NCBI GenBank assembly: GCA_040753155.1
Contig: JBFMEU010000002.1
Location: 5,633 to 69,632, forward strand
Direction: 5' to 3'
Source of the DNA: Bacillota bacterium
Lineage (GTDB): Bacteria; Bacillota; Desulfotomaculia; Desulfotomaculales; JBFMEU01
Length of the DNA stretch: 64,000 nucleotides
Shown piece by piece: positions 1 to 64,000 of the stretch; positions within the stretch are counted from its first letter, which is position 1, and the number at the start of each line of letters is the position of its first letter. The position numbers and the translations under genes are program-made. A model generated the notes under the pieces. The model did not search any database and was not told the DNA's origin. It saw only the letters and a program-made list of their open reading frames with translations.

Positions 1-441
1 GTGGGCATGCATTGCGGCCTGATCACGGTCATTGCCAACGCCGGGGAGCAGGACGCGCTGCGGCGGATTATCGCCGGGGAGCAGCTGGGTACTGCCTTCT
101 GGCCGTCGGTGAAAATGCAGCATAAAAAGAGCTGGATTGCCTACAGCTCGGCGGTACACGGAAAAATCCACGTGGATGAGGGCGCCGCCCGGGCGTTGTT
201 AAAAAACGGCAAAAGCCTGTTGCCCTCCGGCATCGTGGGGGTTGAGGGCAACTTCGACATAGGCAATACCGTTGCCATTTTCGGCCCCGACAACAGGGAA
301 ATCGGCCGGGGCATTGTCAACTACTCGGCTGACGAGGTGGCGCGAATCAAGGGCGTGCAGACCAAAGACATCGAGCGGGTGCTGGGCTACAAGGACTATG
401 ACGAGGTAATTCACCGCAACAACCTGGCCCTGGAGCTGTAA
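1..441 (+). CDS. proB: Glutamate 5-kinase, C-terminal PUA-domain part (5' end outside window)
   Basis: ORF is open at the left edge. The tail GKIHVDEGAARALLKNGKSLLPSGIVGVEGNFDIGNTVAIFGPDNREIGRGIVNYSADEV is the typical ProB PUA domain. Confidence 0.85.
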   Translation: MGMHCGLITVIANAGEQDALRRIIAGEQLGTAFWPSVKMQHKKSWIAYSSAVHGKIHVDEGAARALLKNGKSLLPSGIVGVEGNFDIGNTVAIFGPDNREIGRGIVNYSADEVARIKGVQTKDIERVLGYKDYDEVIHRNNLALEL

Positions 442-890
442 CAGGTATTCAGAATTCATAATTCAGGAGTCAGGAGTCAGGAGTCAGGAGAAAGAGTGTG
501 GAGTGTGGAGTGTGGAGTGTGGAGTGTGGAGTGTGGAGTGTGGAGTGTGGAGTGTGGAGTGTGGAGTGTGGAGTGTGGAGTGTGGAGTGTGGAGTGTGGA
601 GTGTGGAGTCGATCAGAATTAAGCGCTATAAGTTTCTGACGGAAACAAAGAAAGAGTTTGCTTTGTCAAAGCAGTTGCTGCGAAGCGGAACAAGCATTGG
701 ATCAAATCTTGCTGAAGCAGAATGCAGCATCAGTCGAGAGAATTTTTTGGCAAAGGTATATATTGCATTGAAAGAATCTGCTGAGAGCTTGTATTGGCTT
801 GAACTGTTGCACGAAACAGAATATATGAGTGATACGGAATTTCACACTCCCCACTCCACACTCCCCACTCCACACTCCACACTCCACAAA
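442..890 (+). repeat. H element copy H1: GGAGTCA-heptamer terminus, then inverted GTGTGGA/TCCACAC heptamer arrays enclosing a four-helix-bundle gene fragment
   Basis: caggtattcagaattc...(aggagtc)x4 at 442-490. (GTGTGGA)x~16 at 496-608. Imperfect inverse array (tccacac/tccccac) at 844-887. Confidence 0.8.
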
Positions 891-920
891 AATGTTGCTT
901 TTTCCCCTATCCCCAAGTAA
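498..920 (+). CDS. Four-helix-bundle protein (23S rRNA intervening-sequence protein family), lacking helix 1; N- and C-termini encoded by heptamer arrays
   Basis: The core FALSKQLLRSGTSIGSNLAEAECSISRENFLAKVYIALKESAESLYWLELL matches the helix 2-4 pattern of this family. The N-terminus is (ECGVWSV)n translated from the repeat. It may be a decayed copy. Confidence 0.5.
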   Translation: MECGVWSVECGVWSVECGVWSVECGVWSVECGVWSVESIRIKRYKFLTETKKEFALSKQLLRSGTSIGSNLAEAECSISRENFLAKVYIALKESAESLYWLELLHETEYMSDTEFHTPHSTLPTPHSTLHKNVAFSPIPK

Positions 921-943
921 AATTAGGGTGAGGTCAAGTACTA

Positions 944-1576
944 ATGATAAATATTGGCAGTAAGGCGCAAAATGGCGATAAAGTGGGGATTATGGGCGGC
1001 ACGTTTGATCCCATTCATTTCGGTCATCTGGTGACGGCTGAAGCAGCCCGTCACCAATTTCAGTTGCAGCAGGTAATTTTTATTCCCGCCGCCAGGCCAC
1101 CACATAAAACCAACCGGCGGATCAGTCCGCCGGAGCGCCGCCTGGCCATGACCAGGCTGGCCGTGCAGAGCAACCCCCATTTTCAGGTCTCGGACCTGGA
1201 GATTGCCAGGCCGGGGCCATCCTACACCATTGACACAGTGGCCGAAGTGCGGCGTAAGTATCCCGGTGCAGATGTCTATTTTATCACCGGGGCTGACGCA
1301 GTGCTGGAAATCCTGACCTGGTACCGGGTGGAAGAGCTTCTGACTACGTGCAAATTTATCGCTGCCACCCGCCCGGGCTACAGACTAAAGGATCTTACCA
1401 CGGTAGCGGGACTGCCTGTAAAATATCGTCAAAATATATGTGTTATAGAAGTACCGGCGCTGGCCATCTCTTCCACCGATATCCGGCTCCGGGTCGGGGA
1501 ATCCCGGCCAATCAAGTATTTGCTGCCGGAGCCGGTGGAGGATTATATCTGCCGGGAAAAATTATATCTTACTTGA
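944..1576 (+). CDS. nadD: Nicotinate-nucleotide adenylyltransferase
   Basis: GIMGGTFDPIHFGHL (HxGH motif) and ISSTDIR motif; typical size. The true start may be slightly downstream. Confidence 0.9.
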   Translation: MINIGSKAQNGDKVGIMGGTFDPIHFGHLVTAEAARHQFQLQQVIFIPAARPPHKTNRRISPPERRLAMTRLAVQSNPHFQVSDLEIARPGPSYTIDTVAEVRRKYPGADVYFITGADAVLEILTWYRVEELLTTCKFIAATRPGYRLKDLTTVAGLPVKYRQNICVIEVPALAISSTDIRLRVGESRPIKYLLPEPVEDYICREKLYLT

Positions 1577-1591
1577 ATGGAAAAATATTGG

Positions 1592-1796
1592 GTTACTATT
1601 CAGGTATTCAGAATTCAGGAGTCAGGAGTCAGAATGCCCTGAGAATATGCTTCCAGCAATTAGAGAAGTTTTGTTTCGTAAATATCACCGTATCCAAGAT
1701 CCTTCGTAAGTATCAAGTAATATCAGCATTCTTCAACAGAACCTTGGTTTTCTCATTCTGACTCCTGACTTTGGCTCCTGACTCCTGAGTAGTTAC
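1592..1796 (-). repeat. H element copy H2 (internally deleted; keeps start codon region and 3' end of the four-helix-bundle gene)
   Basis: gttactattcaggtattcagaattcaggagtcaggagtcagaatg ... ttttctcattctgactcctgac...ctgactcctgagtagttac. Nearly identical to H11 in reverse orientation. Confidence 0.85.
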
Positions 1797-1887
1797 AAAT
1801 ATTGTTACTTATTAATTGCATCAGGTATTTTCCTTGTGCAAATAATACAACTACACCAAGACTAGCAGCTGGAAAGAGGTGATTTGG

Positions 1888-2145
1888 ATGGTGCGTACAT
1901 TGTATGTTGGTAATCTGCCCTGGGCCACTAAAGCTGAAGATTTGACAGAGACCTTCTCGCAATACGGGGAAGTAATCAGCAGCCGCGTAATAACCGACCG
2001 GGAAACCGGGCGATCCCGCGGTTTTGGTTTTGTAGAGGTTAGTGATGAGGATGCGGAGAACATTATAGCCGCCCTTAACGGCAAAGAGCTGGACGGGCGC
2101 GTCATTACCGTAAACGAGGCGCGAACCCGGGATGACCGCGAATAA
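1888..2145 (+). CDS. RRM-type RNA-binding protein
   Basis: MVRTLYVGNLPWATKAEDL...RGFGFVEV shows the RNP2/RNP1 motifs. SD gaaagaggtg precedes ATG 1888; the ORF track begins at 1879. Confidence 0.85.
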   Translation: MVRTLYVGNLPWATKAEDLTETFSQYGEVISSRVITDRETGRSRGFGFVEVSDEDAENIIAALNGKELDGRVITVNEARTRDDRE

Positions 2146-2244
2146 TAATCAAAAAGCCTCCATTTTCCTAAGGGAGAAGGAGGTTTTCTTTTGTTTGCCC
2201 CGGCAGGAACTTTTGCCCTGTGGGGCGAAATATAATAGAATTAC

Positions 2245-2300
2245 TTGGAAGTATATTCTCGGGGCATTCTGACTCCTGACTCCTGAATTCTGAATACCTA
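2245..2300 (+). repeat. H element fragment H3 (3' terminus only)
   Basis: ttggaagtatattctcggggcattctgactcctgactcctgaattctgaatacc equals the 3' end of the H consensus. Confidence 0.8.
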
Positions 2301-2323
2301 CAATTTTTAAGGAGGAGTGCTGA

Positions 2324-2680
2324 TTGAGTTTGCATCCCCAGGCGCTGCTGAAGATTGCCGTGGATGTTGCCGGGGAGAAAAAGGCCCTGGATATAACTGT
2401 GCTGGATATCAGAAAGTTAACTGTGGTGGCGGACTACTTTGTGATTTGCACCGGGCGGTCGTCCATTCACACCAGAGCCATTGCCGACGAAATTGAGCAA
2501 AGGCTGACCGGGGAAGGGCAGCCGGCGCCAAGAAAGGAAGGTTTCCGGGAAGGCAACTGGATACTAATGGATTGCGGTGATGTTGTCATTCATATTTTCC
2601 AGGAAGAAGAACGTATCTTTTATAACCTGGAACGCCTGTGGGGGGATGCTCCGGTGGTTGCTGTACCGGCGACTGTCTAA
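2324..2680 (+). CDS. rsfS: Ribosome silencing factor RsfS
   Basis: LDITVLDIRKLTVVADYFVICTGRSSIHTRAIADEI...DVVIHIFQEEERIFYNLERLW; SD aaggagg before the TTG start. Confidence 0.9.
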   Translation: MSLHPQALLKIAVDVAGEKKALDITVLDIRKLTVVADYFVICTGRSSIHTRAIADEIEQRLTGEGQPAPRKEGFREGNWILMDCGDVVIHIFQEEERIFYNLERLWGDAPVVAVPATV

Positions 2681-2718
2681 GTTTACCATAATCCGGAGTT
2701 GTTGGCCTGTTGAGGTTA

Positions 2719-2852
2719 TTGAACGAGACTTAATTCAGAGGGGGATTCAACCCCCTCTGAATGTTAGCCGAGTCCATACTGGACTTAACCGCCCTTTGAA
2801 ACCCGCCGCCTACAGAGGCGGGGGTCTTAGGGCGGTTAAGTCCAGTGATAAA
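2719..2852 (-). mobile_element. A element copy A1 (two-hairpin ~135-nt element)
   Basis: ttgaacgagactt-ATTCAGAGGGGGattcaaCCCCCTCTGAAT-...-GGACTTAACCGCCC...GGGCGGTTAAGTCC-agtGATAAA. Confidence 0.8.
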
Positions 2853-2870
2853 GCACCGTGTTTGTCAACT

Positions 2871-2949
2871 GGGGTGGCGCCGCTGAAAATTAACCCTCAG
2901 TCCCTAACCGGGAGGGAGGTCTGCCGGCCCGTAACCACCCCTTTTTTTA
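2871..2949 (+). terminator. Stem (GGGGTGG...CCACCCC) followed by T7; probable rsfS terminator
   Basis: ggggtgg at 2871 pairs with ccacccc at 2935, followed by ttttttt. Confidence 0.45.
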
Positions 2950-3146
2950 GATCCGGGCTAAAGTAGCCGGCGCCGGTTCTTCCGGCGCCTTCTCCTTGTG
3001 CTTTTAGTAAAGTAACCGGCCATATGGCCCGGACCGAGGAAAAAAGTATTAAGCCGCGCGCGGTTTTTTGGCCTGCAGTTGTAGAAACAGGGTAATTATG
3101 ATAAAATTTTAAGGTTTTAAAGGTTATTTACTGGGAGGCTTTAAAA

Positions 3147-5630
3147 GTGAAAGACCGTTACGATTTTAAAGATCTTGAGGTCAAGTGGCAGCGCCGCTGG
3201 CATGAAGACAAGCTCTACGAGGCGCCTGATTTTTCCGGCCGGCCCAAGTACTACTGCCTGGAGATGTTTCCTTACCCCTCGGGCAAGCTGCACATGGGTC
3301 ATGTCCGGAATTACTCCATCGGGGATGTGGTGGCCCGGTTTAAAACCATGCAGGGGTTTCACGTGCTGCACCCCATGGGCTGGGACGCCTTCGGGCTGCC
3401 CGCTGAAAACGCCGCCATCAAGCACGGAAACATGCACCCGGCCCAGTGGACCATAGACAATATCAACACCATGCGCGATCAGCTCAAGCAGCTGGGGATT
3501 AGCTATGACTGGAGCCGGGAGGTGGCCACCTGCCACCCGGGCTACTACAAGTGGACCCAGTGGCTGTTCCTGCAGCTGTACCGCCGCGGCCTGGCCTATA
3601 AAAAGAAGGCGGCCGTGAACTGGTGCCCCTCCTGCGCCACGGTGCTGGCCAACGAGCAGGTAAAGGAGGGTATTTGCGAGCGCTGTAAGACTGATGTGGA
3701 GAAGAAAGAGCTGGAGCAGTGGTTCTTTAAGATCACCGACTACGCCGGGCGTCTGCTGGAGGATTTGGAAACCCTGCCGGGCTGGCCGGAAAAGGTCAAG
3801 ATCATGCAGGAACACTGGATTGGCCGCAGCGAGGGGGCGGAAATCAAATTCACCATTGACGGCCATGACGATGAGTTCATGGTCTTCACCACCCGGCCGG
3901 ACACGGTGTTCGGGGTCACCTATATGGTGCTGGCCCCAGAGCACCCCCTGGTGGAAAAGCTCATTGCGGGCAAGGAGCAGGCCGGTCAGGTGCGGGACTT
4001 TGTAAATAGAGTGCGCAACCTGAGCGAGATTGCCCGGACCTCCGTTGATGCGGAAAAGGAGGGCATCCTCACCGGCGCTTACTGTATTAACCCCCTGAAC
4101 GGCGAAAAAATTCCCATCCTGGTGGCCAACTACGTGCTGCTGGAGTACGGCACCGGCATGGTCATGGGCGTGCCGGCCCACGACCAGAGGGACTTTGAAT
4201 TTGCCCGGAAGTACAAGCTGCCCGTCCGGGTGGTCATCCAGCCCGAGGGTGTGGAACTGGACCCGGAAACCATGACCGGGGCCTGCGACGGCGAGGGGGT
4301 TATGGTTAATTCCGGCCAGTTTAATGGCGTCCCCAGCCAGGAGGGGATCCGCAAGGTTACGGAATACCTGGAGCAAAACAATCTGGGCCGGGGCCTGATC
4401 AACTACCGCCTGCGGGACTGGCTGATTTCCCGGCAGCGTTACTGGGGCGCCCCCATTCCCATTATTTACTGTGATCAGTGCGGCGCCGTACCGGTTCCCG
4501 ATGCCGACCTGCCGGTAATGCTGCCCCTGGAGGTGGCCTTTGAGCCCACCGGCCGCTCGCCCCTGAATGACAGCCCGGAATTTGTCAGCGCCGCCTGCCC
4601 CGGCTGCGGCGGGCCCGGCAGGCGGGAAACCGACACCATGGACACCTTCATGTGCTCCTCCTGGTACTACTACCGCTACACCAGCCCCCGGAACGAGGAG
4701 GCTGCCTGGGGCGGGGAGCAGGTAAAATACTGGCTGCCCGTGGACCAGTACATCGGCGGGGTGGAGCACGCCATCCTGCACCTGCTGTACAGCCGCTTCT
4801 TTACTAAGTTTCTTTATGACGCGGGCCTGATAGACAACCAGGAGCCCTTTACCAACCTGCTCACCCAGGGCATGGTGCTCAAAGACGGGGCCAAGATGAG
4901 CAAGTCCAAGGGCAATGTGGTCAGTCCCGAAGACATCGTGGGCCGCTACGGGGCCGACACCGCCCGGCTGTTCATCCTGTTCGCCGCCCCGCCGGAGCGG
5001 GACCTGGAGTGGAGCGATCAGGGCGTGGAGGGGTGCTACCGTTTCCTGAACCGGGTCTGGCGCCTGGTCCAGCCCCTGGCGGCAACCCTGCAGAGTAGCA
5101 GCGGCAAACCCAACGCCAACCTGGTGGGGGTAAACCGGGAAATGCGCCGGCTGACCCACCTGACCATCAAGAAAGTCACCGGGGACATTGGCAACCGGTT
5201 TAACTTCAACACCGCCGTCAGCGCCATCATGGAGCTGGTCAACGGCCTGTACCAGTACCGGGAGGTGCCGGAAACCGACCGGGACCCGGCGGTTCTCAAG
5301 GAGGCGGTGGAGTCCATGCTGCTCCTGCTGGCCCCCTTCGCCCCCCACGTGACCGAGGAACTGTGGGAGGTCACCGGCGGCGCCGGCAGCATTCACCTCC
5401 GGCCCTGGCCCGGGTTTGACCCGGCGGCCATGGCGGAGGACGAGGTGACCATAGTGGTGCAGATTAACGGCCGGGTCCGGGACCGGGTGCTGGCGCCCGC
5501 CGGCATACCGGCCGAAGAGATGAAGGAGCAGGTCATGGCCCAGCCCAGGGTTCAGGAACTGATTGCCGGCAAGCAGCTGGTCAAGGTCATCCCGGTGCCC
5601 GGGAAGCTGGTTAATATAGTGATTAAGTAA
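3147..5630 (+). CDS. leuS: Leucine--tRNA ligase
   Basis: 827 aa; HMGH ([10 protein letters not shown]) and KMSKS motifs; SD gggagg before GTG. Confidence 0.97.
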
Positions 5631-5819
5631 GAGGAGGCCCCTGCGCATGACGCAGGGGCCTCTAAGGGTATACAGCCGTATGAATGAGCTTTAACTCATG
5701 TTGACAAAACAATTATCTGAATACGGTTTTAAGTTCAACACCCAGCCTGCCTGCCAAATCACTGATTTCCTTGAAGTCGCCGGCAGGCACAAAGATTAGC
5801 GGGCAGGAGTCCTGGATTT

Positions 5820-6041
5820 TTATTTCTGCAGCAGCAGCAGGATATCCTCGCCCTGCTCAGTAACCTCGATCCGCCAGCCCTTGTTTTCGGCCAGCCGGGA
5901 CACGTTTTCCCTGGCCGCCGTGTGGCTGACCAGCACCTTGATGGCGCCGCTGTCCATGGTGTCCATAACCCGCTTGGTCAACAGTACAGGCTCCGGGCAT
6001 AACAGGCCCCGGGCGTCAACTTCCCTTGCCAATGCTCGCAC
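5820..6041 (-). CDS. yedF: TusA/SirA-like sulfurtransferase (short YedF-like partner of YedE)
   Basis: VDARGLLCPEPVLLTK carries the CPxP motif. It overlaps the end of yedE by 26 nt. Confidence 0.7.
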   Translation of the reverse strand: MRALAREVDARGLLCPEPVLLTKRVMDTMDSGAIKVLVSHTAARENVSRLAENKGWRIEVTEQGEDILLLLQK

Positions 6042-7095
6042 CCCCCGTCACGGCCGCCGGCCTGTTCAAGATGCCGATTACGGCCACAGCAAGCATGCCC
6101 AGGATAACCGCCACCTGGCCGGCCACCGGCACACCGGCGGGGCTGGCCGCCAGGCCGAAGTTGTGGGCCACGGCGGCCCCGGCCATGATGCCCATAATGG
6201 TCACGGCGCAGTCGGTGTTCCCCTCCCCGGCGGCCACCAGCTGCCGCAGCGGGCACCCGCCCAGGAGCACAGCGGCCCAGCCGGCCAGGGTCATGCCCAA
6301 AAAGTTCCACAGGCCGTCGGTGTGGGCCACCGGCTGCCCCTCAAACCCGATTTTAAAGGCGCCCACCGCCAGGTTGCCGATCAGGGCCACAATGAAGATG
6401 GCCACAAAGCCGTATAACAGGTGGCCGTCCCGGAAAAAGATGTAGTCCCTGATGCCGCCCACCATGCACAGCCGGGAGCGCTGGGCCATTATACCCACAA
6501 TCAGGCCAGCCCCCAGGGCGATCCAGATGGGCGCCGCCATGGAGCCGGGGCCCTGCTCACTGAAGAAGATGAAGGCCGGCTGGGCCAGCAGCAGAATTAA
6601 CAGGACCACCATCAGGCCGGTAAAAAGGTAGCCGTTGCCCCGCTGCTGGGGTACGGCCCGGCCCAGGGTGAACCCGTTTTTGAGAAACTGTACGCCGATG
6701 AGTACCCCTGCCACCAGGCCGATCAGGCCGACCCCGGCGTTAAGGTCGCCCCCCGCCAGGCGCAGGACGGCCCGCACCGGGCAGCCCAGGAAAACCAGCA
6801 TGCCGATCATGGCAATGAAGCCCAGGATGAACCGGGTGAAGGCGCTGGAGCCCCCCACGGACCTGAATTCTTTGGTGGCCAGGGAGGTAAAAAAGGCCCC
6901 CAGCACCAGTCCGATAATCTCGGGTCTTATGTACTGCACCGGGACCGCCCGTTGGAAGCCCAGGCCGCCGGTAATGTCCCGCAAAAAACAGGCTATGCAG
7001 TAGCCCATGTTGGCGGGGTTGCCCAGCAGCACCAGGATGACCGCCATCAGTCCCAGGGTCCCCCCGGCAGCAAGAATCAATAACCGCTTACTCAA
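6016..7095 (-). CDS. yedE: YeeE/YedE family membrane protein (selenium/thiosulfate-related transporter)
   Basis: GNPANMGYCIACFLRDITGGLGF and a second LCMVGGIRD half-repeat; polytopic. I place the start at TTG 7095 (SD gaggggg). The ORF track extends to 7176, across the tRNA. Confidence 0.8.
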   Translation of the reverse strand: MSKRLLILAAGGTLGLMAVILVLLGNPANMGYCIACFLRDITGGLGFQRAVPVQYIRPEIIGLVLGAFFTSLATKEFRSVGGSSAFTRFILGFIAMIGMLVFLGCPVRAVLRLAGGDLNAGVGLIGLVAGVLIGVQFLKNGFTLGRAVPQQRGNGYLFTGLMVVLLILLLAQPAFIFFSEQGPGSMAAPIWIALGAGLIVGIMAQRSRLCMVGGIRDYIFFRDGHLLYGFVAIFIVALIGNLAVGAFKIGFEGQPVAHTDGLWNFLGMTLAGWAAVLLGGCPLRQLVAAGEGNTDCAVTIMGIMAGAAVAHNFGLAASPAGVPVAGQVAVILGMLAVAVIGILNRPAAVTGGASIGKGS

Positions 7096-7120
7096 AAAAT
7101 AATACCCCCTCGAAATGATA

Positions 7121-7217
7121 TGGAGGGGAGAAGTCGGAGTCGAACCGGACTCCCGCCTGGATCGCAGACAGGCCAACGGGTTTGCAGCCCGCGGGGGCCA
7201 CCGGACCCTTTCTCCCC
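7121..7217 (-). tRNA. tRNASec-like tRNA with cysteine identity (anticodon GCA, discriminator U73, 8-bp acceptor stem, long extra arm)
   Basis: Minus-strand sequence: GGGGAGAAAGGGTCCGGTGGCCCCCGCGGGCTGCAAACCCGTTGGCCTGTCTGCGATCCAGGCGGGAGTCCGGTTCGACTCCGACTTCTCCCCTCCA. Acceptor GGGGAGAA/TTCTCCCC. Anticodon loop CTGCAAA. Extra arm GCCTG/CAGGC. T loop GGTTCGACTCC. CCA is encoded. Confidence 0.8.
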
Positions 7218-7361
7218 GCTATATCTATTCGCGGGGTAAAATAAATATCCTTTATGAAAATGATTTGATTTATTTATGCCGAAGGGTAAAGCTAGAAGAG
7301 TTTTTAATAAGCCCATAATTAGTTAATTCGAGGGAGCAAATTTAATGGTTGAACTCCCAAC

Positions 7362-8276
7362 TTAACGGTAGTGTCTGGACAGTTCGGAGGCGTAAGTGGC
7401 TCCAAGGCTGTCCTTGTTACTTTTCAGCCAACTACTCAGGCGGGTTTGGCCTGTGGGCTCAGCACCAGAAACCAGCAAGTTGGCCATTAACCCTTCCACT
7501 TCATCACGGGTCAGTACCACGTCATTGACCAACAGTCCAACTAGACTGGACATGTATAGGGCCAGGTCAGGATTTAGATGAACAATTCCAGCCCGGCTGC
7601 GAACCACTTCCCTGATTAGCCGGACCAGTTCATTAAAAGTGAAAACTTCCGGACCGACTGCGTCAATAGCTATGTTTTCCGCTTCCCCGGCCGTCCTAAC
7701 GGCCAAATCAGCCATGTCTTCCACAAAAACCGGCTGCAGCCGGTAATCCCCCTTGCCGGGAACGGCAAACAGGGGAAACCTTCGTAAGAGCCAGGCAATA
7801 TTGTTAATCAAGATGTCTTCAGGACCAAAGATTACCGTGGGCCGGAGGATGGCATAGGATAGTGAGGACCTGGCAATTGCCTCTTCCAGCAGGCCCTTCC
7901 CTTTAAAATAGGGCAGTGGTGAGGCAGGGGAGGCATTTGCTATGCTGATGTGCACGATTCTTTGCAGGCCGGCCTCTTCCGCCGCCCTGATTAGAGCCAG
8001 AGTGTTTTTTACCGCCTGGTCATAGTTGGTTTGAGCATAGGGAAAGCGAACCCAATAGGTGTTGAAAAGGGTTGTTGCTCCCTGCATGCTTTTTGCCAGC
8101 TCTCCGGGACGATCAAACTTATAAGGAACTGCAGTTACCCGCTGGCCGAAGGGGTTGGGCTTACCCGGGCGTCCGGTAAGGGTGAGAACATCCTTCCCCC
8201 TGGCCAGCAGGTGGCGTGTAATGTATTTACCGGTATAACCAAAGGCTCCGGTAACAACATTTAATTCACCTGGCAT
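7362..8276 (-). CDS. NAD(P)H-binding SDR-family (NmrA/NDUFA9-like) protein
   Basis: N-terminal Rossmann motif VVTGAFGYTGKYITRHLL; 304 aa. Confidence 0.7.
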   Translation of the reverse strand: MPGELNVVTGAFGYTGKYITRHLLARGKDVLTLTGRPGKPNPFGQRVTAVPYKFDRPGELAKSMQGATTLFNTYWVRFPYAQTNYDQAVKNTLALIRAAEEAGLQRIVHISIANASPASPLPYFKGKGLLEEAIARSSLSYAILRPTVIFGPEDILINNIAWLLRRFPLFAVPGKGDYRLQPVFVEDMADLAVRTAGEAENIAIDAVGPEVFTFNELVRLIREVVRSRAGIVHLNPDLALYMSSLVGLLVNDVVLTRDEVEGLMANLLVSGAEPTGQTRLSSWLKSNKDSLGATYASELSRHYR

Positions 8277-8306
8277 AGTTCACACCTCGTCTTGGATAAT
8301 ACAAAA

Positions 8307-8843
8307 TCACAATTTATGGTCAGGTACTAATAATTTAATTGCCTCAGTCATCTTTTTCATCCCGCCGGGACCAAGGGAAAGGGCAGTTTCCACCATACTG
8401 TCCAGGAGTCGGTAGAAATCCTGCAGCTCTTTTAAACGCGCCATTATGGTATCCCTCTCCGGTGTTGGTTCCGCCCGGCTGGCAAGCCCTATGCTTTCCT
8501 CCACCAAATCAAAGGATTCTTGGAATTCCGGTTTGTGCCGCAAGGCCAGTACCGAGTGAGCTATTTTCCAGAAATCAGTCTCCGGCTCGAAATAAACCCG
8601 GCGGTCACCAATTTTATGCAGGCGCCTGACCATGCCAAGTTGCTCCAACTGGCGTATTGCCACACTAATATTTCCCTTGGTCACCTTTATCCTTTTGGCT
8701 ACCTCTTCCAGGGACAAAGGCTCTGCGCCCAGGTATAGTACGGCATACATTTCCCCTGCGGTTTTACCCAGCCCCCAGAAGGCGCTTTGCCTTCCCAGGG
8801 CCTGGACCAGAATGTCCCGGGAGCTGGACAGCTGGTTATCCAT
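8307..8843 (-). CDS. GbsR/MarR-family winged-helix transcriptional regulator
   Basis: VAKRIKVTKGNISVAIRQLEQLGMVRRLHKIGDRRVYFEPETDFWKI. Start taken at ATG 8843 (MDNQL); the ORF track starts at 8915. Confidence 0.7.
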   Translation of the reverse strand: MDNQLSSSRDILVQALGRQSAFWGLGKTAGEMYAVLYLGAEPLSLEEVAKRIKVTKGNISVAIRQLEQLGMVRRLHKIGDRRVYFEPETDFWKIAHSVLALRHKPEFQESFDLVEESIGLASRAEPTPERDTIMARLKELQDFYRLLDSMVETALSLGPGGMKKMTEAIKLLVPDHKL

Positions 8844-9058
8844 GTTTAACACTCCTGAATCAAATCGTTTAGAACGTTCTAAACGAAGTATAATATATGT
8901 GCTCCTTAATGTCAATTTACCATAGCAATCTTGTAAAAGAAAAAGCCCCTTAGGGGCCAGTTGTATTAAAAACTCTTGGTAAGTGTAAAATAAACTTTAC
9001 ATTAGGGGTGCGAACAATTATAATGTAAAGTAAGCTTTACATGGGAGGTGGTGCTTCA

Positions 9059-9277
9059 TTGAATAATCACGTCAAAGACCTCAGGGGCAAGTTCAGCTTA
9101 ACCCAGGAGCAGCTGGCCGCCAGGTTGGGGGTGTCGCGCCAGACGATCATTTCGATAGAGTCGGGGAAATACAACCCGTCACTAATCCTGGCGTATAAGC
9201 TGGCCAGAATCTTTCAATGCACAATCGAAGATGTATTTGATTTTTCCGGTATAGAGGAGGATTTTGCAGATGAATAA
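9059..9277 (+). CDS. XRE-family HTH transcriptional regulator (YozG-like)
   Basis: FSLTQEQLAARLGVSRQTIISIESGKYNPSL. SD gggaggtgg precedes TTG 9059; ATG 9041 is an alternative. Upstream inverted repeats ctttacat/atgtaaag are a possible operator. Confidence 0.8.
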   Translation: MNNHVKDLRGKFSLTQEQLAARLGVSRQTIISIESGKYNPSLILAYKLARIFQCTIEDVFDFSGIEEDFADE

Positions 9278-9659
9278 AACCTTTCTTAAAGAAATGATTT
9301 GGACCAACTATCTGGTTATCGGTGGCTTTGCTGCCATGCTGGTGGCCGCCAATTTGTATTATGGCTCCTCTCCGGAGACCTGGCTGCGAACCATGCCCAT
9401 AGCATTGATTCTAATCCCGGCCTTGATAATCAAGTTATGGCGCATTAAGAAAAGAAGCAAGGACCTGGATGAGCGGATTGAGTATATTACCCGCCGCGCC
9501 TTATCCGTGGGATTTTACTTCTTACTGGCGGTGATACTCTGGTACTACACCAAGGAAATGGCACTATACGGTGAAATATCCACCCGAACTTATGTCGAGC
9601 TATTTGCCGGTTTAATTGGGTATGTAGGGAGTCTGTTTATTTTTCGCAGAATTTATTGA
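9264..9659 (+). CDS. Small membrane protein, overlapping partner of the HTH regulator
   Basis: 131 aa, about 4 TM segments, 14-nt overlap with the upstream gene. Confidence 0.6.
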   Translation: MQMNKTFLKEMIWTNYLVIGGFAAMLVAANLYYGSSPETWLRTMPIALILIPALIIKLWRIKKRSKDLDERIEYITRRALSVGFYFLLAVILWYYTKEMALYGEISTRTYVELFAGLIGYVGSLFIFRRIY

Positions 9660-9692
9660 GCCTGAACTGGTAGTATTTAGTCCTGACAGGCC

Positions 9693-10250
9693 TTAACCCC
9701 CCGGATACTGTTCGTCCGGTTCGTCGTGCAGGTAAAAGCTGGCCTCCAGACTTCTTTGGTCCAGGTTGTAAATGTTATGTATGATGGTTCACCATGGCAG
9801 GGGAATGGGCAGGGGTTCTGTGAAAGAGCCGGCGTCCAAAAAGACCCGGGTGTTGGTTTCCCTGATGAACCGTGAAGTAAAACTTCTCTGGTTATGATTA
9901 ATTAAATCACTCAGGGTCCGGTACCGGTTATAAAAGCAGCCCTTGTCCGCACTGACCCGGGGGATGTCAGCACTGCACTGATAGCGGTGCAGTAAGAAGT
10001 TGGTTACCACCAGTGGTGAATCATTACCTTCAATGATATACTCCCTGTTGTGGGCGTGGGAATACTCCCAGACAAAGGAGTACCCGTGGCGGTCGGCCAC
10101 CAGCAGGTGCACCGGGGCCAGGGCATAGAAGTGTTTGTGTCCATTCCATAGGCAGCGGCAATCCCCTGCATACGCTGGTGGCAAATGGGGTAGTTTCTTT
10201 CCAGTTCAGGAATTGCCTTTGTTTAAGCAAAGGAACTTTTCTATTGTTTA
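9693..10250 (-). pseudogene. Decayed Ntn-hydrolase gene (C45 / linear amide C-N hydrolase-like)
   Basis: APVHLLVADRHGYSFVWEYS... is a C-terminal-half motif only. The upstream part is frameshifted (RMQGIAAAYGMD in another frame). An in-frame TGA at 9789-9791 is followed by 31 more in-frame codons. Confidence 0.45.
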
Positions 10251-10277
10251 CATGGCCTGCCCCGGGGACATACTACG

Positions 10278-10814
10278 TTGGAAAAAAGCGAGGGAGGTTG
10301 TGCCGTGGGGCACGGAGATAAACAGCTTCAGGACCGGGTGCAGTCGCTTTTGGATAATAATCAGGAGCTCAAGGTTTACGGCATCAAGGCCAGGGTTAAC
10401 AACGGCCATGTTGATTTGAGCGGTGTGGTGGACACCCTTTCTGAAAAGCAGCGGCTGCGGGAGCTGGTTAAAGGTGTATCCGGGGTAAAGGAAGTGGATG
10501 TGGGGGTAGCCATCAGCACCGATGGCGCCATCGACGATGAAGACGTTAGCTTTGAGGTGGCCGAGGAGTTCAATGCCGACCCGAGGATCAACCTGCGGCA
10601 TGTGGGGGCCAGGTCCGTGGACGGGGTGGTTATTCTGCAGGGCACGGTGGAGGACCCAGCCGAAGATGAGGCGGCCATCAGGGCGGCGGCCCGGGCCAGA
10701 GGGGTTAAGGACGTGGTGTCCAGGATCCAGGTTAAAAGAAAGGACCTGGCCGACGCCGGCCTGGACACCATATTCCACAGCCAGGTAAGAAATGACGGCG
10801 AGGCTGATTATTAG
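10278..10814 (+). CDS. BON-domain protein (two BON repeats)
   Basis: GIKARVNNGHVDLSGVVDTLSEKQRLRELVKGVSGVKEV plus a second repeat VDGVVILQGTVEDPAEDEAAIRAAARARGVKDV. The more likely start is GTG 10305 after SD gagggagg. Confidence 0.8.
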   Translation: MEKSEGGCAVGHGDKQLQDRVQSLLDNNQELKVYGIKARVNNGHVDLSGVVDTLSEKQRLRELVKGVSGVKEVDVGVAISTDGAIDDEDVSFEVAEEFNADPRINLRHVGARSVDGVVILQGTVEDPAEDEAAIRAAARARGVKDVVSRIQVKRKDLADAGLDTIFHSQVRNDGEADY

Positions 10815-10849
10815 ACAAAGCATTAAAAATTCCGGATTGCTGTCCGGGT

Positions 10850-10911
10850 GAGTCAATGGGGACGGTTCCGGGTGACTCACGAGAGTCACCCGGAACCGTC
10901 CCCATTGACTC
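10850..10911. repeat. D palindrome D1
   Basis: gagtcaatggggacggttccgggtgactc-acgag-agtcacccggaaccgtccccattgactc. Confidence 0.9.
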
Positions 10912-10925
10912 AAAGGCTTACGTTT

Positions 10926-11169
10926 TCAATTTTGATACTTGCTCCAAAACCTCGGCCCAGGTATTGGGCTCCACCATGCGCAGGCGCCTGTCCCTGATCC
11001 GGTAATCCACCCCCGGAATAGCTTTTTTATACAGTACGCCGGGGCCGTTACCTTTACCAGACGGTACAGCCCCAGGACATTGCGGGGCCCCAGATTGCTG
11101 TCCACCTCGGAGGAATAAATCCAGATCAGCCGGGGCAGTTTGACGACGGTGGAGGGGGTGAGCAAGTTA
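10926..11169 (-). pseudogene. Truncated, frameshifted duplicate of the 3' end of the LCP-like gene at 13106-13879
   Basis: Roughly 85-90% nucleotide identity, by eye, to 13106-13345. The similarity stops exactly at the A2 junction (gagcaagtt|agccc). Confidence 0.8.
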
Positions 11170-11285
11170 GCCCTTTGAAACCCGCATCTGTAGGCGGCGG
11201 GTTTCAAAGGGCGGTTAAGTCCAGTATGGACTCGGCTAACATTCAGAGGGGGTTGAATCCCTCTCTGAATGAAGTCTCGTTCAAC
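11170..11285 (+). mobile_element. A element copy A2 (5'-truncated)
   Basis: ...gggcggttaagtccagtatggactcggctaacattcagagggggttgaatccctctctgaatgaagtctcgttcaac, directly followed by H-element sequence catggcgtttccgaag. Confidence 0.8.
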
Positions 11286-11345
11286 CATGGCGTTTCCGAA
11301 GTATGAGATATACGGTCCATTCTGACTCCTGACTCCTGAGTACCT
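11286..11345 (+). repeat. H element fragment H4
   Basis: catggcgtttccgaagtatgagatatacggtccattctgactcctgactcctgagtacc. Confidence 0.8.
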
Positions 11346-11443
11346 TCTGCGCGGAGTACTGGAGTGAGCGGTGATAACGCAGTGCCATAACACCGGTTTC
11401 ACTGAATGTATACTAAATATAAATATTGTGAAGGAATCTGAAG

Positions 11444-11938
11444 ATGTTATTTGAACAAATAACTCAATTTATAGATAAGTACAATTTGCCCTGGTTACTG
11501 CTGGCAATCATTTCCTGGATGGTCATTGTGTCAGTATTTTCCAAAAGGCATTTTTGGCATGCGCTTCCTGTGGGATTTTGGACAATGACAATCGGTACGA
11601 TGCTTGAGCTATTTTTTATAGAGCACAGATTTTGGACTGATAAGTATGTAATGGTGCACATTGGTGAAATAGATCTGTTTGTTATTATCGGGCCGTTCTT
11701 TGTGATAGGTTTGCTTTTAGTAAGGTTCTTACCTGCGAATGGAATTGGCAAATTGCTTGCTGTCTTAGCCTGGTCAGGATTTGCCACAGGAATGGAGTAC
11801 ATTGCCATAAAGATGGGGTTCTTAGATTATCAACCTGGTAAATGGCAGGCTTTATACTCATTATTGGCATATTTTATTTCATTAATGAGCGCTTTGGGCT
11901 TCTATTATGCTTATTATAACAAATCGCCCAGATTATAG
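11444..11938 (+). CDS. AT-rich polytopic membrane protein (possibly CBO0543-like), function unknown
   Basis: 164 aa, 4-5 TM segments. GC content is much lower than its surroundings. Confidence 0.5.
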   Translation: MLFEQITQFIDKYNLPWLLLAIISWMVIVSVFSKRHFWHALPVGFWTMTIGTMLELFFIEHRFWTDKYVMVHIGEIDLFVIIGPFFVIGLLLVRFLPANGIGKLLAVLAWSGFATGMEYIAIKMGFLDYQPGKWQALYSLLAYFISLMSALGFYYAYYNKSPRL

Positions 11939-12006
11939 GTGATGCATAATGGTGGGCCATGGCAGTGATATACCCCTGCGCAAATATTCCTGGTTGCCAT
12001 CCTGCT

Positions 12007-12111
12007 GTTTACATGGACAGTCCCGCATACTACGTTGGAAAAAAGTGAGGAAGGTTGTGCCGTGGGGCACGGGATAAGGAATTGCAGGGCATGGTGGAGG
12101 ACCCTGCCGAA
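12007..12111 (+). pseudogene. Remnant of a second copy of the BON gene 5' region (internally deleted)
   Basis: gtttacatgg...tactacgttggaaaaaag.gagg.aggttgtgccgtggggcacgg matches 10247-10315. gcagggca.ggtggaggaccc.gccgaa matches 10638-10665. Confidence 0.7.
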
Positions 12112-12207
12112 TCTGAAAATAGAATTTCGCACCTGATTATATTGACTTAATTGAACATAATTCATATACTATAAGTGAACATACCACAAACGACAGGAGT
12201 GAACGAT

Positions 12208-12441
12208 ATGCGTGTTTCAGCCACCGAACTTAAGATGAACATGGGCAAGTACATAGAACGCGCCGCCATCGAAGATATCATTATCACCAAAAATGGAAGG
12301 GACGTCGCGCTCCTCACCAATGTCGAAAGCAAAAAGAAAGACGCGCTTAAATCCCTGCGCGGCATCATAAAGGGCGCTGATATCACCCGCGATGAAATCC
12401 GTGAAGTTAGGCTGGGTAGGTACAATGAAAATCCTAATTGA
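12208..12441 (+). CDS. Type II antitoxin (Phd/YefM-like or VapB-like)
   Basis: MRVSATELKMNMGKYIERAAIEDIIITKNGRDVALL; SD acaggag. It overlaps the PIN gene by 17 nt. Confidence 0.75.
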   Translation: MRVSATELKMNMGKYIERAAIEDIIITKNGRDVALLTNVESKKKDALKSLRGIIKGADITRDEIREVRLGRYNENPN

Positions 12442-12835
12442 CACTAATGTAATCATTGATTACCTTGCCGACCGGACGCCCTTCGCGGACCATTCTGAAC
12501 GGGTGTTGGCGCTCTGCGAGAACGGCAAGGTCACCGGTTTGGTAACCGCCAACGCTATAACCGATATCTACTATGTGCTGCGCAAAGTGGTCGGAAGAGA
12601 GAAAGCGCTGGAGGCGATTCGCACGCTTTGTTCCATCCTGGATATCACGGATGTGGTGAAAGCTGATATCCTAAACGCGAGGGAACTAGATATGCACGAC
12701 TATGAGGATGCACTGGCCGCACAGTGCGCAAAGCGGATCAAGGCTGAATATATTGTGACGCGCAACAGCTCCGACTATGCTAACTCCCCGGTTCCCGCAA
12801 TAGAACCATTCGCCTTTCTCACGCAGTTCCAATGA
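12425..12835 (+). CDS. vapC: PIN-domain toxin VapC
   Basis: MKILIDTNVIIDYL...; the acidic residues have PIN-like spacing. Followed by hairpin acgccgcc-gtaa-ggcggt-tttc. Confidence 0.85.
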   Translation: MKILIDTNVIIDYLADRTPFADHSERVLALCENGKVTGLVTANAITDIYYVLRKVVGREKALEAIRTLCSILDITDVVKADILNARELDMHDYEDALAAQCAKRIKAEYIVTRNSSDYANSPVPAIEPFAFLTQFQ

Positions 12836-12862
12836 TCGAAACGCCGCCGTAAGGCGGTTTTC

Positions 12863-12997
12863 TTTATCACTGAACTAATCCGCCCTAAGACCCCCGCCTC
12901 TGTAGGCGGCGGGTTTCAAAGGGCGGTTAAGTCCAGTATGGACTCGGCTAACATTCAGAGGGGGTTGAATCCCCCTCTGAATGAAGTCTCGTTCAAC
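12863..12997 (+). mobile_element. A element copy A3 (full length)
   Basis: TTTATC-actgaactaatccgccctaagaccc...ggcggttaagtccagtatggactcggctaacATTCAGAGGGGGttgaatCCCCCTCTGAATgaagtctcGTTCAAC. Confidence 0.85.
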
Positions 12998-13105
12998 CCC
13001 AGCGCCCGTCTTCACGCGCGGTAATCTCGGAATGACAAGAAGTACACAAAGCCCTGAGATTGTCGTCATCGTTCGTGCCGCCTGGCGTCTTCCTTTTAAT
13101 ATATA

Positions 13106-13879
13106 TTACGTTTTAAAATCTGACACCTGCTCCAAAACCTTGGTCCAGGTATGGGGCTCCACCACCCGCAGGCGTCTGTCCCTGATCTGGTAGTCCACCC
13201 CCGGGATGGCCTTTTTATACAGTACGCCGGGACCGTTTACCTTTACCAGGCGGTATAGCCCCAGGACATGGCGGGGCCCCAGGTTGCTGTCCACCTCGGT
13301 GGAGTAGATCCAGATCAGCTGGGGCAGTTTGACCACGGTGGAGGGGGTGAGCAAGTTGGCCGCCAGACCCCGGATCTCTGCCTGCAGGCTGTTGGGGCGG
13401 TCGTCGTAATTGCCCTCAAACACGTCCAGCAGGGTGGTCTCATTCTCGCCTATGTCAATGGCCCCCACCACTTCACTCATGTGGCTGAGGGTAGACTGGT
13501 CAATTATCACGTAATACTGGATGGGCTGCCGGAACATCTGCTCCAGCCTGGAGGTCAGCTCTGTTCGCCCCTGCCTGTAATAGGTATCGGCCACGGTAAC
13601 CTCAGCCTGCGGTGTGTCCAGGCAGATAAACAGGGGGATGGACACGATGCCCACCGGCCGGTCCCGGGAGAAGCTCAGCAGGGTTACTGCCTTCAGGTCT
13701 TGCTCATCCGTCCAGAACAGCAGCAGGTTGCCCGCAGTTGATACGGCCGGCGCCGGCAGTTGGTATTCAGGATAAACCGGGCCTGCGGCCCGGGCCGGGT
13801 GAGGGCTAACCAGAAGGAGGACCAGGCAGCAGGTAAGTACTGAGATTGCCGGTCTCACGACGCCACATCCTTTCCACAT
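13106..13879 (-). CDS. Secreted LytR-CpsA-Psr (LCP)-like protein, divergent
   Basis: N-terminal signal/TM segment. LLLFWTDEQD..AVTLLSFSRDRPVGIVSIPLFICLD...QYYVIIDQSTLSHMSEVVGAIDI parallels the LCP core layout. Confidence 0.5.
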   Translation of the reverse strand: MWKGCGVVRPAISVLTCCLVLLLVSPHPARAAGPVYPEYQLPAPAVSTAGNLLLFWTDEQDLKAVTLLSFSRDRPVGIVSIPLFICLDTPQAEVTVADTYYRQGRTELTSRLEQMFRQPIQYYVIIDQSTLSHMSEVVGAIDIGENETTLLDVFEGNYDDRPNSLQAEIRGLAANLLTPSTVVKLPQLIWIYSTEVDSNLGPRHVLGLYRLVKVNGPGVLYKKAIPGVDYQIRDRRLRVVEPHTWTKVLEQVSDFKT

Positions 13880-14083
13880 TACCGAAATTTAGGATACTTC
13901 TCTGGCATAAGTTTTATACATGGGCCAGGGCCAGCATCCCTGCTCATCGCTGGAAGAGGTTAAGAGTCAGACCGGCTGGGACCTTGAGATAAGCGTAAAT
14001 ACCCCCTTCACGGACCCGCCCGCCAAAGAGGAGTTGGGCGCCCTCAAAGAAATAGACCCCAAAGGGGTCTGAGTCATAGAATT

Positions 14084-14293
14084 TTAGTAATAGAACTCTG
14101 TTGGCGGATTCTGACAGTAGGACTTGACGCAGTTGCCCCGGGAGGCCCTGAACAAATCCTTGAACAGACGGTTGAACTCCTCGGTGGGCAGGCAATTGTA
14201 GCCGTTGGCATTGCTAATCCCGCCGTTAACCAGAAGGTTAAAGAAGATGTGATGGCGGGTTTGTTTGACGATCACCAGCTGGTATTTATTCAT
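14084..14293 (-). CDS. Hypothetical small protein (69 aa)
   Basis: ATG 14293 is preceded by SD ggaggg. No recognisable family. Adjacent protein-like ORF 13944-14195 is in another frame, so a frameshifted longer gene is possible. Confidence 0.3.
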   Translation of the reverse strand: MNKYQLVIVKQTRHHIFFNLLVNGGISNANGYNCLPTEEFNRLFKDLFRASRGNCVKSYCQNPPTEFYY

Positions 14294-14384
14294 TGACCTA
14301 CCCTCCGTATTTTTCAATATACAACGAGCAGTTGTTGTCTTGCAAGACCGGTTAAAGTACTTTTTTGTGCTTTCAAAAAACATC

Positions 14385-14414
14385 TTGACAGCAAGAGTGG
14401 CCCGACGCTATACT
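14385..14414 (+). promoter_or_regulatory. Sigma-A type promoter upstream of hisG
   Basis: TTGACA (14385-14390), 18-nt spacer, TATACT (14409-14414). Confidence 0.5.
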
Positions 14415-14477
14415 TGAACAGGAAGTACTTTAATATGCTAAATAGATAACGGAATAAAGTATCGGGGGTAAAAGGAT

Positions 14478-15347
14478 ATGAAGTTGCGTTTGGGACTGCC
14501 CAAGGGAAGCCTTCAGGAGGCCACTTTTCAACTGTTCAAGCGGGCCGGATTCAACATCTCCGTGCGCAGCCGCTCCTACTTTCCGTCAGTTGACGATCCG
14601 GGTCTGGAAATCGTGCTGATGCGGGCCCAGGAGATTCCCCGCTATGTTAATGAAGGAGTTTTGGATGCGGGGATCAGCGGGCTGGACTGGATTCTGGAAA
14701 ATGATGCTGATGTGGTGGAAGTGGCAGATCTGGCCTATTCCAAGCAGACCACCAACCCGATACGCCTGGTGATCGCCGTGGCCAATGACAGTGAGATTAA
14801 AAATGTCGGGGACCTGCAGGGGAAGCGGATTGCCACCGAGCTGGTCAAGGTCACTCAGAAATACCTGGAGCGGCACGGGGTAAAGGCCAATGTCGAGTAC
14901 TCCTACGGGGCGACCGAAGTCAAGGTGCCGCACCTGGTGGATGCCATCGCCGACCTTACCGAAACCGGAAGCTCACTGCGGGCCAACAAGCTAAGGGTTA
15001 TTGCCACCATTTTGGAGTCCACCACCAGGCTGCACGCCAACCACCAGTCCTGGGAAGATCTCTGGAAGCGGGAAAAGCTGCAAAACCTGGCCGTTTTACT
15101 GCAGGGGGCACTGCGGGCCGACTCCAAGGCGGGCCTTAAAATGAACGTTCCCGGCGACCGGCTGGACGAGGTGCTGGCCATTTTGCCGGCTATGAAACAC
15201 CCTACGGTGTCCAAGCTGATTAACAGTGACTGGGTGGCGGTGGAGGCCGTCCTGGATGAAAAGCAGGCCCGGGAACTGATTCCGGTCTTGCTGCGCACCG
15301 GCGCCCAGGACATCATCGAGTACCCGTTGAACAAAGTAATACCGTAA
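14478..15347 (+). CDS. hisG: ATP phosphoribosyltransferase (long form)
   Basis: MKLRLGLPKGSLQEATFQLFKRAGF...; 289 aa with the C-terminal regulatory domain. Confidence 0.92.
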   Translation: MKLRLGLPKGSLQEATFQLFKRAGFNISVRSRSYFPSVDDPGLEIVLMRAQEIPRYVNEGVLDAGISGLDWILENDADVVEVADLAYSKQTTNPIRLVIAVANDSEIKNVGDLQGKRIATELVKVTQKYLERHGVKANVEYSYGATEVKVPHLVDAIADLTETGSSLRANKLRVIATILESTTRLHANHQSWEDLWKREKLQNLAVLLQGALRADSKAGLKMNVPGDRLDEVLAILPAMKHPTVSKLINSDWVAVEAVLDEKQARELIPVLLRTGAQDIIEYPLNKVIP

Positions 15348-15525
15348 ACCTTTACTAAGCCTTCGACCTTTCCGGTGAAGGTTTATTTTTTTTCTGTTTG
15401 CCGGCAAAGGGGTGTCAGTGGGGTTTGTTCACTGGCAGGCCCCCTGGCAAAAGTTGGCTGGCCGGAGGGGACACGGTTTTTCATAAAAAACAACGGGTGA
15501 GCAAGAATACAATTATGGTGGCAAG

Positions 15526-16239
15526 ATGGATCAAACAGAGGGGGAGCTTGGATTAATGATACCCTTGCGTGATAGTGTCCGCTCCGGGCGGCGGCCCTAT
15601 GTGAACATCAGTTTGGTTCTGATCAATATTTTTGTTTTTATTCAGCAGCTGGCCATTGAGCCGTACCAGTTAAATCAGATTTACTATACCTACGGGGTGA
15701 TCCCCGCCGAGGCGCTCAATGTTTTTTTTGCCGGCGGCCCAAGTTTACCCTTGGCAATTTCTTTCATAACCGCGACTTTCATCCACGGGGGTTGGTTTCA
15801 TTTGATTGGCAACATGCTGTTCCTGTGGATCTTTGGTGACAATATTGAGGACCGCCTGGGCAGGGCCAGGTATTTGCTGTTCTATCTGACGGTGGGGGTG
15901 GCCGGCGGGGTGGCCCACGTGCTGACCAATCCCGCCTCGACCATTCCGGTGATCGGGGCCAGCGGCGCTGTGGCCGGAGTTCTGGGGGCCTACCTGATCA
16001 CTTTTCCCCGCTCCCGCATCCTGGCCCTGGTGCCGGTGTTGTTTTTCATTACGGTCGTAGAGGTGCCGGCGGTAATCTTTATCGCAGTGTGGTTTGCCAT
16101 CCAGATCTTCAACGGTGTTGCCTTCCTGGGCGGCACCGCCAACGCCGTGGCCTGGTGGGCGCACATCGGGGGGTTTCTGGCCGGCCTGGCGCTGATCAAG
16201 CTGATGGCCCGGCGGGGCGCAGTATTCGCGCGCCCGTAG
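15526..16239 (+). CDS. Rhomboid-family intramembrane serine protease
   Basis: GASGAVAGVLGAYL (catalytic Ser) and WAHIGGFLAG (catalytic His); 6 TM segments. The start may be ATG 15556 (MIPLRD). Confidence 0.85.
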   Translation: MDQTEGELGLMIPLRDSVRSGRRPYVNISLVLINIFVFIQQLAIEPYQLNQIYYTYGVIPAEALNVFFAGGPSLPLAISFITATFIHGGWFHLIGNMLFLWIFGDNIEDRLGRARYLLFYLTVGVAGGVAHVLTNPASTIPVIGASGAVAGVLGAYLITFPRSRILALVPVLFFITVVEVPAVIFIAVWFAIQIFNGVAFLGGTANAVAWWAHIGGFLAGLALIKLMARRGAVFARP

Positions 16240-16394
16240 CGTCCCCGGCCAGAATGTCGTTGCTGAAATCTTTATCTGAAAGGCCTTAAAACCAGGCGCC
16301 GGGTAAGGTATAATATCTATGAGGCGTTTTTTTGGGAGGCATTTTTTTGGCGCCCGGTGTAATAACATTATTTATAAAAAGGGGATGTGGGAGA

Positions 16395-16595
16395 TGGCCC
16401 GTCAAGTCAGGCGGCTTACCCGTTCCAGCTACAACAGAATGATTGCCGGAGTTTGCGGCGGGCTGGGCGAGTATTTTGGTTTGGACCCCACGGTGGTGCG
16501 GGTGGGCTATATAGTGTTTTCCGTACTTTCAGCGGCCTTTCCGGGCATTTTTGTTTACCTGCTGGCCTGGCTGATTGTACCCAGGGATGATTTCT

Positions 16596-16597
<2 letters not shown>
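16395..16597 (+). CDS. PspC-domain membrane protein
   Basis: RLTRSSYNRMIAGVCGGLGEYFGLDPTVVRVGYIVF. ATG 16395 follows gtgggag; the ORF track starts at 16319. Confidence 0.8.
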
Positions 16598-16832
<235 letters not shown>

Positions 16833-16843
16833 TAAAAAAAGGG

Positions 16844-16890
16844 AGAGGCTGCTATTCCCGCTTTGCGGAAAAGTTGCCTCTCCCTTTTTT
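16844..16890. terminator. E-family bidirectional terminator hairpin (E1)
   Basis: aaaaaaagggagaggctgctattcccgctttgcggaaaagttgcctctccctttttt. Confidence 0.75.
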
Positions 16891-16896
16891 AGTTGC

Positions 16897-17238
16897 TTAT
16901 GTTCCTGGTGAAAAGGTTGGGTTCTTAGCTTGGGCTTCCTTATCTTTTACGTGCAGCAGGGTTTCACATTGGGGGCACTGGTAGGTGCCAATGTGTCTGA
17001 CCACCCTGTTTTCATTGCCGCAGGCGGGGCAGCGCAGGTTGGTAACTTCGAAAACGGAGCCCTGAACCAGCAGGAAAAATCCAAAAATACCAGCAATAAG
17101 TCCAATGATCGGCGGCGGTACATTAAGTAGAGCGCCTACTCCCACCGTAAGCAGAATAGCTCCGGTGATAATTAGGATCCGGAATGCCTCCAGCATGATT
17201 TCCAAGCCCTTTGATTTGACCTCACCGGGACGTGCCAA
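16897..17238 (-). CDS. Membrane protein with C-terminal zinc-ribbon (CPAC...CPQC)
   Basis: Two TM segments, then RCPACGNENRVVRHIGTYQCPQCETLL. Confidence 0.55.
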   Translation of the reverse strand: MARPGEVKSKGLEIMLEAFRILIITGAILLTVGVGALLNVPPPIIGLIAGIFGFFLLVQGSVFEVTNLRCPACGNENRVVRHIGTYQCPQCETLLHVKDKEAQAKNPTFSPGT

Positions 17239-17358
17239 CAGTCCTTCCCCCTAACTTTTTTTGTTGATCTATTCGTTTGATTAGGGTGTAATTCCTGCCG
17301 GAATACAAACTGAGGGTAAAATTTCTCATTATTCCGCACCGCGGATTAAATAAGAGTT

Positions 17359-17751
17359 TCAGAGAAAGCCCCTTTTTTTGCGCCAGTAGTGTATATACTC
17401 CTCATAAAGGAGGCCTCCCGGCTTCCAGTCCCGCTCAGTTTGCGCCTCGGTTTTATAGGTTTCCGTCCACAAGCCGAACTCCGCTTGCACGGCCTCCCGT
17501 ACCTGCTGATCCTGCTCCTGGTTGGTATAAACACACAGCACCGAAAGTTTCCGGTACGGGCACGGGTCAACCCCGGGATCTTTGTTGACGAACTTGGCCA
17601 TGGGGAATTTACCTGCATCGGCCAGCTCTTTCAGCCTGTCCTGGATGGCTCTGAATGTTTGGGCCTCACCCTCGTAAATCCACTTGCCGGCGACATTCCG
17701 GTTGTAGTTTTGGCCGTAAATGTAAGTCCATATTTGTCCCCGCTTAATCAT
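17359..17751 (-). CDS. Hypothetical protein, possibly Bles03/DUF1917-like
   Basis: GKWIYEGE...LSVLCVYTNQEQDQQVREAV...TYKTEAQT resembles the GKW / vicVYT / YKxDxxT pattern of that family. This is from memory only. Confidence 0.4.
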   Translation of the reverse strand: MIKRGQIWTYIYGQNYNRNVAGKWIYEGEAQTFRAIQDRLKELADAGKFPMAKFVNKDPGVDPCPYRKLSVLCVYTNQEQDQQVREAVQAEFGLWTETYKTEAQTERDWKPGGLLYEEYIHYWRKKRGFL

Positions 17752-17869
17752 GCAAAAAAATCTCCCCCGGGGGTATTTTATCAGGTTATATGATAACTAT
17801 ATATTCATTCGACATAAAATCTGTTAACTCCTGCCGCAGATTTTAATGTATCCAGTAGGCCCCGGGAAA

Positions 17870-18169
17870 CTAGGTCAGCCGCAATAGCAGCAGGCCGCAG
17901 GCTGCGGTAAGCAGTATGTTCCAGGCCAGCAAGACCAAAATCCTGCTTTGTAATCCGGCCCGGTAGTTTTTTTCTTGCTGCAGGCTGCCGGTCAGCCGGC
18001 TTATTTCATCCCTTGCCCCGGCCAGGGCTGTTGACAGCCGCTGATCCAGCTGGCCGACTTTAGCGTCCAGGTCCTGCAGCCTGGCCTCGGCGGGATGCAC
18101 CAGTTTGCGGCGGATGGAATCGGCCAGGGATTTTATAACCTCGCTGTTTTGTTGTTCCGCCGGAACCAT
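17870..18169 (-). CDS. Coiled-coil protein with C-terminal TM anchor (paralog 3 of 3)
   Basis: SIRRKLVHPAEARLQDLDAKVGQLDQRL...; C-terminal ILVLLAWNILLTAACGLLLLRL. 2-nt gap to the upstream gene. Confidence 0.6.
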   Translation of the reverse strand: MVPAEQQNSEVIKSLADSIRRKLVHPAEARLQDLDAKVGQLDQRLSTALAGARDEISRLTGSLQQEKNYRAGLQSRILVLLAWNILLTAACGLLLLRLT

Positions 18170-18171
18170 AT

Positions 18172-18471
18172 TTACCTGTCCCCCCCGCTGCCGGTTTGGT
18201 TAATGGCATCCCGGATGGCTGCCAGCACCAGCATTGGAGTTTGCTCAACCTTTTGCTCCAGCTCGGCCACCCGGTTTTTTAGTGTTTCCATTTCCAGGGC
18301 CTGCTGTTCCTTTAATTCCCGCAGGGAGCGGTCCAGCTTGCGGTTTTCCTCCAGGATGGGGTGTACAAACTTTTGTTTCAGCCCGGTTAAAATGTCCCGC
18401 ATTAAAATCTGGGCCGCATCTTTCCTGTCATCGTTGGTTGCAGGGGATGATTGTCTGAGTTCCATAAACAT
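18172..18471 (-). CDS. Coiled-coil protein (paralog 2 of 3)
   Basis: GLKQKFVHPILEENRKLDRSLRELKEQQALEMETLKNRVAELEQKVEQ; SD aaggaggg. Confidence 0.6.
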   Translation of the reverse strand: MFMELRQSSPATNDDRKDAAQILMRDILTGLKQKFVHPILEENRKLDRSLRELKEQQALEMETLKNRVAELEQKVEQTPMLVLAAIRDAINQTGSGGDR

Positions 18472-18480
18472 GTCCCTCCT

Positions 18481-18675
18481 TTATAATTTATCCAGAGCCT
18501 GCTTGATTGTTGTTAACGTGCGCAGGGTGTTTTGCTGGTTTTGTTCCCACGCCAGCTGCTGCCAGCGCGCCTCCAGGTCTTTCAGCAGGTCAGCCTTTAT
18601 TTCACCGCCGGTGTGGCGGCTGATCTCTTTGATAATCCGGCGCAGTCTTTCCTCCAGCAGGCGTGCGTTTTCCAT
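18481..18675 (-). CDS. Small coiled-coil protein (paralog 1 of 3)
   Basis: 64 aa. SD aaggaggt overlaps the stop of the GTPase gene, suggesting translational coupling. Confidence 0.55.
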   Translation of the reverse strand: MENARLLEERLRRIIKEISRHTGGEIKADLLKDLEARWQQLAWEQNQQNTLRTLTTIKQALDKL

Positions 18676-18684
18676 GGCTCATCT

Positions 18685-21030
18685 TTACCTCCTTGGTGTG
18701 CCGGGTGTAGTTTTCACCTCTCCCAGGCGCCTTTCCAGGCGCCCCAATTCAGCCAGGCAGGCAGTTGTTTTTTGGCCGGCCGGCCTTTGTTCCAGCGCCT
18801 CCCGGAGATCTTTAAGCACTCCGGCCAGGGGCGCGGCCAGTTGTGAACCGGCTGCAAGCCGGATTGCCTCAATCAGGTGACGGAAGTCCTTGTCCCGGGG
18901 ATTTACGGATGCCCGGCGGGCCGAGAGGAAGAATAACCGCTCGTCGGCGCGGAGTGTGGTCGGGGATAGGCTCTCCCGGATGTAGTTCCTGACTTTTTCC
19001 CTTTCCCGGGGGCTCAGGGTGTCAGCAAAATTGATCACCAGCATGAGCCGGGCCGGGCCCTGCTGCAGGCTGCCGCCGCCCGGCCCCTGCCGGATTAGCC
19101 GGCTCAGGGCCGGCAGTTGGTCCCGGTCGGCGGTGTTCAGCACGTGCCTGGCGTTTAAGAAAAACAATACTGACTGGTCCCCCTTGTTGAACGAGATTTC
19201 ATTCAGAGGGGGATTCAATCCCCTCTGAATGTTAGCCGGGTCCATACTGGACTTAACCGCCCTTTGAAACCAGCTGCCTGCAGAGGCCGGGGTCTTAGGG
19301 CGGATTAGTTCAGTGATAAAACTTGAGGTTGTTTCCCGGTGCCTGCGGTGAACCGAGTCCAGGCCCGGTGTGTCAATCAGGACCAGGCCGCTCAGCAGTT
19401 CCGAGGGATGGGTGATTTCAACCCGGCTCAGCCGGAAGCTGTCCGGCCAGGCCAGGTGGCGTACGAGGGCCAGTTTGCCGGCGGCGGTATCCAGGCTCAG
19501 GGTTAAGGTATTTTCCTCCCGGAAGGTAACCTGGACGGCAACCGGCAAATCGGCGGTTATTCTTGTGGCCGGAACCGCCTGAAACAGGGTGGGCGCCGTG
19601 TTTAGCCCCGGCTGCCCGGCCAGGCCGGCGGCAAAGAGCCGGGCGGCGCTGTGGAGTTGATTCAGCAGTTGGTATTTACTTACCTTCTTGCGGCCGGCCT
19701 GGCTAATCAGCTCCAGACGGCCCAGCTCAGGCCCGGACTCCGGCTTCCCCAGCCAGCCGGTAAGAGCCTTGACTTCCTCCCGGCAGTACAGGGCCGCTTC
19801 TCCGTCCAGATGGATAACCGGCACGTCAATCTGCAGCGGATAGTGGAGGGTGGCCTGTTTAACCTGACCCTGCCTGACCCGGGTCAGGCAGGAGGTGGTG
19901 GGGCCGTCTCCGGTGGGCAGGATTTCCTCACCCAGCATGACGTTGATAAAAGTTGTCTTGCCGGAGGAAAAGCCCCCGGCTATAGTCACTGGAAATGCCC
20001 CTTGCTCCAGCCGGCGCCTCAGGGCGTCAGCTTGCCCGGTGGCCGGCAGGCCGGTCATTGAAGGGTCGGCGCAGAACCGGTCCAGCAGCTCCAGCAGGGA
20101 CCGCCTTACCTGGATCAGGCCCTTATTGGCCTGGTCCGGGTGGGCCGGCGGCTGATATTTCAGCCGGCCCTCCCGGGCCGGGCCGCTCAGGTTGCGGCGG
20201 GCGGCAATTCTGGCCCCGGCCCGGGACTGCAGGAGTTCCCCGGCCTGTAAAATTGAGGCCGCCCTTTGCTTGAGGTCCCATAAATCAGCCAGGAACTCCA
20301 GGTCGCCGGGCCGGGCCAGGGTGGTCTTCAGGGCTTTGGGGATAGCCTCGTCCATAGTCCGCAAATTCCGGTTGAGTTCCTCAATCCGGCGGGCGGCTGC
20401 CTCCACTTCCAGCAGGGTGCGCAGGGAGTTTACAGCTGCAGGGTTGGTAATGTCAATGGCCAAGGGCTGCAAGCCGGCTTTGAAAATTTGCCGCAGGCAG
20501 GCTGCGGTAACCCCCGGGGCAGAGTCGTCCGGATGGCCGGTGTTATGATTCAAGATGAAAATAATGTCCCGGGGATTAATTTGGCGCCGCCGGGCCAGTT
20601 CCTCCAGAAACTGCTTGCCGGCATTATCAAGGCCCCGCTGGTGCAAAAGGAAGAGCGCCAAATCGGCGCCGGCCGCCGCCTCCATGGCGGCCGCCCGGTG
20701 CTCCGGGCTGGTGTCGAAGCCAGGTGTGTCCAAGAGCAGGCACTTTTGCAGCAGCCTGCAGGGCAGAGCCACCTCCCGTACCCTCCGGGCGCGGGCCGGG
20801 CCGGAGACGGCGGGGCCATAAACATACTTGACAGTCACCATGGTGGTGGGAACCACATCCACTGGTGCGACATAATTTTCCAGCAGGGCGTTAATTAAAG
20901 TGGATTTGCCGGCGTTATAGGGGCCGGCAACAGCCACCGTCGGCAGGCGGACTCCGGCAGGCCAGTTCTCCAGCAGCATGTCCGCCTGGCGAATAAAGTT
21001 TTCTGCCGCCGTCATGGTATATACCTCCAA
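18685..21030 (-). CDS. Tandem-GTPase dynamin-like protein (BDLP/DynA-like), carrying an in-frame A-element insertion
   Basis: Module 1: G1 GPYNAGKST and G3 DTPGFD. Module 2: G1 GGFSSGKTT, G2 region PTGDGPTTSCLT, G3 DTPGLDS and NFAD. 781 aa. Confidence 0.75.
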   Translation of the reverse strand: MEVYTMTAAENFIRQADMLLENWPAGVRLPTVAVAGPYNAGKSTLINALLENYVAPVDVVPTTMVTVKYVYGPAVSGPARARRVREVALPCRLLQKCLLLDTPGFDTSPEHRAAAMEAAAGADLALFLLHQRGLDNAGKQFLEELARRRQINPRDIIFILNHNTGHPDDSAPGVTAACLRQIFKAGLQPLAIDITNPAAVNSLRTLLEVEAAARRIEELNRNLRTMDEAIPKALKTTLARPGDLEFLADLWDLKQRAASILQAGELLQSRAGARIAARRNLSGPAREGRLKYQPPAHPDQANKGLIQVRRSLLELLDRFCADPSMTGLPATGQADALRRRLEQGAFPVTIAGGFSSGKTTFINVMLGEEILPTGDGPTTSCLTRVRQGQVKQATLHYPLQIDVPVIHLDGEAALYCREEVKALTGWLGKPESGPELGRLELISQAGRKKVSKYQLLNQLHSAARLFAAGLAGQPGLNTAPTLFQAVPATRITADLPVAVQVTFREENTLTLSLDTAAGKLALVRHLAWPDSFRLSRVEITHPSELLSGLVLIDTPGLDSVHRRHRETTSSFITELIRPKTPASAGSWFQRAVKSSMDPANIQRGLNPPLNEISFNKGDQSVLFFLNARHVLNTADRDQLPALSRLIRQGPGGGSLQQGPARLMLVINFADTLSPREREKVRNYIRESLSPTTLRADERLFFLSARRASVNPRDKDFRHLIEAIRLAAGSQLAAPLAGVLKDLREALEQRPAGQKTTACLAELGRLERRLGEVKTTPGTPRR
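19186..19320 (-). mobile_element. A element copy A4, inserted in frame (135 nt = 45 codons) in the dynamin-like gene
   Basis: gttgaacgagatttcATTCAGAGGGGGattcaatCCCCTCTGAAT...ggcggattagttcagtGATAAA. It is translated as ...LIRPKTPASAGSWFQRAVKSSMDPANIQRGLNPPLNEISF... Confidence 0.85.
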
Positions 21031-21096
21031 TTGGTTATACTGTTATATATTTACTGTGATCAGGCTGTAAATATACCGAAAATAGTTACCCGCTTG

Positions 21097-21241
21097 GTAA
21101 CTATTCAGGAGTCGGGAGTCAGGAGTCGGGAGTCAGGAGTCGGGAGTCAGAAGTCAGGAGTCAGAAGTCAGGAGTCAGGAGTCAGAATGAGAAAACCGGC
21201 GAAAACATTACTTCTGAATTCTGAATACCTGAATAAGTAAC
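21097..21241 (+). repeat. H element copy H6 (minimal: 11 heptamers, 8 codons, 3' arm)
   Basis: gtaactattc-(aggagtc/gggagtc/agaagtc)x11-agaatgagaaaaccggcgaaaacatt-acttctgaattctgaatacctgaataagtaac. Confidence 0.9.
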
Positions 21242-21335
21242 TGGTTTTTTGTGTGTCAGCACCGGGAATAGGCCGGTGCTATTGCTCCTGCAATTTCCTT
21301 ATGCTATAATAACTAAGTGTGTAAAACCATAGCCT

Positions 21336-21474
21336 ATAAAGAAGACTTGGTTCAGGTGGAGTTTTAACCCATACGTTGGGGACATTCCTGTCCTCAGAGA
21401 AATACCCAAGCTTCAGCAGGTGTGTCCCCTTTCCTTATGCGAGGGCGGGGTCTTACAGGCTGTGCGAAGATAAA
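21336..21474 (+). repeat. C element copy C1
   Basis: ataaaGAAGACTTGGTTCAGgtggagttttaacccatacgttGGGGACAttcctgtcctcagagaaatacccaagcttcagcaggtgTGTCCCCtttccttatgcgagggcggggtCTTACAGGCTGTGCGAAGATAAAg. Confidence 0.85.
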
Positions 21475-21536
21475 GCTTTACGGCGCTGTGCCGGAAAGCT
21501 CTTGCCCAGGAAAGACTGCGAAAGAAGGTGAGTCCA

Positions 21537-21740
21537 TTGAAGGAAAAGATTCATCCCCGGTATACCGAAGCCAAGGTCAGCTGTGTTTGCGGGGAAACCT
21601 TTACCACCGGTTCCACCCGCAAGGAGCTGAAGGTTGAAATTTGTTCCAAGTGCCACCCCTTTTACACCGGGTCCCAGCGCACTGTGGAAACCAGGGGCCG
21701 GGCCGAGCAGTTCCGCCGAAAATACGGTCTCGGCAAATAG
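21537..21740 (+). CDS. rpmE: 50S ribosomal protein L31
   Basis: (M)[47 protein letters not shown] 21537 follows gaaggtgag. Confidence 0.92.
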
Positions 21741-21801
21741 ACTTCTAGCAGGGCGCCCGCTCTGCTATTTGTTTCTTCGGAAGAGGGAAGAGGTGAGCCA
21801 T

Positions 21802-22869
21802 ATGTTGGAGAAACTTGACAGCCTTGAAAATAAATATGAGGAATTGGGCAGCCTGATTGCCGACCCGGAAATTATTGCCGATCACCAGCGCTGGCAGCAA
21901 TATGTGAAAGCCCACTCCGACCTCAGCGAACTGGTAAACACCTACCGGTTCTACAAAAAGGTCCGGCGGGAGGCGGGGGACGCCGGGGAAATGCTGAAGG
22001 AGAGCCAGGAGCCCGAGTTCCGGGAAATGGTTGAGCTGGAGCTGGAAGAATTGCTGGAGCAGAAGGAAGCCCTGGAAAGGAAATTAAAAGTACTGCTGCT
22101 GCCCAAGGACCCCAATGACGATAAGAACGTTATTGTTGAAATCCGGGCCGGGACCGGCGGCGAGGAGGCCGCCCTTTTCGGCGCCGACCTTTTGCGCATG
22201 TACACCCGGTACGCCGAGCAGCGGGGCTGGCGCACAGAGATTATGAGTTCCAACTTCACTGATATTGGCGGGGTTAAAGAAGTGATCTTTCTGGTGGAGG
22301 GCCGGGGCGCCTACAGCCGGCTCAAGTATGAGAGCGGGGTGCACCGGGTGCAGCGGGTGCCCACCACCGAGTCAGGCGGGCGGATTCACACCTCGGCGGC
22401 CACGGTGGCGGTATTGCCCGAGGCCGAGGATGTGGACATTGAGGTAAATCCCAACGACCTGCGGATCGATGTTTTCTGCTCCACCGGTCCCGGCGGGCAG
22501 TCGGTCAACACCACCCAGTCGGCGGTAAGGATCACCCATCTGCCCAGCGGGATTGTGGTTTCCTGCCAGGACGAAAAGTCCCAGCACAAGAACAAGGACA
22601 AGGCGATGCGCGTTCTAAGAGCCAGGCTGCTGGACAAAGCCCAGCAGGAGCAGCGGGAACAAATGGCCAGTGCCCGTAAGTCCCAGGTGGGGTCCGGCGA
22701 CCGCAGTGAGCGCATTCGCACCTATAACTTCCCCCAAAACCGGATTACCGACCACCGCATCGGGCTGACCATTCACCGCCTGCCCGAAGTGCTGCAGGGT
22801 CATATTGACGAAATTGTGGATTCCCTGACCACCACGGACCAGGCTGAGCAGTTACAGCAGGCGGAATAA
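21802..22869 (+). CDS. prfA: Peptide chain release factor 1
   Basis: [15 protein letters not shown]...[16 protein letters not shown]...[10 protein letters not shown] (GGQ motif). Confidence 0.95.
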
Positions 22870-22870
22870 G

Positions 22871-23767
22871 ATGGCCAGCCAAGATAGTAGGCGTAGTGTT
22901 GGCGGTCTTTTGGCCGCAGCCCGGGCTTACCTGAGGGAATGTGGCTCGGAGAGCCCCGGCCTTGATGCCGAGGTGCTTCTGGCCCACTGCCTGGGGGCCG
23001 GCCGGCTGGATCTGTACCGGGCGCCGGACCGGATCCCGGACAGCGGCCAGGCTTCCGGGTACCTGGATTTGATTGCCAGGCGCGGCCGGGGGGAACCGGT
23101 GGCCTATCTGACCGGACATAAGGAGTTTATGGGGCTCGACCTGGCGGTCGGGCCTCCTGTGCTGATTCCCCGCCCGGAAACCGAGCTGCTGGTGGAGCAG
23201 GCCCTGGAACTGCTGGGCTTATCCCTGGCGGAAAGACCGGGCGGCCGGCTGGCGGTGGATGTGGGCGCCGGCAGCGGGGCCATTGCTGTCAGCCTGGCGG
23301 TTTTTATGCCCCGGGTGCGGGTGCTGGCCACCGATATATCCGGGGAGGCCCTGGCCGTGGCCCGCCGCAATGCGGCCCGCCACGGGGTGGCAAGGCAGGT
23401 TTCCTTTTTTCAGGGAGACTTGCTGACCCCTCTGACTATACCCGCCCTGCAGGGGCAGGTGGACCTGGTGGCCGCCAACCTGCCCTACATCCCGGCCGGT
23501 GACCTGGAGGCTTTGCCCCGGGATGTCCGGGCCTACGAGCCCCGGCTGGCCCTGAACGGCGGTCCTGACGGCCTGTCCCTCTACCGCCGGCTGGTGCCCG
23601 ATGCCGGCAGGCTGCTGCGGCCCGGCGGCTTTTTGCTGATGGAGATTGGCCCCGGCCAGGGGCGGGCCTGCCTGGGCCTGGTACCGGCCCCCGTCTGGGA
23701 GAGTGTGCTGCTGCCCGACCTGGCCGGGCGGGAGCGTCTGGTGGTGGCAGTTAAAATGAGTCAATAG
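22871..23767 (+). CDS. prmC: Release-factor glutamine N5-methyltransferase
   Basis: VDVGAGSGAIAV SAM motif and the NPPY-type motif (here ANLPYIP). Immediately follows prfA. Confidence 0.88.
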   Translation: MASQDSRRSVGGLLAAARAYLRECGSESPGLDAEVLLAHCLGAGRLDLYRAPDRIPDSGQASGYLDLIARRGRGEPVAYLTGHKEFMGLDLAVGPPVLIPRPETELLVEQALELLGLSLAERPGGRLAVDVGAGSGAIAVSLAVFMPRVRVLATDISGEALAVARRNAARHGVARQVSFFQGDLLTPLTIPALQGQVDLVAANLPYIPAGDLEALPRDVRAYEPRLALNGGPDGLSLYRRLVPDAGRLLRPGGFLLMEIGPGQGRACLGLVPAPVWESVLLPDLAGRERLVVAVKMSQ

Positions 23768-23818
23768 GGACGGTTCCTGGTGACTCGCGCGAGTCACCCG
23801 AAACCGTCCCTATTGACT
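23759..23818. repeat. D palindrome D2, overlapping both convergent stop codons
   Basis: agtcaatagggacggttcctggtgactcgcgcgagtcacccgaaaccgtccctattgact. Confidence 0.9.
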
Positions 23819-24492
23819 TACAGCAAATTGGTTCCCGCGTGCCAGGCGGTGGCGGCGCCGATAAACATGACCGCCAGCCCGGTGACTGCCGCCAGGCGGG
23901 TCCAGGCGCGGCGGCTGATAAAATCCCCGGCCAGGTGGGAAACCTTGAGGAAAACCAGTCCCACACCAATCATGGCCAGGGCGGCCCCGGCACCAAAGGC
24001 CAGCACCACGCCCAGGCCCGCGGCCAGCGTTCCGGCACTGATGGATAAAAGCAGCGCCGCCAGGGCCCCGGGGCAGGGCATCAGCCCGTTCATGAAACCC
24101 AGCAGGACCAGGGTTGAAAGGTCCAGGGGGCGGTCTTGCTTGCTCAGGGAGAAATGATGGTGGTTGCAGCAGGGCTTGCGCCTGGGCAGCAGCCGGTAGC
24201 CCACCGCCACAATCAGCAGGCCGGATAAAAGCTGCAGCCACAGCCTGATCCGGTCCGGGGTCAATTCGGTGCCGGTGGCCACCAGGGCTGCCGCCGAGTG
24301 GGCCGTCACCGCCAGCAACACCACCACCAGGGTGTGGGTGGCGGCGGAGATAAGCCCCAGCAGAACAGCATGTATTGCCCGGCCCCGGGAAAGGACCAGG
24401 TAGGCCCCCATCACCCCCTTGCCGTGGCCGGGTTCCAGAGCGTGCAAAGCTCCCAGGCCAAAGGCGGAAAAAAGATAAAGCAGGTAGCTCAT
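23818..24492 (-). CDS. NicO/UreH-like metal (Ni/Co/Zn) transporter family membrane protein
   Basis: LHALEPGHGKG motif, His/Cys-rich loop KPCCNHHH, and GFMNGLMPCPGAL. Next to zur-znuACB. Confidence 0.55.
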   Translation of the reverse strand: MSYLLYLFSAFGLGALHALEPGHGKGVMGAYLVLSRGRAIHAVLLGLISAATHTLVVVLLAVTAHSAAALVATGTELTPDRIRLWLQLLSGLLIVAVGYRLLPRRKPCCNHHHFSLSKQDRPLDLSTLVLLGFMNGLMPCPGALAALLLSISAGTLAAGLGVVLAFGAGAALAMIGVGLVFLKVSHLAGDFISRRAWTRLAAVTGLAVMFIGAATAWHAGTNLL

Positions 24493-24527
24493 CGGGCGGA
24501 ATCCTCCTCGTAATGGCAGTGATAAAC

Positions 24528-24756
24528 GATAAAGAAGACTTGGTTCAGGTGGGGTTTTAACCCATACGTTGGGGACATTCCTCCGAAGGAGGTGTGTCCC
24601 CTACCCGCTAAACCTTAGTCGCACTTATTTCGAGCTTACAGCCTGTTAATCCCATTAGTTGGGGACATTCCTGTCCTCAGAGAAATACCCAAGCTTCAGC
24701 AGGTGTGTCCCCTTTCCTTATGCGGTGGCGGGGTCTTACAGGCTGTGCGAAGATAA
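24528..24756 (+). repeat. C element copy C2 (double-module version)
   Basis: Module 1 contains GGGGACAttcctccgaaggaggtgTGTCCCC. An internal cttacagcctgt then leads to module 2, GGGGACAttcctgtcctcag...caggtgTGTCCCC. Ends cttacaggctgtgcgaaGATAAA. Confidence 0.85.
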
Positions 24757-24757
24757 A

Positions 24758-24866
24758 CCGCAAGTACGAACAGGTTCGTCTTCTGCCATACCAGTAATCC
24801 TCAAACGTTTTCGCTGGTTTTCTCATTCTGACTCCTGATTCCTGACTTCTGACTCCTGAGTAGTTA
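24758..24866 (-). repeat. H element copy H7 (5' half only, truncated at the TTTATC site by C2)
   Basis: The reverse complement reads gtaataactactc(aggagtc..)agaatgagaaaaccagcgaaaacgtttgaggattactggtatggcagaagacgaacctgttcgtacttgcgg|tttatc. Confidence 0.85.
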
Positions 24867-24927
24867 TTACGTTTAAACATATTCAGAGCTCGTACACCTT
24901 TATGACGGCGCCCCTGGATTATTTTTC

Positions 24928-24984
24928 TTGACATATTGTTCAATAGTTGATAAATAAGTAATTAGTGCAGGTAGGAATAATTAC
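24928..24984 (+). promoter_or_regulatory. Promoter plus inverted-repeat operator (candidate Zur box) upstream of zur
   Basis: TTGACA 24928-24933, 17-nt spacer, TAAATA 24951-24956, then GTAATTA-N13-TAATTAC at 24958-24984. Confidence 0.45.
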
Positions 24985-24998
24985 GACCCGGGAGGCGT

Positions 24999-25424
24999 AT
25001 GCATATGACTATGGGGGAAGTTCTGGAATGGCTTCGCTCCAAAGGAATCAAGATAACACCCCAGCGCCAGGAGGTGATCAGGGTGCTGGCGGAGAGTAAA
25101 GGGAGCCATAGCGCCGAGGAAATTCTAAAAAAGGTGCAGGATCGCTACAGCAACATGAGTTTGGACACCATATACCGCACCCTGAGCTTATTTCGGGAGC
25201 AAGGTTTGGTCAACGAAGTGCATTTTCCCGGCGCCTGCCGGCGCTTCGAGCTGAACAGCGAGGAGAATCACCGCCACCACCTGATTTGTTTGCTGTGCGG
25301 GAAGACGGAGGAATTCCCCTGCTGCCCCGAGGACTGTCTGGCCAGGGTTAGTGAATGCAGCCCCGGGTTTAAAGTTTCCGGGCATACGTTTAAAATATAC
25401 GGATATTGCCAAAGATGCCAGTAA
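24999..25424 (+). CDS. zur: Fur-family metalloregulator (probable Zur)
   Basis: ITPQRQEVIRVL...HHHLICLLCGKTEEF...CQRC. Context is znuACB. Confidence 0.8.
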   Translation: MHMTMGEVLEWLRSKGIKITPQRQEVIRVLAESKGSHSAEEILKKVQDRYSNMSLDTIYRTLSLFREQGLVNEVHFPGACRRFELNSEENHRHHLICLLCGKTEEFPCCPEDCLARVSECSPGFKVSGHTFKIYGYCQRCQ

Positions 25425-25544
25425 TATTACTCTGTAGGAAAGTTTGCGGGGAGGCTGGTTCAACTGCAAAGATTAAAGAGCCTTTGTAAAACTCCAGCAA
25501 AGCGGTATTTAAGACTTGGCCTGGGTATTTTATTAACTGTTCTT

Positions 25545-26495
25545 ATGGCTGCCGGACTGGCCGGCTGCGGGCGCGATTCCACACCTGCCGCCGTTACCGG
25601 CGGGAATGAGCAAATAAAGGTAGTTGCCACCTTTTACCCCTTGTATGAATTTACCGCCCGGGTGGGCGGGGACGGGGTGGCTGTGGAAAGCTTTACCCCG
25701 ACCGGGGTAGAGCCTCATGAATGGGAGCCAACCCCCAGGGACATGGCCCGCCTTACCGAAGCAGACCTGATCGTGTATAACGGCGCCGGCTTCGAGCCCT
25801 GGCTGGATAAACAGATTCCGGATCTGGCCGCCGGGGGCGTCAAGGTACTGGAGGCCACGGGCGGTATGGACTTGATCAAAGAAAAGCCCGGCTACCTGGG
25901 CGCGGGAAACCCTGAACACCATCATGACAGCGGCCATGAGCACAGTCACGACCATGCTTTCATTGACGGTGACCCCCATTTCTGGCTGGACCCCATTCTG
26001 GTTATGGCCGTGGTGGACGCCATACGTGACGCGCTGACTGACCTGGACCCCGCCGGGGCCGCTGCATATAGCGCCAATGCCGCTTCCTTCCGCGCCGAGC
26101 TGGAAGCCCTGGACGCCGAGTACAGGGCGGCCGCAGGGACCTGGCAGCGCCGGGAAATAGTAACCTCCCATGACGCCTTTGCCTACCTGGCCAGGCGCTA
26201 CAACCTGAGGCAGGCGCCGGTGCTGGGACTTTCCCCCGAGGCCGAGCCCAGCCCGGCCCGGATGAAAGAGATTGTGGACTTCGCCAGGGAACATGATGTC
26301 AAATACATTTTCTTTGAAACCCTGGTCAGCCCACGGCTGGCTGAGGCCGTGGCCCGGGAGGCGGGGGCGGGCGTCCTGGTGCTGCACACCCTGGAAAACC
26401 TTACCGCCGAAGAACTGGCTGCCGGTGAAAACTACCTGACCATCATGAGGTCAAACCTGGCCAACCTGGAAAAGGCTCTGGGGGAAGCTAAATGA
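25545..26495 (+). CDS. znuA: Zinc ABC transporter substrate-binding lipoprotein
   Basis: ZnuA/TroA fold motifs and the His-rich loop NPEHHHDSGHEHSHDH. The lipobox LAGC lies only 7 codons after the first ATG, so the true start is probably upstream (see finding). Confidence 0.88.
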   Translation: MAAGLAGCGRDSTPAAVTGGNEQIKVVATFYPLYEFTARVGGDGVAVESFTPTGVEPHEWEPTPRDMARLTEADLIVYNGAGFEPWLDKQIPDLAAGGVKVLEATGGMDLIKEKPGYLGAGNPEHHHDSGHEHSHDHAFIDGDPHFWLDPILVMAVVDAIRDALTDLDPAGAAAYSANAASFRAELEALDAEYRAAAGTWQRREIVTSHDAFAYLARRYNLRQAPVLGLSPEAEPSPARMKEIVDFAREHDVKYIFFETLVSPRLAEAVAREAGAGVLVLHTLENLTAEELAAGENYLTIMRSNLANLEKALGEAK

Positions 26496-27238
26496 GCGGG
26501 CCGGTGGCTGAAATAAAGGAGGTCTCCTTTAGCTTCGGAACCCGGCCGGTGCTGGAAAACGTCAGCCTGAAGATCGAGGCGGGGGACTTCTTGCTGCTCA
26601 TCGGACCCAACGGATCCGGCAAAACCACCCTGCTAAAAATAATGCTGGGCCTGATAAAGCCCTGGCAGGGGCGGGTGTGCCTGTTTGGCCGGGAGCTGGG
26701 TTCATTCCGGGACTGGTACCGGGTGGGCTATGTTTCCCAAAAGGCCACTGGGTTTGACGCCCGTTTTCCCGCCACGGCGGAAGAAGTGGTTCTGGCGGGG
26801 CGCATTGCCAGGTCCGGCCTGGGCCGCCGCCTGGGGGCCGGGGACCGGGAGGCCGCCCTGGAGGCCCTGCGGGTGGTGGGTATGGAAGACTGCCGAAACG
26901 CCCTGATTGGAAATCTGTCCGGCGGGCAGCAGCAACGGGTGTTCATTGCCCGGGCATTGGCCGGGAACCCCGAACTGCTGGTGCTGGATGAGCCTTCCGC
27001 CGGCCTGGACAGCCGGGCCATGGATTCTTTTTATGCCATGCTGGGCAAACTTAACCAGGCAGGTATTACCGTGGTTACCGTCTCCCACGATATTGGCGCG
27101 GTACCCGGCGAGGTTAACCGGGTGGCCTGCGTAAACCGCCGCCTGGTCTGCCACGGCTCTCCGGCCAGAGTTTTAACGCCGGAGAATCTGGCCAGCCTTT
27201 ACGGCATGCCGGTAAGTGTTATCTCACACCGCCATTAG
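26492..27238 (+). CDS. znuC: Zinc ABC transporter ATP-binding protein
   Basis: Walker A GPNGSGKTT, signature LSGGQQQR, Walker B LLVLDEP. Confidence 0.9.
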   Translation: MSGPVAEIKEVSFSFGTRPVLENVSLKIEAGDFLLLIGPNGSGKTTLLKIMLGLIKPWQGRVCLFGRELGSFRDWYRVGYVSQKATGFDARFPATAEEVVLAGRIARSGLGRRLGAGDREAALEALRVVGMEDCRNALIGNLSGGQQQRVFIARALAGNPELLVLDEPSAGLDSRAMDSFYAMLGKLNQAGITVVTVSHDIGAVPGEVNRVACVNRRLVCHGSPARVLTPENLASLYGMPVSVISHRH

Positions 27239-27252
27239 GCGTGTAAAGCCAG

Positions 27253-28131
27253 GTGGATTACATGTTTGAGTACGAGTTTATGGTCCGGGCCATGCTTGCC
27301 GGCCTGGTGGCCGGCATAATTTGCCCCGCGGTAGGGGTTTTCGTGGTTATGCGGCGCTATTCCTTTATGGCCGATACCCTGGCCCATGTTTCCCTGGCCG
27401 GGGTGGCGGCGGGCGCCCTGCTGGGCGTATATCCCGCCGTTACCACCCTTGGCTTTGCCATGGCCGCCGCCACAGTCATTGAGAAGCTGCGCTCCGGGCC
27501 AAGGCTGTACGGCGAGGCCGTGCTGGCGCTGATGATGAGCGGCGGTCTGGCCCTGGCCGTGGTGCTGATCAGCCTGTCCCGGGGCATGAGCATTGACATC
27601 TTCGGCTATCTTTTTGGCAGCGTCCTTACCGTCGGCCCGGGTGACCTGTGGCTGATCGCCGGCCTGGGCTGCGCTGTTCTGGCCGTGATAATATTATTCT
27701 ACAAGGAGCTCTACTACATATCCTTTGATGAAGAGGCAGCCCGGGTGGCCGGCCTGCCGGTGGATCGTTTGAATTTTATCTTTGTGCTGCTGGTGGCGGT
27801 TACCGTGGCGGTCTCCATGCGCATTGTGGGGACCCTGCTGGTCAGCGCCCTGATGGTGATTCCCGTGCTCACCGCCCTGCTGGTGGCCGGCAGCTTCCGC
27901 AGCGCCTTCATAACCGCCGTATTCCTGGGAGTGGTATCAGTTGCCCTGGGGCTTACCGGCTCATACTACCTGGGCATTGCCGCCGGCGGCGCCGTAGTCC
28001 TTACCGCCCTGGTCTTTTTCGTCCTTACCCTGAGCGGCAAACAGCTGCGCCAGGCCTGGCAGCGCCGCCTGTTGGCCCCGGGCGCCCCGAAAAAGGTGAA
28101 AGAGGAACTGGTAACAGGGGATGGCTCTTGA
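27253..28131 (+). CDS. znuB: Zinc ABC transporter permease
   Basis: 292 aa, polytopic, ABC-3 family pattern (FDEEAARVAGLPV). Confidence 0.88.
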   Translation: MDYMFEYEFMVRAMLAGLVAGIICPAVGVFVVMRRYSFMADTLAHVSLAGVAAGALLGVYPAVTTLGFAMAAATVIEKLRSGPRLYGEAVLALMMSGGLALAVVLISLSRGMSIDIFGYLFGSVLTVGPGDLWLIAGLGCAVLAVIILFYKELYYISFDEEAARVAGLPVDRLNFIFVLLVAVTVAVSMRIVGTLLVSALMVIPVLTALLVAGSFRSAFITAVFLGVVSVALGLTGSYYLGIAAGGAVVLTALVFFVLTLSGKQLRQAWQRRLLAPGAPKKVKEELVTGDGS

Positions 28132-28191
28132 GTCAAGGGGGACGGTTCCTGGCGACTCACGTGAGTCGCCAGGAACCGTCCCCCTTGACTC
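28130..28191. repeat. D palindrome D3 (perfect 31+31 nt), overlapping the znuB stop codon
   Basis: gagtcaagggggacggttcctggcgactcac|gtgagtcgccaggaaccgtcccccttgactc. Confidence 0.95.
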
Positions 28192-28206
28192 AAAACGGAG
28201 GTGGAC

Positions 28207-29280
28207 ATGCTGAAAACCGAGTGCTGGAAAGTGGACCCGGCCAGGCCGGACCCCGGGGTAATTGAGCGGGCCGGCCTTATTTTGCGCCGGGGGGGCCTGG
28301 TGGCCTTTCCCACAGAAACAGTTTACGGTCTGGGGGCCAGCGCCCTGGATGCCCGGGCGGTCCGGGCCATCTACGAGGCCAAGGGCCGCCCGGCGGATAA
28401 TCCGCTGATTGTACACGTAGCCCGGGCGGCTGACCTGGATAAACTGGTGGATAAAGTGCCTGAAACTGCCCGGGCGCTGGCGCGGGAGTTCTGGCCGGGG
28501 CCGCTGACCCTGGTGCTGGCCGGCGGGCGCGGCCTGCCCGGGGAAATTTCCGCCGGCCTGGGTACTGTGGCGGTGCGCGTGCCCGCCCACCCGGTGGCCC
28601 TGGCCCTGATTGCTGCGGCCCGGGCGCCGGTGGCCGCTCCGAGCGCCAACCTTTCGGGACGCCCCAGCCCCACCACCGCCGGGCATGTTTTAACCGACCT
28701 GGGCGGGCGCATCCCCCTGGTCCTGGATGGCGGGCCGGCGGGAATGGGCCTGGAGTCCACAGTGCTGGACCTTTCGGGGCCGCATCCGGTGGTGCTCAGG
28801 CCCGGCGGGGTTACACCGGCCCGGCTGGAGCGGGTTATCGGGCCGGTGCTGGTGGACCCGGGGGCACTGGGGCTGCCAGAGGAGGGCGCCGGCGATCGGG
28901 AGAGTGAACCGCCCCGCTCCCCGGGCATGAAATACACCCACTATGCCCCCGCCGCACCCCTGGTGCTGGTGGAGGGGGAACAGGCGGCAGTGGCCGGGCG
29001 CATTCGGCAACTGGCCGGGGAATACCTTGAGCGCGGCCTGCGGGTGGGCATCCTGGCCTGCGCCGAGACCGCCGGCGTTTACGAAACCGGCCCGGTGCTG
29101 GTGGCCGGCAGCCGCCGTGACCCGGCAGCCGTGGCGTCCGCCCTTTACCGCCTGCTGCGGGAATTCGACGGCCTGTCCGTTGACGTTATCCTGGCCGAGG
29201 GCATTGAGCCCGGCGGCCTGGGCCTGGCGGTAATGAACAGGCTGCGCCGGGCCGCCGGCGGCCGCGTGATCAGGGTCTAG
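28207..29280 (+). CDS. tsaC: L-threonylcarbamoyladenylate synthase (Sua5/YwlC type, with C-terminal Sua5 domain)
   Basis: GGLVAFPTETVYGLGA...SANLSGRPSPTT. SD ggagg precedes ATG 28207; the ORF track starts at GTG 28201. Confidence 0.9.
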   Translation: MLKTECWKVDPARPDPGVIERAGLILRRGGLVAFPTETVYGLGASALDARAVRAIYEAKGRPADNPLIVHVARAADLDKLVDKVPETARALAREFWPGPLTLVLAGGRGLPGEISAGLGTVAVRVPAHPVALALIAAARAPVAAPSANLSGRPSPTTAGHVLTDLGGRIPLVLDGGPAGMGLESTVLDLSGPHPVVLRPGGVTPARLERVIGPVLVDPGALGLPEEGAGDRESEPPRSPGMKYTHYAPAAPLVLVEGEQAAVAGRIRQLAGEYLERGLRVGILACAETAGVYETGPVLVAGSRRDPAAVASALYRLLREFDGLSVDVILAEGIEPGGLGLAVMNRLRRAAGGRVIRV

Positions 29281-29388
29281 GCAGACAAGGGGGTGGTAGC
29301 GGCCACGACGCAGATATTACGAGCAGCGACTACGCACGGGTACCCGAAGAAGCCGTGGGGATTCATCCCCGGCGGAATGTCACGTTCT

Positions 29389-29736
29389 TTAGACTACTTC
29401 CTTTTTGAGCATAAATATTTCCATTTCTTGCTTTCCAATCTTCCCTATGAAAAACTCTGCCTGAGAATCAATCTTACTTTCAACCCTGGCTTGACCGGCT
29501 TCAAGTCTTGTAACACTGCCTTTAAGCTGGTCAACATCTTCACTAAGTTTAACAACCATACTCCGTGGTACTTTTGTGTGTTCCTCCAGGCCGCTGAATA
29601 GCAGATATAATCCTTTTTGCCCTGCTTCCAAGCCTTTTTGCCCATTTTCCAGGCCTTTTTGCCCGGCTTCTAGATTTTCAATACGTCTATTCAATTGTTG
29701 AAGCTCAGACAGTATTTGTTTTAGTATTTCGTCCAT
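29389..29736 (-). CDS. Coiled-coil protein with GQKGLE repeats, low-GC cassette
   Basis: LEAGQKGLENGQKGLEAGQKGL; 115 aa. Opposite strand to its neighbours. Confidence 0.5.
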   Translation of the reverse strand: MDEILKQILSELQQLNRRIENLEAGQKGLENGQKGLEAGQKGLYLLFSGLEEHTKVPRSMVVKLSEDVDQLKGSVTRLEAGQARVESKIDSQAEFFIGKIGKQEMEIFMLKKEVV

Positions 29737-29827
29737 ATGGTTCCCCTCCTGGAAAATATTTTATTACGCCATCTCGTAATTGTCGAGGGACCAGACAAGG
29801 GGGCAGAAAACCTGCCCTGCATGTATT

Positions 29828-29856
29828 TCATTTAATGGTTCAAGTTGTGGTATAAT
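29828..29856 (+). promoter_or_regulatory. Extended -10 promoter upstream of mntP
   Basis: TGgTATAAT at 29848-29856; weak -35. Confidence 0.4.
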
Positions 29857-29979
29857 ACCAGCAACTATTCATGATTAAGTCTTACTTCCCCCGAATGGGA
29901 ATAAAATGGTAAAAGGATGGGTCCGGGCGACCCGTCCGAATCGCAACTGCGATCTTGCGCAGGGTGTGGGGGCTTTGGC

Positions 29980-30522
29980 GTGACCCTGGGAACTCTTATG
30001 GCATTGGCGGTGGCGCTGGGTACCGATGCCTTTTCCATGTGCCTCGGCATTGGCATGACCAGTGTTGTGCGCCGGCAAATAATTATTATCAGCCTCACCG
30101 TGCTGGCTTTTCACATAGCGATGCCCCTGATTGGCTGGTACATCGGAGAGTTGGTGGGCAGTCTGCTGGGGCGGGCCGCCGCTATTGCCGGTGCGCTGTT
30201 GTTGATTTACCTGGGCATCCGCATGATCAGATCCTACTGGCGCCCCGACGACCATGACCAATTCAAGATTTTGCTTTTGAACTCCTGGGGCCTGCTGGTT
30301 CTGGGGGCCAGCGTAAGCATGGACGCCCTCAGTGTGGGCTTTACCCTGGGGACCAGGCAGGCGGACCTGTTGATGACGGCCCTGGTGATTGGCGTGGTGG
30401 CCGGGCTGATGACTCTGGCCGGACTATTACTGGGACGTTACGTGGGCCGCCGCACCGGGGAAAAGGCTGTGCTGCTGGGGGGCGTAATCCTGGCGGTTAT
30501 CGGCATTAGATTGTTTTTTTGA
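29980..30522 (+). CDS. mntP: Manganese efflux pump MntP
   Basis: LGTDAFSMCLGIGM and SMDALSVGFTLG repeats. GTG 29980 gives a typical ~180 aa protein; the ORF is open from 29917. Confidence 0.85.
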   Translation: MTLGTLMALAVALGTDAFSMCLGIGMTSVVRRQIIIISLTVLAFHIAMPLIGWYIGELVGSLLGRAAAIAGALLLIYLGIRMIRSYWRPDDHDQFKILLLNSWGLLVLGASVSMDALSVGFTLGTRQADLLMTALVIGVVAGLMTLAGLLLGRYVGRRTGEKAVLLGGVILAVIGIRLFF

Positions 30523-30544
30523 GTAAATCGGAGGAGGTTTTGGC

Positions 30545-31033
30545 TTGGAGCCCGATATTCTTTTTGTCTGCACCGGCAACACCTGCCGCAGCCCCATGGC
30601 CGAGGCCATGGCCCGGAGCATTTTTTCCGGGCGGGGAGCAGCTGTTAAGGTGATGTCGGCCGGGACGGACGCGCGGCCGCCTGGGGAGCCGGCCGCGCCC
30701 CAGGCCGTAAAGGTTATGGGGGACTTGAGTTTGGACCTGTCAGGCCACCGGGCCCGGCAACTGGATCCGGCGCTGGCCATAGGCGCCGGCCTGATTTTGA
30801 CCATGACCCGCCGGCAGCGGGATAATCTGCGCTCAGATGTCCCTGCGGCGCGCGCCAAGGTGTTTTCCCTGGCGGAATACAGCGGCTGTGGCGCCGATGT
30901 GTCCGACCCCTTCGGCGGCTCTGAAGAATTATACCGGCGTTGCGCCGGGGAGTTGAAATTTATGGTGACCAGGGCCCTGGAGCGGTATCTGGGCAACCCC
31001 GAAGGACTGGAAAAACAAGAAAATTTGTATTAA
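30545..31033 (+). CDS. ywlE: Low-molecular-weight protein phosphatase (YwlE-like arginine/tyrosine phosphatase)
   Basis: ILFVCTGNTCRSPMAEA (CX5R P-loop) and a DP motif. Confidence 0.85.
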   Translation: MEPDILFVCTGNTCRSPMAEAMARSIFSGRGAAVKVMSAGTDARPPGEPAAPQAVKVMGDLSLDLSGHRARQLDPALAIGAGLILTMTRRQRDNLRSDVPAARAKVFSLAEYSGCGADVSDPFGGSEELYRRCAGELKFMVTRALERYLGNPEGLEKQENLY

Positions 31034-31099
31034 CTGGAGGAAACCCGCGGTTTGTGTAGAACTGAATTCCGTAGGGATTTGGAACAACAACTCCGGCGT

Positions 31100-31246
31100 C
31101 TTACAGGCTGTACGAAGATAAAGAAGACTTGGTTCAGGGGGGGGTTTAACCCATACGTTGGGGACATTCCTCCGAAGGAGGTGTGTCTCCTATCCGCTAA
31201 ACCTTAGTCGCACTTATTTCGAGTTTACAGCTTGTACGAAGATAAA
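31100..31246 (+). repeat. C element copy C3 (module 1 bounded by two copies of the 23-nt end sequence)
   Basis: cttacaggctgtacgaagataaa-gaagacttggttcag...GGGGACAttcctccgaaggaggtgTGTCTCC...tcgcacttatttcgag-tttacagcttgtacgaagataaa. Confidence 0.85.
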
Positions 31247-31275
31247 ATCATGACAGCAGAAGGAAGGGTTCAGGC

Positions 31276-31722
31276 TTGCGCGTGGCTGTGGGCAGTGATC
31301 ACGGTGGTTTCCAGCTGAAAAAAGAAATCATCGACTATTTAAAAGAAAAAGGTTTTGCTTACCAGGACTTTGGCACGTTTTCCGAAGAGTCGGTAGACTA
31401 CCCGGATTTTGCCCGGGCGGTGGCCCTGGCGGTAAAAAGCGGCGAATGCCGGCTGGGGGTTCTGTGCTGCGGCACCGGGATCGGGGTGGCCATCGCCGCC
31501 AATAAGATTCCGGGTATCCGGGCGGCCCAGTGCCACGACACATTTTCAGCCCGGATGGCCCGGGAGCATAACCATGCCAATATAATGACCATGGGCCAGA
31601 GGGTGATCGGCCCGGGGCTGGCCAGGGACATTCTGGAGTCCTGGCTGGCCGCCAAAGAAGCAGACGGCAGACATGCCCGCCGGGTGGACAAGATCTCCGC
31701 CCTGGAGGCGCGCACCTGTTAG
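31276..31722 (+). CDS. rpiB: Ribose-5-phosphate isomerase B
   Basis: VAVGSDHGGFQLKKEI...GVLCCGTGIGVAIAANK. Confidence 0.92.
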   Translation: MRVAVGSDHGGFQLKKEIIDYLKEKGFAYQDFGTFSEESVDYPDFARAVALAVKSGECRLGVLCCGTGIGVAIAANKIPGIRAAQCHDTFSARMAREHNHANIMTMGQRVIGPGLARDILESWLAAKEADGRHARRVDKISALEARTC

Positions 31723-31781
31723 AATAAAAGATTAACGCAGCAATGCCAAGGGGCCGCGCCCCGGGAGGGAGAGAAGTACAC

Positions 31782-33026
31782 ATGAATCAAATGCAAAAGC
31801 TGGCCGACACAGATCCGGACATCTATGCCGCCATTGAACAGGAACTGGGGCGCCAGCGCAACACCCTAGAACTCATTGCCTCGGAAAATATTGTCAGCCG
31901 GGCGGTTATGGAAGCTCAGGGCTCCCTTCTGACCAACAAATATGCCGAGGGCTACCCCGGAAAGCGGTATTACGGCGGCTGTGAACATATGGACGTGGTG
32001 GAGAGGCTGGCCATTGAGCGGGCTAAAAAGCTGTTTGACGCCGGTTATGTAAACGTCCAGGCCCACTCCGGCGCCCAGGCCAACCTGTCGGTATACTTTA
32101 CCCTGCTTGATCCCGGCGACACCATTCTAGGCATGAATTTGGCCCACGGCGGTCACTTGACCCACGGCAGTCCCCTGAACATCTCCGGCAAATGGTTCAA
32201 GGTTGCCTTTTACGGGGTGGAGGAGGAAACCGGCCGCATCAATTATGAAAAACTTTTCCAGGCGGCCTATGAGGCCAGGCCCAAAATCATTGTGGGGGGC
32301 GCCAGCGCCTACCCCAGGGAAATCGACTTTTACAAAATGAAAGAAATAGCCGATGAAGTGGGGGCTTACCTGTTCATCGACATGGCCCACATTGCCGGCC
32401 TGGTGGCGGCGGGCCTGCATAACAGTCCGGTACCCCATGCCGATATGGTGACCACCACCACCCATAAAACCTTGCGGGGCCCCCGGGGGGGCATGATTAT
32501 ATGCAAGGAGAAATACGGGCCGGCCCTGGATAAGGCAGTCTTCCCCGGCATTCAGGGGGGGCCGCTGATGCACGTTATAGCCGCCAAGGCCGTGGCCTTT
32601 GGGGAGGCCCTGCGGCCGGACTTCAAGGAGTACCAGCGGCAGGTGGTGAATAATGCCAAAGCCCTGGCCGCCGCCTTGCAGGAATACGGCTTCAACCTTG
32701 TTTCCGGCGGCACCGACAACCACCTGATTTTGGTGGACCTGCGCAATAAGAACGTCACCGGGCGGGAGGCTGAAAACATTCTGGAAGAGGTGGGTGCCAC
32801 CGTCAACAAAAACGCCATCCCCTATGACCCCCGGCCGCCCCTGGTTTCCAGCGGCATCCGCATCGGCGCCTCGGCGGTGACCACCCGGGGCCTGGCGGAG
32901 GAAGACATGCGGCAGGTGGCCACCATTATCCATTACGCCCTGAGTTTCAACGGTGACGAAAACTACCGCCGCCGGGCCAAGGGCCTGGCCGCAGAGCTGT
33001 GCAAAAAATATCCGCTCTACGAATAA
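31782..33026 (+). CDS. glyA: Serine hydroxymethyltransferase
   Basis: [20 protein letters not shown]...[14 protein letters not shown] (PLP lysine). ATG 31782; the ORF track starts at 31743. Confidence 0.95.
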
Positions 33027-33073
33027 ACTTTTGCCCCGACCAAACTGCTGACAGTCTCTGGATCGGGGCTATT

Positions 33074-33721
33074 TTACGTGAAGTGTTGAAAAAGTGCTTT
33101 GTCATATTTCTGGGTTGTACTCAAAATGTAGATGTCATAATAATTTCTTGGGCGTGTGCTGAATATGCTACGGTTTAGAATCGTCTCGACTTTCTCTGCC
33201 ATAACTGTTTCAATATTGTAGCCCCAGAGACGGATACGGACAGATTCGTCAAAAATACCGCTGAATTCATAGGGAACAGCGGACGGCGTCATCACATCCC
33301 CGGCAGAAATATCAATGGAAAGCGGCGTTACGATAGTGTCATACACGGCATTCATTCTCACACGAAATCCGCCGTAGCGGTCATCCTTACGGATGGGGAT
33401 GACGGAGACGACATTAAATTTCACATCATCATTTAAGTTAATACTGCAGATGCTTTGAACCGCTTGTGTTATCTGCCCTTCCGTCAGGGGCAGATCGCGC
33501 AGCGTAGCGTCCAGATCCATGGTCGAGCGGGTATCCAAACCCACGATGGCCGCAACAAGCATTCCGCCCTTAATTATGAATTTTTCCTGATATTCTGATT
33601 TGGACAGACGCTCCAAAAAGCGTTCGAACATGTAGTTCTGCAAAACTACCTGAGCCGCAATGTTATTCTATTTTGCATAGCGGTTGATGCGACCTTTCAG
33701 GCTTATGGCCTTGGAACTCAT
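33074..33721 (-). pseudogene. AbiEii/AbiGii-family nucleotidyltransferase toxin, with premature in-frame TAG and probably C-terminally short; no AbiEi partner
   Basis: MSSKAISLKGRINRYAK*NNIAAQVVLQNYMFERFLERLSKSEYQEKFIIKGGML... The TAG is at 33668-33670. An A element abuts the start codon. Confidence 0.7.
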
Positions 33722-33732
33722 AGTAGTACATC

Positions 33733-33850
33733 TCCGCCCTAAGACCCCCGCCTCTGTAGGCGGCGGGTTTCAAAGGGCGGTTAAGTCCAGTATGAACTCG
33801 GCTAACATTCAAAGGGGGTTGAATCCCCCTCTGAATGAAGTCTCGTTCAA
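33733..33850 (+). mobile_element. A element copy A5 (5'-truncated); contains the stop codon of the MCP gene
   Basis: ccgccctaagacccccgcctctgtaggcggcgggtttcaaagggcggttaagtccagtatgaactcggctaacattcaaagggggttgaatccccctctgaatgaagtctcgttcaa. Confidence 0.8.
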
Positions 33851-35457
33851 GAACTTACACGAAACCTGTCTATCTGGCTTTTAATGCTGCCGGCCAGATT
33901 GTCAAGCTCTCCGGCCAGTGAAGATAACATATCCACCGAGCAAACGTAGTCCGGTACGGTCTTCGCTCCCCCGGTCCCCGTAAGAGTCTCTACGGTCGCC
34001 GCCACTTCTTTTATGCCTTTTTTGATATGCCCGGAGGCATCGGCTATTTCATTTATTCTTTCGCCGGTGTCCTTTATTCCGCCGTATATTTCCTTGATCA
34101 AAAACCTTGCCTCGTCCGCCGCCCCCGACCCTTCCCGGGCTACCTCGTAACCTCTTTCCAGTATTATTTTAACATTTTCACTTTCTTTTAAGACTAGCTG
34201 TGCTATTCCGGCGATCTCCCCGCTGGCTGCGGACGACTGGCCGGCCAGTTTCCTCACCTCTTCGGCCACCACAGTGAATCCCAGTCCGTTTTCTCCGGCC
34301 CTTGCCGCCTCTATGGACGCGTTTAACGCCAGAAGGTTGGTCTGGCTGGCTATGGTTTTCACCTGTTCCACTATTTCGAAAACCGTTCTGATGAGGCTGT
34401 GCAGATTATTAATAGATCTGACGCCCTCAATGGTCAGATCGTGACTTTCGTTCATCTTGTTCATAAGCTTCTCCAGTCGAATCCTGCTTTTTTCGGATAT
34501 ATCCATCAGATTTTGACTGGATGCATCTGTCTCTTCTATGCTGTCTGATATTTTTCCGATGGATTCTTCCATCTTTTTCACTGCCCAGCCGGTATCCCTC
34601 ATAAGATAAGTCTGTCTCTCGGCCACCTGGCCAAGCTGCCGGCTGGTGTCGGTCAGCGTGCTGACCGTTGTCTGGGATCCCTTAATAAGGGTTTCCAGTC
34701 CGGAAAGCATTTTATTTAGGCTTCCGCCGATCTTTTCCATCTCGTTGCCGGCGTTTTTATCCTCCACCCTTGTTGAAAGGTCACCCCCACCGGCCCTGTT
34801 CATAACGGCAATCAGGTTTTCCAGAGGCCCGGCCATCCTCCTGGCGCCCAGGCAGCAAATCATAAATGCCGCAAGCACGGAACTTATGCCGACAAGAAAA
34901 GAAATGTGCCTCAGCCGGTAAACCGGATCAAGGTAATCATCCTCCGCCAAGCCTACAACGTAAAGCCAGTTTTTAGCCGGAATGACTTCATAAGCTATGG
35001 TGTTTTTACCGTCGCCGGTGTCTTTGCTGAAAAGGCCGTCTTTATTATTAAATAGATCCCTTATTTCCTCTTTGGTCAGTTGGATTTCCATACCTTCGGA
35101 CAGCATGACACTGCCATCCATGTCGTAAACTTGAATGCCGGCCCGTATGTTTTTATCCCGGAAACCATTGTTTTCATTATTGATATATACCTGCGCGTAA
35201 TTCAATAGCTGTCTGCTGTCGTAGGTATTTGCCATCATGGCAATATTTTCTCCGGCATGCTTGGCCGAGACCGCTATTCTTTCCTCCATTAACTCTTTCA
35301 GGTTTTGCTTGCCCGTGTTGTAAACCGCGAATCCCAGGCTGCCAACCGCTGTCACTATCACGAGAGTGAAAAGCGCAAGCAGTTTATACTGTATTCCCAG
35401 TTTATGCCATGATAGAAAAAGAGAAACTTTCCGGCCGAATGTTTTAATTCTTTGCAC
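33847..35457 (-). CDS. Methyl-accepting chemotaxis protein (N-terminal TM, extracellular sensor, HAMP, signalling domain)
   Basis: ASQTNLLALNASIEAARAGENGLGFTVVAEEVRKLA is the highly conserved MCP hairpin tip. 536 aa. Confidence 0.9.
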   Translation of the reverse strand: MQRIKTFGRKVSLFLSWHKLGIQYKLLALFTLVIVTAVGSLGFAVYNTGKQNLKELMEERIAVSAKHAGENIAMMANTYDSRQLLNYAQVYINNENNGFRDKNIRAGIQVYDMDGSVMLSEGMEIQLTKEEIRDLFNNKDGLFSKDTGDGKNTIAYEVIPAKNWLYVVGLAEDDYLDPVYRLRHISFLVGISSVLAAFMICCLGARRMAGPLENLIAVMNRAGGGDLSTRVEDKNAGNEMEKIGGSLNKMLSGLETLIKGSQTTVSTLTDTSRQLGQVAERQTYLMRDTGWAVKKMEESIGKISDSIEETDASSQNLMDISEKSRIRLEKLMNKMNESHDLTIEGVRSINNLHSLIRTVFEIVEQVKTIASQTNLLALNASIEAARAGENGLGFTVVAEEVRKLAGQSSAASGEIAGIAQLVLKESENVKIILERGYEVAREGSGAADEARFLIKEIYGGIKDTGERINEIADASGHIKKGIKEVAATVETLTGTGGAKTVPDYVCSVDMLSSLAGELDNLAGSIKSQIDRFRVSS

Positions 35458-35682
35458 CTATTACCACCCCGCTGACTCCTGAGTAGTTGCGTTTTTTCTA
35501 AGTTGTTATTAAAAAAACCGGCTGTTGCCGGAATTAAAAGGGAGAAGGGATATCTTGCGCGAGTTCTCATTAAATAAAGCCTTTGTATCGAAGACTTTAT
35601 TTAATCACTGCTATAATAACGAATTGTTTTTAAGCTGCAATTAAGGTTTATCATAATATTGGTTAAGGAAGTGTAAAATTTT

Positions 35683-36043
35683 TCAGAAGTCAGAAGTCAG
35701 AAGTCAGAAGTCAGGAGTCAGGAGTCAGGAGTCAGAATGAGAAAACCAGCGAAAACATCTGAAGATTTACTGGTATGGCGGAAGTCTTAATAGGCGCCTG
35801 TTTGCACTTGCGGTTCAACGTTTATCACTGAACTAATCCGCCCTAAGACCCCCGCCTCTGTAGGCGGCGGGTTTCAAAGGGCGGTTAAGTCCAGTATGGA
35901 CTCGGCTAACATTCAGAGGGGGTTGAATCCCCCTCTGAATGAAGTCTCGTTCAACCATTGCAAGAGGTTAGTAAATTGCTGGAAGCATATTCTCGGGGCA
36001 TTCTGAATCCTGACTTCTGAATTCTGAATACCTGAATAGTAAC
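35683..36043 (+). repeat. H element copy H8, interrupted by A element A6
   Basis: (agaagtc/aggagtc) array, then agaatgagaaaaccagcgaaaacatctgaagat...cttgcggttcaacgTTTATC[A6]cattgcaagagg...ggaagcatattctcggggcattctgaatcctgacttctgaattctgaatacctgaatagtaac. Confidence 0.9.
35821..35955 (+). mobile_element. A element copy A6 (full length, nested in H8)
   Basis: tttatcactgaactaatccgccctaagaccc...ctctgaatgaagtctcgttcaac. Same sequence as A3. Confidence 0.9.
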
Positions 36044-36074
36044 AAATTATTAAAGCAAATTTGTCCGTAAGACT

Positions 36075-36130
36075 AAAAAAAGGACGGGCTGCTATTTCGC
36101 TTTGTGAAAAAGTTGCCTGTCTCCTTTTTG
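36075..36130. terminator. E-family terminator hairpin (E2)
   Basis: aaaaaaaggacgggctgctatttcgctttgtgaaaaagttgcctgtctcctttttg. Confidence 0.65.
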
Positions 36131-36190
36131 TTTTGTGCGGCAGGGATTTTGGAGTAAAGGGAGTATAGTTGTAACAGATTGCTGTTATTA

Positions 36191-36284
36191 ATAAAGAAGA
36201 CTTGGTTCAGGCGGGGTTTTAACCCATACGTTGGGGACATTCCTTATGCGAGGGCGGGGTCTTACAGGCTGTGCGAAGATGAAA
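36191..36284 (+). repeat. C element copy C4 (short recombinant form)
   Basis: ataaagaagacttggttcaggcggggttttaacccatacgttggggacattcct|tatgcgagggcggggtcttacaggctgtgcgaagatgaaa. Confidence 0.8.
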
Positions 36285-36298
36285 CAGGGGTTGATACT

Positions 36299-36748
36299 TT
36301 GAAAAGGCCTACCTGGGACGAGTATTTCATGGCCATAACCACGGTGGTGGCCAGGCGATCCACCTGCCTGAGACGGCAGGTGGGGTCAGTGATTGTGCGG
36401 GAAAACAGGATCCTGGCCACGGGCTACAACGGAGCCCCGGCCGGACTCCGCCACTGCCTGGAGGTGGGCTGTCTGCGGCAGCGCCGGGGCGTGCCCCCGG
36501 GGGAGCGGCACGAACTGTGCCGGGGCCTGCACGCCGAGCAGAACGCCCTGATCCAGGCTGCTTCGTACGGCATTGCCATCCAGGGGGCCGGCTTCTACGT
36601 TACCCACCAGCCCTGCGCGCTGTGCGCCAAAATGATGGCCAACGCCGGCATTGAGAAGGTAGTGTTTGCCGGGGACTATCCCGATCAACTGGCCCAGGAA
36701 ATTTGCCGGGAGGCCGGCATCATCATGGTCCGTTTCCCCGCAGTATAG
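36299..36748 (+). CDS. comEB: dCMP deaminase (ComEB-type)
   Basis: (M)KRPTWDEYFM...HAEQNALIQA...PCALCAKMMANAGI (zinc motifs HAE / PCxxC). TTG 36299; the ORF track starts at 36179, inside the C element. Confidence 0.88.
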   Translation: MKRPTWDEYFMAITTVVARRSTCLRRQVGSVIVRENRILATGYNGAPAGLRHCLEVGCLRQRRGVPPGERHELCRGLHAEQNALIQAASYGIAIQGAGFYVTHQPCALCAKMMANAGIEKVVFAGDYPDQLAQEICREAGIIMVRFPAV

Positions 36749-36759
36749 GAGGTGCGCCG

Positions 36760-37392
36760 ATGTCCCGGTGCCGGATTTGCCTGCCCAGGCTTAACAACCT
36801 GTCTCCAACCCTTGAATCCACGGTGCTAAAACTAATGGAAGAAGCCGGGGAGCTGGCCCGGGCGGTGCTCAAGCACATGGCCGGGGACGGGCGGACGGAT
36901 CTGTTGACCGATGTGGCCCGGGAGCTGTTGGACGTGGCCCAGACCTGCATCTCCATGGTGTTTGTCCTGGAGGAAAGCCACCAGATCATGGTGGAGACTT
37001 TGACCGGGGAGCACCTGGCCAAGCTGGCGGCCAAGGGCTACCGCTATCCCCCGGGTCCTGCTTACGGCCTGCACACCGCTCCGGGGGGCGGCAAGTGCCT
37101 CAACCTGCCCCGGCTGCAGCTGGAGGACGTGGACCTTTTAAAAACCGTGTGCAAAATTCAGGAAGAAATTGGCGAGCTGACCGAGTACCTGGGCAAGGGC
37201 GCCGCCCTGAGCGGCGAGCGGAAAAGTCTCGACCGGGCCGGGGTAATGAGGGGCTGCGCCCTGGAGCTGCTGGACATAGCCCAGTGCTGCTTCACCATGA
37301 TGTATATACTAACTGATCGCCACGGGGTGGACATGCAGGATATGCTGCGCCAGCACAACGCCAAGCTGAAAGCGAGAGGCTACTGCAAATAG
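36760..37392 (+). CDS. Tandem MazG-like nucleotide pyrophosphohydrolase-domain protein
   Basis: Two repeats of the EExGEL...LLDxAQ pattern (LMEEAGELARAV...LLDVAQTC and IQEEIGELTEYL...LLDIAQCC). SD taggaggtg precedes ATG 36760. Confidence 0.5.
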   Translation: MSRCRICLPRLNNLSPTLESTVLKLMEEAGELARAVLKHMAGDGRTDLLTDVARELLDVAQTCISMVFVLEESHQIMVETLTGEHLAKLAAKGYRYPPGPAYGLHTAPGGGKCLNLPRLQLEDVDLLKTVCKIQEEIGELTEYLGKGAALSGERKSLDRAGVMRGCALELLDIAQCCFTMMYILTDRHGVDMQDMLRQHNAKLKARGYCK

Positions 37393-37673
37393 CGGAGGTT
37401 GGAAGTTAGAGGTTGGAAGTTGGAAAAGAGTAAAAGGCTCATAATTGGAGCTTTGTTGCAGAAAACCGCTCTAATTCTAATTGTTGGCGTATTAAGCCTG
37501 AAAATGACGTTTTTAAGTGTATACCTACTTTGATATAATTAAGAGCAAACTTGGAGGTTATTATTTTAAAAAAAACATATACTATAGGTATGATGCAGTA
37601 TGGCCAGCCTGCGGGAGTGGGCAGAGGTGCGGGGTAAGTCCATAGGGCGCCTGTGACACAACGGTCATACTGA

Positions 37674-38237
37674 TTATATTTTTATAACTTCTTTTTGAAG
37701 TAAATGTTCTACAATCTCAAAAAATGAATACTCATCTCTCCTTACAAAATGCCTGCATACAGTACCTGCTAGAGCATCTGTGACTTGAATGCCTTTTTCT
37801 TGCTCTGAGTTTAGCCATGTAATATTAAGATCTGGCATTGCCAAATCTTTTTTTATTTTTCTAATATGCTTGTCCATGTGTTTTGGGCATTGTACTTGGT
37901 CAACTGCTATAATAATATCTTTTTCTGAAATGTCACAGTGTTGTAGTAGTTTTACTAAACTCCTCACGTAATTATTTTTATGACTTACATAATTTGTATT
38001 TATAATAGCCCAAAAATATATTTTTTTATTGGCAATTTCGTTTAGTATTTTTTTCCTTTCCCTTTTACTAGCGTTACTATCCTTGTATTCATTTGCCTTA
38101 AAACCTTTGATTAAGCGTTTCATATAATTACGCCATTTTTTTACTATTAATTCAGCGTCTTTGTAGTCGTCTATTCTAATAATTGCAAAAACCCACTGGT
38201 TAGCATGCCCTGACTCATCAACATAATAATATGCCAA
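37674..38237 (-). CDS. DUF3800-family protein on an AT-rich islet
   Basis: MAYYYVDESGHAN... is the DUF3800 N-terminal (I/V)DESG motif. 187 aa; GC is far below the flanks. Confidence 0.6.
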   Translation of the reverse strand: MAYYYVDESGHANQWVFAIIRIDDYKDAELIVKKWRNYMKRLIKGFKANEYKDSNASKRERKKILNEIANKKIYFWAIINTNYVSHKNNYVRSLVKLLQHCDISEKDIIIAVDQVQCPKHMDKHIRKIKKDLAMPDLNITWLNSEQEKGIQVTDALAGTVCRHFVRRDEYSFFEIVEHLLQKEVIKI

Positions 38238-38477
38238 TCTAAATCCCTACCCGCTTCTTGTTTAATTATTGTTTTATTATACTAAATAATTTGTTACATA
38301 AAAGTATTAAAAGTCATTTTTATAGTAGCATCCCAGAATTTATATATATGTGTGATTTATATGCCTTTCCAAGCAACTGAACGAAGTACATACCCAGGGT
38401 GATAGTAGGAAGTTAGTGGTTGGTAAAATATAAGGTGTGACGAGGAGAGCGTTCTTTTGGTCGCGTTGGGAGGTAAT

Positions 38478-39623
38478 ATGCTTAAAATAGTTGCGGTATT
38501 TGGCACCAGGCCGGAGGCGATCAAGATGGCGCCCCTGGTCAAGCTTCTGGAAAAAGACGAGGCCATCGACTGCCGGGTGGTGGTGACGGCCCAGCACCGG
38601 GAGATGCTGGACCAGGTGCTGGGCCTGTTCGACATCAGGCCGGCCCACGACCTGGACATCATGCGGCCGGGCCAGAGCTTGTTCGATATCACCGGTCGGG
38701 CCCTGGGGGGGCTGGGGCCGGTGCTGGAAAAGGAGCGTCCGGATCTGGTGCTGGTCCACGGGGACACCACCACCACCTTTGTGGCGGCCCTGGCCTCCTA
38801 TTACCTGCGGCTGCCGGTGGGCCACGTGGAGGCGGGCCTGCGCACCGGCGACCGCTATTCGCCCTTTCCCGAAGAAATGAACCGCCACCTGACCGGCGCC
38901 CTGGCGGAACTGCACTTCGCCCCCACCCCGGCGTCCCGGAACAACCTGCTGCGGGAGGGGGTGGCCCGGGATAAGATTTTCGTTACCGGCAATACCGTTA
39001 TCGACGCCCTGCTGGCCACGATAAGGCCGGACTACAGCTTTGAGGGGCGGGAACAGGCCCTGGCCGGGATAGATTTTGACAGCCGGCGGGTTTTGCTGGT
39101 GACAACCCACCGGCGGGAAAACCTGGGGGAGCCGATGCGGGAGATCTACCTGGCCCTGGCGGAAATCGTCCGGGACTACCCCGGTGTCGAGGTTATTTTT
39201 CCGGTACACCGGAACCCCGCGGTGCGCGGGGTGGCGGAAGAAGCGCTGGGGGGACTGGACCGGGTGCATTTGATTGAGCCCATGGATTATGAGCCCTTCG
39301 TCAACCTGATGGCCCGAAGCCACCTGGTGCTTACCGACTCCGGCGGGATGCAGGAGGAGGCCCCGTCCCTGGGCAAGCCGGTGCTGGTGCTGCGCAACAC
39401 CACCGAGCGGCCCGAGGCGGCGGAAGCGGGGACTGTAAAGCTGGTGGGTGCCAGCCGGGCGGCCGTACTTAAAGAAACGCGCCGGCTGCTGGACGATCCC
39501 GGGGCCTACCGGGCCATGTCCAACGCCGTAAACCCATACGGCGACGGCAAGGCGTCGGGCAGGATAGTGGCCTCGATTAAATACCGCTATGGTCTGGTCA
39601 ACTCCCCGCCGGAGGAGTTTTGA
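38478..39623 (+). CDS. wecB: UDP-N-acetylglucosamine 2-epimerase (non-hydrolysing)
   Basis: MLKIVAVFGTRPEAIKMAPL...VLVHGDTTTT...TDSGGMQEEAPSLGKPVLVLR. Confidence 0.93.
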   Translation: MLKIVAVFGTRPEAIKMAPLVKLLEKDEAIDCRVVVTAQHREMLDQVLGLFDIRPAHDLDIMRPGQSLFDITGRALGGLGPVLEKERPDLVLVHGDTTTTFVAALASYYLRLPVGHVEAGLRTGDRYSPFPEEMNRHLTGALAELHFAPTPASRNNLLREGVARDKIFVTGNTVIDALLATIRPDYSFEGREQALAGIDFDSRRVLLVTTHRRENLGEPMREIYLALAEIVRDYPGVEVIFPVHRNPAVRGVAEEALGGLDRVHLIEPMDYEPFVNLMARSHLVLTDSGGMQEEAPSLGKPVLVLRNTTERPEAAEAGTVKLVGASRAAVLKETRRLLDDPGAYRAMSNAVNPYGDGKASGRIVASIKYRYGLVNSPPEEF

Positions 39624-39919
39624 CTCAGTGAGACAAGGGGGGCGGACAGGGGGGCGGTTCTTGTGTCTGCGCAAGCCAATAATTCCTCCCGGGTTCCGGG
39701 AGGAATAACGCGCCCGGGAGAGAATTAAAACTCCAGGTAAAAAAATTTTACCTCAGCTTAAAAAAAGTAAAGTGGCGTGGAGGAATAGCTCTGTTTTTGT
39801 AGAATACTAAAGCTCATAAAATGTAATCCAGCCGACAACCAAATGTAAAAATATGACTGTAATTGGAGCCGGGCGCTACAAATAAACACACATAAAAGGT
39901 GTGGTGCAACTATAAAATT

Positions 39920-40153
39920 ATGGAAGAAAAAAAGCGTAGGCCCAACGAAATAGTGCGGGCTATGGCCATCTCCACGGCTTTGGGCACGGAAATGGCTATT
40001 TGTGTGGTAGCGGGGTTTTACGGGGGCAGGTACATCGACGGCCTTCTGGGCACCGGTCCCTGGATTATGATTGTGGGCATTCTCCTGGGTGTGGCTGCGG
40101 GCACGTTTGGAATAATGAAAATTCTGGAGCGGTACATGAAAAACTTGGGGTGA
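39920..40153 (+). CDS. atpZ: AtpZ/AtpI-family small membrane protein
   Basis: 77 aa, 2 TM segments, first gene of the atp cluster. Confidence 0.7.
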   Translation: MEEKKRRPNEIVRAMAISTALGTEMAICVVAGFYGGRYIDGLLGTGPWIMIVGILLGVAAGTFGIMKILERYMKNLG

Positions 40154-40157
40154 ACTT

Positions 40158-40574
40158 ATGTACAAACCAAGCCCGATAAGAGATATAGACGAACAATTCC
40201 GGCGTACGGCGGTAATCACCGGGATGATCCTGGCGGCTGCCGGTACGCTGTTGATTTGGGATCCCCAAAACCCACTGGTCCGGGGCTTTCTGCTTGGTGG
40301 TTTGTGCGGCCTGTTCAACGCCAAAACTCTGGTCAGGCGGATGCACGCGATGGCCGGCCTTGACGCCAGGCGGGCCAACAACCTCATGAAGCAGGGCAGT
40401 TTTATGCGTATGGCTTTGGTAATCGCCCTGGCCCTCCTGGCCAGCCGAACCGAAGCTATCAGCTTGTTTGGAGTAGGCGCGGGTCTTTTAACCGTTACCC
40501 TGATTACGGCAACGGATGCGCTGTTCAGCCTGGGCAGGTATTTTGCGGCGCGCGGCGCCGTGGATAGAATATAA
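40158..40574 (+). CDS. atpI: ATP synthase protein I
   Basis: 138 aa membrane protein between atpZ and atpB. Confidence 0.7.
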   Translation: MYKPSPIRDIDEQFRRTAVITGMILAAAGTLLIWDPQNPLVRGFLLGGLCGLFNAKTLVRRMHAMAGLDARRANNLMKQGSFMRMALVIALALLASRTEAISLFGVGAGLLTVTLITATDALFSLGRYFAARGAVDRI

Positions 40575-40729
40575 AGAAGACTTGGTTCAGTCGTACTTAT
40601 TTCGAGTTTACAGCCTGTTAATCCCATTAGTTGGGGACATTCCTGTCCCCAGAGAAATACCCAAGCTTCAGCAGGTGTGGCCCCTTTCCTTATGCGAGGG
40701 CGGGATCTTACAGGCTGTGCGAAGATAAA
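40571..40729 (+). repeat. C element copy C5 (inside the atp operon, between atpI and atpB)
   Basis: ataaagaagacttggttcag|tcgtacttatttcgagtttacagcctgt-taatcccattagttGGGGACAttcctgtcc...caggtgTGGCCCC...cttacaggctgtgcgaagataaa. The atpI stop lies in the left junction. Confidence 0.85.
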
Positions 40730-40763
40730 TAAAAATCTCAGATGAAAGGGGTGAGAATAGAGG

Positions 40764-41492
40764 GTGAAAACTTATCAAGAGATAGAATATGAAGTTAACG
40801 TATGGGGCTTTCCCAAGGAACCCATCGAGACCTTCATAGGACAGATCAACGCCATGACCATTGTGCACACGTGGATTGTCATGTTTCTAGTAGCTGTGCT
40901 CCTGATCGCGGCAACCAGAAGCATGAGCCTGGAAAGACCGGGTAAGCTGCAGTTGATCATCGAGGAAATCTTCCAGTTTCTGCGGGGCGTAACCAGAGAC
41001 AGTCTGGACGCCAAAAAGGCTTCCTTGATGATGTGTTTTGTATTTAGTCTTTTTATGTTCATTTTAATTTCCAACCTGTGGGGCCTGATTCCCACCATGT
41101 ATTCCCCGACGGCGGATTTAAACACCACCATGGGGCTGGCGCTAATGGTATATGGGTTGACTGTAGTCCTGGGGATCTATTACAAGGGATTAAAGTACTT
41201 TAAACATTTTATCCAGCCATTCCCGTTCTTCCTTCCTCTGGTCATCGTTGAAGAACTGGCCAAGCCGCTAACCATGGCCTTCCGTCTTTACGGGAACGTA
41301 TACGCCGGCAAGGTGTTGGTTTACGTCCTGCTGGGCTTGATTCCCCTAACGGCGACTCTGATGGGCGGTTTTATTGCCTCGGTGATTTGGCTGGCCTTTA
41401 AGATCTTTATCAGCTGTGTCCAGGCCTATATTTTCTTCGTACTGACCGTTACCTATACATCCCAGGCCATCATGGAAGCGGATCATCATTAA
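40764..41492 (+). CDS. atpB: F0F1 ATP synthase subunit a
   Basis: [17 protein letters not shown] (conserved Arg region). 242 aa. Confidence 0.92.
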
Positions 41493-41592
41493 CCTGAAGT
41501 ATTTAATTAACCAGCTAATAACACATACATTTAGACAGGTGGTTGTTTTACAGTGCATTAGAATTACAATATTGGAAGGGAGGGGAAAAAAA

Positions 41593-41826
41593 ATGGAGGT
41601 AGGCGCAGCTTCTGCTATTGGTATGGGATTAGCCGCTGGTCTGGCTGCTGTCGGCGCAGGTGTTGGTGTTGGTTACTTGACGGGTAATACTGTTACTTCA
41701 ATCGCCCGCCAGCCGGAACTGAGAGGCAGCCTGATGGGCACCATGTTCATCGGCCTGGGTCTGGTCGAGGCCATGCCGATTATCGCGATCGTTATTGCAT
41801 TCATTCTGATGGGTAATATCGGCTAA
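41593..41826 (+). CDS. atpE: F0F1 ATP synthase subunit c
   Basis: [25 protein letters not shown]...[15 protein letters not shown]. Confidence 0.92.
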
Positions 41827-41936
41827 GGTTCCGGGTCAGAATTGGTCAATGGGAGGTATAGCAGGTTTTGAGAGGCATAATAGTTTCAAAACCTGCTATG
41901 ACCTTTGTCCGCTGACGTTTGGAAGGAGGGAAATCA

Positions 41937-42443
41937 TTGGAAACCTTAACAACGGCCCTCAAGCTTAATTCTACGCTGATAGCGATGATCTTTCACTTCC
42001 TGGTATTATTGCTGTTTCTTCGTCTGGTAGTGTATAAGCCCCTGGTTAACATGATTGAAAAGCGCCAGGAGTTCATTGCTAATAACGTGGCTGCGGCCGA
42101 AGAGGAAAGAAAACAGGCCGAGGCATTGCGCCAGCAATACCTTGCCGATATGGAACAGGCCAGAGCCCAGGCCCAGGAGATGATCCAGAAGGCCACCCGG
42201 GCAGGGGAGGAGCAGGCCAGGGAGATTATTGAGGAGGCCAAGTTGGAAGCCTCCAAGATCAAAGATAACGCGCTGCTTGATATCCAACGGGAGAAGGAGA
42301 AAGCGGTTGCTGAATTGCGCGGGCATGTTGCCACGCTGGCCGTCCTGGTTGCCGGCAAGGTTGTTAATGAAAAGATGACCGCCGACATCCAGAGCAATCT
42401 GGTTGACGAATTTATTAAAGAGGCAGGGGATCTGCCATGCTAA
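41937..42443 (+). CDS. atpF: F0F1 ATP synthase subunit b
   Basis: N-terminal TM then a long charged helix. SD ggaaggaggg precedes TTG 41937. Confidence 0.88.
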   Translation: METLTTALKLNSTLIAMIFHFLVLLLFLRLVVYKPLVNMIEKRQEFIANNVAAAEEERKQAEALRQQYLADMEQARAQAQEMIQKATRAGEEQAREIIEEAKLEASKIKDNALLDIQREKEKAVAELRGHVATLAVLVAGKVVNEKMTADIQSNLVDEFIKEAGDLPC

Positions 42444-42979
42444 AAGGGGCCGTGGCCGGGCGTTATGCCGAGGCCCTTTATGAAATTGCGGTCCGGGAAA
42501 ATATTGTCGACACCCTGGAAAATGAGCTGAAGGCTATTGTCGCAGCTATTGAAGCCAGCCCGGAGCTTAAAAAGGTTCTCTACCATCCCCGGATCACTGC
42601 GGGTGACAAAAAGGAAGTCGTCAAGAGGCTGTTTGCCGAAAATCTGTCCCAGGTGACAGTTAACTTTCTGTCCATGGTCATTGACCGGCAGCGGGAGACT
42701 TTCCTGGGGGATATGGTAGCAGTATTTGTTGAGCTGGCCAACAAGGCCCGCAACATTACCGATATTCATGTAACTTCTGCAGCGGAACTCACCGCCCGGC
42801 AAAAACAAATGATGAGCGATAACCTGTGCAAGGTTACCGGTCGCAAGGTGCAAATCACATATTCCGTGAACCCGTCCCTGATGGGCGGGGTAATAGCCCG
42901 GGTAGGCGACAAGGTTATCGACGGCAGCATCAAAACGCGGCTGGCTTCCCTCAGAGAACACCTCAGGCAAATAAGTTAA
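42437..42979 (+). CDS. atpH: F0F1 ATP synthase subunit delta
   Basis: VAGRYAEALYEIA... is OSCP-like. 180 aa. Confidence 0.9.
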   Translation: MLKGAVAGRYAEALYEIAVRENIVDTLENELKAIVAAIEASPELKKVLYHPRITAGDKKEVVKRLFAENLSQVTVNFLSMVIDRQRETFLGDMVAVFVELANKARNITDIHVTSAAELTARQKQMMSDNLCKVTGRKVQITYSVNPSLMGGVIARVGDKVIDGSIKTRLASLREHLRQIS

Positions 42980-43001
42980 GGGAATAGGGGTGAACCAGTA
43001 G

Positions 43002-44525
<1,524 letters not shown>

Positions 44526-44586
44526 TAGACTGAGGAACGCAGGCCGTTGCGACCAATGACCACACTTGAAGGTGGTGAAGAAATAA

Positions 44587-45453
44587 ATGCCAAGTTTGCG
44601 AGATCTCCGGCGCCGCATCAAGAGTATCAAAAGTACCCAGCAGATTACCAAGGCCATGAAGGCTGTTTCCGCGGCCAAAATGCGCAAGGCTCAAGATGCA
44701 GTGCTGGCGGCGCGCCCTTACTCCAAGCGGATCAAGGGTGTGCTGGGACGGGTCGCCAAGGCCTCCAGCGGCGTGAAGAACCCGCTATTGGCCGTGCGCG
44801 AGCCGAATAAAGTAGCCTATATAGTTATTACGGCTGACCGGGGTCTGTGCGGCGGCTTCAACAGCAACGTACTCCGCCGGGCGGCCCTGGAATTCAAAGG
44901 TCTTTCCGCCGAATTAAACCTGATTACCGTCGGGCGCAAGAGCCGCGACTTTTTCCGCCGCCGCAAATTTGATATCGCCCAGCAGTATATCGGCCTGGGT
45001 GATGATATCCATGGAGGAATTCCCAGGGATATCGCCAACTTCGTGACAGACAAGTATGCGGCAGCGGAATATGATGCGGTTTACTTGATTTACAGCCAGT
45101 ATATCAATGCCCTGGTGCAGAAGCCGGTTCTGGTCAAACTGCTCCCAGCCGAGCCTCCCGAGGAAGATGAGCAGACCAAGGAAGCTTCCAAGTATGTGGA
45201 CTACCTCTTCGAGCCGGAAGCCGGCGATGTGCTGGCCGTGCTGCTGCCCAGGTATATTGAGAACGCCATCTACCAGGGACTTCTGGAGTCCAAGGCCGGC
45301 GAGCACAGTGCCCGCATGGCGGCCATGGATAATGCCACCAAGAATGCTTCGGAAATGATCAACAAACTGACCCTGTCCATGAACAGGGCCCGCCAGGCCC
45401 AGATCACCAAGGAAATTTCCGAAATCGTCGGCGGCGCGGCTGCCCTGGAGTAA
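44587..45453 (+). CDS. atpG: F0F1 ATP synthase subunit gamma
   Basis: MPSLRDLRRRIKSIKSTQQITKAMKAVSAAKMRKAQ. Confidence 0.95.
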   Translation: MPSLRDLRRRIKSIKSTQQITKAMKAVSAAKMRKAQDAVLAARPYSKRIKGVLGRVAKASSGVKNPLLAVREPNKVAYIVITADRGLCGGFNSNVLRRAALEFKGLSAELNLITVGRKSRDFFRRRKFDIAQQYIGLGDDIHGGIPRDIANFVTDKYAAAEYDAVYLIYSQYINALVQKPVLVKLLPAEPPEEDEQTKEASKYVDYLFEPEAGDVLAVLLPRYIENAIYQGLLESKAGEHSARMAAMDNATKNASEMINKLTLSMNRARQAQITKEISEIVGGAAALE

Positions 45454-45558
45454 AAGAAACACCTGCTTTTTGCAACTCCTTTCGGTCGTTGCTTAAAGTT
45501 TCACCCTGTAGATTAACGGGGACAGTCTTGTCCCCGAACCTTAGCACGAAGGAGGTAA

Positions 45559-46980
<1,422 letters not shown>

Positions 46981-46998
46981 TAGAGGGGAGTGCGAAAT

Positions 46999-47400
46999 AT
47001 GTCGGAAAAAACCCAGCGACTGGAAATCGTTACCCCTCAGAAGAAGGTTTTCAGCGAGGATGTCAGATTCGTGGTGGCGCCTGGTGTTGAAGGCGAACTG
47101 GGTATCCTGCCGGATCACGCTCCGTTGATTTCGGCGCTCGCCATTGGCGTCTTGAGGATTCAGCAGGAAGGCAAAAACTTCAAGGTTTTTGTCAACGGCG
47201 GGTTTATGGAGGTCATCAACAGCAGGGTCACTGTTATCGCCAACTCTGCTGAGCGGGCCGAGGATATTGATATGAACCGGGCCGAGGCCGCCAGGCAGCG
47301 CGCCGAGCAGCGCCTGGCCGCAAAAACCCCCGAAATTGACCTGGCGCGGGCCGAGTTGGCGCTAAAGCGCGCCCTGACCCGGCTCAAAGCGGCAAAGTAA
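46999..47400 (+). CDS. atpC: F0F1 ATP synthase subunit epsilon
   Basis: LEIVTPQKKVFSEDVRFVVAPGVEGELGILPDHAPLI. Confidence 0.92.
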   Translation: MSEKTQRLEIVTPQKKVFSEDVRFVVAPGVEGELGILPDHAPLISALAIGVLRIQQEGKNFKVFVNGGFMEVINSRVTVIANSAERAEDIDMNRAEAARQRAEQRLAAKTPEIDLARAELALKRALTRLKAAK

Positions 47401-47410
47401 AAGAAAAAGT

Positions 47411-47466
47411 AAAAAGGACAGGCTGCTTTTTCGCAATGCGAAAAAAGTTGCCTGTCCTTTTTTTTC
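47411..47466. terminator. E-family terminator hairpin (E3) ending the atp operon
   Basis: aaaaaggacaggctgctttttcgcaatgcgaaaaaagttgcctgtcctttttttt. Confidence 0.8.
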
Positions 47467-47556
47467 ACCGGAAAGATGATCTTCCCGGTGTTTTTATTTT
47501 GGCACAAATGGAAATAATAGGATAGTAAGACGGTATTTTTAGAGGGGCTGGTCGGT

Positions 47557-48807
47557 TTGGAGAGGTTATGCATAGAAGGCGGGACACCCCTAAAGGGGCG
47601 GGTGCGGGTCAGCGGTGCCAAAAACGCCGCGCTGCCCATGATTGCAGCCTGTCTGCTGGCTGATTCACCCTGCAGGCTGGAAGAAGCGCCCGACCTGGCT
47701 GACGTGCGTACCATTTGCACAGTTATAGAAAGCCTGGGCGCCCGGGTTGAACGGGATAAAGACGCCTTGATCGTAACACCCTCCGAGACACTGGCCACCG
47801 AAGCGCCTTACGAATTTGTGCGCCGGATGCGGGCCTCCTTTCTGGTGATGGGGCCAATGCTGGCCCGGAGGGGCCGGGCTACGGTATCGGTGCCCGGGGG
47901 CTGCAACATCGGCGCCCGGCCCGTTGATTTGCACCTGAAGGGCTTCCAGCTGATGGGTTCCGCCATCCGCCACGGCTACGGCTGCATTACAGCGGTGACC
48001 GAGCAATTGGTGGGCGCCCGGATTTACCTGGACTTTCCCAGCGTCGGGGCCACGGAAAACATCATGATGGCGGCCACCCTGGCCAAAGGCATAACGGTAA
48101 TTGAAAACGCGGCCGAGGAGCCCGAAGTGGTTGACCTGGCCAACTTCCTCAACGCCATGGGCGCCAAGGTCAAAGGGGCCGGCACCAAAGTAATCCGGAT
48201 TCAGGGTGTGGACCGCCTGGAGGGAACCACCTACGCCATCATCCCCGACCGGATTGAGGCGGGCACCTACCTGACCGCCGCGGCCATCACCGGCGGCGAT
48301 GTGCTGGTGGAAAACGTGATTTGTGACCACGTCAAATCGGTAGTGGCCAAGCTCAAAGAGGCCGGGGCAAAAATTCACAGTGAGGGTGACGGGCTAAGAA
48401 TAAGCTGTGTCAACGGAATCAAGCCCGTTGACCTCAAGACCATGCCGTACCCCGGCTTTCCCACCGATATGCAGCCCCAGCAGATGGCTCTGCTTACCCT
48501 GGCCGGGGGCGCCAGCATGATCACGGAAACAGTGTTTGAAAACCGCTATCTGCATATTAATGAACTCAAGCGGATGGGGGCGAAAATCAAGGTGGTGGGC
48601 CGCAGCGCCATTGTCCAGGGCGTGCCGGAACTCTACGGCACGCCGGTAAAGGCCACGGACCTGCGGGCCGGGGCCGCCCTGGTGCTGGCCGGCCTGGCCG
48701 CCCGGGGCGAGACGGAAGTGGGCCAGTTGGAGCACATTGACCGGGGCTATTACCGGCTGGAGGAGAAACTGCAGGCCCTGGGGGCCAAAATCACACGGGT
48801 AAAGTAA
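47557..48807 (+). CDS. murA: UDP-N-acetylglucosamine 1-carboxyvinyltransferase
   Basis: [22 protein letters not shown]...; 416 aa. Confidence 0.95.
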
Positions 48808-48852
48808 CCAAGTATTTCCGACGTCCGGCGACTGACGTCCGGCGTCCACGGA

Positions 48853-49803
48853 GTGATCTTAATGCGCAAGCTGTTAGTTGGATTGACCCTGCTAATCATA
48901 GCAATCTATTTTAGCCACCCCTACCTGGTCAACTGGCTGGGCGGGCAATTTGTCCGCCAGGCCGGGCCGGAAATTAAACTGTACCTGCACGAGGAAGACA
49001 GAATAATTGAACTGCCCCTGGAAGAATACCTGGTGGGGGTGGTGGCGGCGGAAATGCCGGCCGGGTTTCCCGCCGAGGCGCTGAAGGCCCAGGCCGTGGC
49101 GGCCAGGACCTACGTCATGAAGCGGGTTAACGGCGGCGGGGTGAGCAATTCCCTGCACTCCGGAGCCCATGTGTGTGACGACCACCGGCATACCCAGGCC
49201 TGGATTTCCCGGGAAGAAATGCGCGAGCGCTGGGGGATGCTGCGCTATTACGACTACTACTACAAGATCCGCCGGGCGGTGGACGAAACCGCCGGCGAGG
49301 TGATTGTTTACCAGGGGGACCTGATCGACCCGGTTTACCACTCCTCCTGCGGCGGGCACACCGAAAACTCGGAGGATGTCTGGAAGTTTGCCATTCCCTA
49401 TTTGCGGAGTGTTGCCTGCCCTTACAACGCCGACCCCAATCCGGAGCGCACCGCCGGCTTTAGCCCGGCCCAGCTGGATCAAGCCCTGGGCACAAGCCTG
49501 GTTGCGGTGCCGGCGCTCAGTAAGGCCTTGGAGGTAACCGAGCGCACCTCCACCGGCCGGCCCAAAACCGTGCGCCTGGGTGATCAGACAATGCCGGCCA
49601 CTGTTGTCCGGGAGCGGCTGGGCCTGCGGTCCACCAACTTCACCTGGGACCTGGACGGCGACAACATAACCTTTGCCACCACCGGCTACGGCCACGGGGT
49701 GGGGCTGTGCCAGTACGGCGCCAAGGGCCTGGCCCAAAAAGGCGGCGACTACCGTGAAATCCTGACCCACTACTACACCGGCGTAAGCATCGTCAAGCAG
49801 TAA
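48853..49803 (+). CDS. spoIID: Stage II sporulation protein D
   Basis: LEEYLVGVVAAEMPAGFPAEALKAQAVAARTY...YHSSCGGHTE. Confidence 0.9.
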   Translation: MILMRKLLVGLTLLIIAIYFSHPYLVNWLGGQFVRQAGPEIKLYLHEEDRIIELPLEEYLVGVVAAEMPAGFPAEALKAQAVAARTYVMKRVNGGGVSNSLHSGAHVCDDHRHTQAWISREEMRERWGMLRYYDYYYKIRRAVDETAGEVIVYQGDLIDPVYHSSCGGHTENSEDVWKFAIPYLRSVACPYNADPNPERTAGFSPAQLDQALGTSLVAVPALSKALEVTERTSTGRPKTVRLGDQTMPATVVRERLGLRSTNFTWDLDGDNITFATTGYGHGVGLCQYGAKGLAQKGGDYREILTHYYTGVSIVKQ

Positions 49804-49913
49804 AAAAGCAGCCTGACCACTTTCTGCAATTATGCCATTAAAAGTTCAACACGGCATAAATAGTCAGGTAAATGGCCACAATATACCTATATGCAAAAAT
49901 GGAGGTGTAAAAA

Positions 49914-50750
49914 ATGTGGCCGTTTAACGATAATCTGCGCAATCAAGACGGCGGGAGCAAATACCGGGAATGGCTCCGGCGCTGGCTGCTGAGTGGCTGG
50001 TTCCGCTATGTGGCAGTGGGAACCCTGGCGCTGATATTGGTAACCAGCCTGATCTGGGCCGCGGTGATGACCTGGGGGCCGGCCGGAGTGATCAAAACTA
50101 TCCCGGAACTGCCGGTGGTGGAAGATTTTGATCCGCAGGTACCGGCGGACTCCATCCTGGACCGGTTGGATGACGCCCTGGACAACACAGGCGCAGAGGA
50201 GCAGCCGCCCAACAGTACGGCAGTGGATGTGCCGCCCGAACTCCCGGCCCCGGCCCCGGACCCCGCGGACAACCCCGGGTTGAAGGGCCCCGCGGACAGA
50301 TCCGTGCCTGAGCCGGGTGCTCCGCCTGCGGAGGATACGACGGCAGCCGGCATTCGGGCGGGATCCATGGAGAAGCCGCTGGCCGGGGAGCAGTCGGCCG
50401 GCTACGGCCTGGTATTTTCCGAGAACTTTGGTGATTACCGGTTCAACCCCGGCCTGGACCTGGTGGCTGAGGCCGGTACCGCCGTCAAGGCCGCCCTGGA
50501 GGGACGGGTCAAATCCGTCACCAGGCAGCCCTACCAGGGCTACACGGTGATCCTGGACCACGGCGCCGGCTGGACCACCACCTACGCCGGCCTGGAAACC
50601 GTAAAGGTGGAAGAAAACCAGGCAGTGCAGACCGGCGCCCTGCTGGGTATGCTCCAGGCCCATGACCATGACGGTCTGCAGGGCAGACTGCAATTTGTTA
50701 TGGCCCGCAACGGCGAACCCGTAGACCCGGAGCCTTATTTACTGGATTAG
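49914..50750 (+). CDS. spoIIQ: SpoIIQ-like membrane protein with degenerate LytM/M23 domain
   Basis: N-terminal TM, Pro-rich linker. In the M23 core, the HxxxD His is replaced (NPGLDL). Position between spoIID and spoIIID. Confidence 0.6.
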   Translation: MWPFNDNLRNQDGGSKYREWLRRWLLSGWFRYVAVGTLALILVTSLIWAAVMTWGPAGVIKTIPELPVVEDFDPQVPADSILDRLDDALDNTGAEEQPPNSTAVDVPPELPAPAPDPADNPGLKGPADRSVPEPGAPPAEDTTAAGIRAGSMEKPLAGEQSAGYGLVFSENFGDYRFNPGLDLVAEAGTAVKAALEGRVKSVTRQPYQGYTVILDHGAGWTTTYAGLETVKVEENQAVQTGALLGMLQAHDHDGLQGRLQFVMARNGEPVDPEPYLLD

Positions 50751-50887
50751 ACACATAAAAGACACGCGAAAGACAAAGAGAAAAGTATGCCCTTTTTGTG
50801 GTATTGTTAATTCGCTAAAACAACCATACCAGATAAGGAGCATACTTTTTTTATGATTATAGCATACGAACCGTTCCCGTGTCTTTA

Positions 50888-52237
50888 TTACAATTGTTTC
50901 AAAGAAATTCCGATCAGTTTATCTGCATAATCCGTCATAAACAGCGGAATATTCAGCAGATCATCATCCAGGCGCAGGTTGTTCAGCGAAAAACGGACAC
51001 GAAGCTTGACCTTATCACCGTATTTCTCTTTAAACTTCTTTATACTCTTGCTTTCTACATTGCTCTCCGATTTTACCTCAATAGGCAGAATATCATTTTC
51101 CCGCTGTATTAGAAAATCCACTTCATAACGAGGATTATCCATCGTCCAATAACGCGGCATGGCCTCAAACTGGTTTCTCAGTGCTTGCAGTACATAATTC
51201 TCACTAAGTGACCCTTTAAACTCTACAAACAGACGATTGCCTTCGCTGAAGGCAGATGGCGCCAAAAGGGACAAACGGCGCAAAAGTCCCACGTCTACCA
51301 GGTAAAGCTTGAAGGCAGACAGATCGTCATAGGCTGAAATTGGCAGCCCCGGAGCAGTGCTGCGGTAGATTTTATAAGTCAGGTTTGCATCACACAGCCA
51401 TTGCAATGCATTCTCATATTCTCTAGCCCTGGCACCTTCCTTGACTACTTTATAGATAAACTTCTTATTCTCTCTCGCCAGCTGAGAAGGTATGGACTTC
51501 CATATTAGCGAAATCTTTGGGAAATCTTTAGGATCCGGACGCTTGGCAAAGTCCCGTTCATATGCCCCTAATATATTAGAAAGTACCTGCTGCATAAGCT
51601 CCACATCCCGGTCTTCCGTCCAGGAACTGACGGATTCCGGCATCCCACCGGTGACAAAATACATCTTCAATTTTTCATATAGGGGATTGAAAAAAGCCTC
51701 TGGAATGTTTTCAATGCTATCCATGCTGTTCATGTAGTTAACAAGATTATCGTCACCATTGGCCCTTAAAAACTCGGTAAAGGTCATGGGCCCAATTTCT
51801 AAAAAATCGACCTTGCCGACAGGGAAGGAGGCAGGCTTTGACAGGGCAATGCCTAAAAGCGAACCAGCACAGGCCACGTGATACTCCGGTGTATTCTCGC
51901 AGAAATATTTGAGTGTATTTAGAGCATTGGGACATTCCTGAATCTCGTCAAAAACAATAAGTGTTTCCTCAGCCTTAACTGTTTGACCGCTTGCCATCAT
52001 CAGGTTTTGCAGAATGCGATCGACATCCTTCGTCTTTTCAAAAAACTGCTTGTATTCCTCATGCTCATCAAAGTTAAAATAAGCAATACTTTTATAATAA
52101 CGCCGGGCAAATTCCTTGAGCACCCACGTCTTGCCCACCTGACGCACTCCTTTTAAAAGGAGGGGTTTGCGGTGTTTAGATTTTTTCCATTGCAGCAAAT
52201 CCTGCAAAATCAGTCTTTCCACAGCGACACCTCCCAT
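50888..52237 (-). CDS. AAA-family ATPase with C-terminal DUF4143-type domain (low-GC cassette)
   Basis: Walker A GVRQVGKTW, Walker B LIVFDEIQ. 449 aa, typical AAA_14 + DUF4143 layout. Confidence 0.75.
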   Translation of the reverse strand: MGGVAVERLILQDLLQWKKSKHRKPLLLKGVRQVGKTWVLKEFARRYYKSIAYFNFDEHEEYKQFFEKTKDVDRILQNLMMASGQTVKAEETLIVFDEIQECPNALNTLKYFCENTPEYHVACAGSLLGIALSKPASFPVGKVDFLEIGPMTFTEFLRANGDDNLVNYMNSMDSIENIPEAFFNPLYEKLKMYFVTGGMPESVSSWTEDRDVELMQQVLSNILGAYERDFAKRPDPKDFPKISLIWKSIPSQLARENKKFIYKVVKEGARAREYENALQWLCDANLTYKIYRSTAPGLPISAYDDLSAFKLYLVDVGLLRRLSLLAPSAFSEGNRLFVEFKGSLSENYVLQALRNQFEAMPRYWTMDNPRYEVDFLIQRENDILPIEVKSESNVESKSIKKFKEKYGDKVKLRVRFSLNNLRLDDDLLNIPLFMTDYADKLIGISLKQL

Positions 52238-52580
52238 GTTATCACATAATTATACATATTTCACGTTAATAAATCACATTTTTATATATATAGTATACCC
52301 AACTGACTATCAAAAAGTCAATACATCACAAAAAAGACCTGGGAACGGTTCTTAAAGGGTTCAATTAGAAGTTTTGCGTAAAATAAGGCTCAAATACCAG
52401 GTAACCCCTGGCATTTGAGCAACAGCCTCATACATGGTAATTATCGGATTCAGTTAAAACAGTCTTTACGATTCTTGTAAGAGGATATAATATCGGCGAT
52501 CACATTTATGTAAATTTTTTGCTCTAGACGAACCACTATAACAAGCCCACTGTTCAAGTAAACAGTGGGCTGGAAAATAA

Positions 52581-52602
52581 GGGGACGGTTTAACCGTCCC
52601 CC
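52581..52602 (-). terminator. Short D-type hairpin acting as terminator of the DUF4127 gene
   Basis: ggggacggtttaaccgtcccc. On the minus strand it is followed by ttatttt. Confidence 0.55.
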
Positions 52603-52608
52603 TGTCTT

Positions 52609-54228
52609 TTATTCAAACTCTATCTCGAACAGCCTCAGCCAGGGAAAGGCAACACCATCAACCGGAACCTTACTGCCAAAGGAGGGCTCCAGGTTTTGGG
52701 CCGCAAACTCCTGGAGCAATAGTTCCGCTTCCCGGGCCAGTTGGCGCTCCAGGGCCGGGTCAAGGAGGCTGGTGGTGGTGAGGTCATGCTTCTCCATTAG
52801 CACAGGCCTTACCACGGCCTGGTAGCCCCAGTCGTCAATATAGCGGGTCAAAAGGCAGCGTTGGTGAAGCTGTTGCCGCGCTTCGTCCAGTTGGCCCAGT
52901 TCCAGCAGCCCGGCGTAAATGCTGCCCAGGGCCAGGGCGGCGCCGATGCTGTTGCCGGCGGTGTTCCACCCGGCGTAGCCGGCCAGATCCGCCAGCAGGC
53001 CATTAGCGGCCAGGGCCTCCATCAGGGCGGGCTCGGCCCCGTTGGCCCGGGCCACGTCAGCCACCGCCACCGGCAGCCCCCGGGCCAGCAGTTCCGCTGC
53101 CAGCCCGGCGGTAGCGGCAGGTACTGTCTTTCCCGGAAACTCTTCCTGCCACGCCTTTTCCACCGCTTCGTCCCGGGGGGCGTTCACAGCCAGTGCCAGG
53201 TCAGCCTCCTCCGGCGCAGCTGCAACCCGGCCGCCCAGGGAATTGATGTGAGCCTCAATATTCTCCCCCAGGGGCACATCCTCATACCGGGGCGTCACTT
53301 CTTCCGCCCCCGGAAACCCGTAGCCTGTATATACCCGGGGCGTCAGATTATGCAGGTCGTTGAAGGCCCGGGCCAGCAGCATAAACCCCAGTTCGTCCGC
53401 CCCGGGATAGGTGGCCGCTGCTTCCTCCAGTCCTTGCTCCGCAATTAATCTTTCCACCTCCCTGGCTTCCCGGGATGAATAGCCATAGGGGTAGCAGTCG
53501 TCCCGGCCGATTACCAGGTAGTCCAGAACCTTTGCCCCGGCCAGTTGCGTAAACTCATGGCGCACAATTTCATTATTCTCCCGCCTGGTAAGATAGTCCG
53601 CCAGATATTCCCCGGGAATTTCCCCCTGCAGCCGGGCCAAATCCCTCAATTCCTCCTCAGAGGCCAGCCCTAGATCCGCCCGGTGCTCAAGCACCCCCAG
53701 CTTAAAAATTTTTTCTCCGTACAGCCGGTAATAGTCCGCCTCCTCCGCTGCCCGGGATGATGCCGCCGAGCGCAGTACCGTGGCAAAGGCATATACCGGT
53801 CCGTCTATGCTTTCAGCTAAATCCTGCGCCATGCCCACCCGCCTGGCCAGCACATCCGGGGCCAGGCTGTGGGTGCGGGAGGCCGCCAATCCGCCGTATA
53901 CCAGCATGTCCAGGGACAGGATAGCCCCGTCCACACCGTCGCTGTTCTTCTCCACCCACGGCCAGAGTTTTTCCACCGGCGCCCGGCGACCTTCACCGCT
54001 CAATAATTCCCGGGGCGGCGCAACCAGGCGGATGCCGGCCAGCCGGGCCATTTCCGCTGCCTGCAGGCGGTTGACCGGCCGGTCGTCCAGGGGCACATAA
54101 AGGAAAACCGGGCCGCCATACTCCGGGGCGCTCCGGGGCAAGCACCCTAAAACCAGGGCCGGCAGCAGTAAGAGGGCCGGCAGTAGCGTTAACAGTTTAA
54201 ATCTCCGGCTTTTGTTCAAGAAAGCCAC
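52609..54228 (-). CDS. DUF4127-family protein with lipoprotein-type signal peptide
   Basis: LLLPALVLGC lipobox and YVPLDDRPVN, the DUF4127 N-terminal motif. 539 aa. Confidence 0.6.
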   Translation of the reverse strand: MAFLNKSRRFKLLTLLPALLLLPALVLGCLPRSAPEYGGPVFLYVPLDDRPVNRLQAAEMARLAGIRLVAPPRELLSGEGRRAPVEKLWPWVEKNSDGVDGAILSLDMLVYGGLAASRTHSLAPDVLARRVGMAQDLAESIDGPVYAFATVLRSAASSRAAEEADYYRLYGEKIFKLGVLEHRADLGLASEEELRDLARLQGEIPGEYLADYLTRRENNEIVRHEFTQLAGAKVLDYLVIGRDDCYPYGYSSREAREVERLIAEQGLEEAAATYPGADELGFMLLARAFNDLHNLTPRVYTGYGFPGAEEVTPRYEDVPLGENIEAHINSLGGRVAAAPEEADLALAVNAPRDEAVEKAWQEEFPGKTVPAATAGLAAELLARGLPVAVADVARANGAEPALMEALAANGLLADLAGYAGWNTAGNSIGAALALGSIYAGLLELGQLDEARQQLHQRCLLTRYIDDWGYQAVVRPVLMEKHDLTTTSLLDPALERQLAREAELLLQEFAAQNLEPSFGSKVPVDGVAFPWLRLFEIEFE

Positions 54229-54247
54229 TCCCTGAAAAAGATATTTG

Positions 54248-54448
54248 GTTATTATTCAGGTATTCAGAATTCAGGAGTCAGGATTCAGAATGGACCGTAT
54301 AGCTCATACTTCGGAAACGCCATGGTTGAACGATAAACGGCAAGTACGAACAGGCGCGCCTTCTGCCATGCCAGTAAATCTTCAAATGTTTTCGCTGGTT
54401 TTCTCATTCTGACTCCTGACTTCTGACTCCTGACTCCTGAGTAGTTAC
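54248..54448 (-). repeat. H element copy H9 (40-codon ORF remnant with the apparently ancestral VYRST codons)
   Basis: The reverse complement encodes MRKPAKTFEDLLAWQKARLFVLAVYRSTMAFPKYELYGPF*. Arms are ctcaggagtcaggagtcagaagtcaggagtcagaatg and cattctgaatcctgactcctgaattctgaatacctgaataataac. Confidence 0.9.
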
Positions 54449-54616
54449 GATACTTGTCATATTTCGCGCCGGGCGCCCTGGATACCTGCCGGGAAAAGCA
54501 GCCTGTCCCCCTTATTTCCAATTGATGTTTACCAGTTCAGCGAATTAATTGCGGCCTGGCGCATATACATTTATTAGCTTAAATCCAAGCCCCAATAGAT
54601 TCGGGGAGGTAAGGCG

Positions 54617-54871
54617 ATGCAGGAGTACATCCAGAAGCGGGTGCTGGAGATCTGCGCCTATATCCTGGAAACCCAGGCCACGGTACGGCAGGCCGCCCAT
54701 GTATTTCAGGTGAGCAAAAGCACCGTACATAAGGATATGACAGAAAGATTGCCCTCCTTGAACAAAGAAATGGGCCGGGAAGTGAAGTTTGTTCTGGACC
54801 GCAACAAGGCGGAGCGGCACCTGCGCGGCGGTGAGGCAACCCGCAAGAAGTACAGGGAGACCACGGGGTAA
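54617..54871 (+). CDS. spoIIID: Sporulation transcriptional regulator SpoIIID
   Basis: IQKRVLEICAYILETQATVRQAAHVFQVSKSTVHKDMTERL. Confidence 0.92.
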   Translation: MQEYIQKRVLEICAYILETQATVRQAAHVFQVSKSTVHKDMTERLPSLNKEMGREVKFVLDRNKAERHLRGGEATRKKYRETTG

Positions 54872-55021
54872 AAAAATTGCGCTTGCTGGAGGAATTTGTC
54901 CCCAAAGGTAGAATATTACCAACGTCCGGTCCGTTAGACGGACCGGAGTGCCGGCAGTCTTTGCCGGGCACTCCCGCCGTGCTGCGGGACAGGCCGTAAG
55001 GCCCGAGGAAAGGGGATAATT

Positions 55022-56071
55022 ATGCTCCAGTTTAGTTCTGATATAGGGATAGATCTGGGGACAGCGAATGTAATCGTGTATGTGCGGGGCCGGGGCATTG
55101 TGCTGCGGGAGCCCTCGGTGGTGGCCCTGGACAAGCGGAGCGGAAAAATTATTGCGGTGGGCGATGAGGCCCGGCGCATGCTGGGGCGCACCCCGGGCAA
55201 TATCGTTGCCACCCGCCCCCTGCGGGACGGTGTGATAGCTGATTATGACGTAACAGAAAAAATGCTGCGCTATTTTTTGGCCAAGGCCGGATGCAAAAAG
55301 CTGTTTTTCAGGCCCCGGGTCATGGTTTGCATCCCCTCGGGGGTCACCGGGGTCGAGGAGCGGGCCGTCAAGCAGGCCGCCGTCCAGGCCGGGGCCAGCA
55401 AGGCTTACGTGATCGAGGAGCCCGTGGCCGCGGCCCTGGGGGCCGGGCTGGACATAGCCCGGGCCGCCGGCAGCATGGTGGTGGACATTGGCGGCGGCAC
55501 CACCGACGTGGCGGTTTTAGCCCTGGGGGGCATGGTTGCCACCAGGTCCATCCGGGTGGGGGGCGACAAGTTCGATGAGGCCATTGTGAAATATATCCGC
55601 AAGGAATTTAGTCTGGCCATCGGCGAGCGGACGGGTGAGGACATCAAGATGGAAATAGGCACGGCCGTCCCCGGGGAAAACGGCAGCCGCACCTATGAGG
55701 TCCGGGGCCGGGACCTGGTGACGGGGCTGCCCAAGGCCGTTACCATATCCAGCGCCCAGTGCTACGAGGCGATCAAGGAAAACCTGGAGGCCGTGGTCGG
55801 GGTGGTTAAGGAAGTCCTGGAGCACACGCCGCCGGAGCTGTCTGCGGATATTGTCGACCAGGGCATTGTCATGACCGGGGGCGGCGCCCTGTTGTACGGG
55901 ATAGACAGGCTAATAAGCAGTGAGACCGGGCTGCCGGTGTATGTTGCCGATGACGCCCTTTCCTGTGTGGCGGTGGGGACGGGCAGGGCCTTGTCCATGC
56001 TGGGAGTGCTGAATAACAAGCAAGCTGCAACCAGAAGACGCAGGCCGATTTTCCGTTATAACGCCAACTGA
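55022..56071 (+). CDS. mreB: Rod-shape-determining protein MreB/Mbl
   Basis: DIGIDLGTANVIVYVRGRGIVLREPSVVA...VVDIGGGTTDVAV. Confidence 0.93.
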   Translation: MLQFSSDIGIDLGTANVIVYVRGRGIVLREPSVVALDKRSGKIIAVGDEARRMLGRTPGNIVATRPLRDGVIADYDVTEKMLRYFLAKAGCKKLFFRPRVMVCIPSGVTGVEERAVKQAAVQAGASKAYVIEEPVAAALGAGLDIARAAGSMVVDIGGGTTDVAVLALGGMVATRSIRVGGDKFDEAIVKYIRKEFSLAIGERTGEDIKMEIGTAVPGENGSRTYEVRGRDLVTGLPKAVTISSAQCYEAIKENLEAVVGVVKEVLEHTPPELSADIVDQGIVMTGGGALLYGIDRLISSETGLPVYVADDALSCVAVGTGRALSMLGVLNNKQAATRRRRPIFRYNAN

Positions 56072-56082
56072 GTTGCGGGCAC

Positions 56083-56137
56083 GGACAAGGGGACGGTTTT
56101 GTCTCACCTTTGGTGAGACAAAACCGTCCCCTTGTCC
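56083..56137. repeat. D palindrome D6
   Basis: ggacaaggggacggttttgtctcaccttt​ggtgagacaaaaccgtccccttgtcc. Confidence 0.9.
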
Positions 56138-56312
56138 GCCTTCTAGTGAGCAGTGGGCAGTATTTCCCGCTATTTTTTTATTGTATTGTTCTTGCTCATA
56201 ACTTACAATGTTTGTGGTTGGAAAGGTTGCGATGATTTAATTGTATATATTCAGTGAAACCGGTGTTAAGGCACTGCGGTATCACCGCTCGCTCCAGTGC
56301 TCCGCGCAGAAG

Positions 56313-56425
<113 letters not shown>

Positions 56426-56667
56426 GGGTGCTGTTACCGGCTATGCTGCGTCGTTCGCTAACGATAACGCCGTGCCTCCACCTGGTTTGCTGAATGCTTA
56501 CATTTAATTACAGTGCTAAAGCGGCTTCACCCCCGCGGGGCAATTTGAGGGCACTGGAGCTGTAAGTTGAATTTTTAAGGGGGATTCGTAAGTATCAAGT
56601 AGCAGTTACGAGGAAATTGCTTCCTGGCGGGAACGAAACAGGCGCCTTAATCGTCTATACAATAGGA

Positions 56668-56880
56668 GTAACTACTCAGGAGTCAGAAGTCAGAAGTCAG
56701 AAGTCAGGAGTCAGAATGAGAAAACCAAGGTTCTGTTGAAGAATGCCGATATTACTTGATGCTTACGAAGGATCTTGGATACGGTGATATTTACGAAACA
56801 AAACTTCTCTAATTGCTGGAAGCATATTCTCGGGTCATTCTGAATACTGACTCCTGAATTCTGAATACCTGAATAGTAAC
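56668..56880 (+). repeat. H element copy H11 (internally deleted, same deletion type as H2)
   Basis: gtaactactc(aggagtc/agaagtc)x4agaatgagaaaaccaaggttctgttgaagaatgccgat...ggaagcatattctcgggtcattctgaatactgactcctgaattctgaatacctgaatagtaac. Confidence 0.9.
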
Positions 56881-56913
56881 CAATAGGATGCTATTGTATT
56901 CAAGAACAAAGGG

Positions 56914-59900
56914 GTGAAAGGCTTGACTTTACGCAAGCCGGGTATTGTTATAGCTGCGGCGCTGCTGGCAGTTCTGGTTTTCCTCTGGGCCGGGCAAACA
57001 AATTCTTCCGATAAAAATCCGGCCGGCGGGCAGCCCCGGGGCTCTGAAGCCTTGGGCCCCGCCTCCCCCGCCGGCGCCAGGCTGTATACGGTTACCCTGA
57101 AGCGCCAGCCGGCCGGGAAAGAGCTAAATGATTTAGCGGCCAGGGGCAGCTGGCTGGGCACCCTGGCCGAGGACCGGGTTCTGGTTCAGGGGGACGAAGC
57201 CTTCCGCAGCTACTTGACCGGCCGGCCCTTCGTGCAGGAAGTGGCGGAGTATACGGCGGAGCAGAAGCTGCAGGACATCAGTCCGGAAAAAGATTCCCCG
57301 GCCCGGGCCGGCCAACCGCCGGTAAAGGTAATTCTGACCGTGGTTTCACCCGGGGACCGGGGCCGGGTGGCGGAAGAAGTGCTGCGCCTGGGGGGCAAGG
57401 TTATTGACGGCGCCGGGGGTGAAGGCAACGCCCTGCTGGCGGAAGTGCCCCGGGGGCGGCTGACCGAACTGGCGGAATCACCCTGGATCATTTACCTGGA
57501 AGAACACATTCAGCCGTTGCTGCTGAACGACCGGGTCAGAGATCTCACCGGTTCCAGGCCCCTGGCCGTGCCCGGCTTTGTTACATCCGCCGGGCTCACC
57601 GGCAAAGGCCAGAGCATCGGCCTGGCCGACAGCGGCCTGGACCGGGGTACCCTGGACAACATCCACCCGGACCTGCGGGACAACCCCGGCGGCAGCCCGA
57701 AGGTGATCATGCTCAAATCCTGGGTGGGGGCGGACACCCCCGCCGACACCGTGGGCCACGGCACCCACATGGCGGCCACCCTGGTGGGCAGCGGGGCCGC
57801 CTCCGGCGGCAAGTTCGCCGGCCTGGCGCCGGACGCCTCCCTTTTCTTTCAGGGCATCGTGGACCAGCGGGGGCAGGTGCTGCCCCCGGTTAACATAGCC
57901 GACCTGTTCCGCCCCGCCCACGCCATCGGCGCCCGGATCCACGTCAACGGCTGGGGCCGGCCCGGCAACCGCTACGGCACCGTGTCCGCCCAGGTGGACG
58001 GCTTTATCAGGGACAACCCCGGGTTTGTGGCCATCTTCGGGGCCGGCAACGACGGTCCCCAAAGCGGCAGCCTGACCCTGGAGGCCAACAGTAAAAACGC
58101 CCTGGTGGCGGGGTCCTCCCCCGTCCCCGGGCCGGCTTTTAACGGCGGCGCCCCGGATCTCGCAGCCCCGGTGGAGTTCTCCAGCCGGGGGCCGGCGGGG
58201 GACGGCCGGATCAAGCCCGACCTCCTTGCCCCGGGTGATGCTGTGATCTCAGCCGCCTCCGGCCTGCTGGAGGGGAACCTGCCGGATCTGCCGCAATACA
58301 CCATGCTGCAGGGCACCAGCATGTCCTCGGCGGTGCTGGGGGGGGCGGCGGCCCAGCTGCGCCAGTACCTGGCGGAAAGTAAAAGCCTGGCCGCTCCGTC
58401 GGCGGCCCTGGTCAAGGCGCTGCTGATTAACGGCGCCCGCGCCGGCAGCGAAGGACCGGGCCGGGACGGTTTCGGGGTTCTTGACCTGGGCGGTACGGTG
58501 CTGTCCCTGGAAGGGCGGTCAATGACCTTTGAGGACCATAAAAGCGGGCTCCAGACAGGCCGGGCGGCAACCTGGAAGTATGAAGTTGGATCATCAGATG
58601 AGCCTCTCAAGGCAACCCTGGCCTGGACCGATCCCGCCGCCCTGCCCGGGGCCGGCAAGGCCCTGGTAAACGACCTGGACCTTAAAGTAACCGCTCCGGA
58701 CGGGAGTATCTATTTCGGCAATCACTTCCTGAACGGCGGCGGCCCGGACACGGTGAACAACGTGGAGCAGGTATTTATTGCCCATCCCGCCCCGGGCGAA
58801 TATACCATAACAGTTACCGCCAAAACAGTGACCCGGAACGCGTCCGCCGCCGGCGGCCCGGCCCAGGACTTTGCCCTGGCCTTCGGCCAGCCCGTGAGCG
58901 GCGTGGCGGCGGCGGGCAAGGACACCTCCCGGAACACCGTGCAGCTTGAGGACGGCAGGGAAATCAGCCTGGCCGGCCGGCCGGTTAAAACAGTTATCGA
59001 CAACCGGGCCGGCCGGCCGGGCCTGGCGGACATCCATCCCGGTTCCCGGGTCTACCTGACCTCCCAAGGCAGCGCCTACTTTGTAAGCCGGCAGTGGCAG
59101 GCCCGGGGCGTCAAGGCCAGGCAAACCACCGGCGGCCTGCTGTTCACCGGGGCCGGGGCGGCCGGCGCCGGGGGCGGCCACCTGGCGGCGCCCGGTGCCG
59201 GGCGGAATATCAGGATCAATGGAGTTCCCTATCCCGAGGCGGGTCCGTTCCCCCCGGGGGGTGAAATAGCCGCCTGGGTGGACCCCCTGACCCAAAATAT
59301 CTGGCAGGCCAGTGTAAGTTATGAAGTTGCAGAGGGCTTTGTGGCGGAATATAAAGACCAGGCCGTCAAACTGATTAACGATAGCAAGTGGCGGGAACTG
59401 GCCCCGGACGCGGCCATCATCTTTGAAGATACCCCGGTCCACACCGACCCCGCGGACGCGGCCTTTGCCCCGGGTATCCCGGGCGAGTTCAATTCGCTGG
59501 TCCCCGGGGTTGAGGTTAAACTGGTTGCCGGCCCCGGTTCAGGGCCGGTCCAGGCCATCATCCTGGCGCGGGAAGTTGTTTTTAACCAGGTGGAAAGGGT
59601 GGAAGGCAGCCGGATTTTTGTTTCCGGCGGCAAAGAACTCCGGCTTTTCCCCGGAGCAGCTATAAAAAAAGACTTCCAGGAAGCAGCATGGGCTGATATT
59701 TTGCCCGGCGACCACATAGCCGGAATCCTGCTGCCGGACACCGGCTCCATCATCGCCCTCTGGGCTTACACGGATATTGTCTATGGGAACATAAGCTACT
59801 ATAGCGCCGGGGACGACCATCTTTACCTGAACACCCCCGGCGGCGCGCCCCGCATAATCAAGTTGGGCCCGGAAACAAAAATCCGCCGCTGGGGCGCGGA

Positions 59901-61032
59901 GGCGGATAAAAAGGCCCTTTCCGCCGGGGTCTGGGCGCGCGTGGTCATGGCCGCGGGAGAGGAATTCCCCAGGCAGGTGGACCTTGCCGAAACCCTGACC
60001 GGGGAAAGGGAAACTCTGGCCGGGTACGACCCCGGGGCCAAAACAATCATCACCGCCGGCGGCGGGGAATACTCTGTGGGCAAGCTGGCTGTCATCACCA
60101 GGGCCGGCTATCCCATCTTGCCGGAAGATTTGCTGCCGGGGGAGGCGGTGAGTATCTCCAGCATCCTGGGGCCGCAGCCCGCCAGCCGGGCGGTTACCGG
60201 GCTGACGGCCCGGGAAAACGGCGGGCCCCGGCCGGCCCTGACCGTTTCCGCGCTCTGGCAGGAAAACAGCTGCTGGATTACCGGGCATACCACGGGGGCC
60301 AGGCTCTACCTGTGGGAGGGCAGCCGCCTGGCTAAAAAAGTGAGCCTGGCCCCCGACGGCCGCTTCGCCCTGGAATACCGGCCGGACGGCAGCGGAGCTC
60401 CCGTTGCCCTGGTGGCGGCGGGCGACAGCGGCTCCGTGGCCGGGGTTAACCTGGAACTCAGGGGCATGACCAGCGGCCCTGAACTAAGGGACATAGGCGC
60501 CCACTGGGCCGGGCCGGACTTGCGGGCCATGGCCCAAGAAGGCCTGGTGGCAGGCTTTCCCGGCGGCGTCTTCCGGCCCGGACAGCCGGTGACCAGGGCC
60601 GAGTTCACGGTTTTCCTGGCCCGGGCCTTTGGCTGGTACGGGGCGGCTGCAGACGAACCAAAGTTTAAGGATGAAGGGCAAATCCCTGCCTGGGCCGGGC
60701 AATCCATAGCCGGGGCCTCGGCCAGGGGCATCGTGGCCGGCTACCCCGACGGCAGTTTCAGGCCGGGGGCGCCCCTAACCAGGGAGGAACAGTGCGTCAT
60801 CCTGGACAGGGTGAGCCGGGAGTTCAACCTGGACACCGGAGAACAGGGGCCGGCGCCCTTTGCCGACCGGGCCGCCATCGCCCCCTGGGCACTGGCCGGG
60901 GCGGACAGCGCCTATCACCTGGGGATTATGGTGGGCAAGGACGGGAACCTGTTCAGGCCGGACAGCCGGTCAACCAGGGCTGAAACTGCTGTGGCCGTCT
61001 ACCGCCTCCTCAACCTGGTCCGCCGGCAGTGA
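56914..61032 (+). CDS. Large secreted S8 (subtilisin-family) peptidase with C-terminal SLH cell-wall anchoring repeats
   Basis: Catalytic-triad contexts GLADSGLD, HGTHMAATLVG and GTSMSSAVLGG. The C-terminus has 3 SLH-like repeats (HWAGPDLRAMAQEGLVAGFPGGVFRPGQPVTRAEF ...). 1372 aa. Confidence 0.85.
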   Translation: MKGLTLRKPGIVIAAALLAVLVFLWAGQTNSSDKNPAGGQPRGSEALGPASPAGARLYTVTLKRQPAGKELNDLAARGSWLGTLAEDRVLVQGDEAFRSYLTGRPFVQEVAEYTAEQKLQDISPEKDSPARAGQPPVKVILTVVSPGDRGRVAEEVLRLGGKVIDGAGGEGNALLAEVPRGRLTELAESPWIIYLEEHIQPLLLNDRVRDLTGSRPLAVPGFVTSAGLTGKGQSIGLADSGLDRGTLDNIHPDLRDNPGGSPKVIMLKSWVGADTPADTVGHGTHMAATLVGSGAASGGKFAGLAPDASLFFQGIVDQRGQVLPPVNIADLFRPAHAIGARIHVNGWGRPGNRYGTVSAQVDGFIRDNPGFVAIFGAGNDGPQSGSLTLEANSKNALVAGSSPVPGPAFNGGAPDLAAPVEFSSRGPAGDGRIKPDLLAPGDAVISAASGLLEGNLPDLPQYTMLQGTSMSSAVLGGAAAQLRQYLAESKSLAAPSAALVKALLINGARAGSEGPGRDGFGVLDLGGTVLSLEGRSMTFEDHKSGLQTGRAATWKYEVGSSDEPLKATLAWTDPAALPGAGKALVNDLDLKVTAPDGSIYFGNHFLNGGGPDTVNNVEQVFIAHPAPGEYTITVTAKTVTRNASAAGGPAQDFALAFGQPVSGVAAAGKDTSRNTVQLEDGREISLAGRPVKTVIDNRAGRPGLADIHPGSRVYLTSQGSAYFVSRQWQARGVKARQTTGGLLFTGAGAAGAGGGHLAAPGAGRNIRINGVPYPEAGPFPPGGEIAAWVDPLTQNIWQASVSYEVAEGFVAEYKDQAVKLINDSKWRELAPDAAIIFEDTPVHTDPADAAFAPGIPGEFNSLVPGVEVKLVAGPGSGPVQAIILAREVVFNQVERVEGSRIFVSGGKELRLFPGAAIKKDFQEAAWADILPGDHIAGILLPDTGSIIALWAYTDIVYGNISYYSAGDDHLYLNTPGGAPRIIKLGPETKIRRWGAEADKKALSAGVWARVVMAAGEEFPRQVDLAETLTGERETLAGYDPGAKTIITAGGGEYSVGKLAVITRAGYPILPEDLLPGEAVSISSILGPQPASRAVTGLTARENGGPRPALTVSALWQENSCWITGHTTGARLYLWEGSRLAKKVSLAPDGRFALEYRPDGSGAPVALVAAGDSGSVAGVNLELRGMTSGPELRDIGAHWAGPDLRAMAQEGLVAGFPGGVFRPGQPVTRAEFTVFLARAFGWYGAAADEPKFKDEGQIPAWAGQSIAGASARGIVAGYPDGSFRPGAPLTREEQCVILDRVSREFNLDTGEQGPAPFADRAAIAPWALAGADSAYHLGIMVGKDGNLFRPDSRSTRAETAVAVYRLLNLVRRQ

Positions 61033-61094
61033 GTCAGTGGGGACGGTTCTTGCTGACTCTCTGAGTCAGCAAGAACCGTCCCCACTGACTCACC
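61030..61094. repeat. D palindrome D7, overlapping the protease stop codon
   Basis: gtgagtcagtggggacggttcttgctgactc-tct-gagtcagcaagaaccgtccccactgactcac. Confidence 0.9.
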
Positions 61095-61203
61095 CAAAAG
61101 GAGCGGCAATTGCCGCTCCTTGCTACTATTTTCGCCTTGTGAAAAAGGTGCCTGTCCCACTGTAATGCGGAAATCAGACAGTATGATTTATCTCAAGTTA
61201 TTT

Positions 61204-62097
61204 TTAATTTAGTTCCGCCTTTAGCGTACGAATGGTCTCTTGGTCCAAGCCGGTGATTTCAGCAACCAGTTCTTCCGGCAAGCCCTTTTTCAGGGCCGCC
61301 CTGGCGGTATCCAGCCGTCCTTCTTTAATGCCTTCTTTAATGCCTTCTTTAATGCCTTCCTTAATACCTTCTTTAATGCCTTCCTTAATACCTTCTTTAA
61401 TGCCTTCTTCCCTGATCCACTGTTCGATCTGGGTCATTCTCAACACCTCCAGGAGCCTTTTTTTGTAGTTTTCGGACATGAAACGGTCGGTCACGGCCAC
61501 CAGCGCGCCGATGACGAATGTTTTAAATTCCCCTTCCATGTTCTTTGCCAGTTCGGCCGCCTGGATCGCCATCTCTTCTTCGGTAAAACTGCTTTTCATC
61601 AGGGGCAGGAAGATCAGCTTTAATATTTCTTCTTCGTTAAGCGGCTCTTTCTTTTCGATCTTTTCGTGCAGTTTGCGGTATTCTTCGTCTCCGTTATATT
61701 CTTTCATGTAGACGTTGGTTACTTTGTAGGAGATGGAGCCTCTTGCCAGGCTGTCCGGAGCTTTTTCGATCCTTCCGGAGTAAACCACGGCGGTGTTCAC
61801 ATCCCGGTAGTCTTTGTTGATCAGCCTGGCGTCGTAAAGGGCAAAGCGCTTTAACGCTTCTCCGGCAACCTTGGTCATAAACTCCAGGTGCAAAAGGGTG
61901 TTGTCTTCAAGCAGGAAGATATAGTCGGTCCGGTTTTCTTTTATTTCCACAACGGGCAGGACAGTGGGGATCACTGCCGTTATCCTGGGGGTGTTCAGGC
62001 CGAATATCTTCAGTGTTCTGTCCTTGAATATTTCGACCACTGCTTTCATGATAACGTCGTTTGCCTGCCTGGTTACCTCCGCTTCCAATACCAGCAC
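61204..62097 (-). CDS. Rpn-family recombination-promoting nuclease / putative transposase (PD-(D/E)xK, YhgA-like)
   Basis: DVIMKAVVEIFKDRTLKIFGL...EIKENRTDYIFLLEDNTLLHLEFM fits the Rpn/YhgA core pattern. The C-terminal part has the (EGIK)n repeat. Confidence 0.65.
   Translation of the reverse strand: MLVLEAEVTRQANDVIMKAVVEIFKDRTLKIFGLNTPRITAVIPTVLPVVEIKENRTDYIFLLEDNTLLHLEFMTKVAGEALKRFALYDARLINKDYRDVNTAVVYSGRIEKAPDSLARGSISYKVTNVYMKEYNGDEEYRKLHEKIEKKEPLNEEEILKLIFLPLMKSSFTEEEMAIQAAELAKNMEGEFKTFVIGALVAVTDRFMSENYKKRLLEVLRMTQIEQWIREEGIKEGIKEGIKEGIKEGIKEGIKEGIKEGRLDTARAALKKGLPEELVAEITGLDQETIRTLKAELN
61321..61408. repeat. 12-nt tandem repeat (ttctttaatgcc/ttccttaatacc, ~7 units) encoding (EGIK)n in the Rpn gene
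   Basis: The repeat is read directly from the sequence. The translation is REEGIKEGIKEGIKEGIKEGIKEGIKEGIKEGR. Confidence 0.9.
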
Positions 62098-62249
62098 CTT
62101 CTTTTGGGACTATTATACAGCATTCGTCAGTGTGTGTGAAGGGGTGACCAATTATTCGACCGAGTTCGGATTCAAGAAATAAGTACAATGAGATCTCTGC
62201 GCGCCATTCCCTGGTTGTACCAATTTTTAAGAGCAATTAATAGCAAGCA

Positions 62250-62278
62250 TTGACATTATATATGACATTGAATACAAT
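62250..62278 (+). promoter_or_regulatory. Promoter with TGACAT repeats upstream of hicB
   Basis: TTGACA 62250-62255, 17-nt spacer, TACAAT 62273-62278. tgacatt occurs twice in direct orientation and once inverted (aatgtca). Confidence 0.5.
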
Positions 62279-62384
62279 GTCAGTGTGGGGGTGTTCAGGT
62301 TATGTCTTGCAAAAGTAAAATAATATAATTTCCTGATAAATACTTAGAATAACTTTCTTAATAGTGATACAGGAGGGATTTGCA

Positions 62385-62741
62385 TTGAATAAAGATCTTA
62401 ATTATTATTTAAAACTTAATTATCCGTTCAATGTTCGGCATGATACTGATGATGGTGGGTTCATTGTTGAGTTTCCTGATCTTCGTTATTGTGTAGGAAC
62501 GGGAGATACAATTGAGGAAGCTATAAAAGATGGCATGATTGCCAAGAACGAATGGATTAAAGCCGCTTATGAAGCTGGGATAAACATTCAGGAACCCGGT
62601 AAAAATGAAGATTATAATGGCCGCCTTACCTTGAGAATTCCTAAGAGCTTGCATAGAATGGTTGCTGAGGCAGCGAAAAAGGAAGGGGTTAGTGCAAATC
62701 AGTATTTATCCCACTTGATTAGTATGGGGATCAGGAAATAA
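62385..62741 (+). CDS. hicB: HicB-family antitoxin (RNase H-like fold N-terminus plus RHH C-terminus), no adjacent HicA
   Basis: YPFNVRHDTDDGGFIVEFPDLRYCVGTGDTIEEAIKDG...RLTLRIPKSLHRMVAEAAKKEGVSANQYLSHLI. SD caggaggg precedes TTG 62385. Confidence 0.8.
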   Translation: MNKDLNYYLKLNYPFNVRHDTDDGGFIVEFPDLRYCVGTGDTIEEAIKDGMIAKNEWIKAAYEAGINIQEPGKNEDYNGRLTLRIPKSLHRMVAEAAKKEGVSANQYLSHLISMGIRK

Positions 62742-62822
62742 TATATGATTCCACTGCAAAAATACTGTCAAGTTATAAAGACGTAAGATAAAACCATCTG
62801 AAACCAAAGGAGTATAAGAGCC

Positions 62823-62960
62823 ATGCCGGAGAAAACATACACAATAGAAGAAATCAGAGCTATTGTGACACCCATTGCGCAGAAATATGGAGTTGAGCGT
62901 GTCTATCTGTTGAAAAAAATAACAAAAACCGTTTACTCAAACACCTGTTCTATTGTATAA
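62823..62960 (+). pseudogene. N-terminal fragment of a nucleotidyltransferase (MNT-type antitoxin) gene
   Basis: MPEKTYTIEEIRAIVTPIAQKYGVERVYL matches the MNT N-terminus up to the point where the GS/GSxxRG motif should follow. The sequence then diverges and stops after 45 codons. Confidence 0.5.
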
Positions 62961-63019
62961 TAGTAACAGGAGGTGGTGGCGGCTCATGAAAACTAAGTAA
63001 ATAAGAAGAAAGGAAAAAG

Positions 63020-63235
63020 GTTTCTTGGCAGTCACATCCGATGATGCGTCGCAAAGACACGTTGTGAAAGTCGGGCGCGGAGGTTAGAACAACCAGGCGG
63101 TGGGTAACACCCCCTTCCGGGCAGCACTGTAAAACCAGGCGGTATTTCTGCCACCCGGAACACAGGCGAAAGCCTGTGGCTGAGCAGTTGAATCCTGTGA
63201 CACTGCCTCCCGTTAGTCGGCGGGAGAGAAAACTA
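63020..63235 (+). ncRNA. Candidate structured RNA (weak cobalamin-riboswitch-like strings); orphan
   Basis: GNRA hairpin cacaggc-gaaa-gcctgtg. ctcccg...cgggag hairpin. Strings ggttagaac, ggtgggtaacacc, gcagcactgtaaa, gccacccgg and cctgtgacactgcc. No credible downstream ORF. Confidence 0.25.
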
Positions 63236-63321
63236 AATATATCTGGATTATCCTGTATAAATCAGATTTGTTTAGTTTTTAGAAGCCAGGAAGTGCTTCT
63301 TTATGCACAATCAGCAAAACA

Positions 63322-63346
63322 AAAGGAGCGGCAATTGCCGCTCCTT
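63322..63346. terminator. Hairpin ggagcggcaattgccgctcc (also present at 61097-61121)
   Basis: Perfect 8-bp stem flanked by A-run and T-rich sequence. It directly follows the stop of the minus-strand gene at 63346. Confidence 0.6.
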
Positions 63347-64000
63347 TATTCTTCCAGCCATAAAACTATGGTGTAATTATCCGCTTCCCCGGTCCAATTA
63401 TTCAACTGCTCACGGGCCGCCGCAATCTGGCCGTCCAGGTCTGTCGCCCCCGACTCCTTAAGGCTAAGCAACTCATTATGCCTGTCGGCCAACTCCCTGT
63501 ACTGGGCCGTCTTATTCTGCCGCTCGTGCTGCCGGTCCAGCTCCGTCCCCAGCCCCGCCAGTCCCGCCAGCAGTCCCGGGGCATTGCTCTTGGGCACAGT
63601 TATGTGGACAATGTGCACCACCTTATCGTTATGGTTCTGGCTGCCCAGCGGCTGGGCATTCCCGCCGTAGCTCCCGGCCAGGCTCAGCGCCCTCTGGCGG
63701 GCCTCATCCGCCGAGTTTACCGCTACCTTGAGGATTGAACTCTCAATGACAATTTCACCAGTGTTGTGATTCAGCAGTACCGCCGGTTCCCCGTCGGCCC
63801 CCGTTGCCGCGCCGGCCCCGCTGGCAGCGGCGGCCGTGCCGGTATTGCCGGCTGCCGGCTTACTGTCCCCGTTTGCCGGCGCCGCCGGAGACCCCGCCGG
63901 GGCGTTGTCATTTGTTTCCGGCTCCGGTGGAGCTTCAGCAGGGGCTGCTTTCTCCGGGCCGGTGCCACCCCCGTTATTTACAACAACCTCATAGCGCTGC
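63346..64000 (-). CDS. Hypothetical protein, 3' part (5' end outside window); Ala/Pro/Gly-rich linker then a conserved-looking C-terminal domain
   Basis: My own translation of the minus strand is open from 63999 to the stop at 63346: QRYEVVVNNGGGTGPEKAAPAEAPPEPE...VLLNHNTGEIVIESSILKVAVNSADEARQRAL...DKVVHIVHITVPKSN...TIVLWLEE*. The ORF track shows only 63346-63621. Confidence 0.5.
   Translation of the reverse strand, partial: QRYEVVVNNGGGTGPEKAAPAEAPPEPETNDNAPAGSPAAPANGDSKPAAGNTGTAAAASGAGAATGADGEPAVLLNHNTGEIVIESSILKVAVNSADEARQRALSLAGSYGGNAQPLGSQNHNDKVVHIVHITVPKSNAPGLLAGLAGLGTELDRQHERQNKTAQYRELADRHNELLSLKESGATDLDGQIAAAREQLNNWTGEADNYTIVLWLEE

Follow-up and report, generated by a model that had tools for sequence, protein, structure and literature searches.

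A remnant four-helix-bundle gene cassette between inverted heptamer arrays in a bacterial proB-nadD spacer, and its probable origin as a mobile element

The locus described here lies in a 64-kb stretch of a metagenome-assembled contig from a Bacillota bacterium (hereafter the window, to which all positions refer), in a neighbourhood of housekeeping genes that comprises proB, nadD, a gene for an RRM protein, rsfS and leuS. The spacer of the proB-nadD operon holds, from left to right, the end of one repeat-bearing element, a short stretch of ancestral spacer, a long and perfect array of the heptamer GTGTGGA, a fragment of a four-helix-bundle (4HB) gene, and a shorter, imperfect array of the inverse heptamer (Table 1). 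Further elements with GGAGTCA-type termini are found elsewhere in the window.

Table 1. Coordinates of the arrays, gene fragment and related elements in the window
Feature	Position	Strand	Basis
Solo terminus of a GGAGTCA-family MITE-like element	442-486	-	Alignment with the ends of two complete copies (1591-1796, 54248-54448)
Ancestral spacer GGAGAAAG between two insertions	487-494	.	Comparison with relative L207
Left arm, perfect (GTGTGGA) array, 16.6 units	494-609	+	Tandem Repeats Finder, pattern search
397-nt insertion relative to the empty site; remnant 4HB cassette bounded by GTGTGGA arrays	495-891	+	Syntenic relative
CDS of the public annotation, 105 aa, 'four helix bundle protein'	603-920	+	P0001, 100% identical
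4HB gene fragment	610-842	+	Profile matches; alignment to L120 and L122
Right arm, imperfect inverse array (TCCACAC/TCCCCAC), 6.6 units	843-888	+	Tandem Repeats Finder, pattern search
Complete GGAGTCA-family MITE-like element, nadD-RRM spacer	1591-1796	-	8-bp target duplication AAATATTG at 1583-1590 and 1797-1804
Partial GGAGTCA-family element (3' interior and TGACTCC arm), RRM-rsfS spacer	2246-2299	+	
GGAGTCA-family element with 40-codon N-terminal remnant MRKPAKTFEDLLVWQKAH...	16597-16832	+	
GGAGTCA-family element, 8-bp target duplication GATATTTG/GATACTTG	54248-54448	-	
GGAGTCA-family element, N-terminal 4 codons and C-terminal remnant, 8-bp target duplication CAATAGGA	56668-56880	+	

Both arms of the cassette, which a preliminary description of this DNA had reported as a GTGTGGA array and an imperfect inverse array around a 4HB fragment, are recovered by Tandem Repeats Finder and by pattern search. 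The left arm is returned as 16.6 copies of GAGTGTG (494-609, 100% matches, score 232), although the exact unit count of this perfect 116-nt microsatellite is insecure because the contig is metagenome-assembled, and the right arm as 6.6 copies of CACACTC (843-888, 89% matches). With up to two mismatches allowed, GTGTGGAGTGTGGA has 21 matches (15 on the plus strand and 6 on the minus strand), all of which fall within the two arrays; the mean in shuffled sequences is 0.30, and none of 100 shuffles reaches 21. This is the only GTGTGGA-array locus in the 64-kb window. Arms in related cassettes have a median length of 31 nt, against which the 116-nt left arm stands out so far that its length is probably the result of recent slippage expansion, and the asymmetry between 116 nt on the left and 46 nt on the right indicates that the arms are not strictly co-maintained.

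The neighbouring solo terminus is of a related kind. It contains a TCAGGAG repeat (4.0 copies at 463-490, 100% matches by Tandem Repeats Finder) with degenerate ATTCAGA units upstream (447-466), and corresponds to the gene-distal type of end in reverse orientation, with CAGGTATTCAGAATTCATAATTCAGG followed by GGAGTCA units and the outer GTTACTATT absent. In the GGAGTCA register the unit of the left arm reads GGAGTGT and is identical to GGAGTCA at 5 of 7 positions. The earlier suggestion that one gene family is associated with two unrelated heptamers stands as regards the association with inverted arrays, but not as regards the unrelatedness of the heptamers.

The history of the spacer can be read from a syntenic relative (L207, NadD 82% identical) with an empty proB-nadD spacer of 75 nt, which reads ...aatGGAGAAAG|ATGTTGCTTTTTCC, and with no period-7 arrays in 8.6 kb. 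The junctions in the window are GGAGAAAG|AGTGTGGAG...CTCCACAAAA|ATGTTGC, compared with GGAGAAAG|ATGTTGC in the relative, and the insertion point lies 24 nt past the proB stop codon. Where the window has the solo terminus, the empty site of the relative has 15 unrelated nucleotides. The preliminary description had taken the arrays to be nested, an arrangement that is contradicted by the presence of only one GGAGTCA arm and by the empty site, which shows two separate events flanking GGAGAAAG. No convincing target duplication surrounds the 495-891 insertion (GAAAG on the left versus CAAAA on the right); the empty site itself was found. Rfam gave no family for positions 1-2600 apart from a chance-level match, and no rRNA.

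The assignment of the gene fragment to the four-helix-bundle family was proposed from the sequence alone and is upheld by profile searches, in which it scores 66.1 bits against PF05635 (cut-off 33.8, E 3.9e-18, profile positions 23-92 of 106) and 72.2 bits against TIGR02436 (cut-off 24, E 3.7e-20, profile positions 16-89 of 109). The complete domain of about 110 residues is absent, both ends of the gene being deleted relative to relatives of 123 and 129 aa; homology to L120 and L122 begins at CGATCAGAAT and stops at GGAATTTCA, so that some 16 codons are missing at the N-terminus and some 28 at the C-terminus. A full-length relative that is 91% identical (P0003) matches PDB 2RLD, deposited with five identical chains, at E 8e-35. 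The copy in the window is non-functional, and the annotated CDS, which in the NCBI product begins at GTG 603, past the left array, is best regarded as a pseudogene fragment.

A longer ORF (498-920, GTG start, 140 aa, MECGVWSVECGVWS...HTPHSTLPTPHSTLHKNVAFSPIPK) extends this CDS through the left array and had been noted earlier as open through both arrays. It reads as described and is nevertheless uninformative, because GTGTGGA, TCCACAC and TCCCCAC contain no stop codon in any frame; three ORFs cross the arrays on the plus strand and two on the minus strand, and ORF starts lie within the array in all three frames. That the 140-codon ORF is a real gene, whose product would end in repeat tails of (ECGVWSV)n and HTPHSTL, is thus very improbable. 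The frame is indeed open from 498 to 920, and several full-length homologues have short tails encoded by the 3' array (NSTLHSPHSTL, for example), but an open frame is automatic for stop-free heptamers, the array-internal starts favour no frame, the upstream array of the homologues precedes the ATG, and the public annotation begins at 603. A coding repeat protein was rejected on the grounds that the heptamers are stop-free and the 4HB domain is truncated, and annotators should be warned that ORFs traversing such arrays are no evidence of coding.

Full-length copies of the gene are found in other hosts. Over 228 nt the gene core is 94.7% and 91.7% identical in DNA sequence to full-length L120 and L122, and full-length copies with 92-95% identity are present in Methylomusa anaerophila and in a Eubacteriales MAG, where short and degenerate arrays of the same heptamer family abut the ATG and the stop codon. 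The gene core has a GC content of 39%, compared with 55.5% for the window. On the strength of the DNA identity to these copies and the low GC, the 495-891 fragment appears to have been horizontally acquired. Only two relatives were found in viral contigs, and phages are therefore not obvious vectors.

The arrangement at this locus follows a general rule, which emerges from 59 non-redundant metagenome relatives compared with 590 control windows. Among the relatives, 81% of the upstream and 69% of the downstream flanks have 7 as their best period, against 1% of the control windows, and the arms are reverse complements of each other (distance 0-1) in 35 of 49 loci (71%), against 12.5% for mismatched partners. 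The same holds for named plasmid copies from cyanobacteria and Chloroflexota (two in Nostoc punctiforme and one each in Anabaena cylindrica, Planktothrix, Gloeocapsa and Chlorohelix), for which period 7 scores best on both flanks in all six cases, the upstream flank in Anabaena being weak. Across the family the arms stay reverse-complementary while the heptamer drifts with the protein: the 49 loci carry 27 heptamer classes, and heptamer distance rises with protein divergence. Family members also tend to follow a host gene of the same orientation immediately after its stop codon: 40 of 49 loci have a co-directional upstream neighbour, and in most cases no more than about 30 nt separate the stop codon of this neighbour from the start of the array.

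These frequencies bear directly on whether the arrays might be ordinary microsatellites that arose by independent slippage and lie beside the gene by chance. A perfect array of 16.6 units is typical of slippage growth, and arm lengths are only moderately correlated across loci (rho 0.44). Independent slippage does not, however, account for the period-7 flanks of the relatives and of all six plasmid copies or for the pairing of arms within loci, and chance microsatellites are refuted as a general explanation by the flank frequencies and the arm-complementarity comparison, leaving this account with a negligible probability. The preliminary description had suggested that the arrays owe their origin or upkeep to a mechanism linked to the element and not to chance; the survey bears out a link to the element far above chance, the arrays being the termini of the cassette. 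A CRISPR-like array was rejected, given the absence of spacers and the period of 7.

The preliminary description had further proposed that GTGTGGA arrays beside this gene family be sought elsewhere, and these exist in addition to the profile support given above. Other genomes carry GTGTGGA arrays at no fewer than 119 loci, and at 41 of these the arrays form inverted pairs. An HMM made from 119 relatives recognised a 4HB gene of this subfamily at 2 of the 119 loci, L074 (Fluviicola) and L032, and most of the arrays flank short, unrelated interiors. The gene-less arrays may represent derivative elements, and are read in this way and not as a refutation because the test in the other direction, from gene to arrays, is overwhelming.

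The window itself contains about 11 copies or pieces of the GGAGTCA family; copies are 93-97% identical to one another, and the tips read GTWACTAYTCAGG. Target duplications of 8 bp flank five of the nine complete copies, and one of these, at 1591-1796, is confirmed by the empty site of a relative, which has a single AAATATTG; the 1591-1796 copy shares 97% identity with the one at 56701-56881. Elements of this family are MITE-like derivatives, shortened by internal deletion, that have multiplied in this genome. No full-length form of the gene behind the 40-codon remnant turned up among 5.8 billion proteins, in which the only matches were fragments of 22-69 aa, so that it is the short form itself that has multiplied. 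Remnant proteins looked up for the source MAG gave no record. It had been proposed that the cassette copy holds the part of the gene that the 40-codon remnants lack, but these belong to another 4HB subfamily with no detectable BLASTP similarity to the 610-842 fragment, and the complementarity exists in profile coordinates only.

The minimum-free-energy RNA fold of 442-900 pairs 494-609 with 843-888 (z = -6.95) in a predicted stem of roughly 50 bp, as read from the dot-bracket notation, and a promoter and terminator scan found no promoter-like or terminator-like sites in the cassette. The cassette would be promoterless and read within the host transcript, in which its arms may fold into a long hairpin cleavable by RNase III, as has experimental precedent in the namesake elements of 23S rRNA. 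The strength of the hairpin might suggest that the arrays are primarily an RNA-level expression device, with mobility secondary, in which the purine-rich 5' arm offers a Shine-Dalgarno (SD)-like GGAG every 7 nt beside the ATG, the 3' arm provides stops and an anti-SD sequence, and base pairing between the two regulates how the 4HB mRNA and neighbouring genes are translated or how stable they are. The geometry of the relatives is consistent with such a function: in 19 of 45 loci no more than 5 nt separate the array from the ATG, 30 of 45 loci have an upstream arm with five or more purines in seven, in 24 of 40 loci the downstream array reaches or overlaps the stop codon, and a stop triplet is found in 24 of 45 downstream arms where 26% would be expected. 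Many heptamers, however, have no SD-like motif (GACAATT, AAAGTTC and ATTCGCA among them), short derivatives without an ORF retain the arrays, and target duplications mark the arrays as transposon ends. Moreover, the mismatches between the arms on the sense strand (14 G-U, 22 A-C, 45 other) show no excess of G-U wobbles (p = 0.24), and nothing therefore points specifically to selection of the stem at the RNA level. An expression device as the primary role is for these reasons considered unlikely.

The arrays are instead the termini of a mobile element, whose members insert with 8-bp target-site duplications. Terminal inverted repeats are present in the form of the inverted heptamer arrays, and three full-length cassettes (L152, L171 and L190) have direct repeats of 7-8 nt immediately beyond their arrays; repeats of at least 7 nt were found at 3 of 33 full-length cassettes, a modest excess over the 1.8% in the null. 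The best explanation for the locus as a whole, with a probability of about 80%, is that 495-891 is a decayed, horizontally acquired mobile 4HB cassette and that 442-486 is the solo terminus of a separate, related element. A complete cassette would consist of a single 4HB gene of about 120 codons (PF05635/TIGR02436, the '23S rRNA intervening-sequence protein' family) between two inverted heptamer arrays, here GGAGTGT and ACACTCC. Such a cassette would have arrived horizontally and inserted 24 nt behind proB, after which deletions extending from the arrays into the gene would have removed both of its ends, and the left array would then have grown by replication slippage to its 16.6 perfect units. 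Slippage may set array length in general, and the complementarity of the arms may be kept by recognition of both ends by a shared factor, or by template switching between the arms.

With regard to the agent of mobilisation, no transposase or reverse transcriptase was found near the element or in the best 25 of 69 Pfam families among the 44 large ORFs of the window, and full-length cassettes contain the single 4HB ORF and no transposase. The element-encoded 4HB protein could itself give mobilisation its specificity, or even catalyse it, with a pentamer that binds its own terminal heptamers; the copy in the window would still be dead. Binding of this kind would explain why the heptamers vary between cassettes while the arms are matched within one. 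It is in keeping with the absence of any other gene from complete cassettes with target duplications, with the strong conservation of the protein (31 invariant columns among 35 sequences, mean column identity 60%), with the growth of heptamer distance with protein divergence, and with the lack of a sense-strand G-U signature, which fits constraints at the DNA level. Avd, a related protein of diversity-generating retroelements (DGRs), binds both nucleic acid and a polymerase. The fold has no known catalytic motif, however, proteins that are 92-97% identical can have heptamers that differ at 2-4 positions (although the L134/L136 pair may be an artefact of a neighbouring element), and short derivatives exist without the gene, no full-length GGAGTCA-family gene having been found to act in trans. 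A role of the 4HB protein as mobiliser is thus regarded as a tentative and rather improbable proposal.

Several known systems share features with the cassette and its related elements. In MITEs and foldback transposons (Neisseria Correia elements, Drosophila Foldback, REPIN/RAYT) terminal inverted repeats, target duplication (8 bp in the GGAGTCA family), many short internally deleted intergenic copies and co-transcription with host genes are likewise found. The termini of Drosophila Foldback are short tandem repeats of variable number, and Correia hairpins are RNase III substrates. The full-length cassette differs in having no recognisable transposase, only a helical protein of about 120 aa, and in a terminal unit that varies freely among related cassettes (27 classes in 49 loci). 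Avd belongs to the same Pfam family and has a homologous four-helix-bundle fold; a DGR context was rejected, since neither a reverse transcriptase nor template or variable repeats are present near the 4HB fragment.

The 23S rRNA intervening sequences (IVSs) with an S23p/PF05635 ORF (Leptospira, Coxiella burnetii, Brucella, Xanthomonas) resemble the cassette in that the same family provides their only ORF, in the complementary termini that form a stem around it, and in being regarded as selfish and horizontally acquired. In the Coxiella IVS, tandem heptamers (two to three GACAGAT and one GACAGAA) precede the start codon in a strain-variable number, the first of them being the site of RNase III cleavage (PMC4990558). 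The copy in the window, by contrast, lies in the spacer of the proB-nadD mRNA operon and not in helix 25 or 45, and IVSs have no described long two-sided arrays, target duplications or MITE-like derivatives.

Heptamer simple-sequence repeats have been reported as inverted GGGAATC pairs in Xanthomonas and as GGGGA(C/T)T in Nostoc (PMC4692102), and the MTYCTGA sequences of Geobacter metallireducens as 'class 3 global regulator binding sites' (PMC2700814). Like the cassettes, these are intergenic tandem heptamers, often in convergent inverted pairs 75-115 bp apart, and the Geobacter sites share heptamers of the GGAGTCA family of the window (ATTCTGA/CTCCTGA), including an ...AGTCAGA-ATG junction. 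They have been interpreted as G-quadruplex formers or regulator binding sites, the Xanthomonas repeats being generally not associated with mobile elements (PMC4692102, PMC2700814). In neither paper is a link drawn to PF05635 genes. We could not find the association of inverted period-7 arrays with 4HB genes described before: in a full-text literature search of incomplete coverage, no publication connected PF05635/S23p genes with inverted heptamer arrays, and an earlier mention is possible.

The locus itself is a dead remnant, and its significance lies in the rule, which joins the IVSs with S23p ORFs, the over-represented heptamer repeats of many bacteria and the 'regulator sites' of Geobacter. 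A broader and more doubtful conjecture is that PF05635 4HB genes constitute a previously unrecognised class of foldback-like transposons, in which a helical protein of about 120 aa, and not a canonical transposase, mobilises freely evolving inverted heptamer termini, and whose decay products are the source of cyanobacterial STRRs, the Xanthomonas GGGAATC pairs, the Geobacter MTYCTGA sites and ORF-less 23S rRNA IVSs. If the cassettes were such a common source, the function of a very large protein family that is structurally solved and functionally blank would become testable, a concrete model for the origin of IVSs would be available, and elements now annotated only as 'four helix bundle protein' would have an annotation signature in the combination of inverted period-7 arrays, a 120-codon ORF and 8-bp duplications. 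Heptamer tandem repeats include the cyanobacterial STRRs that are used in strain fingerprinting, and a 4HB gene of Planktothrix is flanked by AATCCCC, which on the other strand reads GGGGATT.

The proB-nadD spacer of an uncultured relative, whose NadD is 82% identical to that of the window and which shares the gene order obg-proB-nadD-RRM-rsfS, is 75 nt long and reads ...TGActaaatcattaaaatGGAGAAAG|ATGTTGCTTTTTCC...; no period-7 arrays were found in 8.6 kb of this relative. The window's spacer reads ...TAA[caggtattcag...(GGAGTCA)n]GGAGAAAG|[AGTGTGGAG...4HB fragment...CTCCACAAAA]|ATGTTGCTTTTTCC, where 4HB denotes the four-helix-bundle family (PF05635/TIGR02436). Because the syntenic spacer is without it, 495-891 is a 397-nt insertion; comparison of its junctions with the empty site revealed no clear target duplication. 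Distinct from this insertion, the 45-nt GGAGTCA run at 442-486 is a solo terminus and stands in place of 15 nt of the relative. The arrays are thus not nested, as the preliminary description had held.

All features of the preliminary description were confirmed at the coordinates it gives, and its interpretation was supported in part. The GTGTGGA array and the inverse array described on either side of the gene fragment were recovered by Tandem Repeats Finder and by pattern search (see table). When at most 2 mismatches were allowed, a pattern of two GTGTGGA units gave 21 matches, all within the two arrays and on opposite strands, as against a mean of 0.30 in shuffled sequence. The left array, at 116 nt versus a median of 31 nt among relatives, is expanded relative to its kin, and the predicted RNA fold of the arms (the two arrays of one cassette) has a z-score of -6.95. 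The two heptamers had been called unrelated, but in register GGAGTCA and GGAGTGT differ at only 2/7 positions, and that description is therefore not tenable.

Coordinates of heptamer arrays and other repeats in the window
Feature	Position	Unit or size	Matches or identity	Remarks
Degenerate ATTCAGA units	447-466	ATTCAGA		Before TCAGGAG array; Tandem Repeats Finder
TCAGGAG array	463-490	TCAGGAG x4.0		Tandem Repeats Finder
Left array	494-609	GAGTGTG x16.6	100% matches	Tandem Repeats Finder
Right array	843-888	CACACTC x6.6	89% matches	Tandem Repeats Finder
Second dispersed repeat family	2706-2852, 11151-11290, 12863-12998, 19184-19326, 33717-33854, 35815-35967	~136-147 nt	85-100% identical	Both orientations
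Third dispersed repeat family	21334-21474, 24528-24757, 31079-31235, 36191-36283, 40589-40729	Modules of 44-141 nt	70-100% identical	Often near GGAGTCA elements
Near-perfect palindrome, three copies	10849-10910, 23757-23818, 28129-28190	62 nt		TGAGTCAATrGGGACGGTTCC...GGAACCGTCCCyATTGACT
Segment pair	11322-11413, 56243-56334	92 nt (heptamer array + 74 nt flank)	95% complementary	44.8 kb apart
Third heptamer type	37394-37425	GAGGTTG/GAAGTTA, 4.6 units		Directly 3' of stop codon
12-nt tandem repeat	61319-61409	CCTTCTTTAATG x7.6	89% matches	No relation to heptamer elements

HMM searches support the 4HB assignment of the ORF core, which matches PF05635 (66.1 bits, profile 23-92 of 106) and TIGR02436 (72.2 bits, profile 16-89 of 109). 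The nearest full-length relatives are proteins of Methylomusa anaerophila (123 aa, 91% identical) and of a Eubacteriales MAG (129 aa, 89% identical). Homology to them runs from CGATCAGAAT to GGAATTTCA; about 16 N-terminal and 28 C-terminal codons have been lost, and the break points adjoin the arrays. In DNA sequence the core (612-845) shares 91.7% and 94.7% identity with these two copies and has a GC content of 39% versus 55.5% for the window, which fits a recent horizontal acquisition. The intact gene of either relative has short degenerate heptamers in front of it, which end ...GGAGTGTGGAG(T/C)TATG, and inverse units behind it (AACTCTCAACTCTC... in one, ...AACTCCACACTAA in the other). Tails such as NSTLHSPHSTL at the end of many other homologues are the same 3' array in translation. 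The GTGTGGA arrays are therefore an inherited trait of this 4HB lineage. The local object is a non-functional, decayed member of its element class.

The ORF at 498-920 (140 aa) is indeed open and encodes the repeat peptides earlier described, but this does not make it a meaningful ORF. All three frames of GTGTGGA, TCCACAC and TCCCCAC are free of stop codons, and therefore any frame entering the arrays remains open; three plus-strand ORFs start within the left array and two minus-strand ORFs cross the right one. Read-through is a mechanical result of the repeat unit and not evidence for translation. The public annotation of this 81,130-bp contig places the start of the product at GTG 603, 3' of the left array (P0001, 105 aa, 'MAG: four helix bundle protein [Bacillota bacterium]').

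The interest of the locus lies in the general gene-array rule that it exposes rather than in the dead copy. Among 80 metagenome loci encoding relatives (54-73% identical), 59 non-redundant loci with complete flanks were scored for their best period (score ≥10). Period 7 was best upstream in 81% and downstream in 69% of windows, as against 1% of 590 control windows, and other periods attained this score in 5%; the proposed link between the gene family and inverted arrays is right and far more general than proposed. Arrays occur on both flanks at 49 loci, where the consensus heptamers of the arms are reverse-complementary (distance 0-1) in 35, versus 12.5% of mismatched partners, and directly repeated in 8. 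The arms co-vary. Upstream, 27 heptamer classes were distinguished (among them AATTAGG, AGTTAGG, AAAGTTC, TTAGAGT, GACAATT and GTTCGGA); heptamer distance increases with protein divergence, and arm length (median 31 nt each) is moderately correlated between arms (rho 0.44). In 19/45 loci the upstream arm, mostly purine-rich, has its end no more than 5 nt from the ATG. The downstream array touches or overlaps the stop codon in 24/40 and contains a stop triplet at twice the expected frequency.

Cassettes are placed behind host stop codons in host orientation, with a co-directional upstream neighbour in 40/49 loci and the upstream array typically starting no more than about 30 nt from the neighbour's stop codon (1 nt after proB in the window). 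Direct repeats of 7-8 nt lie exactly outside the arrays of three full-length cassettes (L152, ATAAAGGA; L171, AAAAACA; L190, CAATAAA). Array length changes and is strain-variable, because the number and order of 21-nt super-units (ATGAGAGTTGAGAGTGGAGTT) in the upstream array differ among the near-identical metagenome loci L124, L132 and L133 (upstream of position 1501).

Plasmids of named organisms carry more distant homologues (37-50% identical) with the same array pattern: Nostoc punctiforme pNPUN01 (GTCGGAG / CGACCTC) and pNPUN02 (ATTCGCA / TTGCGAA), Planktothrix (AATCCCC plus AATCGTA / CGATTTA and GGATTTA), Gloeocapsa (TTTTAGA / TCTAAAA), Chlorohelix (ATGAAGG / TTCATAA) and Anabaena cylindrica pANACY.01, where the 4HB gene lies between cas2 and cas1. 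The neighbours in several of these plasmid and MAG loci are restriction-modification, helicase or HEPN genes. Cassettes recur within defence or mobile-DNA operons (A. cylindrica, L211; Planktothrix, L212; Gloeocapsa, L213; Chlorohelix, L214; the Eubacteriales MAG, L122); besides cas2/cas1, the gene pairs enclosing them include DUF1156 protein/Swt1 HEPN protein, helicase/N6 methylase, and methylase/RhuM plus restriction enzyme. Such placement may mean that insertion is tolerated there, or that the link is functional.

An exact three-unit search, with one genome per species, returned at least 119 GTGTGGA loci; the hosts among those listed include rumen Clostridia, Prevotella, Planctomycetota, Fluviicola and Chloroflexota. 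At least 41 inverted pairs, a median of 138 nt apart, are among the matches listed, and in the loci inspected the 5' arm is the one containing GGAG. A recognisable gene of this 4HB subfamily is present in 2 of the listed loci; that of Fluviicola is complete, with (ACACTCC)x9 at its stop codon. The remaining listed loci have short, often palindromic interiors and, by analogy with the GGAGTCA family, are read as putative derivative elements.

Elsewhere in the window, GGAGTCA arrays bound short elements of the form GTAACTACTCAGG(AGTCAGG)n AGTCAGA-ATG-AGAAAACC..., interior, ...CATTCTGA(ATCCTGACTCC...)CCTGAATAGTAAC. Inside lie parts of a 4HB gene: one type retains 40 N-terminal codons (MRKPAKTFEDLLVWQKAH...) and another a C-terminal piece (...GSVEECRYYLMLTKDLGYGDIYETKLL), with matches to NF008911 (positions 2-34 of 118, E 1e-4) and weak ones to TIGR02436 (positions 1-26 and 63-82). 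The GTGTGGA copy had been thought to complement these 40-codon remnants, a view that fails since the remnants come from a different 4HB subfamily, and BLASTP shows no similarity between them and the GTGTGGA-type protein. A search for a full-length parent among 5.8 billion proteins returned only fragments of 22-69 aa, many in the same MAG and in related metagenomes. Because only fragments were returned and copies within the window are 93-97% identical, the deleted form itself has multiplied. Direct 8-bp duplications flank 5/9 complete copies, in the window (AAATATTG; GATATTTG/GATACTTG; CAATAGGA) and in locus L203 (TGCTATAC; AAATATAC), and for the copy at 1591-1796 the relative has an unoccupied target with a single AAATATTG; these duplications and this target mark the copies as transposed, MITE-like elements. 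The 'class 3 global regulator binding sites' of Geobacter metallireducens, published in 2009, are the same heptamers, including the ...AGTCAGA-ATG junction (PMC2700814, Additional file 9). Its elements Gmet_I301-I308, inverted ATTCTGA/CTCCTGA heptamers, are the same as those of the window, which means that the family extends across phyla.

An inserted element has the arrays as its ends, and family members insert with 8-bp duplications; we rate the class as an intervening sequence (IVS)-like, foldback-type mobile element. IVS elements carrying a 4HB ORF are already known, and the protein family has a solved structure (2RLD) and no assigned function. The Coxiella 23S IVS, whose excision by RNase III has been demonstrated, likewise has 2-3 tandem heptamers before the S23p start codon, in strain-variable number (PMC4990558). 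Inverted-pair heptamer repeats in Xanthomonas and Nostoc, generally without mobile-element association, were interpreted as G-quadruplex formers (PMC4692102), and those in Geobacter as regulator sites (PMC2700814). In the full-text literature, where coverage is incomplete and a prior description possible, we found no paper tying PF05635 genes to inverted heptamer arrays, target duplications or MITE-like derivatives.

A promoter scan saw no promoter within the cassette, which would be transcribed from the host operon; its arms are predicted to pair into a long duplex that RNase III may excise, as in the Coxiella IVS. Arm complementarity could be maintained by one factor recognising both ends or, alternatively, by template switching inside the quasi-palindrome. 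Purely RNA-level selection of the arms gains no support, as arm mismatches show no sense-strand G-U excess (14 G-U, 22 A-C, 45 other). The simplest reading of period 7 is that it would be passed on through slippage. Neither the cassettes nor the window's large ORFs (best 25 of 69 Pfam families) showed a transposase or reverse transcriptase; these ORFs are housekeeping genes, among others leuS, the ATP synthase operon, SHMT, MreB and RF1.

Other repeats in the window are listed in the table. The second dispersed family, one copy of which lies inside a GGAGTCA element (35683-36043), gave a weak Rfam match to sbcD RNA (21 bits, under the 40-bit threshold). The third heptamer type, possibly another cassette's solo arm, has no inverse partner within 300 nt. 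The complementary 92-nt segments could be the end points of an element-mediated inversion or a further composite repeat.

Follow-up and report, generated by a model that had tools for sequence, protein, structure and literature searches.

Transfer RNAs with a tRNASec-like body and cysteine identity were described as selC* tRNACys by Mukai et al. (2017, NAR; PMC5389517), and were later named tRNAReC (PMC13582414). A working definition published later counts long tRNAs of at least 80 nt as tRNAReC if discriminator U goes with the anticodon GCA or UCA, and as tRNASec if the discriminator is G or A and the anticodon is UCA (PMC13582414). All selC*-containing genomes were found to carry a complete Sec apparatus, and selC* was regarded as an 'additional cysteine tRNA', with selB* and cysS* as its neighbours in delta-proteobacteria (PMC5389517). 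PMC11415595 reports that the homologue from Desulfotomaculum nigrificans, with which Vargas-Rodriguez et al. (2018, RNA Biol) reportedly dealt, is charged by CysRS, carried by SelB and used to insert Cys at a SECIS-marked UGA codon. The division of labour between tRNASec and tRNAReC was still called unclear in 2026 (PMC13582414).

The window examined here, a 64 kb stretch (64,000 nt) of a contig from an uncultured Bacillota metagenome-assembled genome (MAG), carries a gene of this type. A tRNA-Cys(GCA) was called by ARAGORN at 7217..7121 on the minus strand, and the same 97 nt, which include an encoded CCA, matched the Rfam tRNA-Sec model RF01852 with 51.1 bits (gathering score 47; E 2.3e-07), so that the 97-nt minus-strand tRNA proposed in a first-pass annotation passed the covariance-model threshold. 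The anticodon GCA (7185-7183) lies within the loop CUGCAAA and, as the annotation had it, is accompanied by the discriminator U73 (7124), the encoded CCA (7123-7121; 7121..7124 with U73) and the T loop GGUUCGACUCC. Homologues were found in Desulfotomaculum copahuensis and in Desulfoscipio, Desulfofundulus, Desulfovirgula, Ammonifex and Peptococcaceae genomes; U73-CCA is kept in 15 of 16 of them, and most exceed the tRNA-Sec gathering score. GCA tRNAs of like shape were also recovered from Acidobacteriota, Planctomycetota and Coriobacteriia in a genome scan. Elsewhere in the window the model gave two weak matches, at 26688-26776 and 60929-61015, which at 15-17 bits and E 0.3-0.8 are taken to be noise.

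The element at 7217..7121 is a real tRNA gene, shaped like tRNASec and bearing Cys identity (GCA and U73). At 97 nt, with a long extra arm, GCA, U73 and a tRNASec-like acceptor branch (8-bp acceptor; 8/4 plus bulge or 8/5), it belongs to the published class of selC* tRNACys or tRNAReC. It shares with this class the 8-bp acceptor stem, the long extra arm, an extended anticodon stem, one bulged T-stem nucleotide, GCA with U73, an anaerobic host from the Clostridia/Bacillota and a near-threshold tRNA-Sec match, and no structural difference was found. The nearest sequence relatives are in genomes of the Desulfotomaculum group, with a mean column identity of 88% to tRNAs of D. copahuensis, Desulfoscipio geothermicus, Desulfofundulus, Desulfovirgula and Ammonifex. 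The earlier annotation had referred to tRNASec-like tRNACys reported from Clostridia, including Desulfotomaculum, and was essentially correct in this (PMC5389517, PMC11415595). The novelty that it implied was overstated, as the class had been published and one homologue characterised; what is novel is the instance from an uncultured Bacillota MAG.

The secondary structure was established from pairing and covariation in an alignment of 16 Bacillota homologues. The 8-bp acceptor stem formed by GGGGAGAA (7210..7217) and UUCUCCCC (7125..7132), which had been proposed from the single sequence, is paired in 100% of the homologues (pairs 1-8/86-93), with compensatory changes at five of the eight positions. 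The 7-bp acceptor drawn by ARAGORN is two bases off this register and holds a C-C mismatch. A single nucleotide, A9 (7209), links the acceptor stem to the D arm (7195..7208), where the alignment upheld the 5-bp stem GGGUC/GGCCC and tetraloop CGGU of the annotation; the sixth D-stem position is an A-C mismatch. The anticodon arm (7173..7194) retained the annotated loop but not the 5-bp stem, in which pair 26-42 is unpaired in 6 of 16 homologues. RNAalifold and covariation instead gave a 7-bp stem with a bulged U (7176), and the extra pairs are C24-G45, C25-G44 and G26-U43, the last covarying between AU, GU and GC. Similarly, the long extra arm (7152..7172) was confirmed but the annotated register GCCUG/CAGGC of 5 bp was only 72% paired across the homologues, whereas an 8-bp stem CCUGUCUG/CAGGCGGG closing a 5-nt loop (CGAUC) was 91% paired with five covarying pairs. 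In the T arm (7133..7150), aligned as GU(C)CGG-UUCGACU-CCGAC, there are five pairs and a bulged C (7148), which gives an acceptor/T helix of 8 + 5, or 8/4 plus bulge in the notation of Mukai et al. One homologue (L083) has five T-stem pairs with no bulge.

Over the whole structure, 96.9% of alignment cells were paired, compared with at most 60.6% when the 3' partners were slid, and 17 pairs had changed on both sides compared with 5.7 +/- 1.7 in shuffles. On this comparative evidence a chance origin of the cloverleaf is excluded. The minimum free energy (MFE) fold of the single sequence (-47.7 kcal/mol, against -42.5 for the cloverleaf; z -1.66) was rejected as a guide, as it contains the acceptor stem and the extra-arm hairpin but misfolds the D/anticodon domain; because it misses the cloverleaf, the support for the structure is comparative, not thermodynamic. 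That the single-sequence fold is not significantly stable would suit a tRNA-like leader that acts in cis on the yedEF mRNA, whether in its processing, in its stability or as a sensor, or else a decaying pseudogene, in place of a tRNA active in translation, as would the position in the 5' region of yedE and the loss of U73-CCA and part of the T stem in one homologue (L055). However, the homologues maintain each of the five helices, both the anticodon and the T loop, U73 and CCA, with compensatory changes, and the same RNA occurs away from yedE, beside tRNA-Gln, tRNA-Lys or unrelated genes, leaving this the least probable of the explanations considered.

The window tRNA partly resembles bacterial tRNASec (RF01852), in that it has an 8-bp acceptor, a 13-bp acceptor/T helix (8 + 5 pairs, here with a bulge), a long extra arm and a 4-nt D loop, and is likewise presumed to be a client of SelB. 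It differs in having U73 and GCA where tRNASec has G73 and UCA (discriminator G or A by the class definition), one post-acceptor linker nucleotide rather than two, a D stem of 5 bp rather than 6 bp, and a bulged anticodon stem of 7 bp, and it would be expected to carry Cys directly whereas tRNASec carries Ser that is converted to Sec. The long extra arm, which is the main determinant for SerRS, and the score above the Rfam tRNA-Sec threshold would also be expected of a true tRNASec with a sense anticodon, charged with Ser by SerRS, converted by SelA and delivering Sec at UGC/UGU, as is reported for the tRNASec(GCA) of Aeromonas salmonicida. GCA-anticodon tRNASec species do exist (PMC11415595). 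Nevertheless, U73 and GCA are the main identity elements for CysRS (PMC5389517), discriminator U with GCA, kept as U73 in 15 of 16 homologues, denotes tRNAReC by definition (PMC13582414), and insertion of Cys has been reported for the homologue of D. nigrificans (PMC11415595), so that a tRNASec function is very improbable.

An ordinary, EF-Tu-dependent tRNACys isoacceptor of odd shape that reads UGC/UGU generally would agree with the ARAGORN call, and there is no other tRNACys within the 64-kb window. The homologue in L137 has the anticodon ACA and would read UGU. Against this, an 8-bp acceptor and a 13-bp acceptor/T helix separate SelB binding from EF-Tu binding in bacteria (PMC7609411), the D. 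nigrificans homologue is reported to have no interaction with EF-Tu (PMC11415595), and the class has been described as additional to the normal tRNA set (PMC5389517). A general decoding role is thus also highly unlikely. The allo-tRNAs or (8/4) tRNAs (Mukai et al. 2017) resemble the window tRNA in their non-canonical acceptor/T geometry, long extra arm and recovery by tRNA-Sec searches, but have a 12-bp 8/4 or 9/3 arrangement and are mostly serine tRNAs, whereas the window tRNA is 8 + 5 with a bulge and has Cys identity.

The tRNAReC gene is followed on the same strand by yedE (6016..7095; TTG start at 7095), which encodes a putative selenium transporter of 359 aa. Residues 7-342 of the product match positions 2-337 of TIGR04112 with 502.2 bits (cut-off 200), and independent gene calls agree. 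The distance from CCA to TTG is 25 nt exactly as first annotated, and the spacer UAUCAUUUCGAGGGGGUAUUAUUUU (7096..7120) has only a Shine-Dalgarno sequence, GAGGGGG (7111-7105), inside it. The warning that yedE can be extended over the tRNA was borne out, as the 90% YedE cluster has two members of 395 aa whose N-terminal residues are tRNA sequence in translation (PTGCKPAG...GVRFDSDFSPP); gene callers thus at times produce false 395-aa proteins, while other gene calls in the family place the start at the TTG (359 aa). The alternative that the region is coding, which would have counted against the tRNA, is not upheld, as the open reading frame cannot reach upstream past 7176 and the TIGR04112 match starts at residue 7.

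Overlapping the end of yedE is a gene for a short YedF-like protein (5820..6041, minus strand), in which the TusA domain PF01206 (65 bits) is the sole domain found by domain search. The product is 70-73 aa long, with alternative gene calls giving 70 aa from a start at 6032. The annotation as TusA-like therefore stands but the 'yedF' label does not, as the scores are below the YedF cut-offs (TIGR03527 / PRK11018; 57.4 bits vs 110 and 22.1 vs 79), and the gene is better described as encoding a TusA-like partner for YedE. A 13-bp GC-rich hairpin (5634..5662) between this gene and the convergent leuS is likely to mark the end of the transcription unit. The other genes of the window are housekeeping genes (nadD, rsfS, leuS, hisG, prfA, prmC, tsaC, glyA, atp genes, murA, spoIID and mreB), and no selA, selB, selC, selD, cysS, LysR or recognisable selenoprotein gene was found in the 64 kb. 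YedE (TIGR04112) is the only apparent selenium-trait marker in the window, and it is from YedE alone that use of Sec by the organism is predicted.

The same arrangement was found elsewhere. A same-strand tRNA, scoring 95-113 bits with a model built here, was present in 15 of 48 evaluable metagenomic yedE relatives, and in a neighbour-joining tree these loci form one Bacillota YedE clade in which the tRNA precedes yedE in 19 of 23 members. The spacer in yedE-linked loci is mostly 24-36 nt and contains a Shine-Dalgarno sequence only. These yedE-linked loci come from MAG or metagenome contigs, among them Peptococcaceae BICA1-7 and Ammonifex MAGs. The genome scan gave 14 evaluable loci that carry this tRNA type, and as 10 of them do not have yedE next to it, the two genes are not obligatorily linked. 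In the full-text literature searched, no tRNA of this class directly before yedE was found, and neither the position upstream of yedE-tusA nor the shared dyad considered next is described in the main texts consulted on the class.

A dyad, ATAAAGGATATTTAT (ATAAA-N5-TTTAT; 7241..7255, minus strand), ends 23 nt before position 1 of the window tRNA and fits the T-N11-A rule of LysR sites; it is a candidate operator or promoter element. It is the sole perfect copy in the 64-kb window, whereas related loci totalling 390 kb contain 30 perfect copies, the majority of them just upstream of the tRNA or yedE. With one mismatch allowed, 20 of the 27 regions upstream of a tRNA have the dyad, compared with 1.7 (maximum 6) in shuffles, an enrichment that could partly mirror shared ancestry because the loci are related. 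It also precedes the tRNA where yedE is not adjacent, and two loci that lack the tRNA (L126 and L127) have ATAAAGGATGTTTAT about 60 nt before yedE, suggesting that the yedE promoter lies upstream of the site occupied by the tRNA in the window. In three loci (L131, L134 and L130) the right arm TTTATA is followed after 17 nt by TATTAT, 5-6 nt before the tRNA. The search upstream of the window tRNA gave no consensus promoter, and the -35 and -10 matches there are poor; nor was any terminator-like site found in the spacer before yedE.

The 3' part of the tRNA is overlapped by a weak promoter-like site, TCGACT-17-TATCAT (9/12 matches; 7143-7115), with the weak -10-like hexamer TATCAT (7120-7115) in the spacer, and yedE might therefore also be transcribed alone. 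A/T-rich hexamers of this kind (AATCAT, GATTAT, GAATAT) stand right after CCA in several yedE-linked loci. These sites, together with the occurrence of the tRNA type away from yedE in other genomes, would be in keeping with the tRNA and yedE being mere neighbours of no regulatory meaning, the tRNA having a promoter and a 3' end of its own and yedEF a separate promoter that overlaps the T arm and the TATCAT after CCA. However, a transcript that began 7 nt past TATCAT would have hardly any leader ahead of its Shine-Dalgarno sequence, the weak -35 match is poorer still in most homologues (TCGATT), and independent transcription sits poorly with the lack of a terminator after the tRNA, the retention of the layout in 19 of 23 clade members and the dyad kept before yedE in the tRNA-less L126 and L127. 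Simple adjacency is therefore considered unlikely. Co-transcription and shared regulation of the tRNA and yedE-tusA are likely, because the spacer is only 25 nt, the layout is conserved in the clade and the dyad is present with or without the tRNA. The co-transcription with yedE suggested in the first-pass annotation is strengthened by these comparisons, and we continue to infer it.

No regulator gene is consistently adjacent to the tRNA-yedE loci. A MarR-like gene located two genes upstream in the window was considered and set aside, as it is not conserved elsewhere. The proximal half-site ATAAAGGAWT may resemble part of the Bacillus CymR box. On circumstantial grounds, the foremost candidate for the regulator is a LysR-type protein associated with selenium: the dyad fits T-N11-A, several loci have a two-site layout, and in L119 and L018 the tRNA has a LysR_Sec_metab gene next to it. 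There is a parallel in Methanococcus, where control of Cys-containing back-up enzymes by HrsM / LysR_Se (PMC5322559) follows the same logic, in that selenium status sets whether Sec or Cys versions of enzymes are made. However, Methanococcus switches whole isogenes, whereas the proposed switch here would act on the decoding tRNA; no LysR gene is in the window, and the dyad is a candidate binding site. Another Sec-pathway tRNA is coupled to a pathway protein gene in Alphaproteobacteria, where selC is nested in selB (PMC8124441). That arrangement has been read as balancing SelB and tRNASec (review PMC13188914), and a risk from excess SelB is indicated in PMC8124441. In the window, by contrast, the tRNA is placed ahead of the protein gene and not within it, and is paired with a putative selenium transporter in place of the elongation factor.

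Taken as a whole, the locus is probably best explained as a functional tRNAReC that is the first gene of a selenium-linked tRNA-yedE-tusA/yedF unit. By analogy with the homologues, CysRS would charge the tRNA through U73 and GCA, the long acceptor helix would keep it off EF-Tu and hand it to SelB, and SelB would take the Cys-tRNA to a UGA codon with a downstream SECIS hairpin, where Cys would enter in place of Sec despite the mispair between G34 and A. The tRNA would be transcribed together with yedE-tusA/yedF from a promoter region containing ATAAAGGATATTTAT, and RNase P and 3' processing would free it, leaving an mRNA with a short leader and a ribosome-binding site. Selenium uptake or trafficking and a Cys-for-Sec fallback would thus be induced jointly, most plausibly when selenium is scarce. 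The direction of the response, to scarcity and not to excess, is borrowed from an archaeon, Methanococcus maripaludis, in which yedE mRNA rises 5.3 log2-fold under selenium starvation (PMC11097638). The more specific proposal that tRNAReC and YedE/TusA form one selenium-responsive unit throughout the Bacillota clade, under an ATAAA-N5-TTTAT operator that is possibly bound by a LysR-type protein, is tentative, and we would put its chances at somewhat below even.

The tRNA adds a case to an oddity already in the literature, in which a programmed mispair of codon and anticodon lets Cys replace Sec, and in genomes that carry it UGA codons predicted to encode Sec may be read as Cys. Its position in a whole Bacillota clade, between a conserved dyad-bearing promoter region and a putative selenium transporter, and a dyad that goes with the tRNA where yedE is not adjacent and with yedE in two relatives lacking the tRNA, make the question of when it is used a testable one. 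If the proposed regulation is true, whether Sec or Cys enters at UGA would be decided at the level of transcription, through the joint dosing of a competing SelB client and the transporter, and tRNAReC would have its first known regulatory logic.

The tRNA gene upstream of yedE (7217..7121, minus strand; GGGGAGAAAGGGUCCGGUGGCCCCCGCGGGCUGCAAACCCGUUGGCCUGUCUGCGAUCCAGGCGGGAGUCCGGUUCGACUCCGACUUCUCCCCUCCA) was the sole tRNA called by ARAGORN in the 64-kb window, as tRNA-Cys(GCA), and was also the sole Rfam match in the window, to tRNA-Sec (RF01852; 51.1 bits, gathering threshold 47, E 2.3e-07), so that the locus was identified both by a tRNA finder proposed as a check in the first-pass annotation and by a tRNA-Sec covariance model. 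The 7-bp acceptor register of the ARAGORN call, which includes a C-C mismatch and is shifted by two bases, was rejected. Mukai et al. (2017) gave the name selC* tRNACys to tRNASec-like tRNAs that combine U73 with the anticodon GCA or UCA, and reported them from Clostridia, Bacilli, Thermodesulfobacteria, Thermodesulfovibrio and delta-proteobacteria. In these tRNAs the acceptor stem and the anticodon stem are lengthened, the V-arm is long and the T stem sometimes has one bulge (PMC5389517). A 2024 review covers the tRNA of Desulfotomaculum nigrificans, citing Vargas-Rodriguez et al. 2018 (PMC11415595), and a 2026 paper gives a working definition of tRNAReC as at least 80 nt with a UCA or GCA anticodon and discriminator U (PMC13582414). 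The window tRNA has all of the sequence-level features of tRNAReC and lacks those of tRNASec (G/A73 and UCA), and is therefore a further member of the published class, in keeping with its initial interpretation as a Sec-type tRNA with cysteine identity.

When the window tRNA was folded alone, the minimum free energy was -47.7 kcal/mol (z -1.66) and that of the cloverleaf was -42.5 kcal/mol. As energy alone does not give the cloverleaf for a single sequence, homologues were gathered by scanning species-representative genomes with the pattern GGCTGCAAACC-N18-48-GGTTCRANTCC, which found at least 119 loci. Among the matches listed, 15 loci had the build of the window tRNA, in Desulfotomaculum copahuensis, Desulfoscipio geothermicus, Desulfofundulus, Desulfovirgula, Ammonifex, Peptococcaceae, Syntrophomonadaceae and Bacillota MAGs. 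In an alignment of 16 sequences, using a 33-pair structure with the anticodon stem extended per RNAalifold, 96.9% of cells were paired, falling to at most 60.6% after sliding the 3' partners, and both sides had changed in 17 pairs compared with 5.7 +/- 1.7 in shuffles. The acceptor stem of 8 bp is 100% paired, with covariation in five pairs, and one linker nucleotide, A9, comes after it. The D stem has 5 bp and a loop of 4 nt; the anticodon stem has 7 bp and a single bulge, and its pair 26-43 is AU, GU or GC; the extra arm has an 8-bp stem and a 5-nt loop; and the T stem has five pairs plus a bulged C, the five pairs being retained without the bulge in locus L083. U73 and an encoded CCA were found in 15 of the 16 tRNAs. 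The original description of the tRNA thus stands in all items except the registers of the anticodon stem and the extra arm, which the homologues correct; the 5-bp extra-arm register GCCUG/CAGGC was ruled out, being paired in only 72% across homologues. The tRNA in L137 (3832-3927) has the anticodon loop CUACAAA, with anticodon ACA instead of GCA, and is otherwise intact, which may be a natural variant or a sequencing error. The copy in L055 (5680-5770, minus strand), with A73 and TTA replacing U73-CCA and a disrupted T stem, is possibly a decaying pseudogene.

Translated from TTG 7095, the open reading frame 3' of the tRNA gives a 359-aa protein, which matched TIGR04112 (YedE family putative selenium transporter; 502 bits, cut-off 200) from its residue 7 onwards, and the identical protein on three metagenome contigs was independently called with the same length. 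The mechanical extension of this frame to 7176, across the tRNA, is thus an artefact, as had been proposed, and no coding is possible upstream of 7176. The expectation that pipelines may run yedE across the tRNA was borne out by two 395-aa proteins that share a 90% cluster with the window YedE (P0009 and P0012; ...PTGCKPAG...GVRFDSDFSPP...), which start inside the tRNA gene and whose first ~36 residues are translated tRNA, an annotation artefact. Exactly 25 nt separate the CCA end at 7121 from the TTG, with GAGGGGG at 7111-7105 (minus strand), and no terminator-like site was found in this interval. The adjacent TusA-domain gene (5820-6041, minus strand) matched only PF01206 (65 bits) and fell under both YedF cut-offs. 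A NAD-binding epimerase-like gene and a MarR-like gene lie upstream, and leuS (plus strand) converges from the opposite side. Between leuS and the TusA-like gene is a GC-rich hairpin of 13 bp with 10 G-C pairs (5634-5662), which is probably a transcription end common to both. No sel genes were found in the 64-kb window, which comes from an uncultured Bacillota MAG, the remaining genes being housekeeping.

Among the matches listed, yedE was found ~25-35 nt 3' of the tRNA in four of 14 evaluable genome loci of this tRNA type (L028 (Ammonifex), L035, L049 (Peptococcaceae BICA1-7) and L059), and the others had unrelated neighbours. Scanning metagenomes with the window YedE yielded 52 loci, 48 of them with sufficient upstream sequence to judge. 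With a covariance model made from the alignment of 16 tRNAs, a same-strand tRNA was identified closely 5' of yedE in 15 of the 48 (87-113 bits). A rough NJ tree of YedE grouped the tRNA-linked genes into one Bacillota clade in which 19 of 23 members have the tRNA; those without it are L126, L127 and L128, which are nested within the clade, and L164. The tRNA-yedE layout is hence ancestral to the clade and has mostly been kept. The spacer in most linked loci is 24-36 nt, with no features other than an A/U-rich stretch and a Shine-Dalgarno sequence. L136 has an unusually long spacer of 114 nt (3887-4000) with a long inverted repeat, CAGGGGTACCTAT...ATAGGATACCCCTG, that might act in attenuation or processing. 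An Ammonifex-like metagenome contig (L152) carries two near-identical tRNAReC-type copies 1.4 kb apart (2388-2482 and 3863-3956), the second directly 5' of yedE. A tRNA-Gln follows the tRNAReC-type gene by 6 nt in L075 (1555-1733), where an ORF that is serine-recombinase-like, a name taken from its sequence alone, is nearby (~2400-3940), and a tRNA-Lys follows by 26 nt in L114 (5657-5850); in some genomes, therefore, the gene belongs to a small tRNA cluster or has mobile DNA nearby.

A dyad, ATAAAGGATATTTAT (7255-7241, minus strand), ends 23 nt before the tRNA and is the only perfect copy of ATAAA-N5-TTTAT in the 64 kb, where five matches were found with one mismatch allowed compared with 1.4 expected. 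Of 27 distinct regions upstream of tRNAs of this type, 20 had it with at most one mismatch, compared with 1.7 on average and 6 at most in shuffled regions, the shuffles preserving base composition alone and the 27 loci being related. It was also found without yedE downstream (e.g. L075, L114 and L119), and in L126 and L127, which lack the tRNA, ATAAAGGATGTTTAT is kept ~60 nt before yedE. Related loci totalling 390 kb include 30 perfect dyads, most at tRNA/yedE promoter regions, and in several loci the dyad recurs distally, ~22 nt upstream. In L131, L134 and L130, the right arm TTTATA is followed after a 17-nt spacer by TATTAT, which ends 5-6 nt before the tRNA, and the dyad overlaps this good -35/-10 pair; the window's own -35/-10 upstream of the tRNA is poor. 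The dyad is compatible with the LysR T-N11-A rule, and the tRNA has a gene for the selenium metabolism-associated LysR regulator (NF040786) as its neighbour in L119 (923-1834, minus strand; 258 bits) and L018 (295 bits), with LysR homologues divergent from yedE in L161 and L168, which have no tRNA. No LysR gene was found in the window, and no regulator gene was found to be consistently adjacent to tRNA-yedE loci; a LysR-type protein as the candidate dyad-binding regulator is no more than a lead.

The neighbours of all long-arm GCA tRNAs of the genome scan (103 loci among the matches listed) were clustered, and the published selB* linkage was recovered in 27. Others among these matches were YedE (8 loci), HdrA-like proteins (8), an anaerobic double-cubane-cluster reductase (10; NF040772, 495 bits) and its acyl-CoA dehydratase-type activase (10; TIGR00241), the last two in several phyla (L012, L017, L046, L051, L054, L057, L067, L094, L098 and L110). 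In L125, double-cubane reductase/activase genes are divergent from tRNA-yedE. A Coriobacteriia MAG (L061; DASSAH010000006.1, ~2200-8000) has the order selA-selB-tRNA-yedE-TusA/YedF-like (selA, TIGR00474, 612 bits; selB, TIGR00475, 378 bits), and the long-arm tRNA in the slot after selA-selB and beside yedE has GCA, U73, CCA and an 8/4-type scaffold. In Bacterium UASB14 (L110; DF820459.1), a tRNA with GCA and U73 (7661-7757, minus strand) is followed by yedF of the long form (TIGR03527, 206 bits), selD and the double-cubane reductase gene. The alignment of the SelD ORF begins only at model position 17, and the ORF therefore probably begins after an in-frame UGA (Sec). Thus, Cys-identity Sec-shaped tRNAs occur in selenium clusters in several phyla and on differing scaffolds. 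Many long-arm GCA tRNAs of the GGCCGGU... type, with an allo-tRNA-like scaffold, mostly no encoded CCA and varying discriminators, were seen in Acidobacteriota/Planctomycetota (L005, L010, L016, L022, L025, L039 and others).

A conserved tRNAReC gene therefore holds a fixed place, with the dyad-bearing region on one side and the ribosome-binding site of yedE on the other, in a layout kept in the clade. Neither an operon-like coupling of tRNA and yedE nor the shared dyad was found in the literature searched, a scope outside which the supplements of Mukai et al. 2017 and the 2018 paper lie. A single promoter upstream of the tRNA would drive tRNA-yedE-tusA and processing would part the tRNA from the mRNA, so that the transporter and the fallback tRNA would rise together. 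Alternatively, yedE would be transcribed independently from a promoter-like TCGACT-17-TATCAT (7115-7143, minus strand), made up of the T loop of the tRNA and the bases immediately past the CCA, which could give it a weak promoter of its own; we consider this unlikely. For joint expression from one promoter, selenium shortage would be the likeliest trigger, by analogy with Methanococcus, in which yedE mRNA is up 5.3 log2-fold under selenium starvation (PMC11097638) and the LysR-type regulator HrsM controls Cys isoenzymes (PMC5322559). The literature on homologues describes how U73/GCA direct cysteinylation, how the tRNA is excluded from EF-Tu and delivered by SelB, and how Cys is inserted at SECIS-marked UGA (PMC5389517; PMC11415595), and by analogy the window tRNA would be charged by CysRS, bind SelB and decode UGA. 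The division of labour between tRNASec and tRNAReC has been called unclear (PMC13582414). The window tRNA is no new kind of molecule, but it is a concrete, testable handle on when bacteria pick Cys over Sec at UGA.

Follow-up and report, generated by a model that had tools for sequence, protein, structure and literature searches.

Mobile elements of the IS200/IS605 type move by 'peel-and-paste'. The features that define them and their ends-only derivatives, the palindrome-associated transposable elements (PATEs), are hairpins but no inverted repeats at the ends, insertion at a 5-nt target that is not duplicated, and an end motif similar to this target. The omega-RNA of TnpB/IscB, a structured and strand-specific RNA, lies at the right end of IS200/IS605 elements, and PATEs can carry one. 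PATEs have been described in Haloquadratum (PMC3119063), in Geobacillus as derivatives of ISGst elements (PMC10055086) and in Halanaerobium (PMC7290912), and left and right hairpins that are unlike each other are documented in some IS200/IS605 elements (PMC7290912). In Geobacillus, Meers et al. described PATE-like copies; the target of ISGst2 there is TTTAT and its end motif TTCAC, the two differing at positions 3 and 5 (PMC10055086). Palindromic repeats are also known from Rickettsia, where the Rickettsia palindromic elements (RPE) occur as in-frame inserts in unrelated housekeeping genes and are otherwise intergenic (review PMC10969869).

Here we analyse a dispersed structured repeat, the A element, in a 64,000-nt stretch of DNA from a Bacillota bacterium (the window, meaning the whole stretch). 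An earlier reading of the window, made from the sequence only, had described a repeat of about 135 nt with two hairpins that is compatible with open reading frames. The A element is a real PATE-like family, previously uncatalogued.

Six copies of the A element in the window

A covariance model of the element (R1) matches six loci in the window and no others (Table 1), exactly those listed in the sequence-only reading, and a repeat finder grouped the same six. The window contains 13 occurrences of the 12-mer arm of hairpin 1, ATTCAGAGGGGG, where 0.64 would be expected, and 8 of the 14-mer arm of hairpin 2, where 0.78 would be.

Table 1. Positions in the window of the A-element copies, with their matches to covariance model R1, and of two associated features.
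Feature	Position	Strand	R1 match	Target pentamer	Remark
A1, complete 129-nt core	2719..2847	-	2716-2852 (-)	TTTAT, 2848-2852 (-)	
A2, 5'-truncated	11170..11284	+	11151-11287 (+)		
Terminator-like hairpin and T-tract	12843..12867	+			its TTTAT is the insertion site of A3
A3, complete 129-nt core	12868..12996	+	12863-12999 (+)	TTTAT, 12863-12867	CACTGAAC...CGTTCAA
Dynamin-family GTPase gene, 781-aa ORF	18685..21030	-			Pfam (PF00350, PF01926); host gene of A4
A4, complete 129-nt core	19187..19315	-	19184-19320 (-)	TTTAT, 19316-19320 (-)	in frame (43 codons) in the dynamin-family GTPase gene
A5, 5'-truncated	33733..33850	+	33717-33853 (+)		core without its first 11 nt
A6, complete 129-nt core	35826..35954	+	35821-35957 (+)	TTTAT, 35821-35825	

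The copies A1, A3, A4 and A6 are clean, complete insertions. A1 is intergenic, between rsfS (2324-2680) and leuS (3147-5630). A3 lies 3' of a PIN-domain gene, where it entered the T-tract that belongs to a terminator-like hairpin (12843-12858, followed by TTTCTTTAT/C, the slash here and below marking the junction). The core of A6 is identical to that of A3; A6 sits within a heptamer-bounded composite element, inside a fragment of a four-helix-bundle ORF. The other two copies are truncated. In A2 the 5' arm of hairpin 2 has been replaced, the new sequence CCTTTGAAACCCGC being the perfect complement of the 3' arm, which looks like fold-back repair at the hairpin; on its left side this copy is fused to a truncated duplicate of an LCP-like gene, and on its right side it runs on into a composite element. 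The terminal TTCAA of A5 forms the TGA at which the MCP gene of the opposite strand stops. The start of the neighbouring AbiEii ORF had been proposed to be truncated at this copy, but its Pfam match begins at profile position 1 and stops at 178/238, at the far end of the gene and not at the element. The view that the element marks rearrangement breakpoints is thus borne out for the truncated copies A2 and A5, but not for the four clean ones.

The composite element is bounded by inverted heptamer arrays, (GGAGTCA/GAATTCA)n ... (TGACTCC/TGAATTC)n, and carries the start of a four-helix-bundle ORF, MRKPAKTFEDLLVWQKAH, resembling the 23S rRNA intervening-sequence protein. It is found in the window at about 1581-1771, 2240-2313, 16595-16836, 21078-21234, 24796-24876, 35656-36051, 54237-54457 and 56290-56884. 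A2, A6 and two copies in a related strain (locus L032, a metagenome contig) sit inside it, so that some A copies spread by hitch-hiking. The same strain differs from the window next to hisG: about 13780-14160 of the window and L032:10620-11407 are 100% identical upstream of the gene and then diverge totally at a cluster of B, A and heptamer repeats, a structural difference at strain level.

Several other repeats were seen in the window. Near-perfect palindromes of 62-66 nt (TGAGTCAATGGGGACGGTTCC...GGAACCGTCCCCATTGACTCA) lie between convergent or adjacent genes at 10849-10914, 23757-23822, 28129-28194 and 61029-61092. A 12-nt tandem repeat, (CCTTCTTTAATG)n, inside an ORF at 61204-62097 on the minus strand, and a (GAGTGTG)n heptamer array account for 61307-61419 and 480-619.

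A 129-nt unit inserted 3' of a TTYAW pentamer

The unit that moves, CACTGAAC...CGTTCAA, measures 129 nt and not about 135 nt as had been proposed; the leading TTTAT counted into the longer unit is flanking DNA, namely the target motif. The comparison of empty and filled sites at the dynamin gene establishes that this unit was inserted after TTYAT without duplication: the empty orthologous site reads ...TTCAT/CAAGGGGG..., and the filled one reads ...TTTAT, then the element, then CAAGGGGG.... At base resolution, the empty orthologue in a related species (locus L031) reads GACTTCAT/CAAGGGGGACCAGTCAGT, and the filled window reads AGTTTTAT followed by CACTGAAC...CGTTCAA and then CAAGGGGGACCAGTCAGT. 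A 2-nt duplication of CA at the dynamin site was considered and rejected, as CA is not repeated in the 3' flanks of the other copies. Precise removal of the element gives back the host reading frames.

The boundaries were then assessed over 32 copies from the window and other genomes. The element always follows directly on a TTYAW pentamer: in front of CACTG, positions -5 to -1 hold 1.03, 1.36, 0.80, 2.00 and 0.65 bits of information, and from -6 outward the flank holds at most 0.07 bits. The pentamer is TTTAT in 10 of these copies, TTTAA in 7 and TTCAA in 4. It differs among near-identical copies within a single genome, that of Paradesulfitobacterium ferrireducens, and is therefore a target motif and not a part of the element. 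At the other end, every one of the 32 copies terminates in TTCAA, and the 3' flank is uninformative, so that no target duplication is present. The core measures 129 nt in 19/32 copies. The two ends have in common only a 5-nt inverted match (TGAAC...GTTCA), and there are no terminal inverted repeats. In the related strain, an A copy is inserted directly after the end of an element of a second repeat family, B (L032, ...AAGTCTTCTTTAT/CACTG), a tandem arrangement that is expected if the end motif doubles as a target. The target motif, the lack of a target duplication and the mobile nature of the element had all been missed in the sequence-only reading.

Family B is present in the window at 21334-21474, 24520-24757 (-), 31079-31235 (-), 36191-36283 and 40589-40729. 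It starts directly after TTTAT, ends in ...CTGAACCAAGTCTTCTTTAT, which is homologous to the A end CTGAATGAAGTCTCGTTCAA, has a GTATGG motif in common with A and gives no Rfam match. It is probably another PATE family that uses the same transposase as A.

Among the copies from other genomes, some depart from the standard layout. A 69-nt mini-variant without the hairpin-2 domain (L016:2968-3036), of the form TTTAA/CACTGAAC-TCGACTAAC-hairpin 1-...TTCAA, apparently arose via deletion between GAAC and GGAC repeats. In a Lutispora MAG, a module of about 42 nt, CAGGGCACCTTCTCNTGCCCCTNNCGGGCAATTCACCTTG, stands at two different positions in two A copies (L012:3108-3289 and L015:3521-3699), leaving the open frame of the copy in L015 intact; it may be an even smaller nested mobile unit. 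In a Thermoanaerobacterales MAG and a metagenome contig (L023:606-741 and L028:1320-1455), about 62 nt break up an A copy shortly ahead of hairpin 1. The first 40 of these nucleotides constitute another kind of right end (hairpin ATGATA...TATCAT followed by GAAACTTTCGTTTAT), which points to a broader superfamily whose ends take the form GAA-N-AGTYTCGTTYAW.

Secondary structure and covariation

The RNA fold of A3 has an energy of -74.6 kcal/mol (z = -10.1); for the opposite strand z = -9.0. With RNAalifold on 22 copies, two domains were obtained, a left one in which long-range pairing surrounds the inner hairpin and a right one around hairpin 1. On its left side the element is structured by helix 1, helix 2 and the inner hairpin; a right hairpin, a 9-nt linker and the terminal TTCAA follow. 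The left and right hairpins bear no resemblance to each other. The outer stem of hairpin 2, described earlier as about 14 bp in the family, forms a perfect 14-bp helix (GGACTTAACCGCCC/GGGCGGTTAAGTCC) in A1 only, the fold of which reaches -85.8 kcal/mol; the other copies read GAACTAATCCGCCC and have three mismatches.

The helices are under selection across the family, as supported by a covariation analysis of 30 model-aligned copies. Changes on both sides of a pair were found at 11 pairs, against 2.9 +/- 1.1 in shuffled alignments (0/500 reached the observed value) and 3-5 in slid controls; 97.4% of the cells are paired, a figure that leans towards structure since the alignment was fitted to the model. 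The helix TGGAC/GTTCA is kept in 30/30 copies with one compensated change. The sequence-only reading was right that this is a dispersed repeat with selected helices; the compensation is real only once copies from other genomes are added. Its own example of a compensated change, A4, did not hold. A4 folds at -55.9 kcal/mol, 19 kcal/mol worse than A3, and its substitutions break pairs, so that A4 is structurally degraded, as expected for a copy that evolves under protein constraints.

At several positions G.U pairs are fixed or frequent, for example in 29/30 sequences at one pair. On the complementary strand such pairs would turn into C.A mismatches, so that one strand is the functional one; the pairing pattern fits single-stranded DNA or RNA, and a double-stranded cruciform does not fit it. 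All genera sampled share the same unpaired central junction, GGTTAAGTCCAGTATGGACTCGRCTAAC, in a sample selected on a 20-mer that covers its first 15 nt. TGAA at the left end and TGGA in the centre can both pair with TTYA.

An open frame and copies within genes

Only one of the six frames of the element is free of stops, namely frame 0 of the plus strand, with 43 codons. A frame open on each strand had been described; the plus-strand frame stands, but the minus-strand frame meets a TAG four codons short of the element end in every copy except A1. In the window, the recurring peptides in overlapping ORFs are real and, as had been proposed, translations of the element explain spurious ORFs. Such translations account for at least 37 'hypothetical proteins' of 47-81 aa, which come mostly from one Bacillota MAG, and for several ORFs of the window, a point that bears on annotation. 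The explanation holds for the small ORFs but not for the 781-aa ORF through A4, which is a real gene.

A4 is a genuine in-frame insert of 43 aa in a dynamin-family gene. Without the element the gene reads ...SSFI/KGDQSV..., as in the orthologues, and the closest homologue that lacks the insert reads DFI/KGDQSV. In an alignment of ten dynamin homologues, the 43-aa block is present only in a 98%-identical strain variant, which has a 15-nt in-frame deletion in its copy, and the other nine read through. Such insertions recur, as 5/32 DNA copies lie in frame within long ORFs (the dynamin gene and those of a HelD-like helicase, a PAS-GGDEF-EAL protein and a GlcF-like Fe-S oxidoreductase). The copy in the HelD-like helicase is orthologous in two species, and there -1 and +1 frameshifts compensate and restore the frame, which shows in this one case that the host frame is under selection after insertion. 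An exhaustive profile search of 1.84 billion representative proteins added an rRNA methylase, a FliK-like protein and YceD as hosts. The insert splits the Pfam domains EAL (at profile positions 91/92) and rRNA_methylase (at 40/41). In these cases the element has entered housekeeping genes of free-living Clostridia in frame, in the manner of RPE.

Family-wide selection for the open frame was considered and rejected, since the subfamilies of 116-128 nt contain stops and the frame is not kept in these divergent members. We read the open frame as a property of a successful subfamily combined with selection against disruptive insertions. A unit of the main subfamily, with 43 codons in its one stop-free frame, survives as a 43-aa insert if the TTY-AWn codon pair that it enters is in phase and lies where the protein tolerates an insert; the remaining intragenic insertions are presumably lost, and intergenic copies give rise to small spurious ORFs.

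Distribution of the family

Species-representative genomes were scanned with an exact invariant 20-mer, a sample that understates the diversity of the family, and at least 26 loci were found. Among the matches listed, 13 loci belong to P. ferrireducens, and the further hosts are Lutispora (two species), Desulfitobacterium sp. THU1 and MAGs of Clostridiaceae, Clostridiales and Thermoanaerobacterales; a match in Bradyrhizobium was set aside as chance. The left and right halves of the element are 85-98% identical to the window consensus. An identity of about 90% across several Bacillota genera implies recent horizontal spread and a transposase. The Bacillota MAG with locus tags AB1815_, from which most of the small element ORFs come, or a close relative of it is the probable source of the window. 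Part of the window recurs in a JGI metagenome contig with 98-100% identity. BLAST against plasmid and phage collections gave no match to the element, a scan of viral contigs for its right end gave none either, and a literature search with three strings of its sequence yielded no paper.

A comparison with Rfam, also suggested in the sequence-only reading, revealed no characterised RNA family that explains the element at gathering or at permissive thresholds. In Rfam 15 nothing falls on it at the gathering threshold, the best sub-threshold matches scoring 19-24 bits against thresholds of 40-100; those obtained under permissive thresholds (sbcD at 20.9 bits, the miRNA mir-4599 and HDV-like) are generic hairpins and were rejected as chance. 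The only Rfam match at threshold in the window is a selenocysteine tRNA gene at 7125-7217 (-) (RF01852, 51.1 bits), which is overlapped by a 386-aa ORF at 6016-7176 (-) with a sulphur-transport domain (PF04143).

Nature of the element and rival explanations

With a probability of about 0.7, we place the A element in the IS200/IS605 family as a non-autonomous, PATE-like 'ends-only' unit of 129 nt, because it has hairpins at its ends without inverted repeats, a 5-nt target, a target-like end motif and no duplication. A Y1 HUH transposase (TnpA) acting in trans would take out one strand and put it back in as single-stranded DNA. This enzyme would attach to the hairpins and cleave 3' of the flanking pentamer (TAM) and 3' of the terminal TTCAA (TEM); the TGAA of the left end and the TGGA of the centre may serve as DNA guides that pair with TTYA. 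No covariation of these putative guides with the target motif could be shown.

The transposase was sought in several ways. Neither a Y1 transposase nor TnpB was found in the window and 34 related loci (317 kb) by tblastn with IS608 and IS200 TnpA or by scans for HUH/Y and TnpB RuvC motifs; the best tblastn match to TnpA, in locus L001, is a B12-binding protein and was discarded. When metagenomes were scanned for the left-end 20-mer without the right half (not followed by G), no full-length IS was recovered, the matches being element variants and one chance match. Pfam analysis of 10 large window ORFs gave housekeeping genes only, and two contigs reached via small element ORFs carry no transposase. 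The local GC skew is positive on the element strand in 21/34 copies, which is not significant (p = 0.23). We count against a PATE-like element the lack of a transposase in 317 kb and of a full-length IS in the metagenome scan, the lack of a significant orientation bias, the unlike hairpins and the invariant central junction. The invariance of this junction beyond the selecting 20-mer exceeds, to our knowledge, what a TnpA substrate needs.

A junction that is unpaired and invariant across the genera sampled is one of the features expected if the element were chiefly a structured small-RNA gene, for example a PATE-borne omega-RNA used in trans by TnpB/IscB with its guide taken from the DNA 3' of TTCAA. 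This reading is compatible with mobility, and the RNA would then explain the strong conservation; it is favoured further by the strand-specific structure, the frequent G.U pairs and the covariation, and by the report that PATEs 'often encode omega-RNAs' (PMC10055086). We nevertheless regard it as unlikely. No Rfam family matches, permissive thresholds included, no promoter-like site was seen in or beside A3, and no tnpB or iscB gene was found in 317 kb, in which respects the A element differs from the TnpB/IscB omega-RNA; with both transposon ends inside 129 nt there is also small space for a full scaffold, and single-stranded DNA tolerates G.T pairs too, so that the pairing does not separate RNA from single-stranded DNA. 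It is distinctly improbable that the 129-nt unit is a self-contained mobile guide-RNA gene, made of an omega-RNA-like scaffold with a guide from 3' of TTCAA and served in trans by a TnpB/IscB-type nuclease. If it were, the 43-codon frame would let the unit persist inside genes, and an RPE-like 'protein-compatible' parasite would be combined with an RNA-guided homing system.

Other kinds of repeat resemble the A element less closely. REP/BIME-type elements kept up by a domesticated RAYT (TnpA-REP) transposase likewise have hairpins, are mostly intergenic and strand-specific and produce no duplication, and RAYTs are related to IS200 TnpA; yet REPs are single palindromes of 20-40 nt with a 5' GTAG-type head, usually in inverted pairs, whereas the A element is a 129-nt unit in which two unlike hairpins stand in fixed order and whose target and end motif are each defined over 5 nt. 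As no HUH gene was found in 317 kb, and as about 90% identity across genera suggests horizontal spread and not a host-bound REP system, we think an origin of this kind very improbable. To a classical MITE, the deletion derivative of a DDE-transposase IS that moves by cut-and-paste via terminal inverted repeats with a target-site duplication, we give hardly any weight. The element is small, non-coding, multi-copy and hairpin-forming and has the inverted match TGAAC...GTTCA near its ends, but the ends have nothing in common beyond these 5 nt, the sequence beyond TTCAA bears no relation to that ahead of the element, the insertion at the empty site is clean and the 5' flank motif mirrors the 3' terminal motif rather than being duplicated. 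Just as hard to sustain is a host regulatory element (a terminator, attenuator or mRNA-stabilising hairpin) multiplied by recombination and not by transposition: the hairpins are very stable and A3 follows directly after the terminator of a gene, but neither hairpin is followed by a T-run, the copies occur in both orientations relative to flanking genes and inside coding sequences, and the flanking pentamer together with presence and absence between related genomes indicates insertion events. An integron attC site was rejected as well, the copies being scattered among core genes in both orientations and without a cassette array.

Comparison with known systems

PATEs and the A element are alike in being short and non-coding, with hairpins at both ends, no inverted repeats and no target duplication, and in their insertion 3' of a 5-nt motif, their target-like end motif and their tandem insertion beside the end of another element. 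The A element differs from them in that neither an autonomous IS nor a TnpA to match it came to light in 317 kb, in that the whole 129-nt unit, centre included, is conserved across the genera sampled (which were selected by a shared central 20-mer), and in its one stop-free frame with recurrent in-frame copies inside genes. The A element also resembles ISGst2 of Geobacillus stearothermophilus, a member of the IS605 group whose host also belongs to the phylum Bacillota: with TTTAT as TAM in the window copies and TTCAA as TEM, the A element has the same difference at positions 3 and 5, a likeness of motif pattern only. ISGst2 carries tnpB and an omega-RNA, whereas the A element carries no gene.

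Small size, structure, multiple copies, occasional in-frame fusions and spurious ORFs are also common to the A element and the classical MITEs (Correia, ERIC, RUP and BOX), but these have terminal inverted repeats and target duplications and the A element has neither. To RPE it is similar in behaviour, since both are palindromic repeats of some 100-150 nt that keep an open frame and recur as in-frame inserts, the hosts of the A element comprising a dynamin GTPase, a HelD-like helicase, a PAS-GGDEF-EAL protein, a GlcF-like protein, an rRNA methylase, FliK and YceD; this is a likeness of behaviour and not a claim of membership. RPE belong to a different phylum and are probably unrelated in sequence, the in-frame share of the A element (5/32 DNA copies) is below theirs, and its open frame is not kept in divergent subfamilies. 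The review of RPE gives no mechanism for their insertion (PMC10969869). The clear signature of the A element, a TTYAW target without duplication, provides a testable route by which palindromic repeats enter genes without destroying them.
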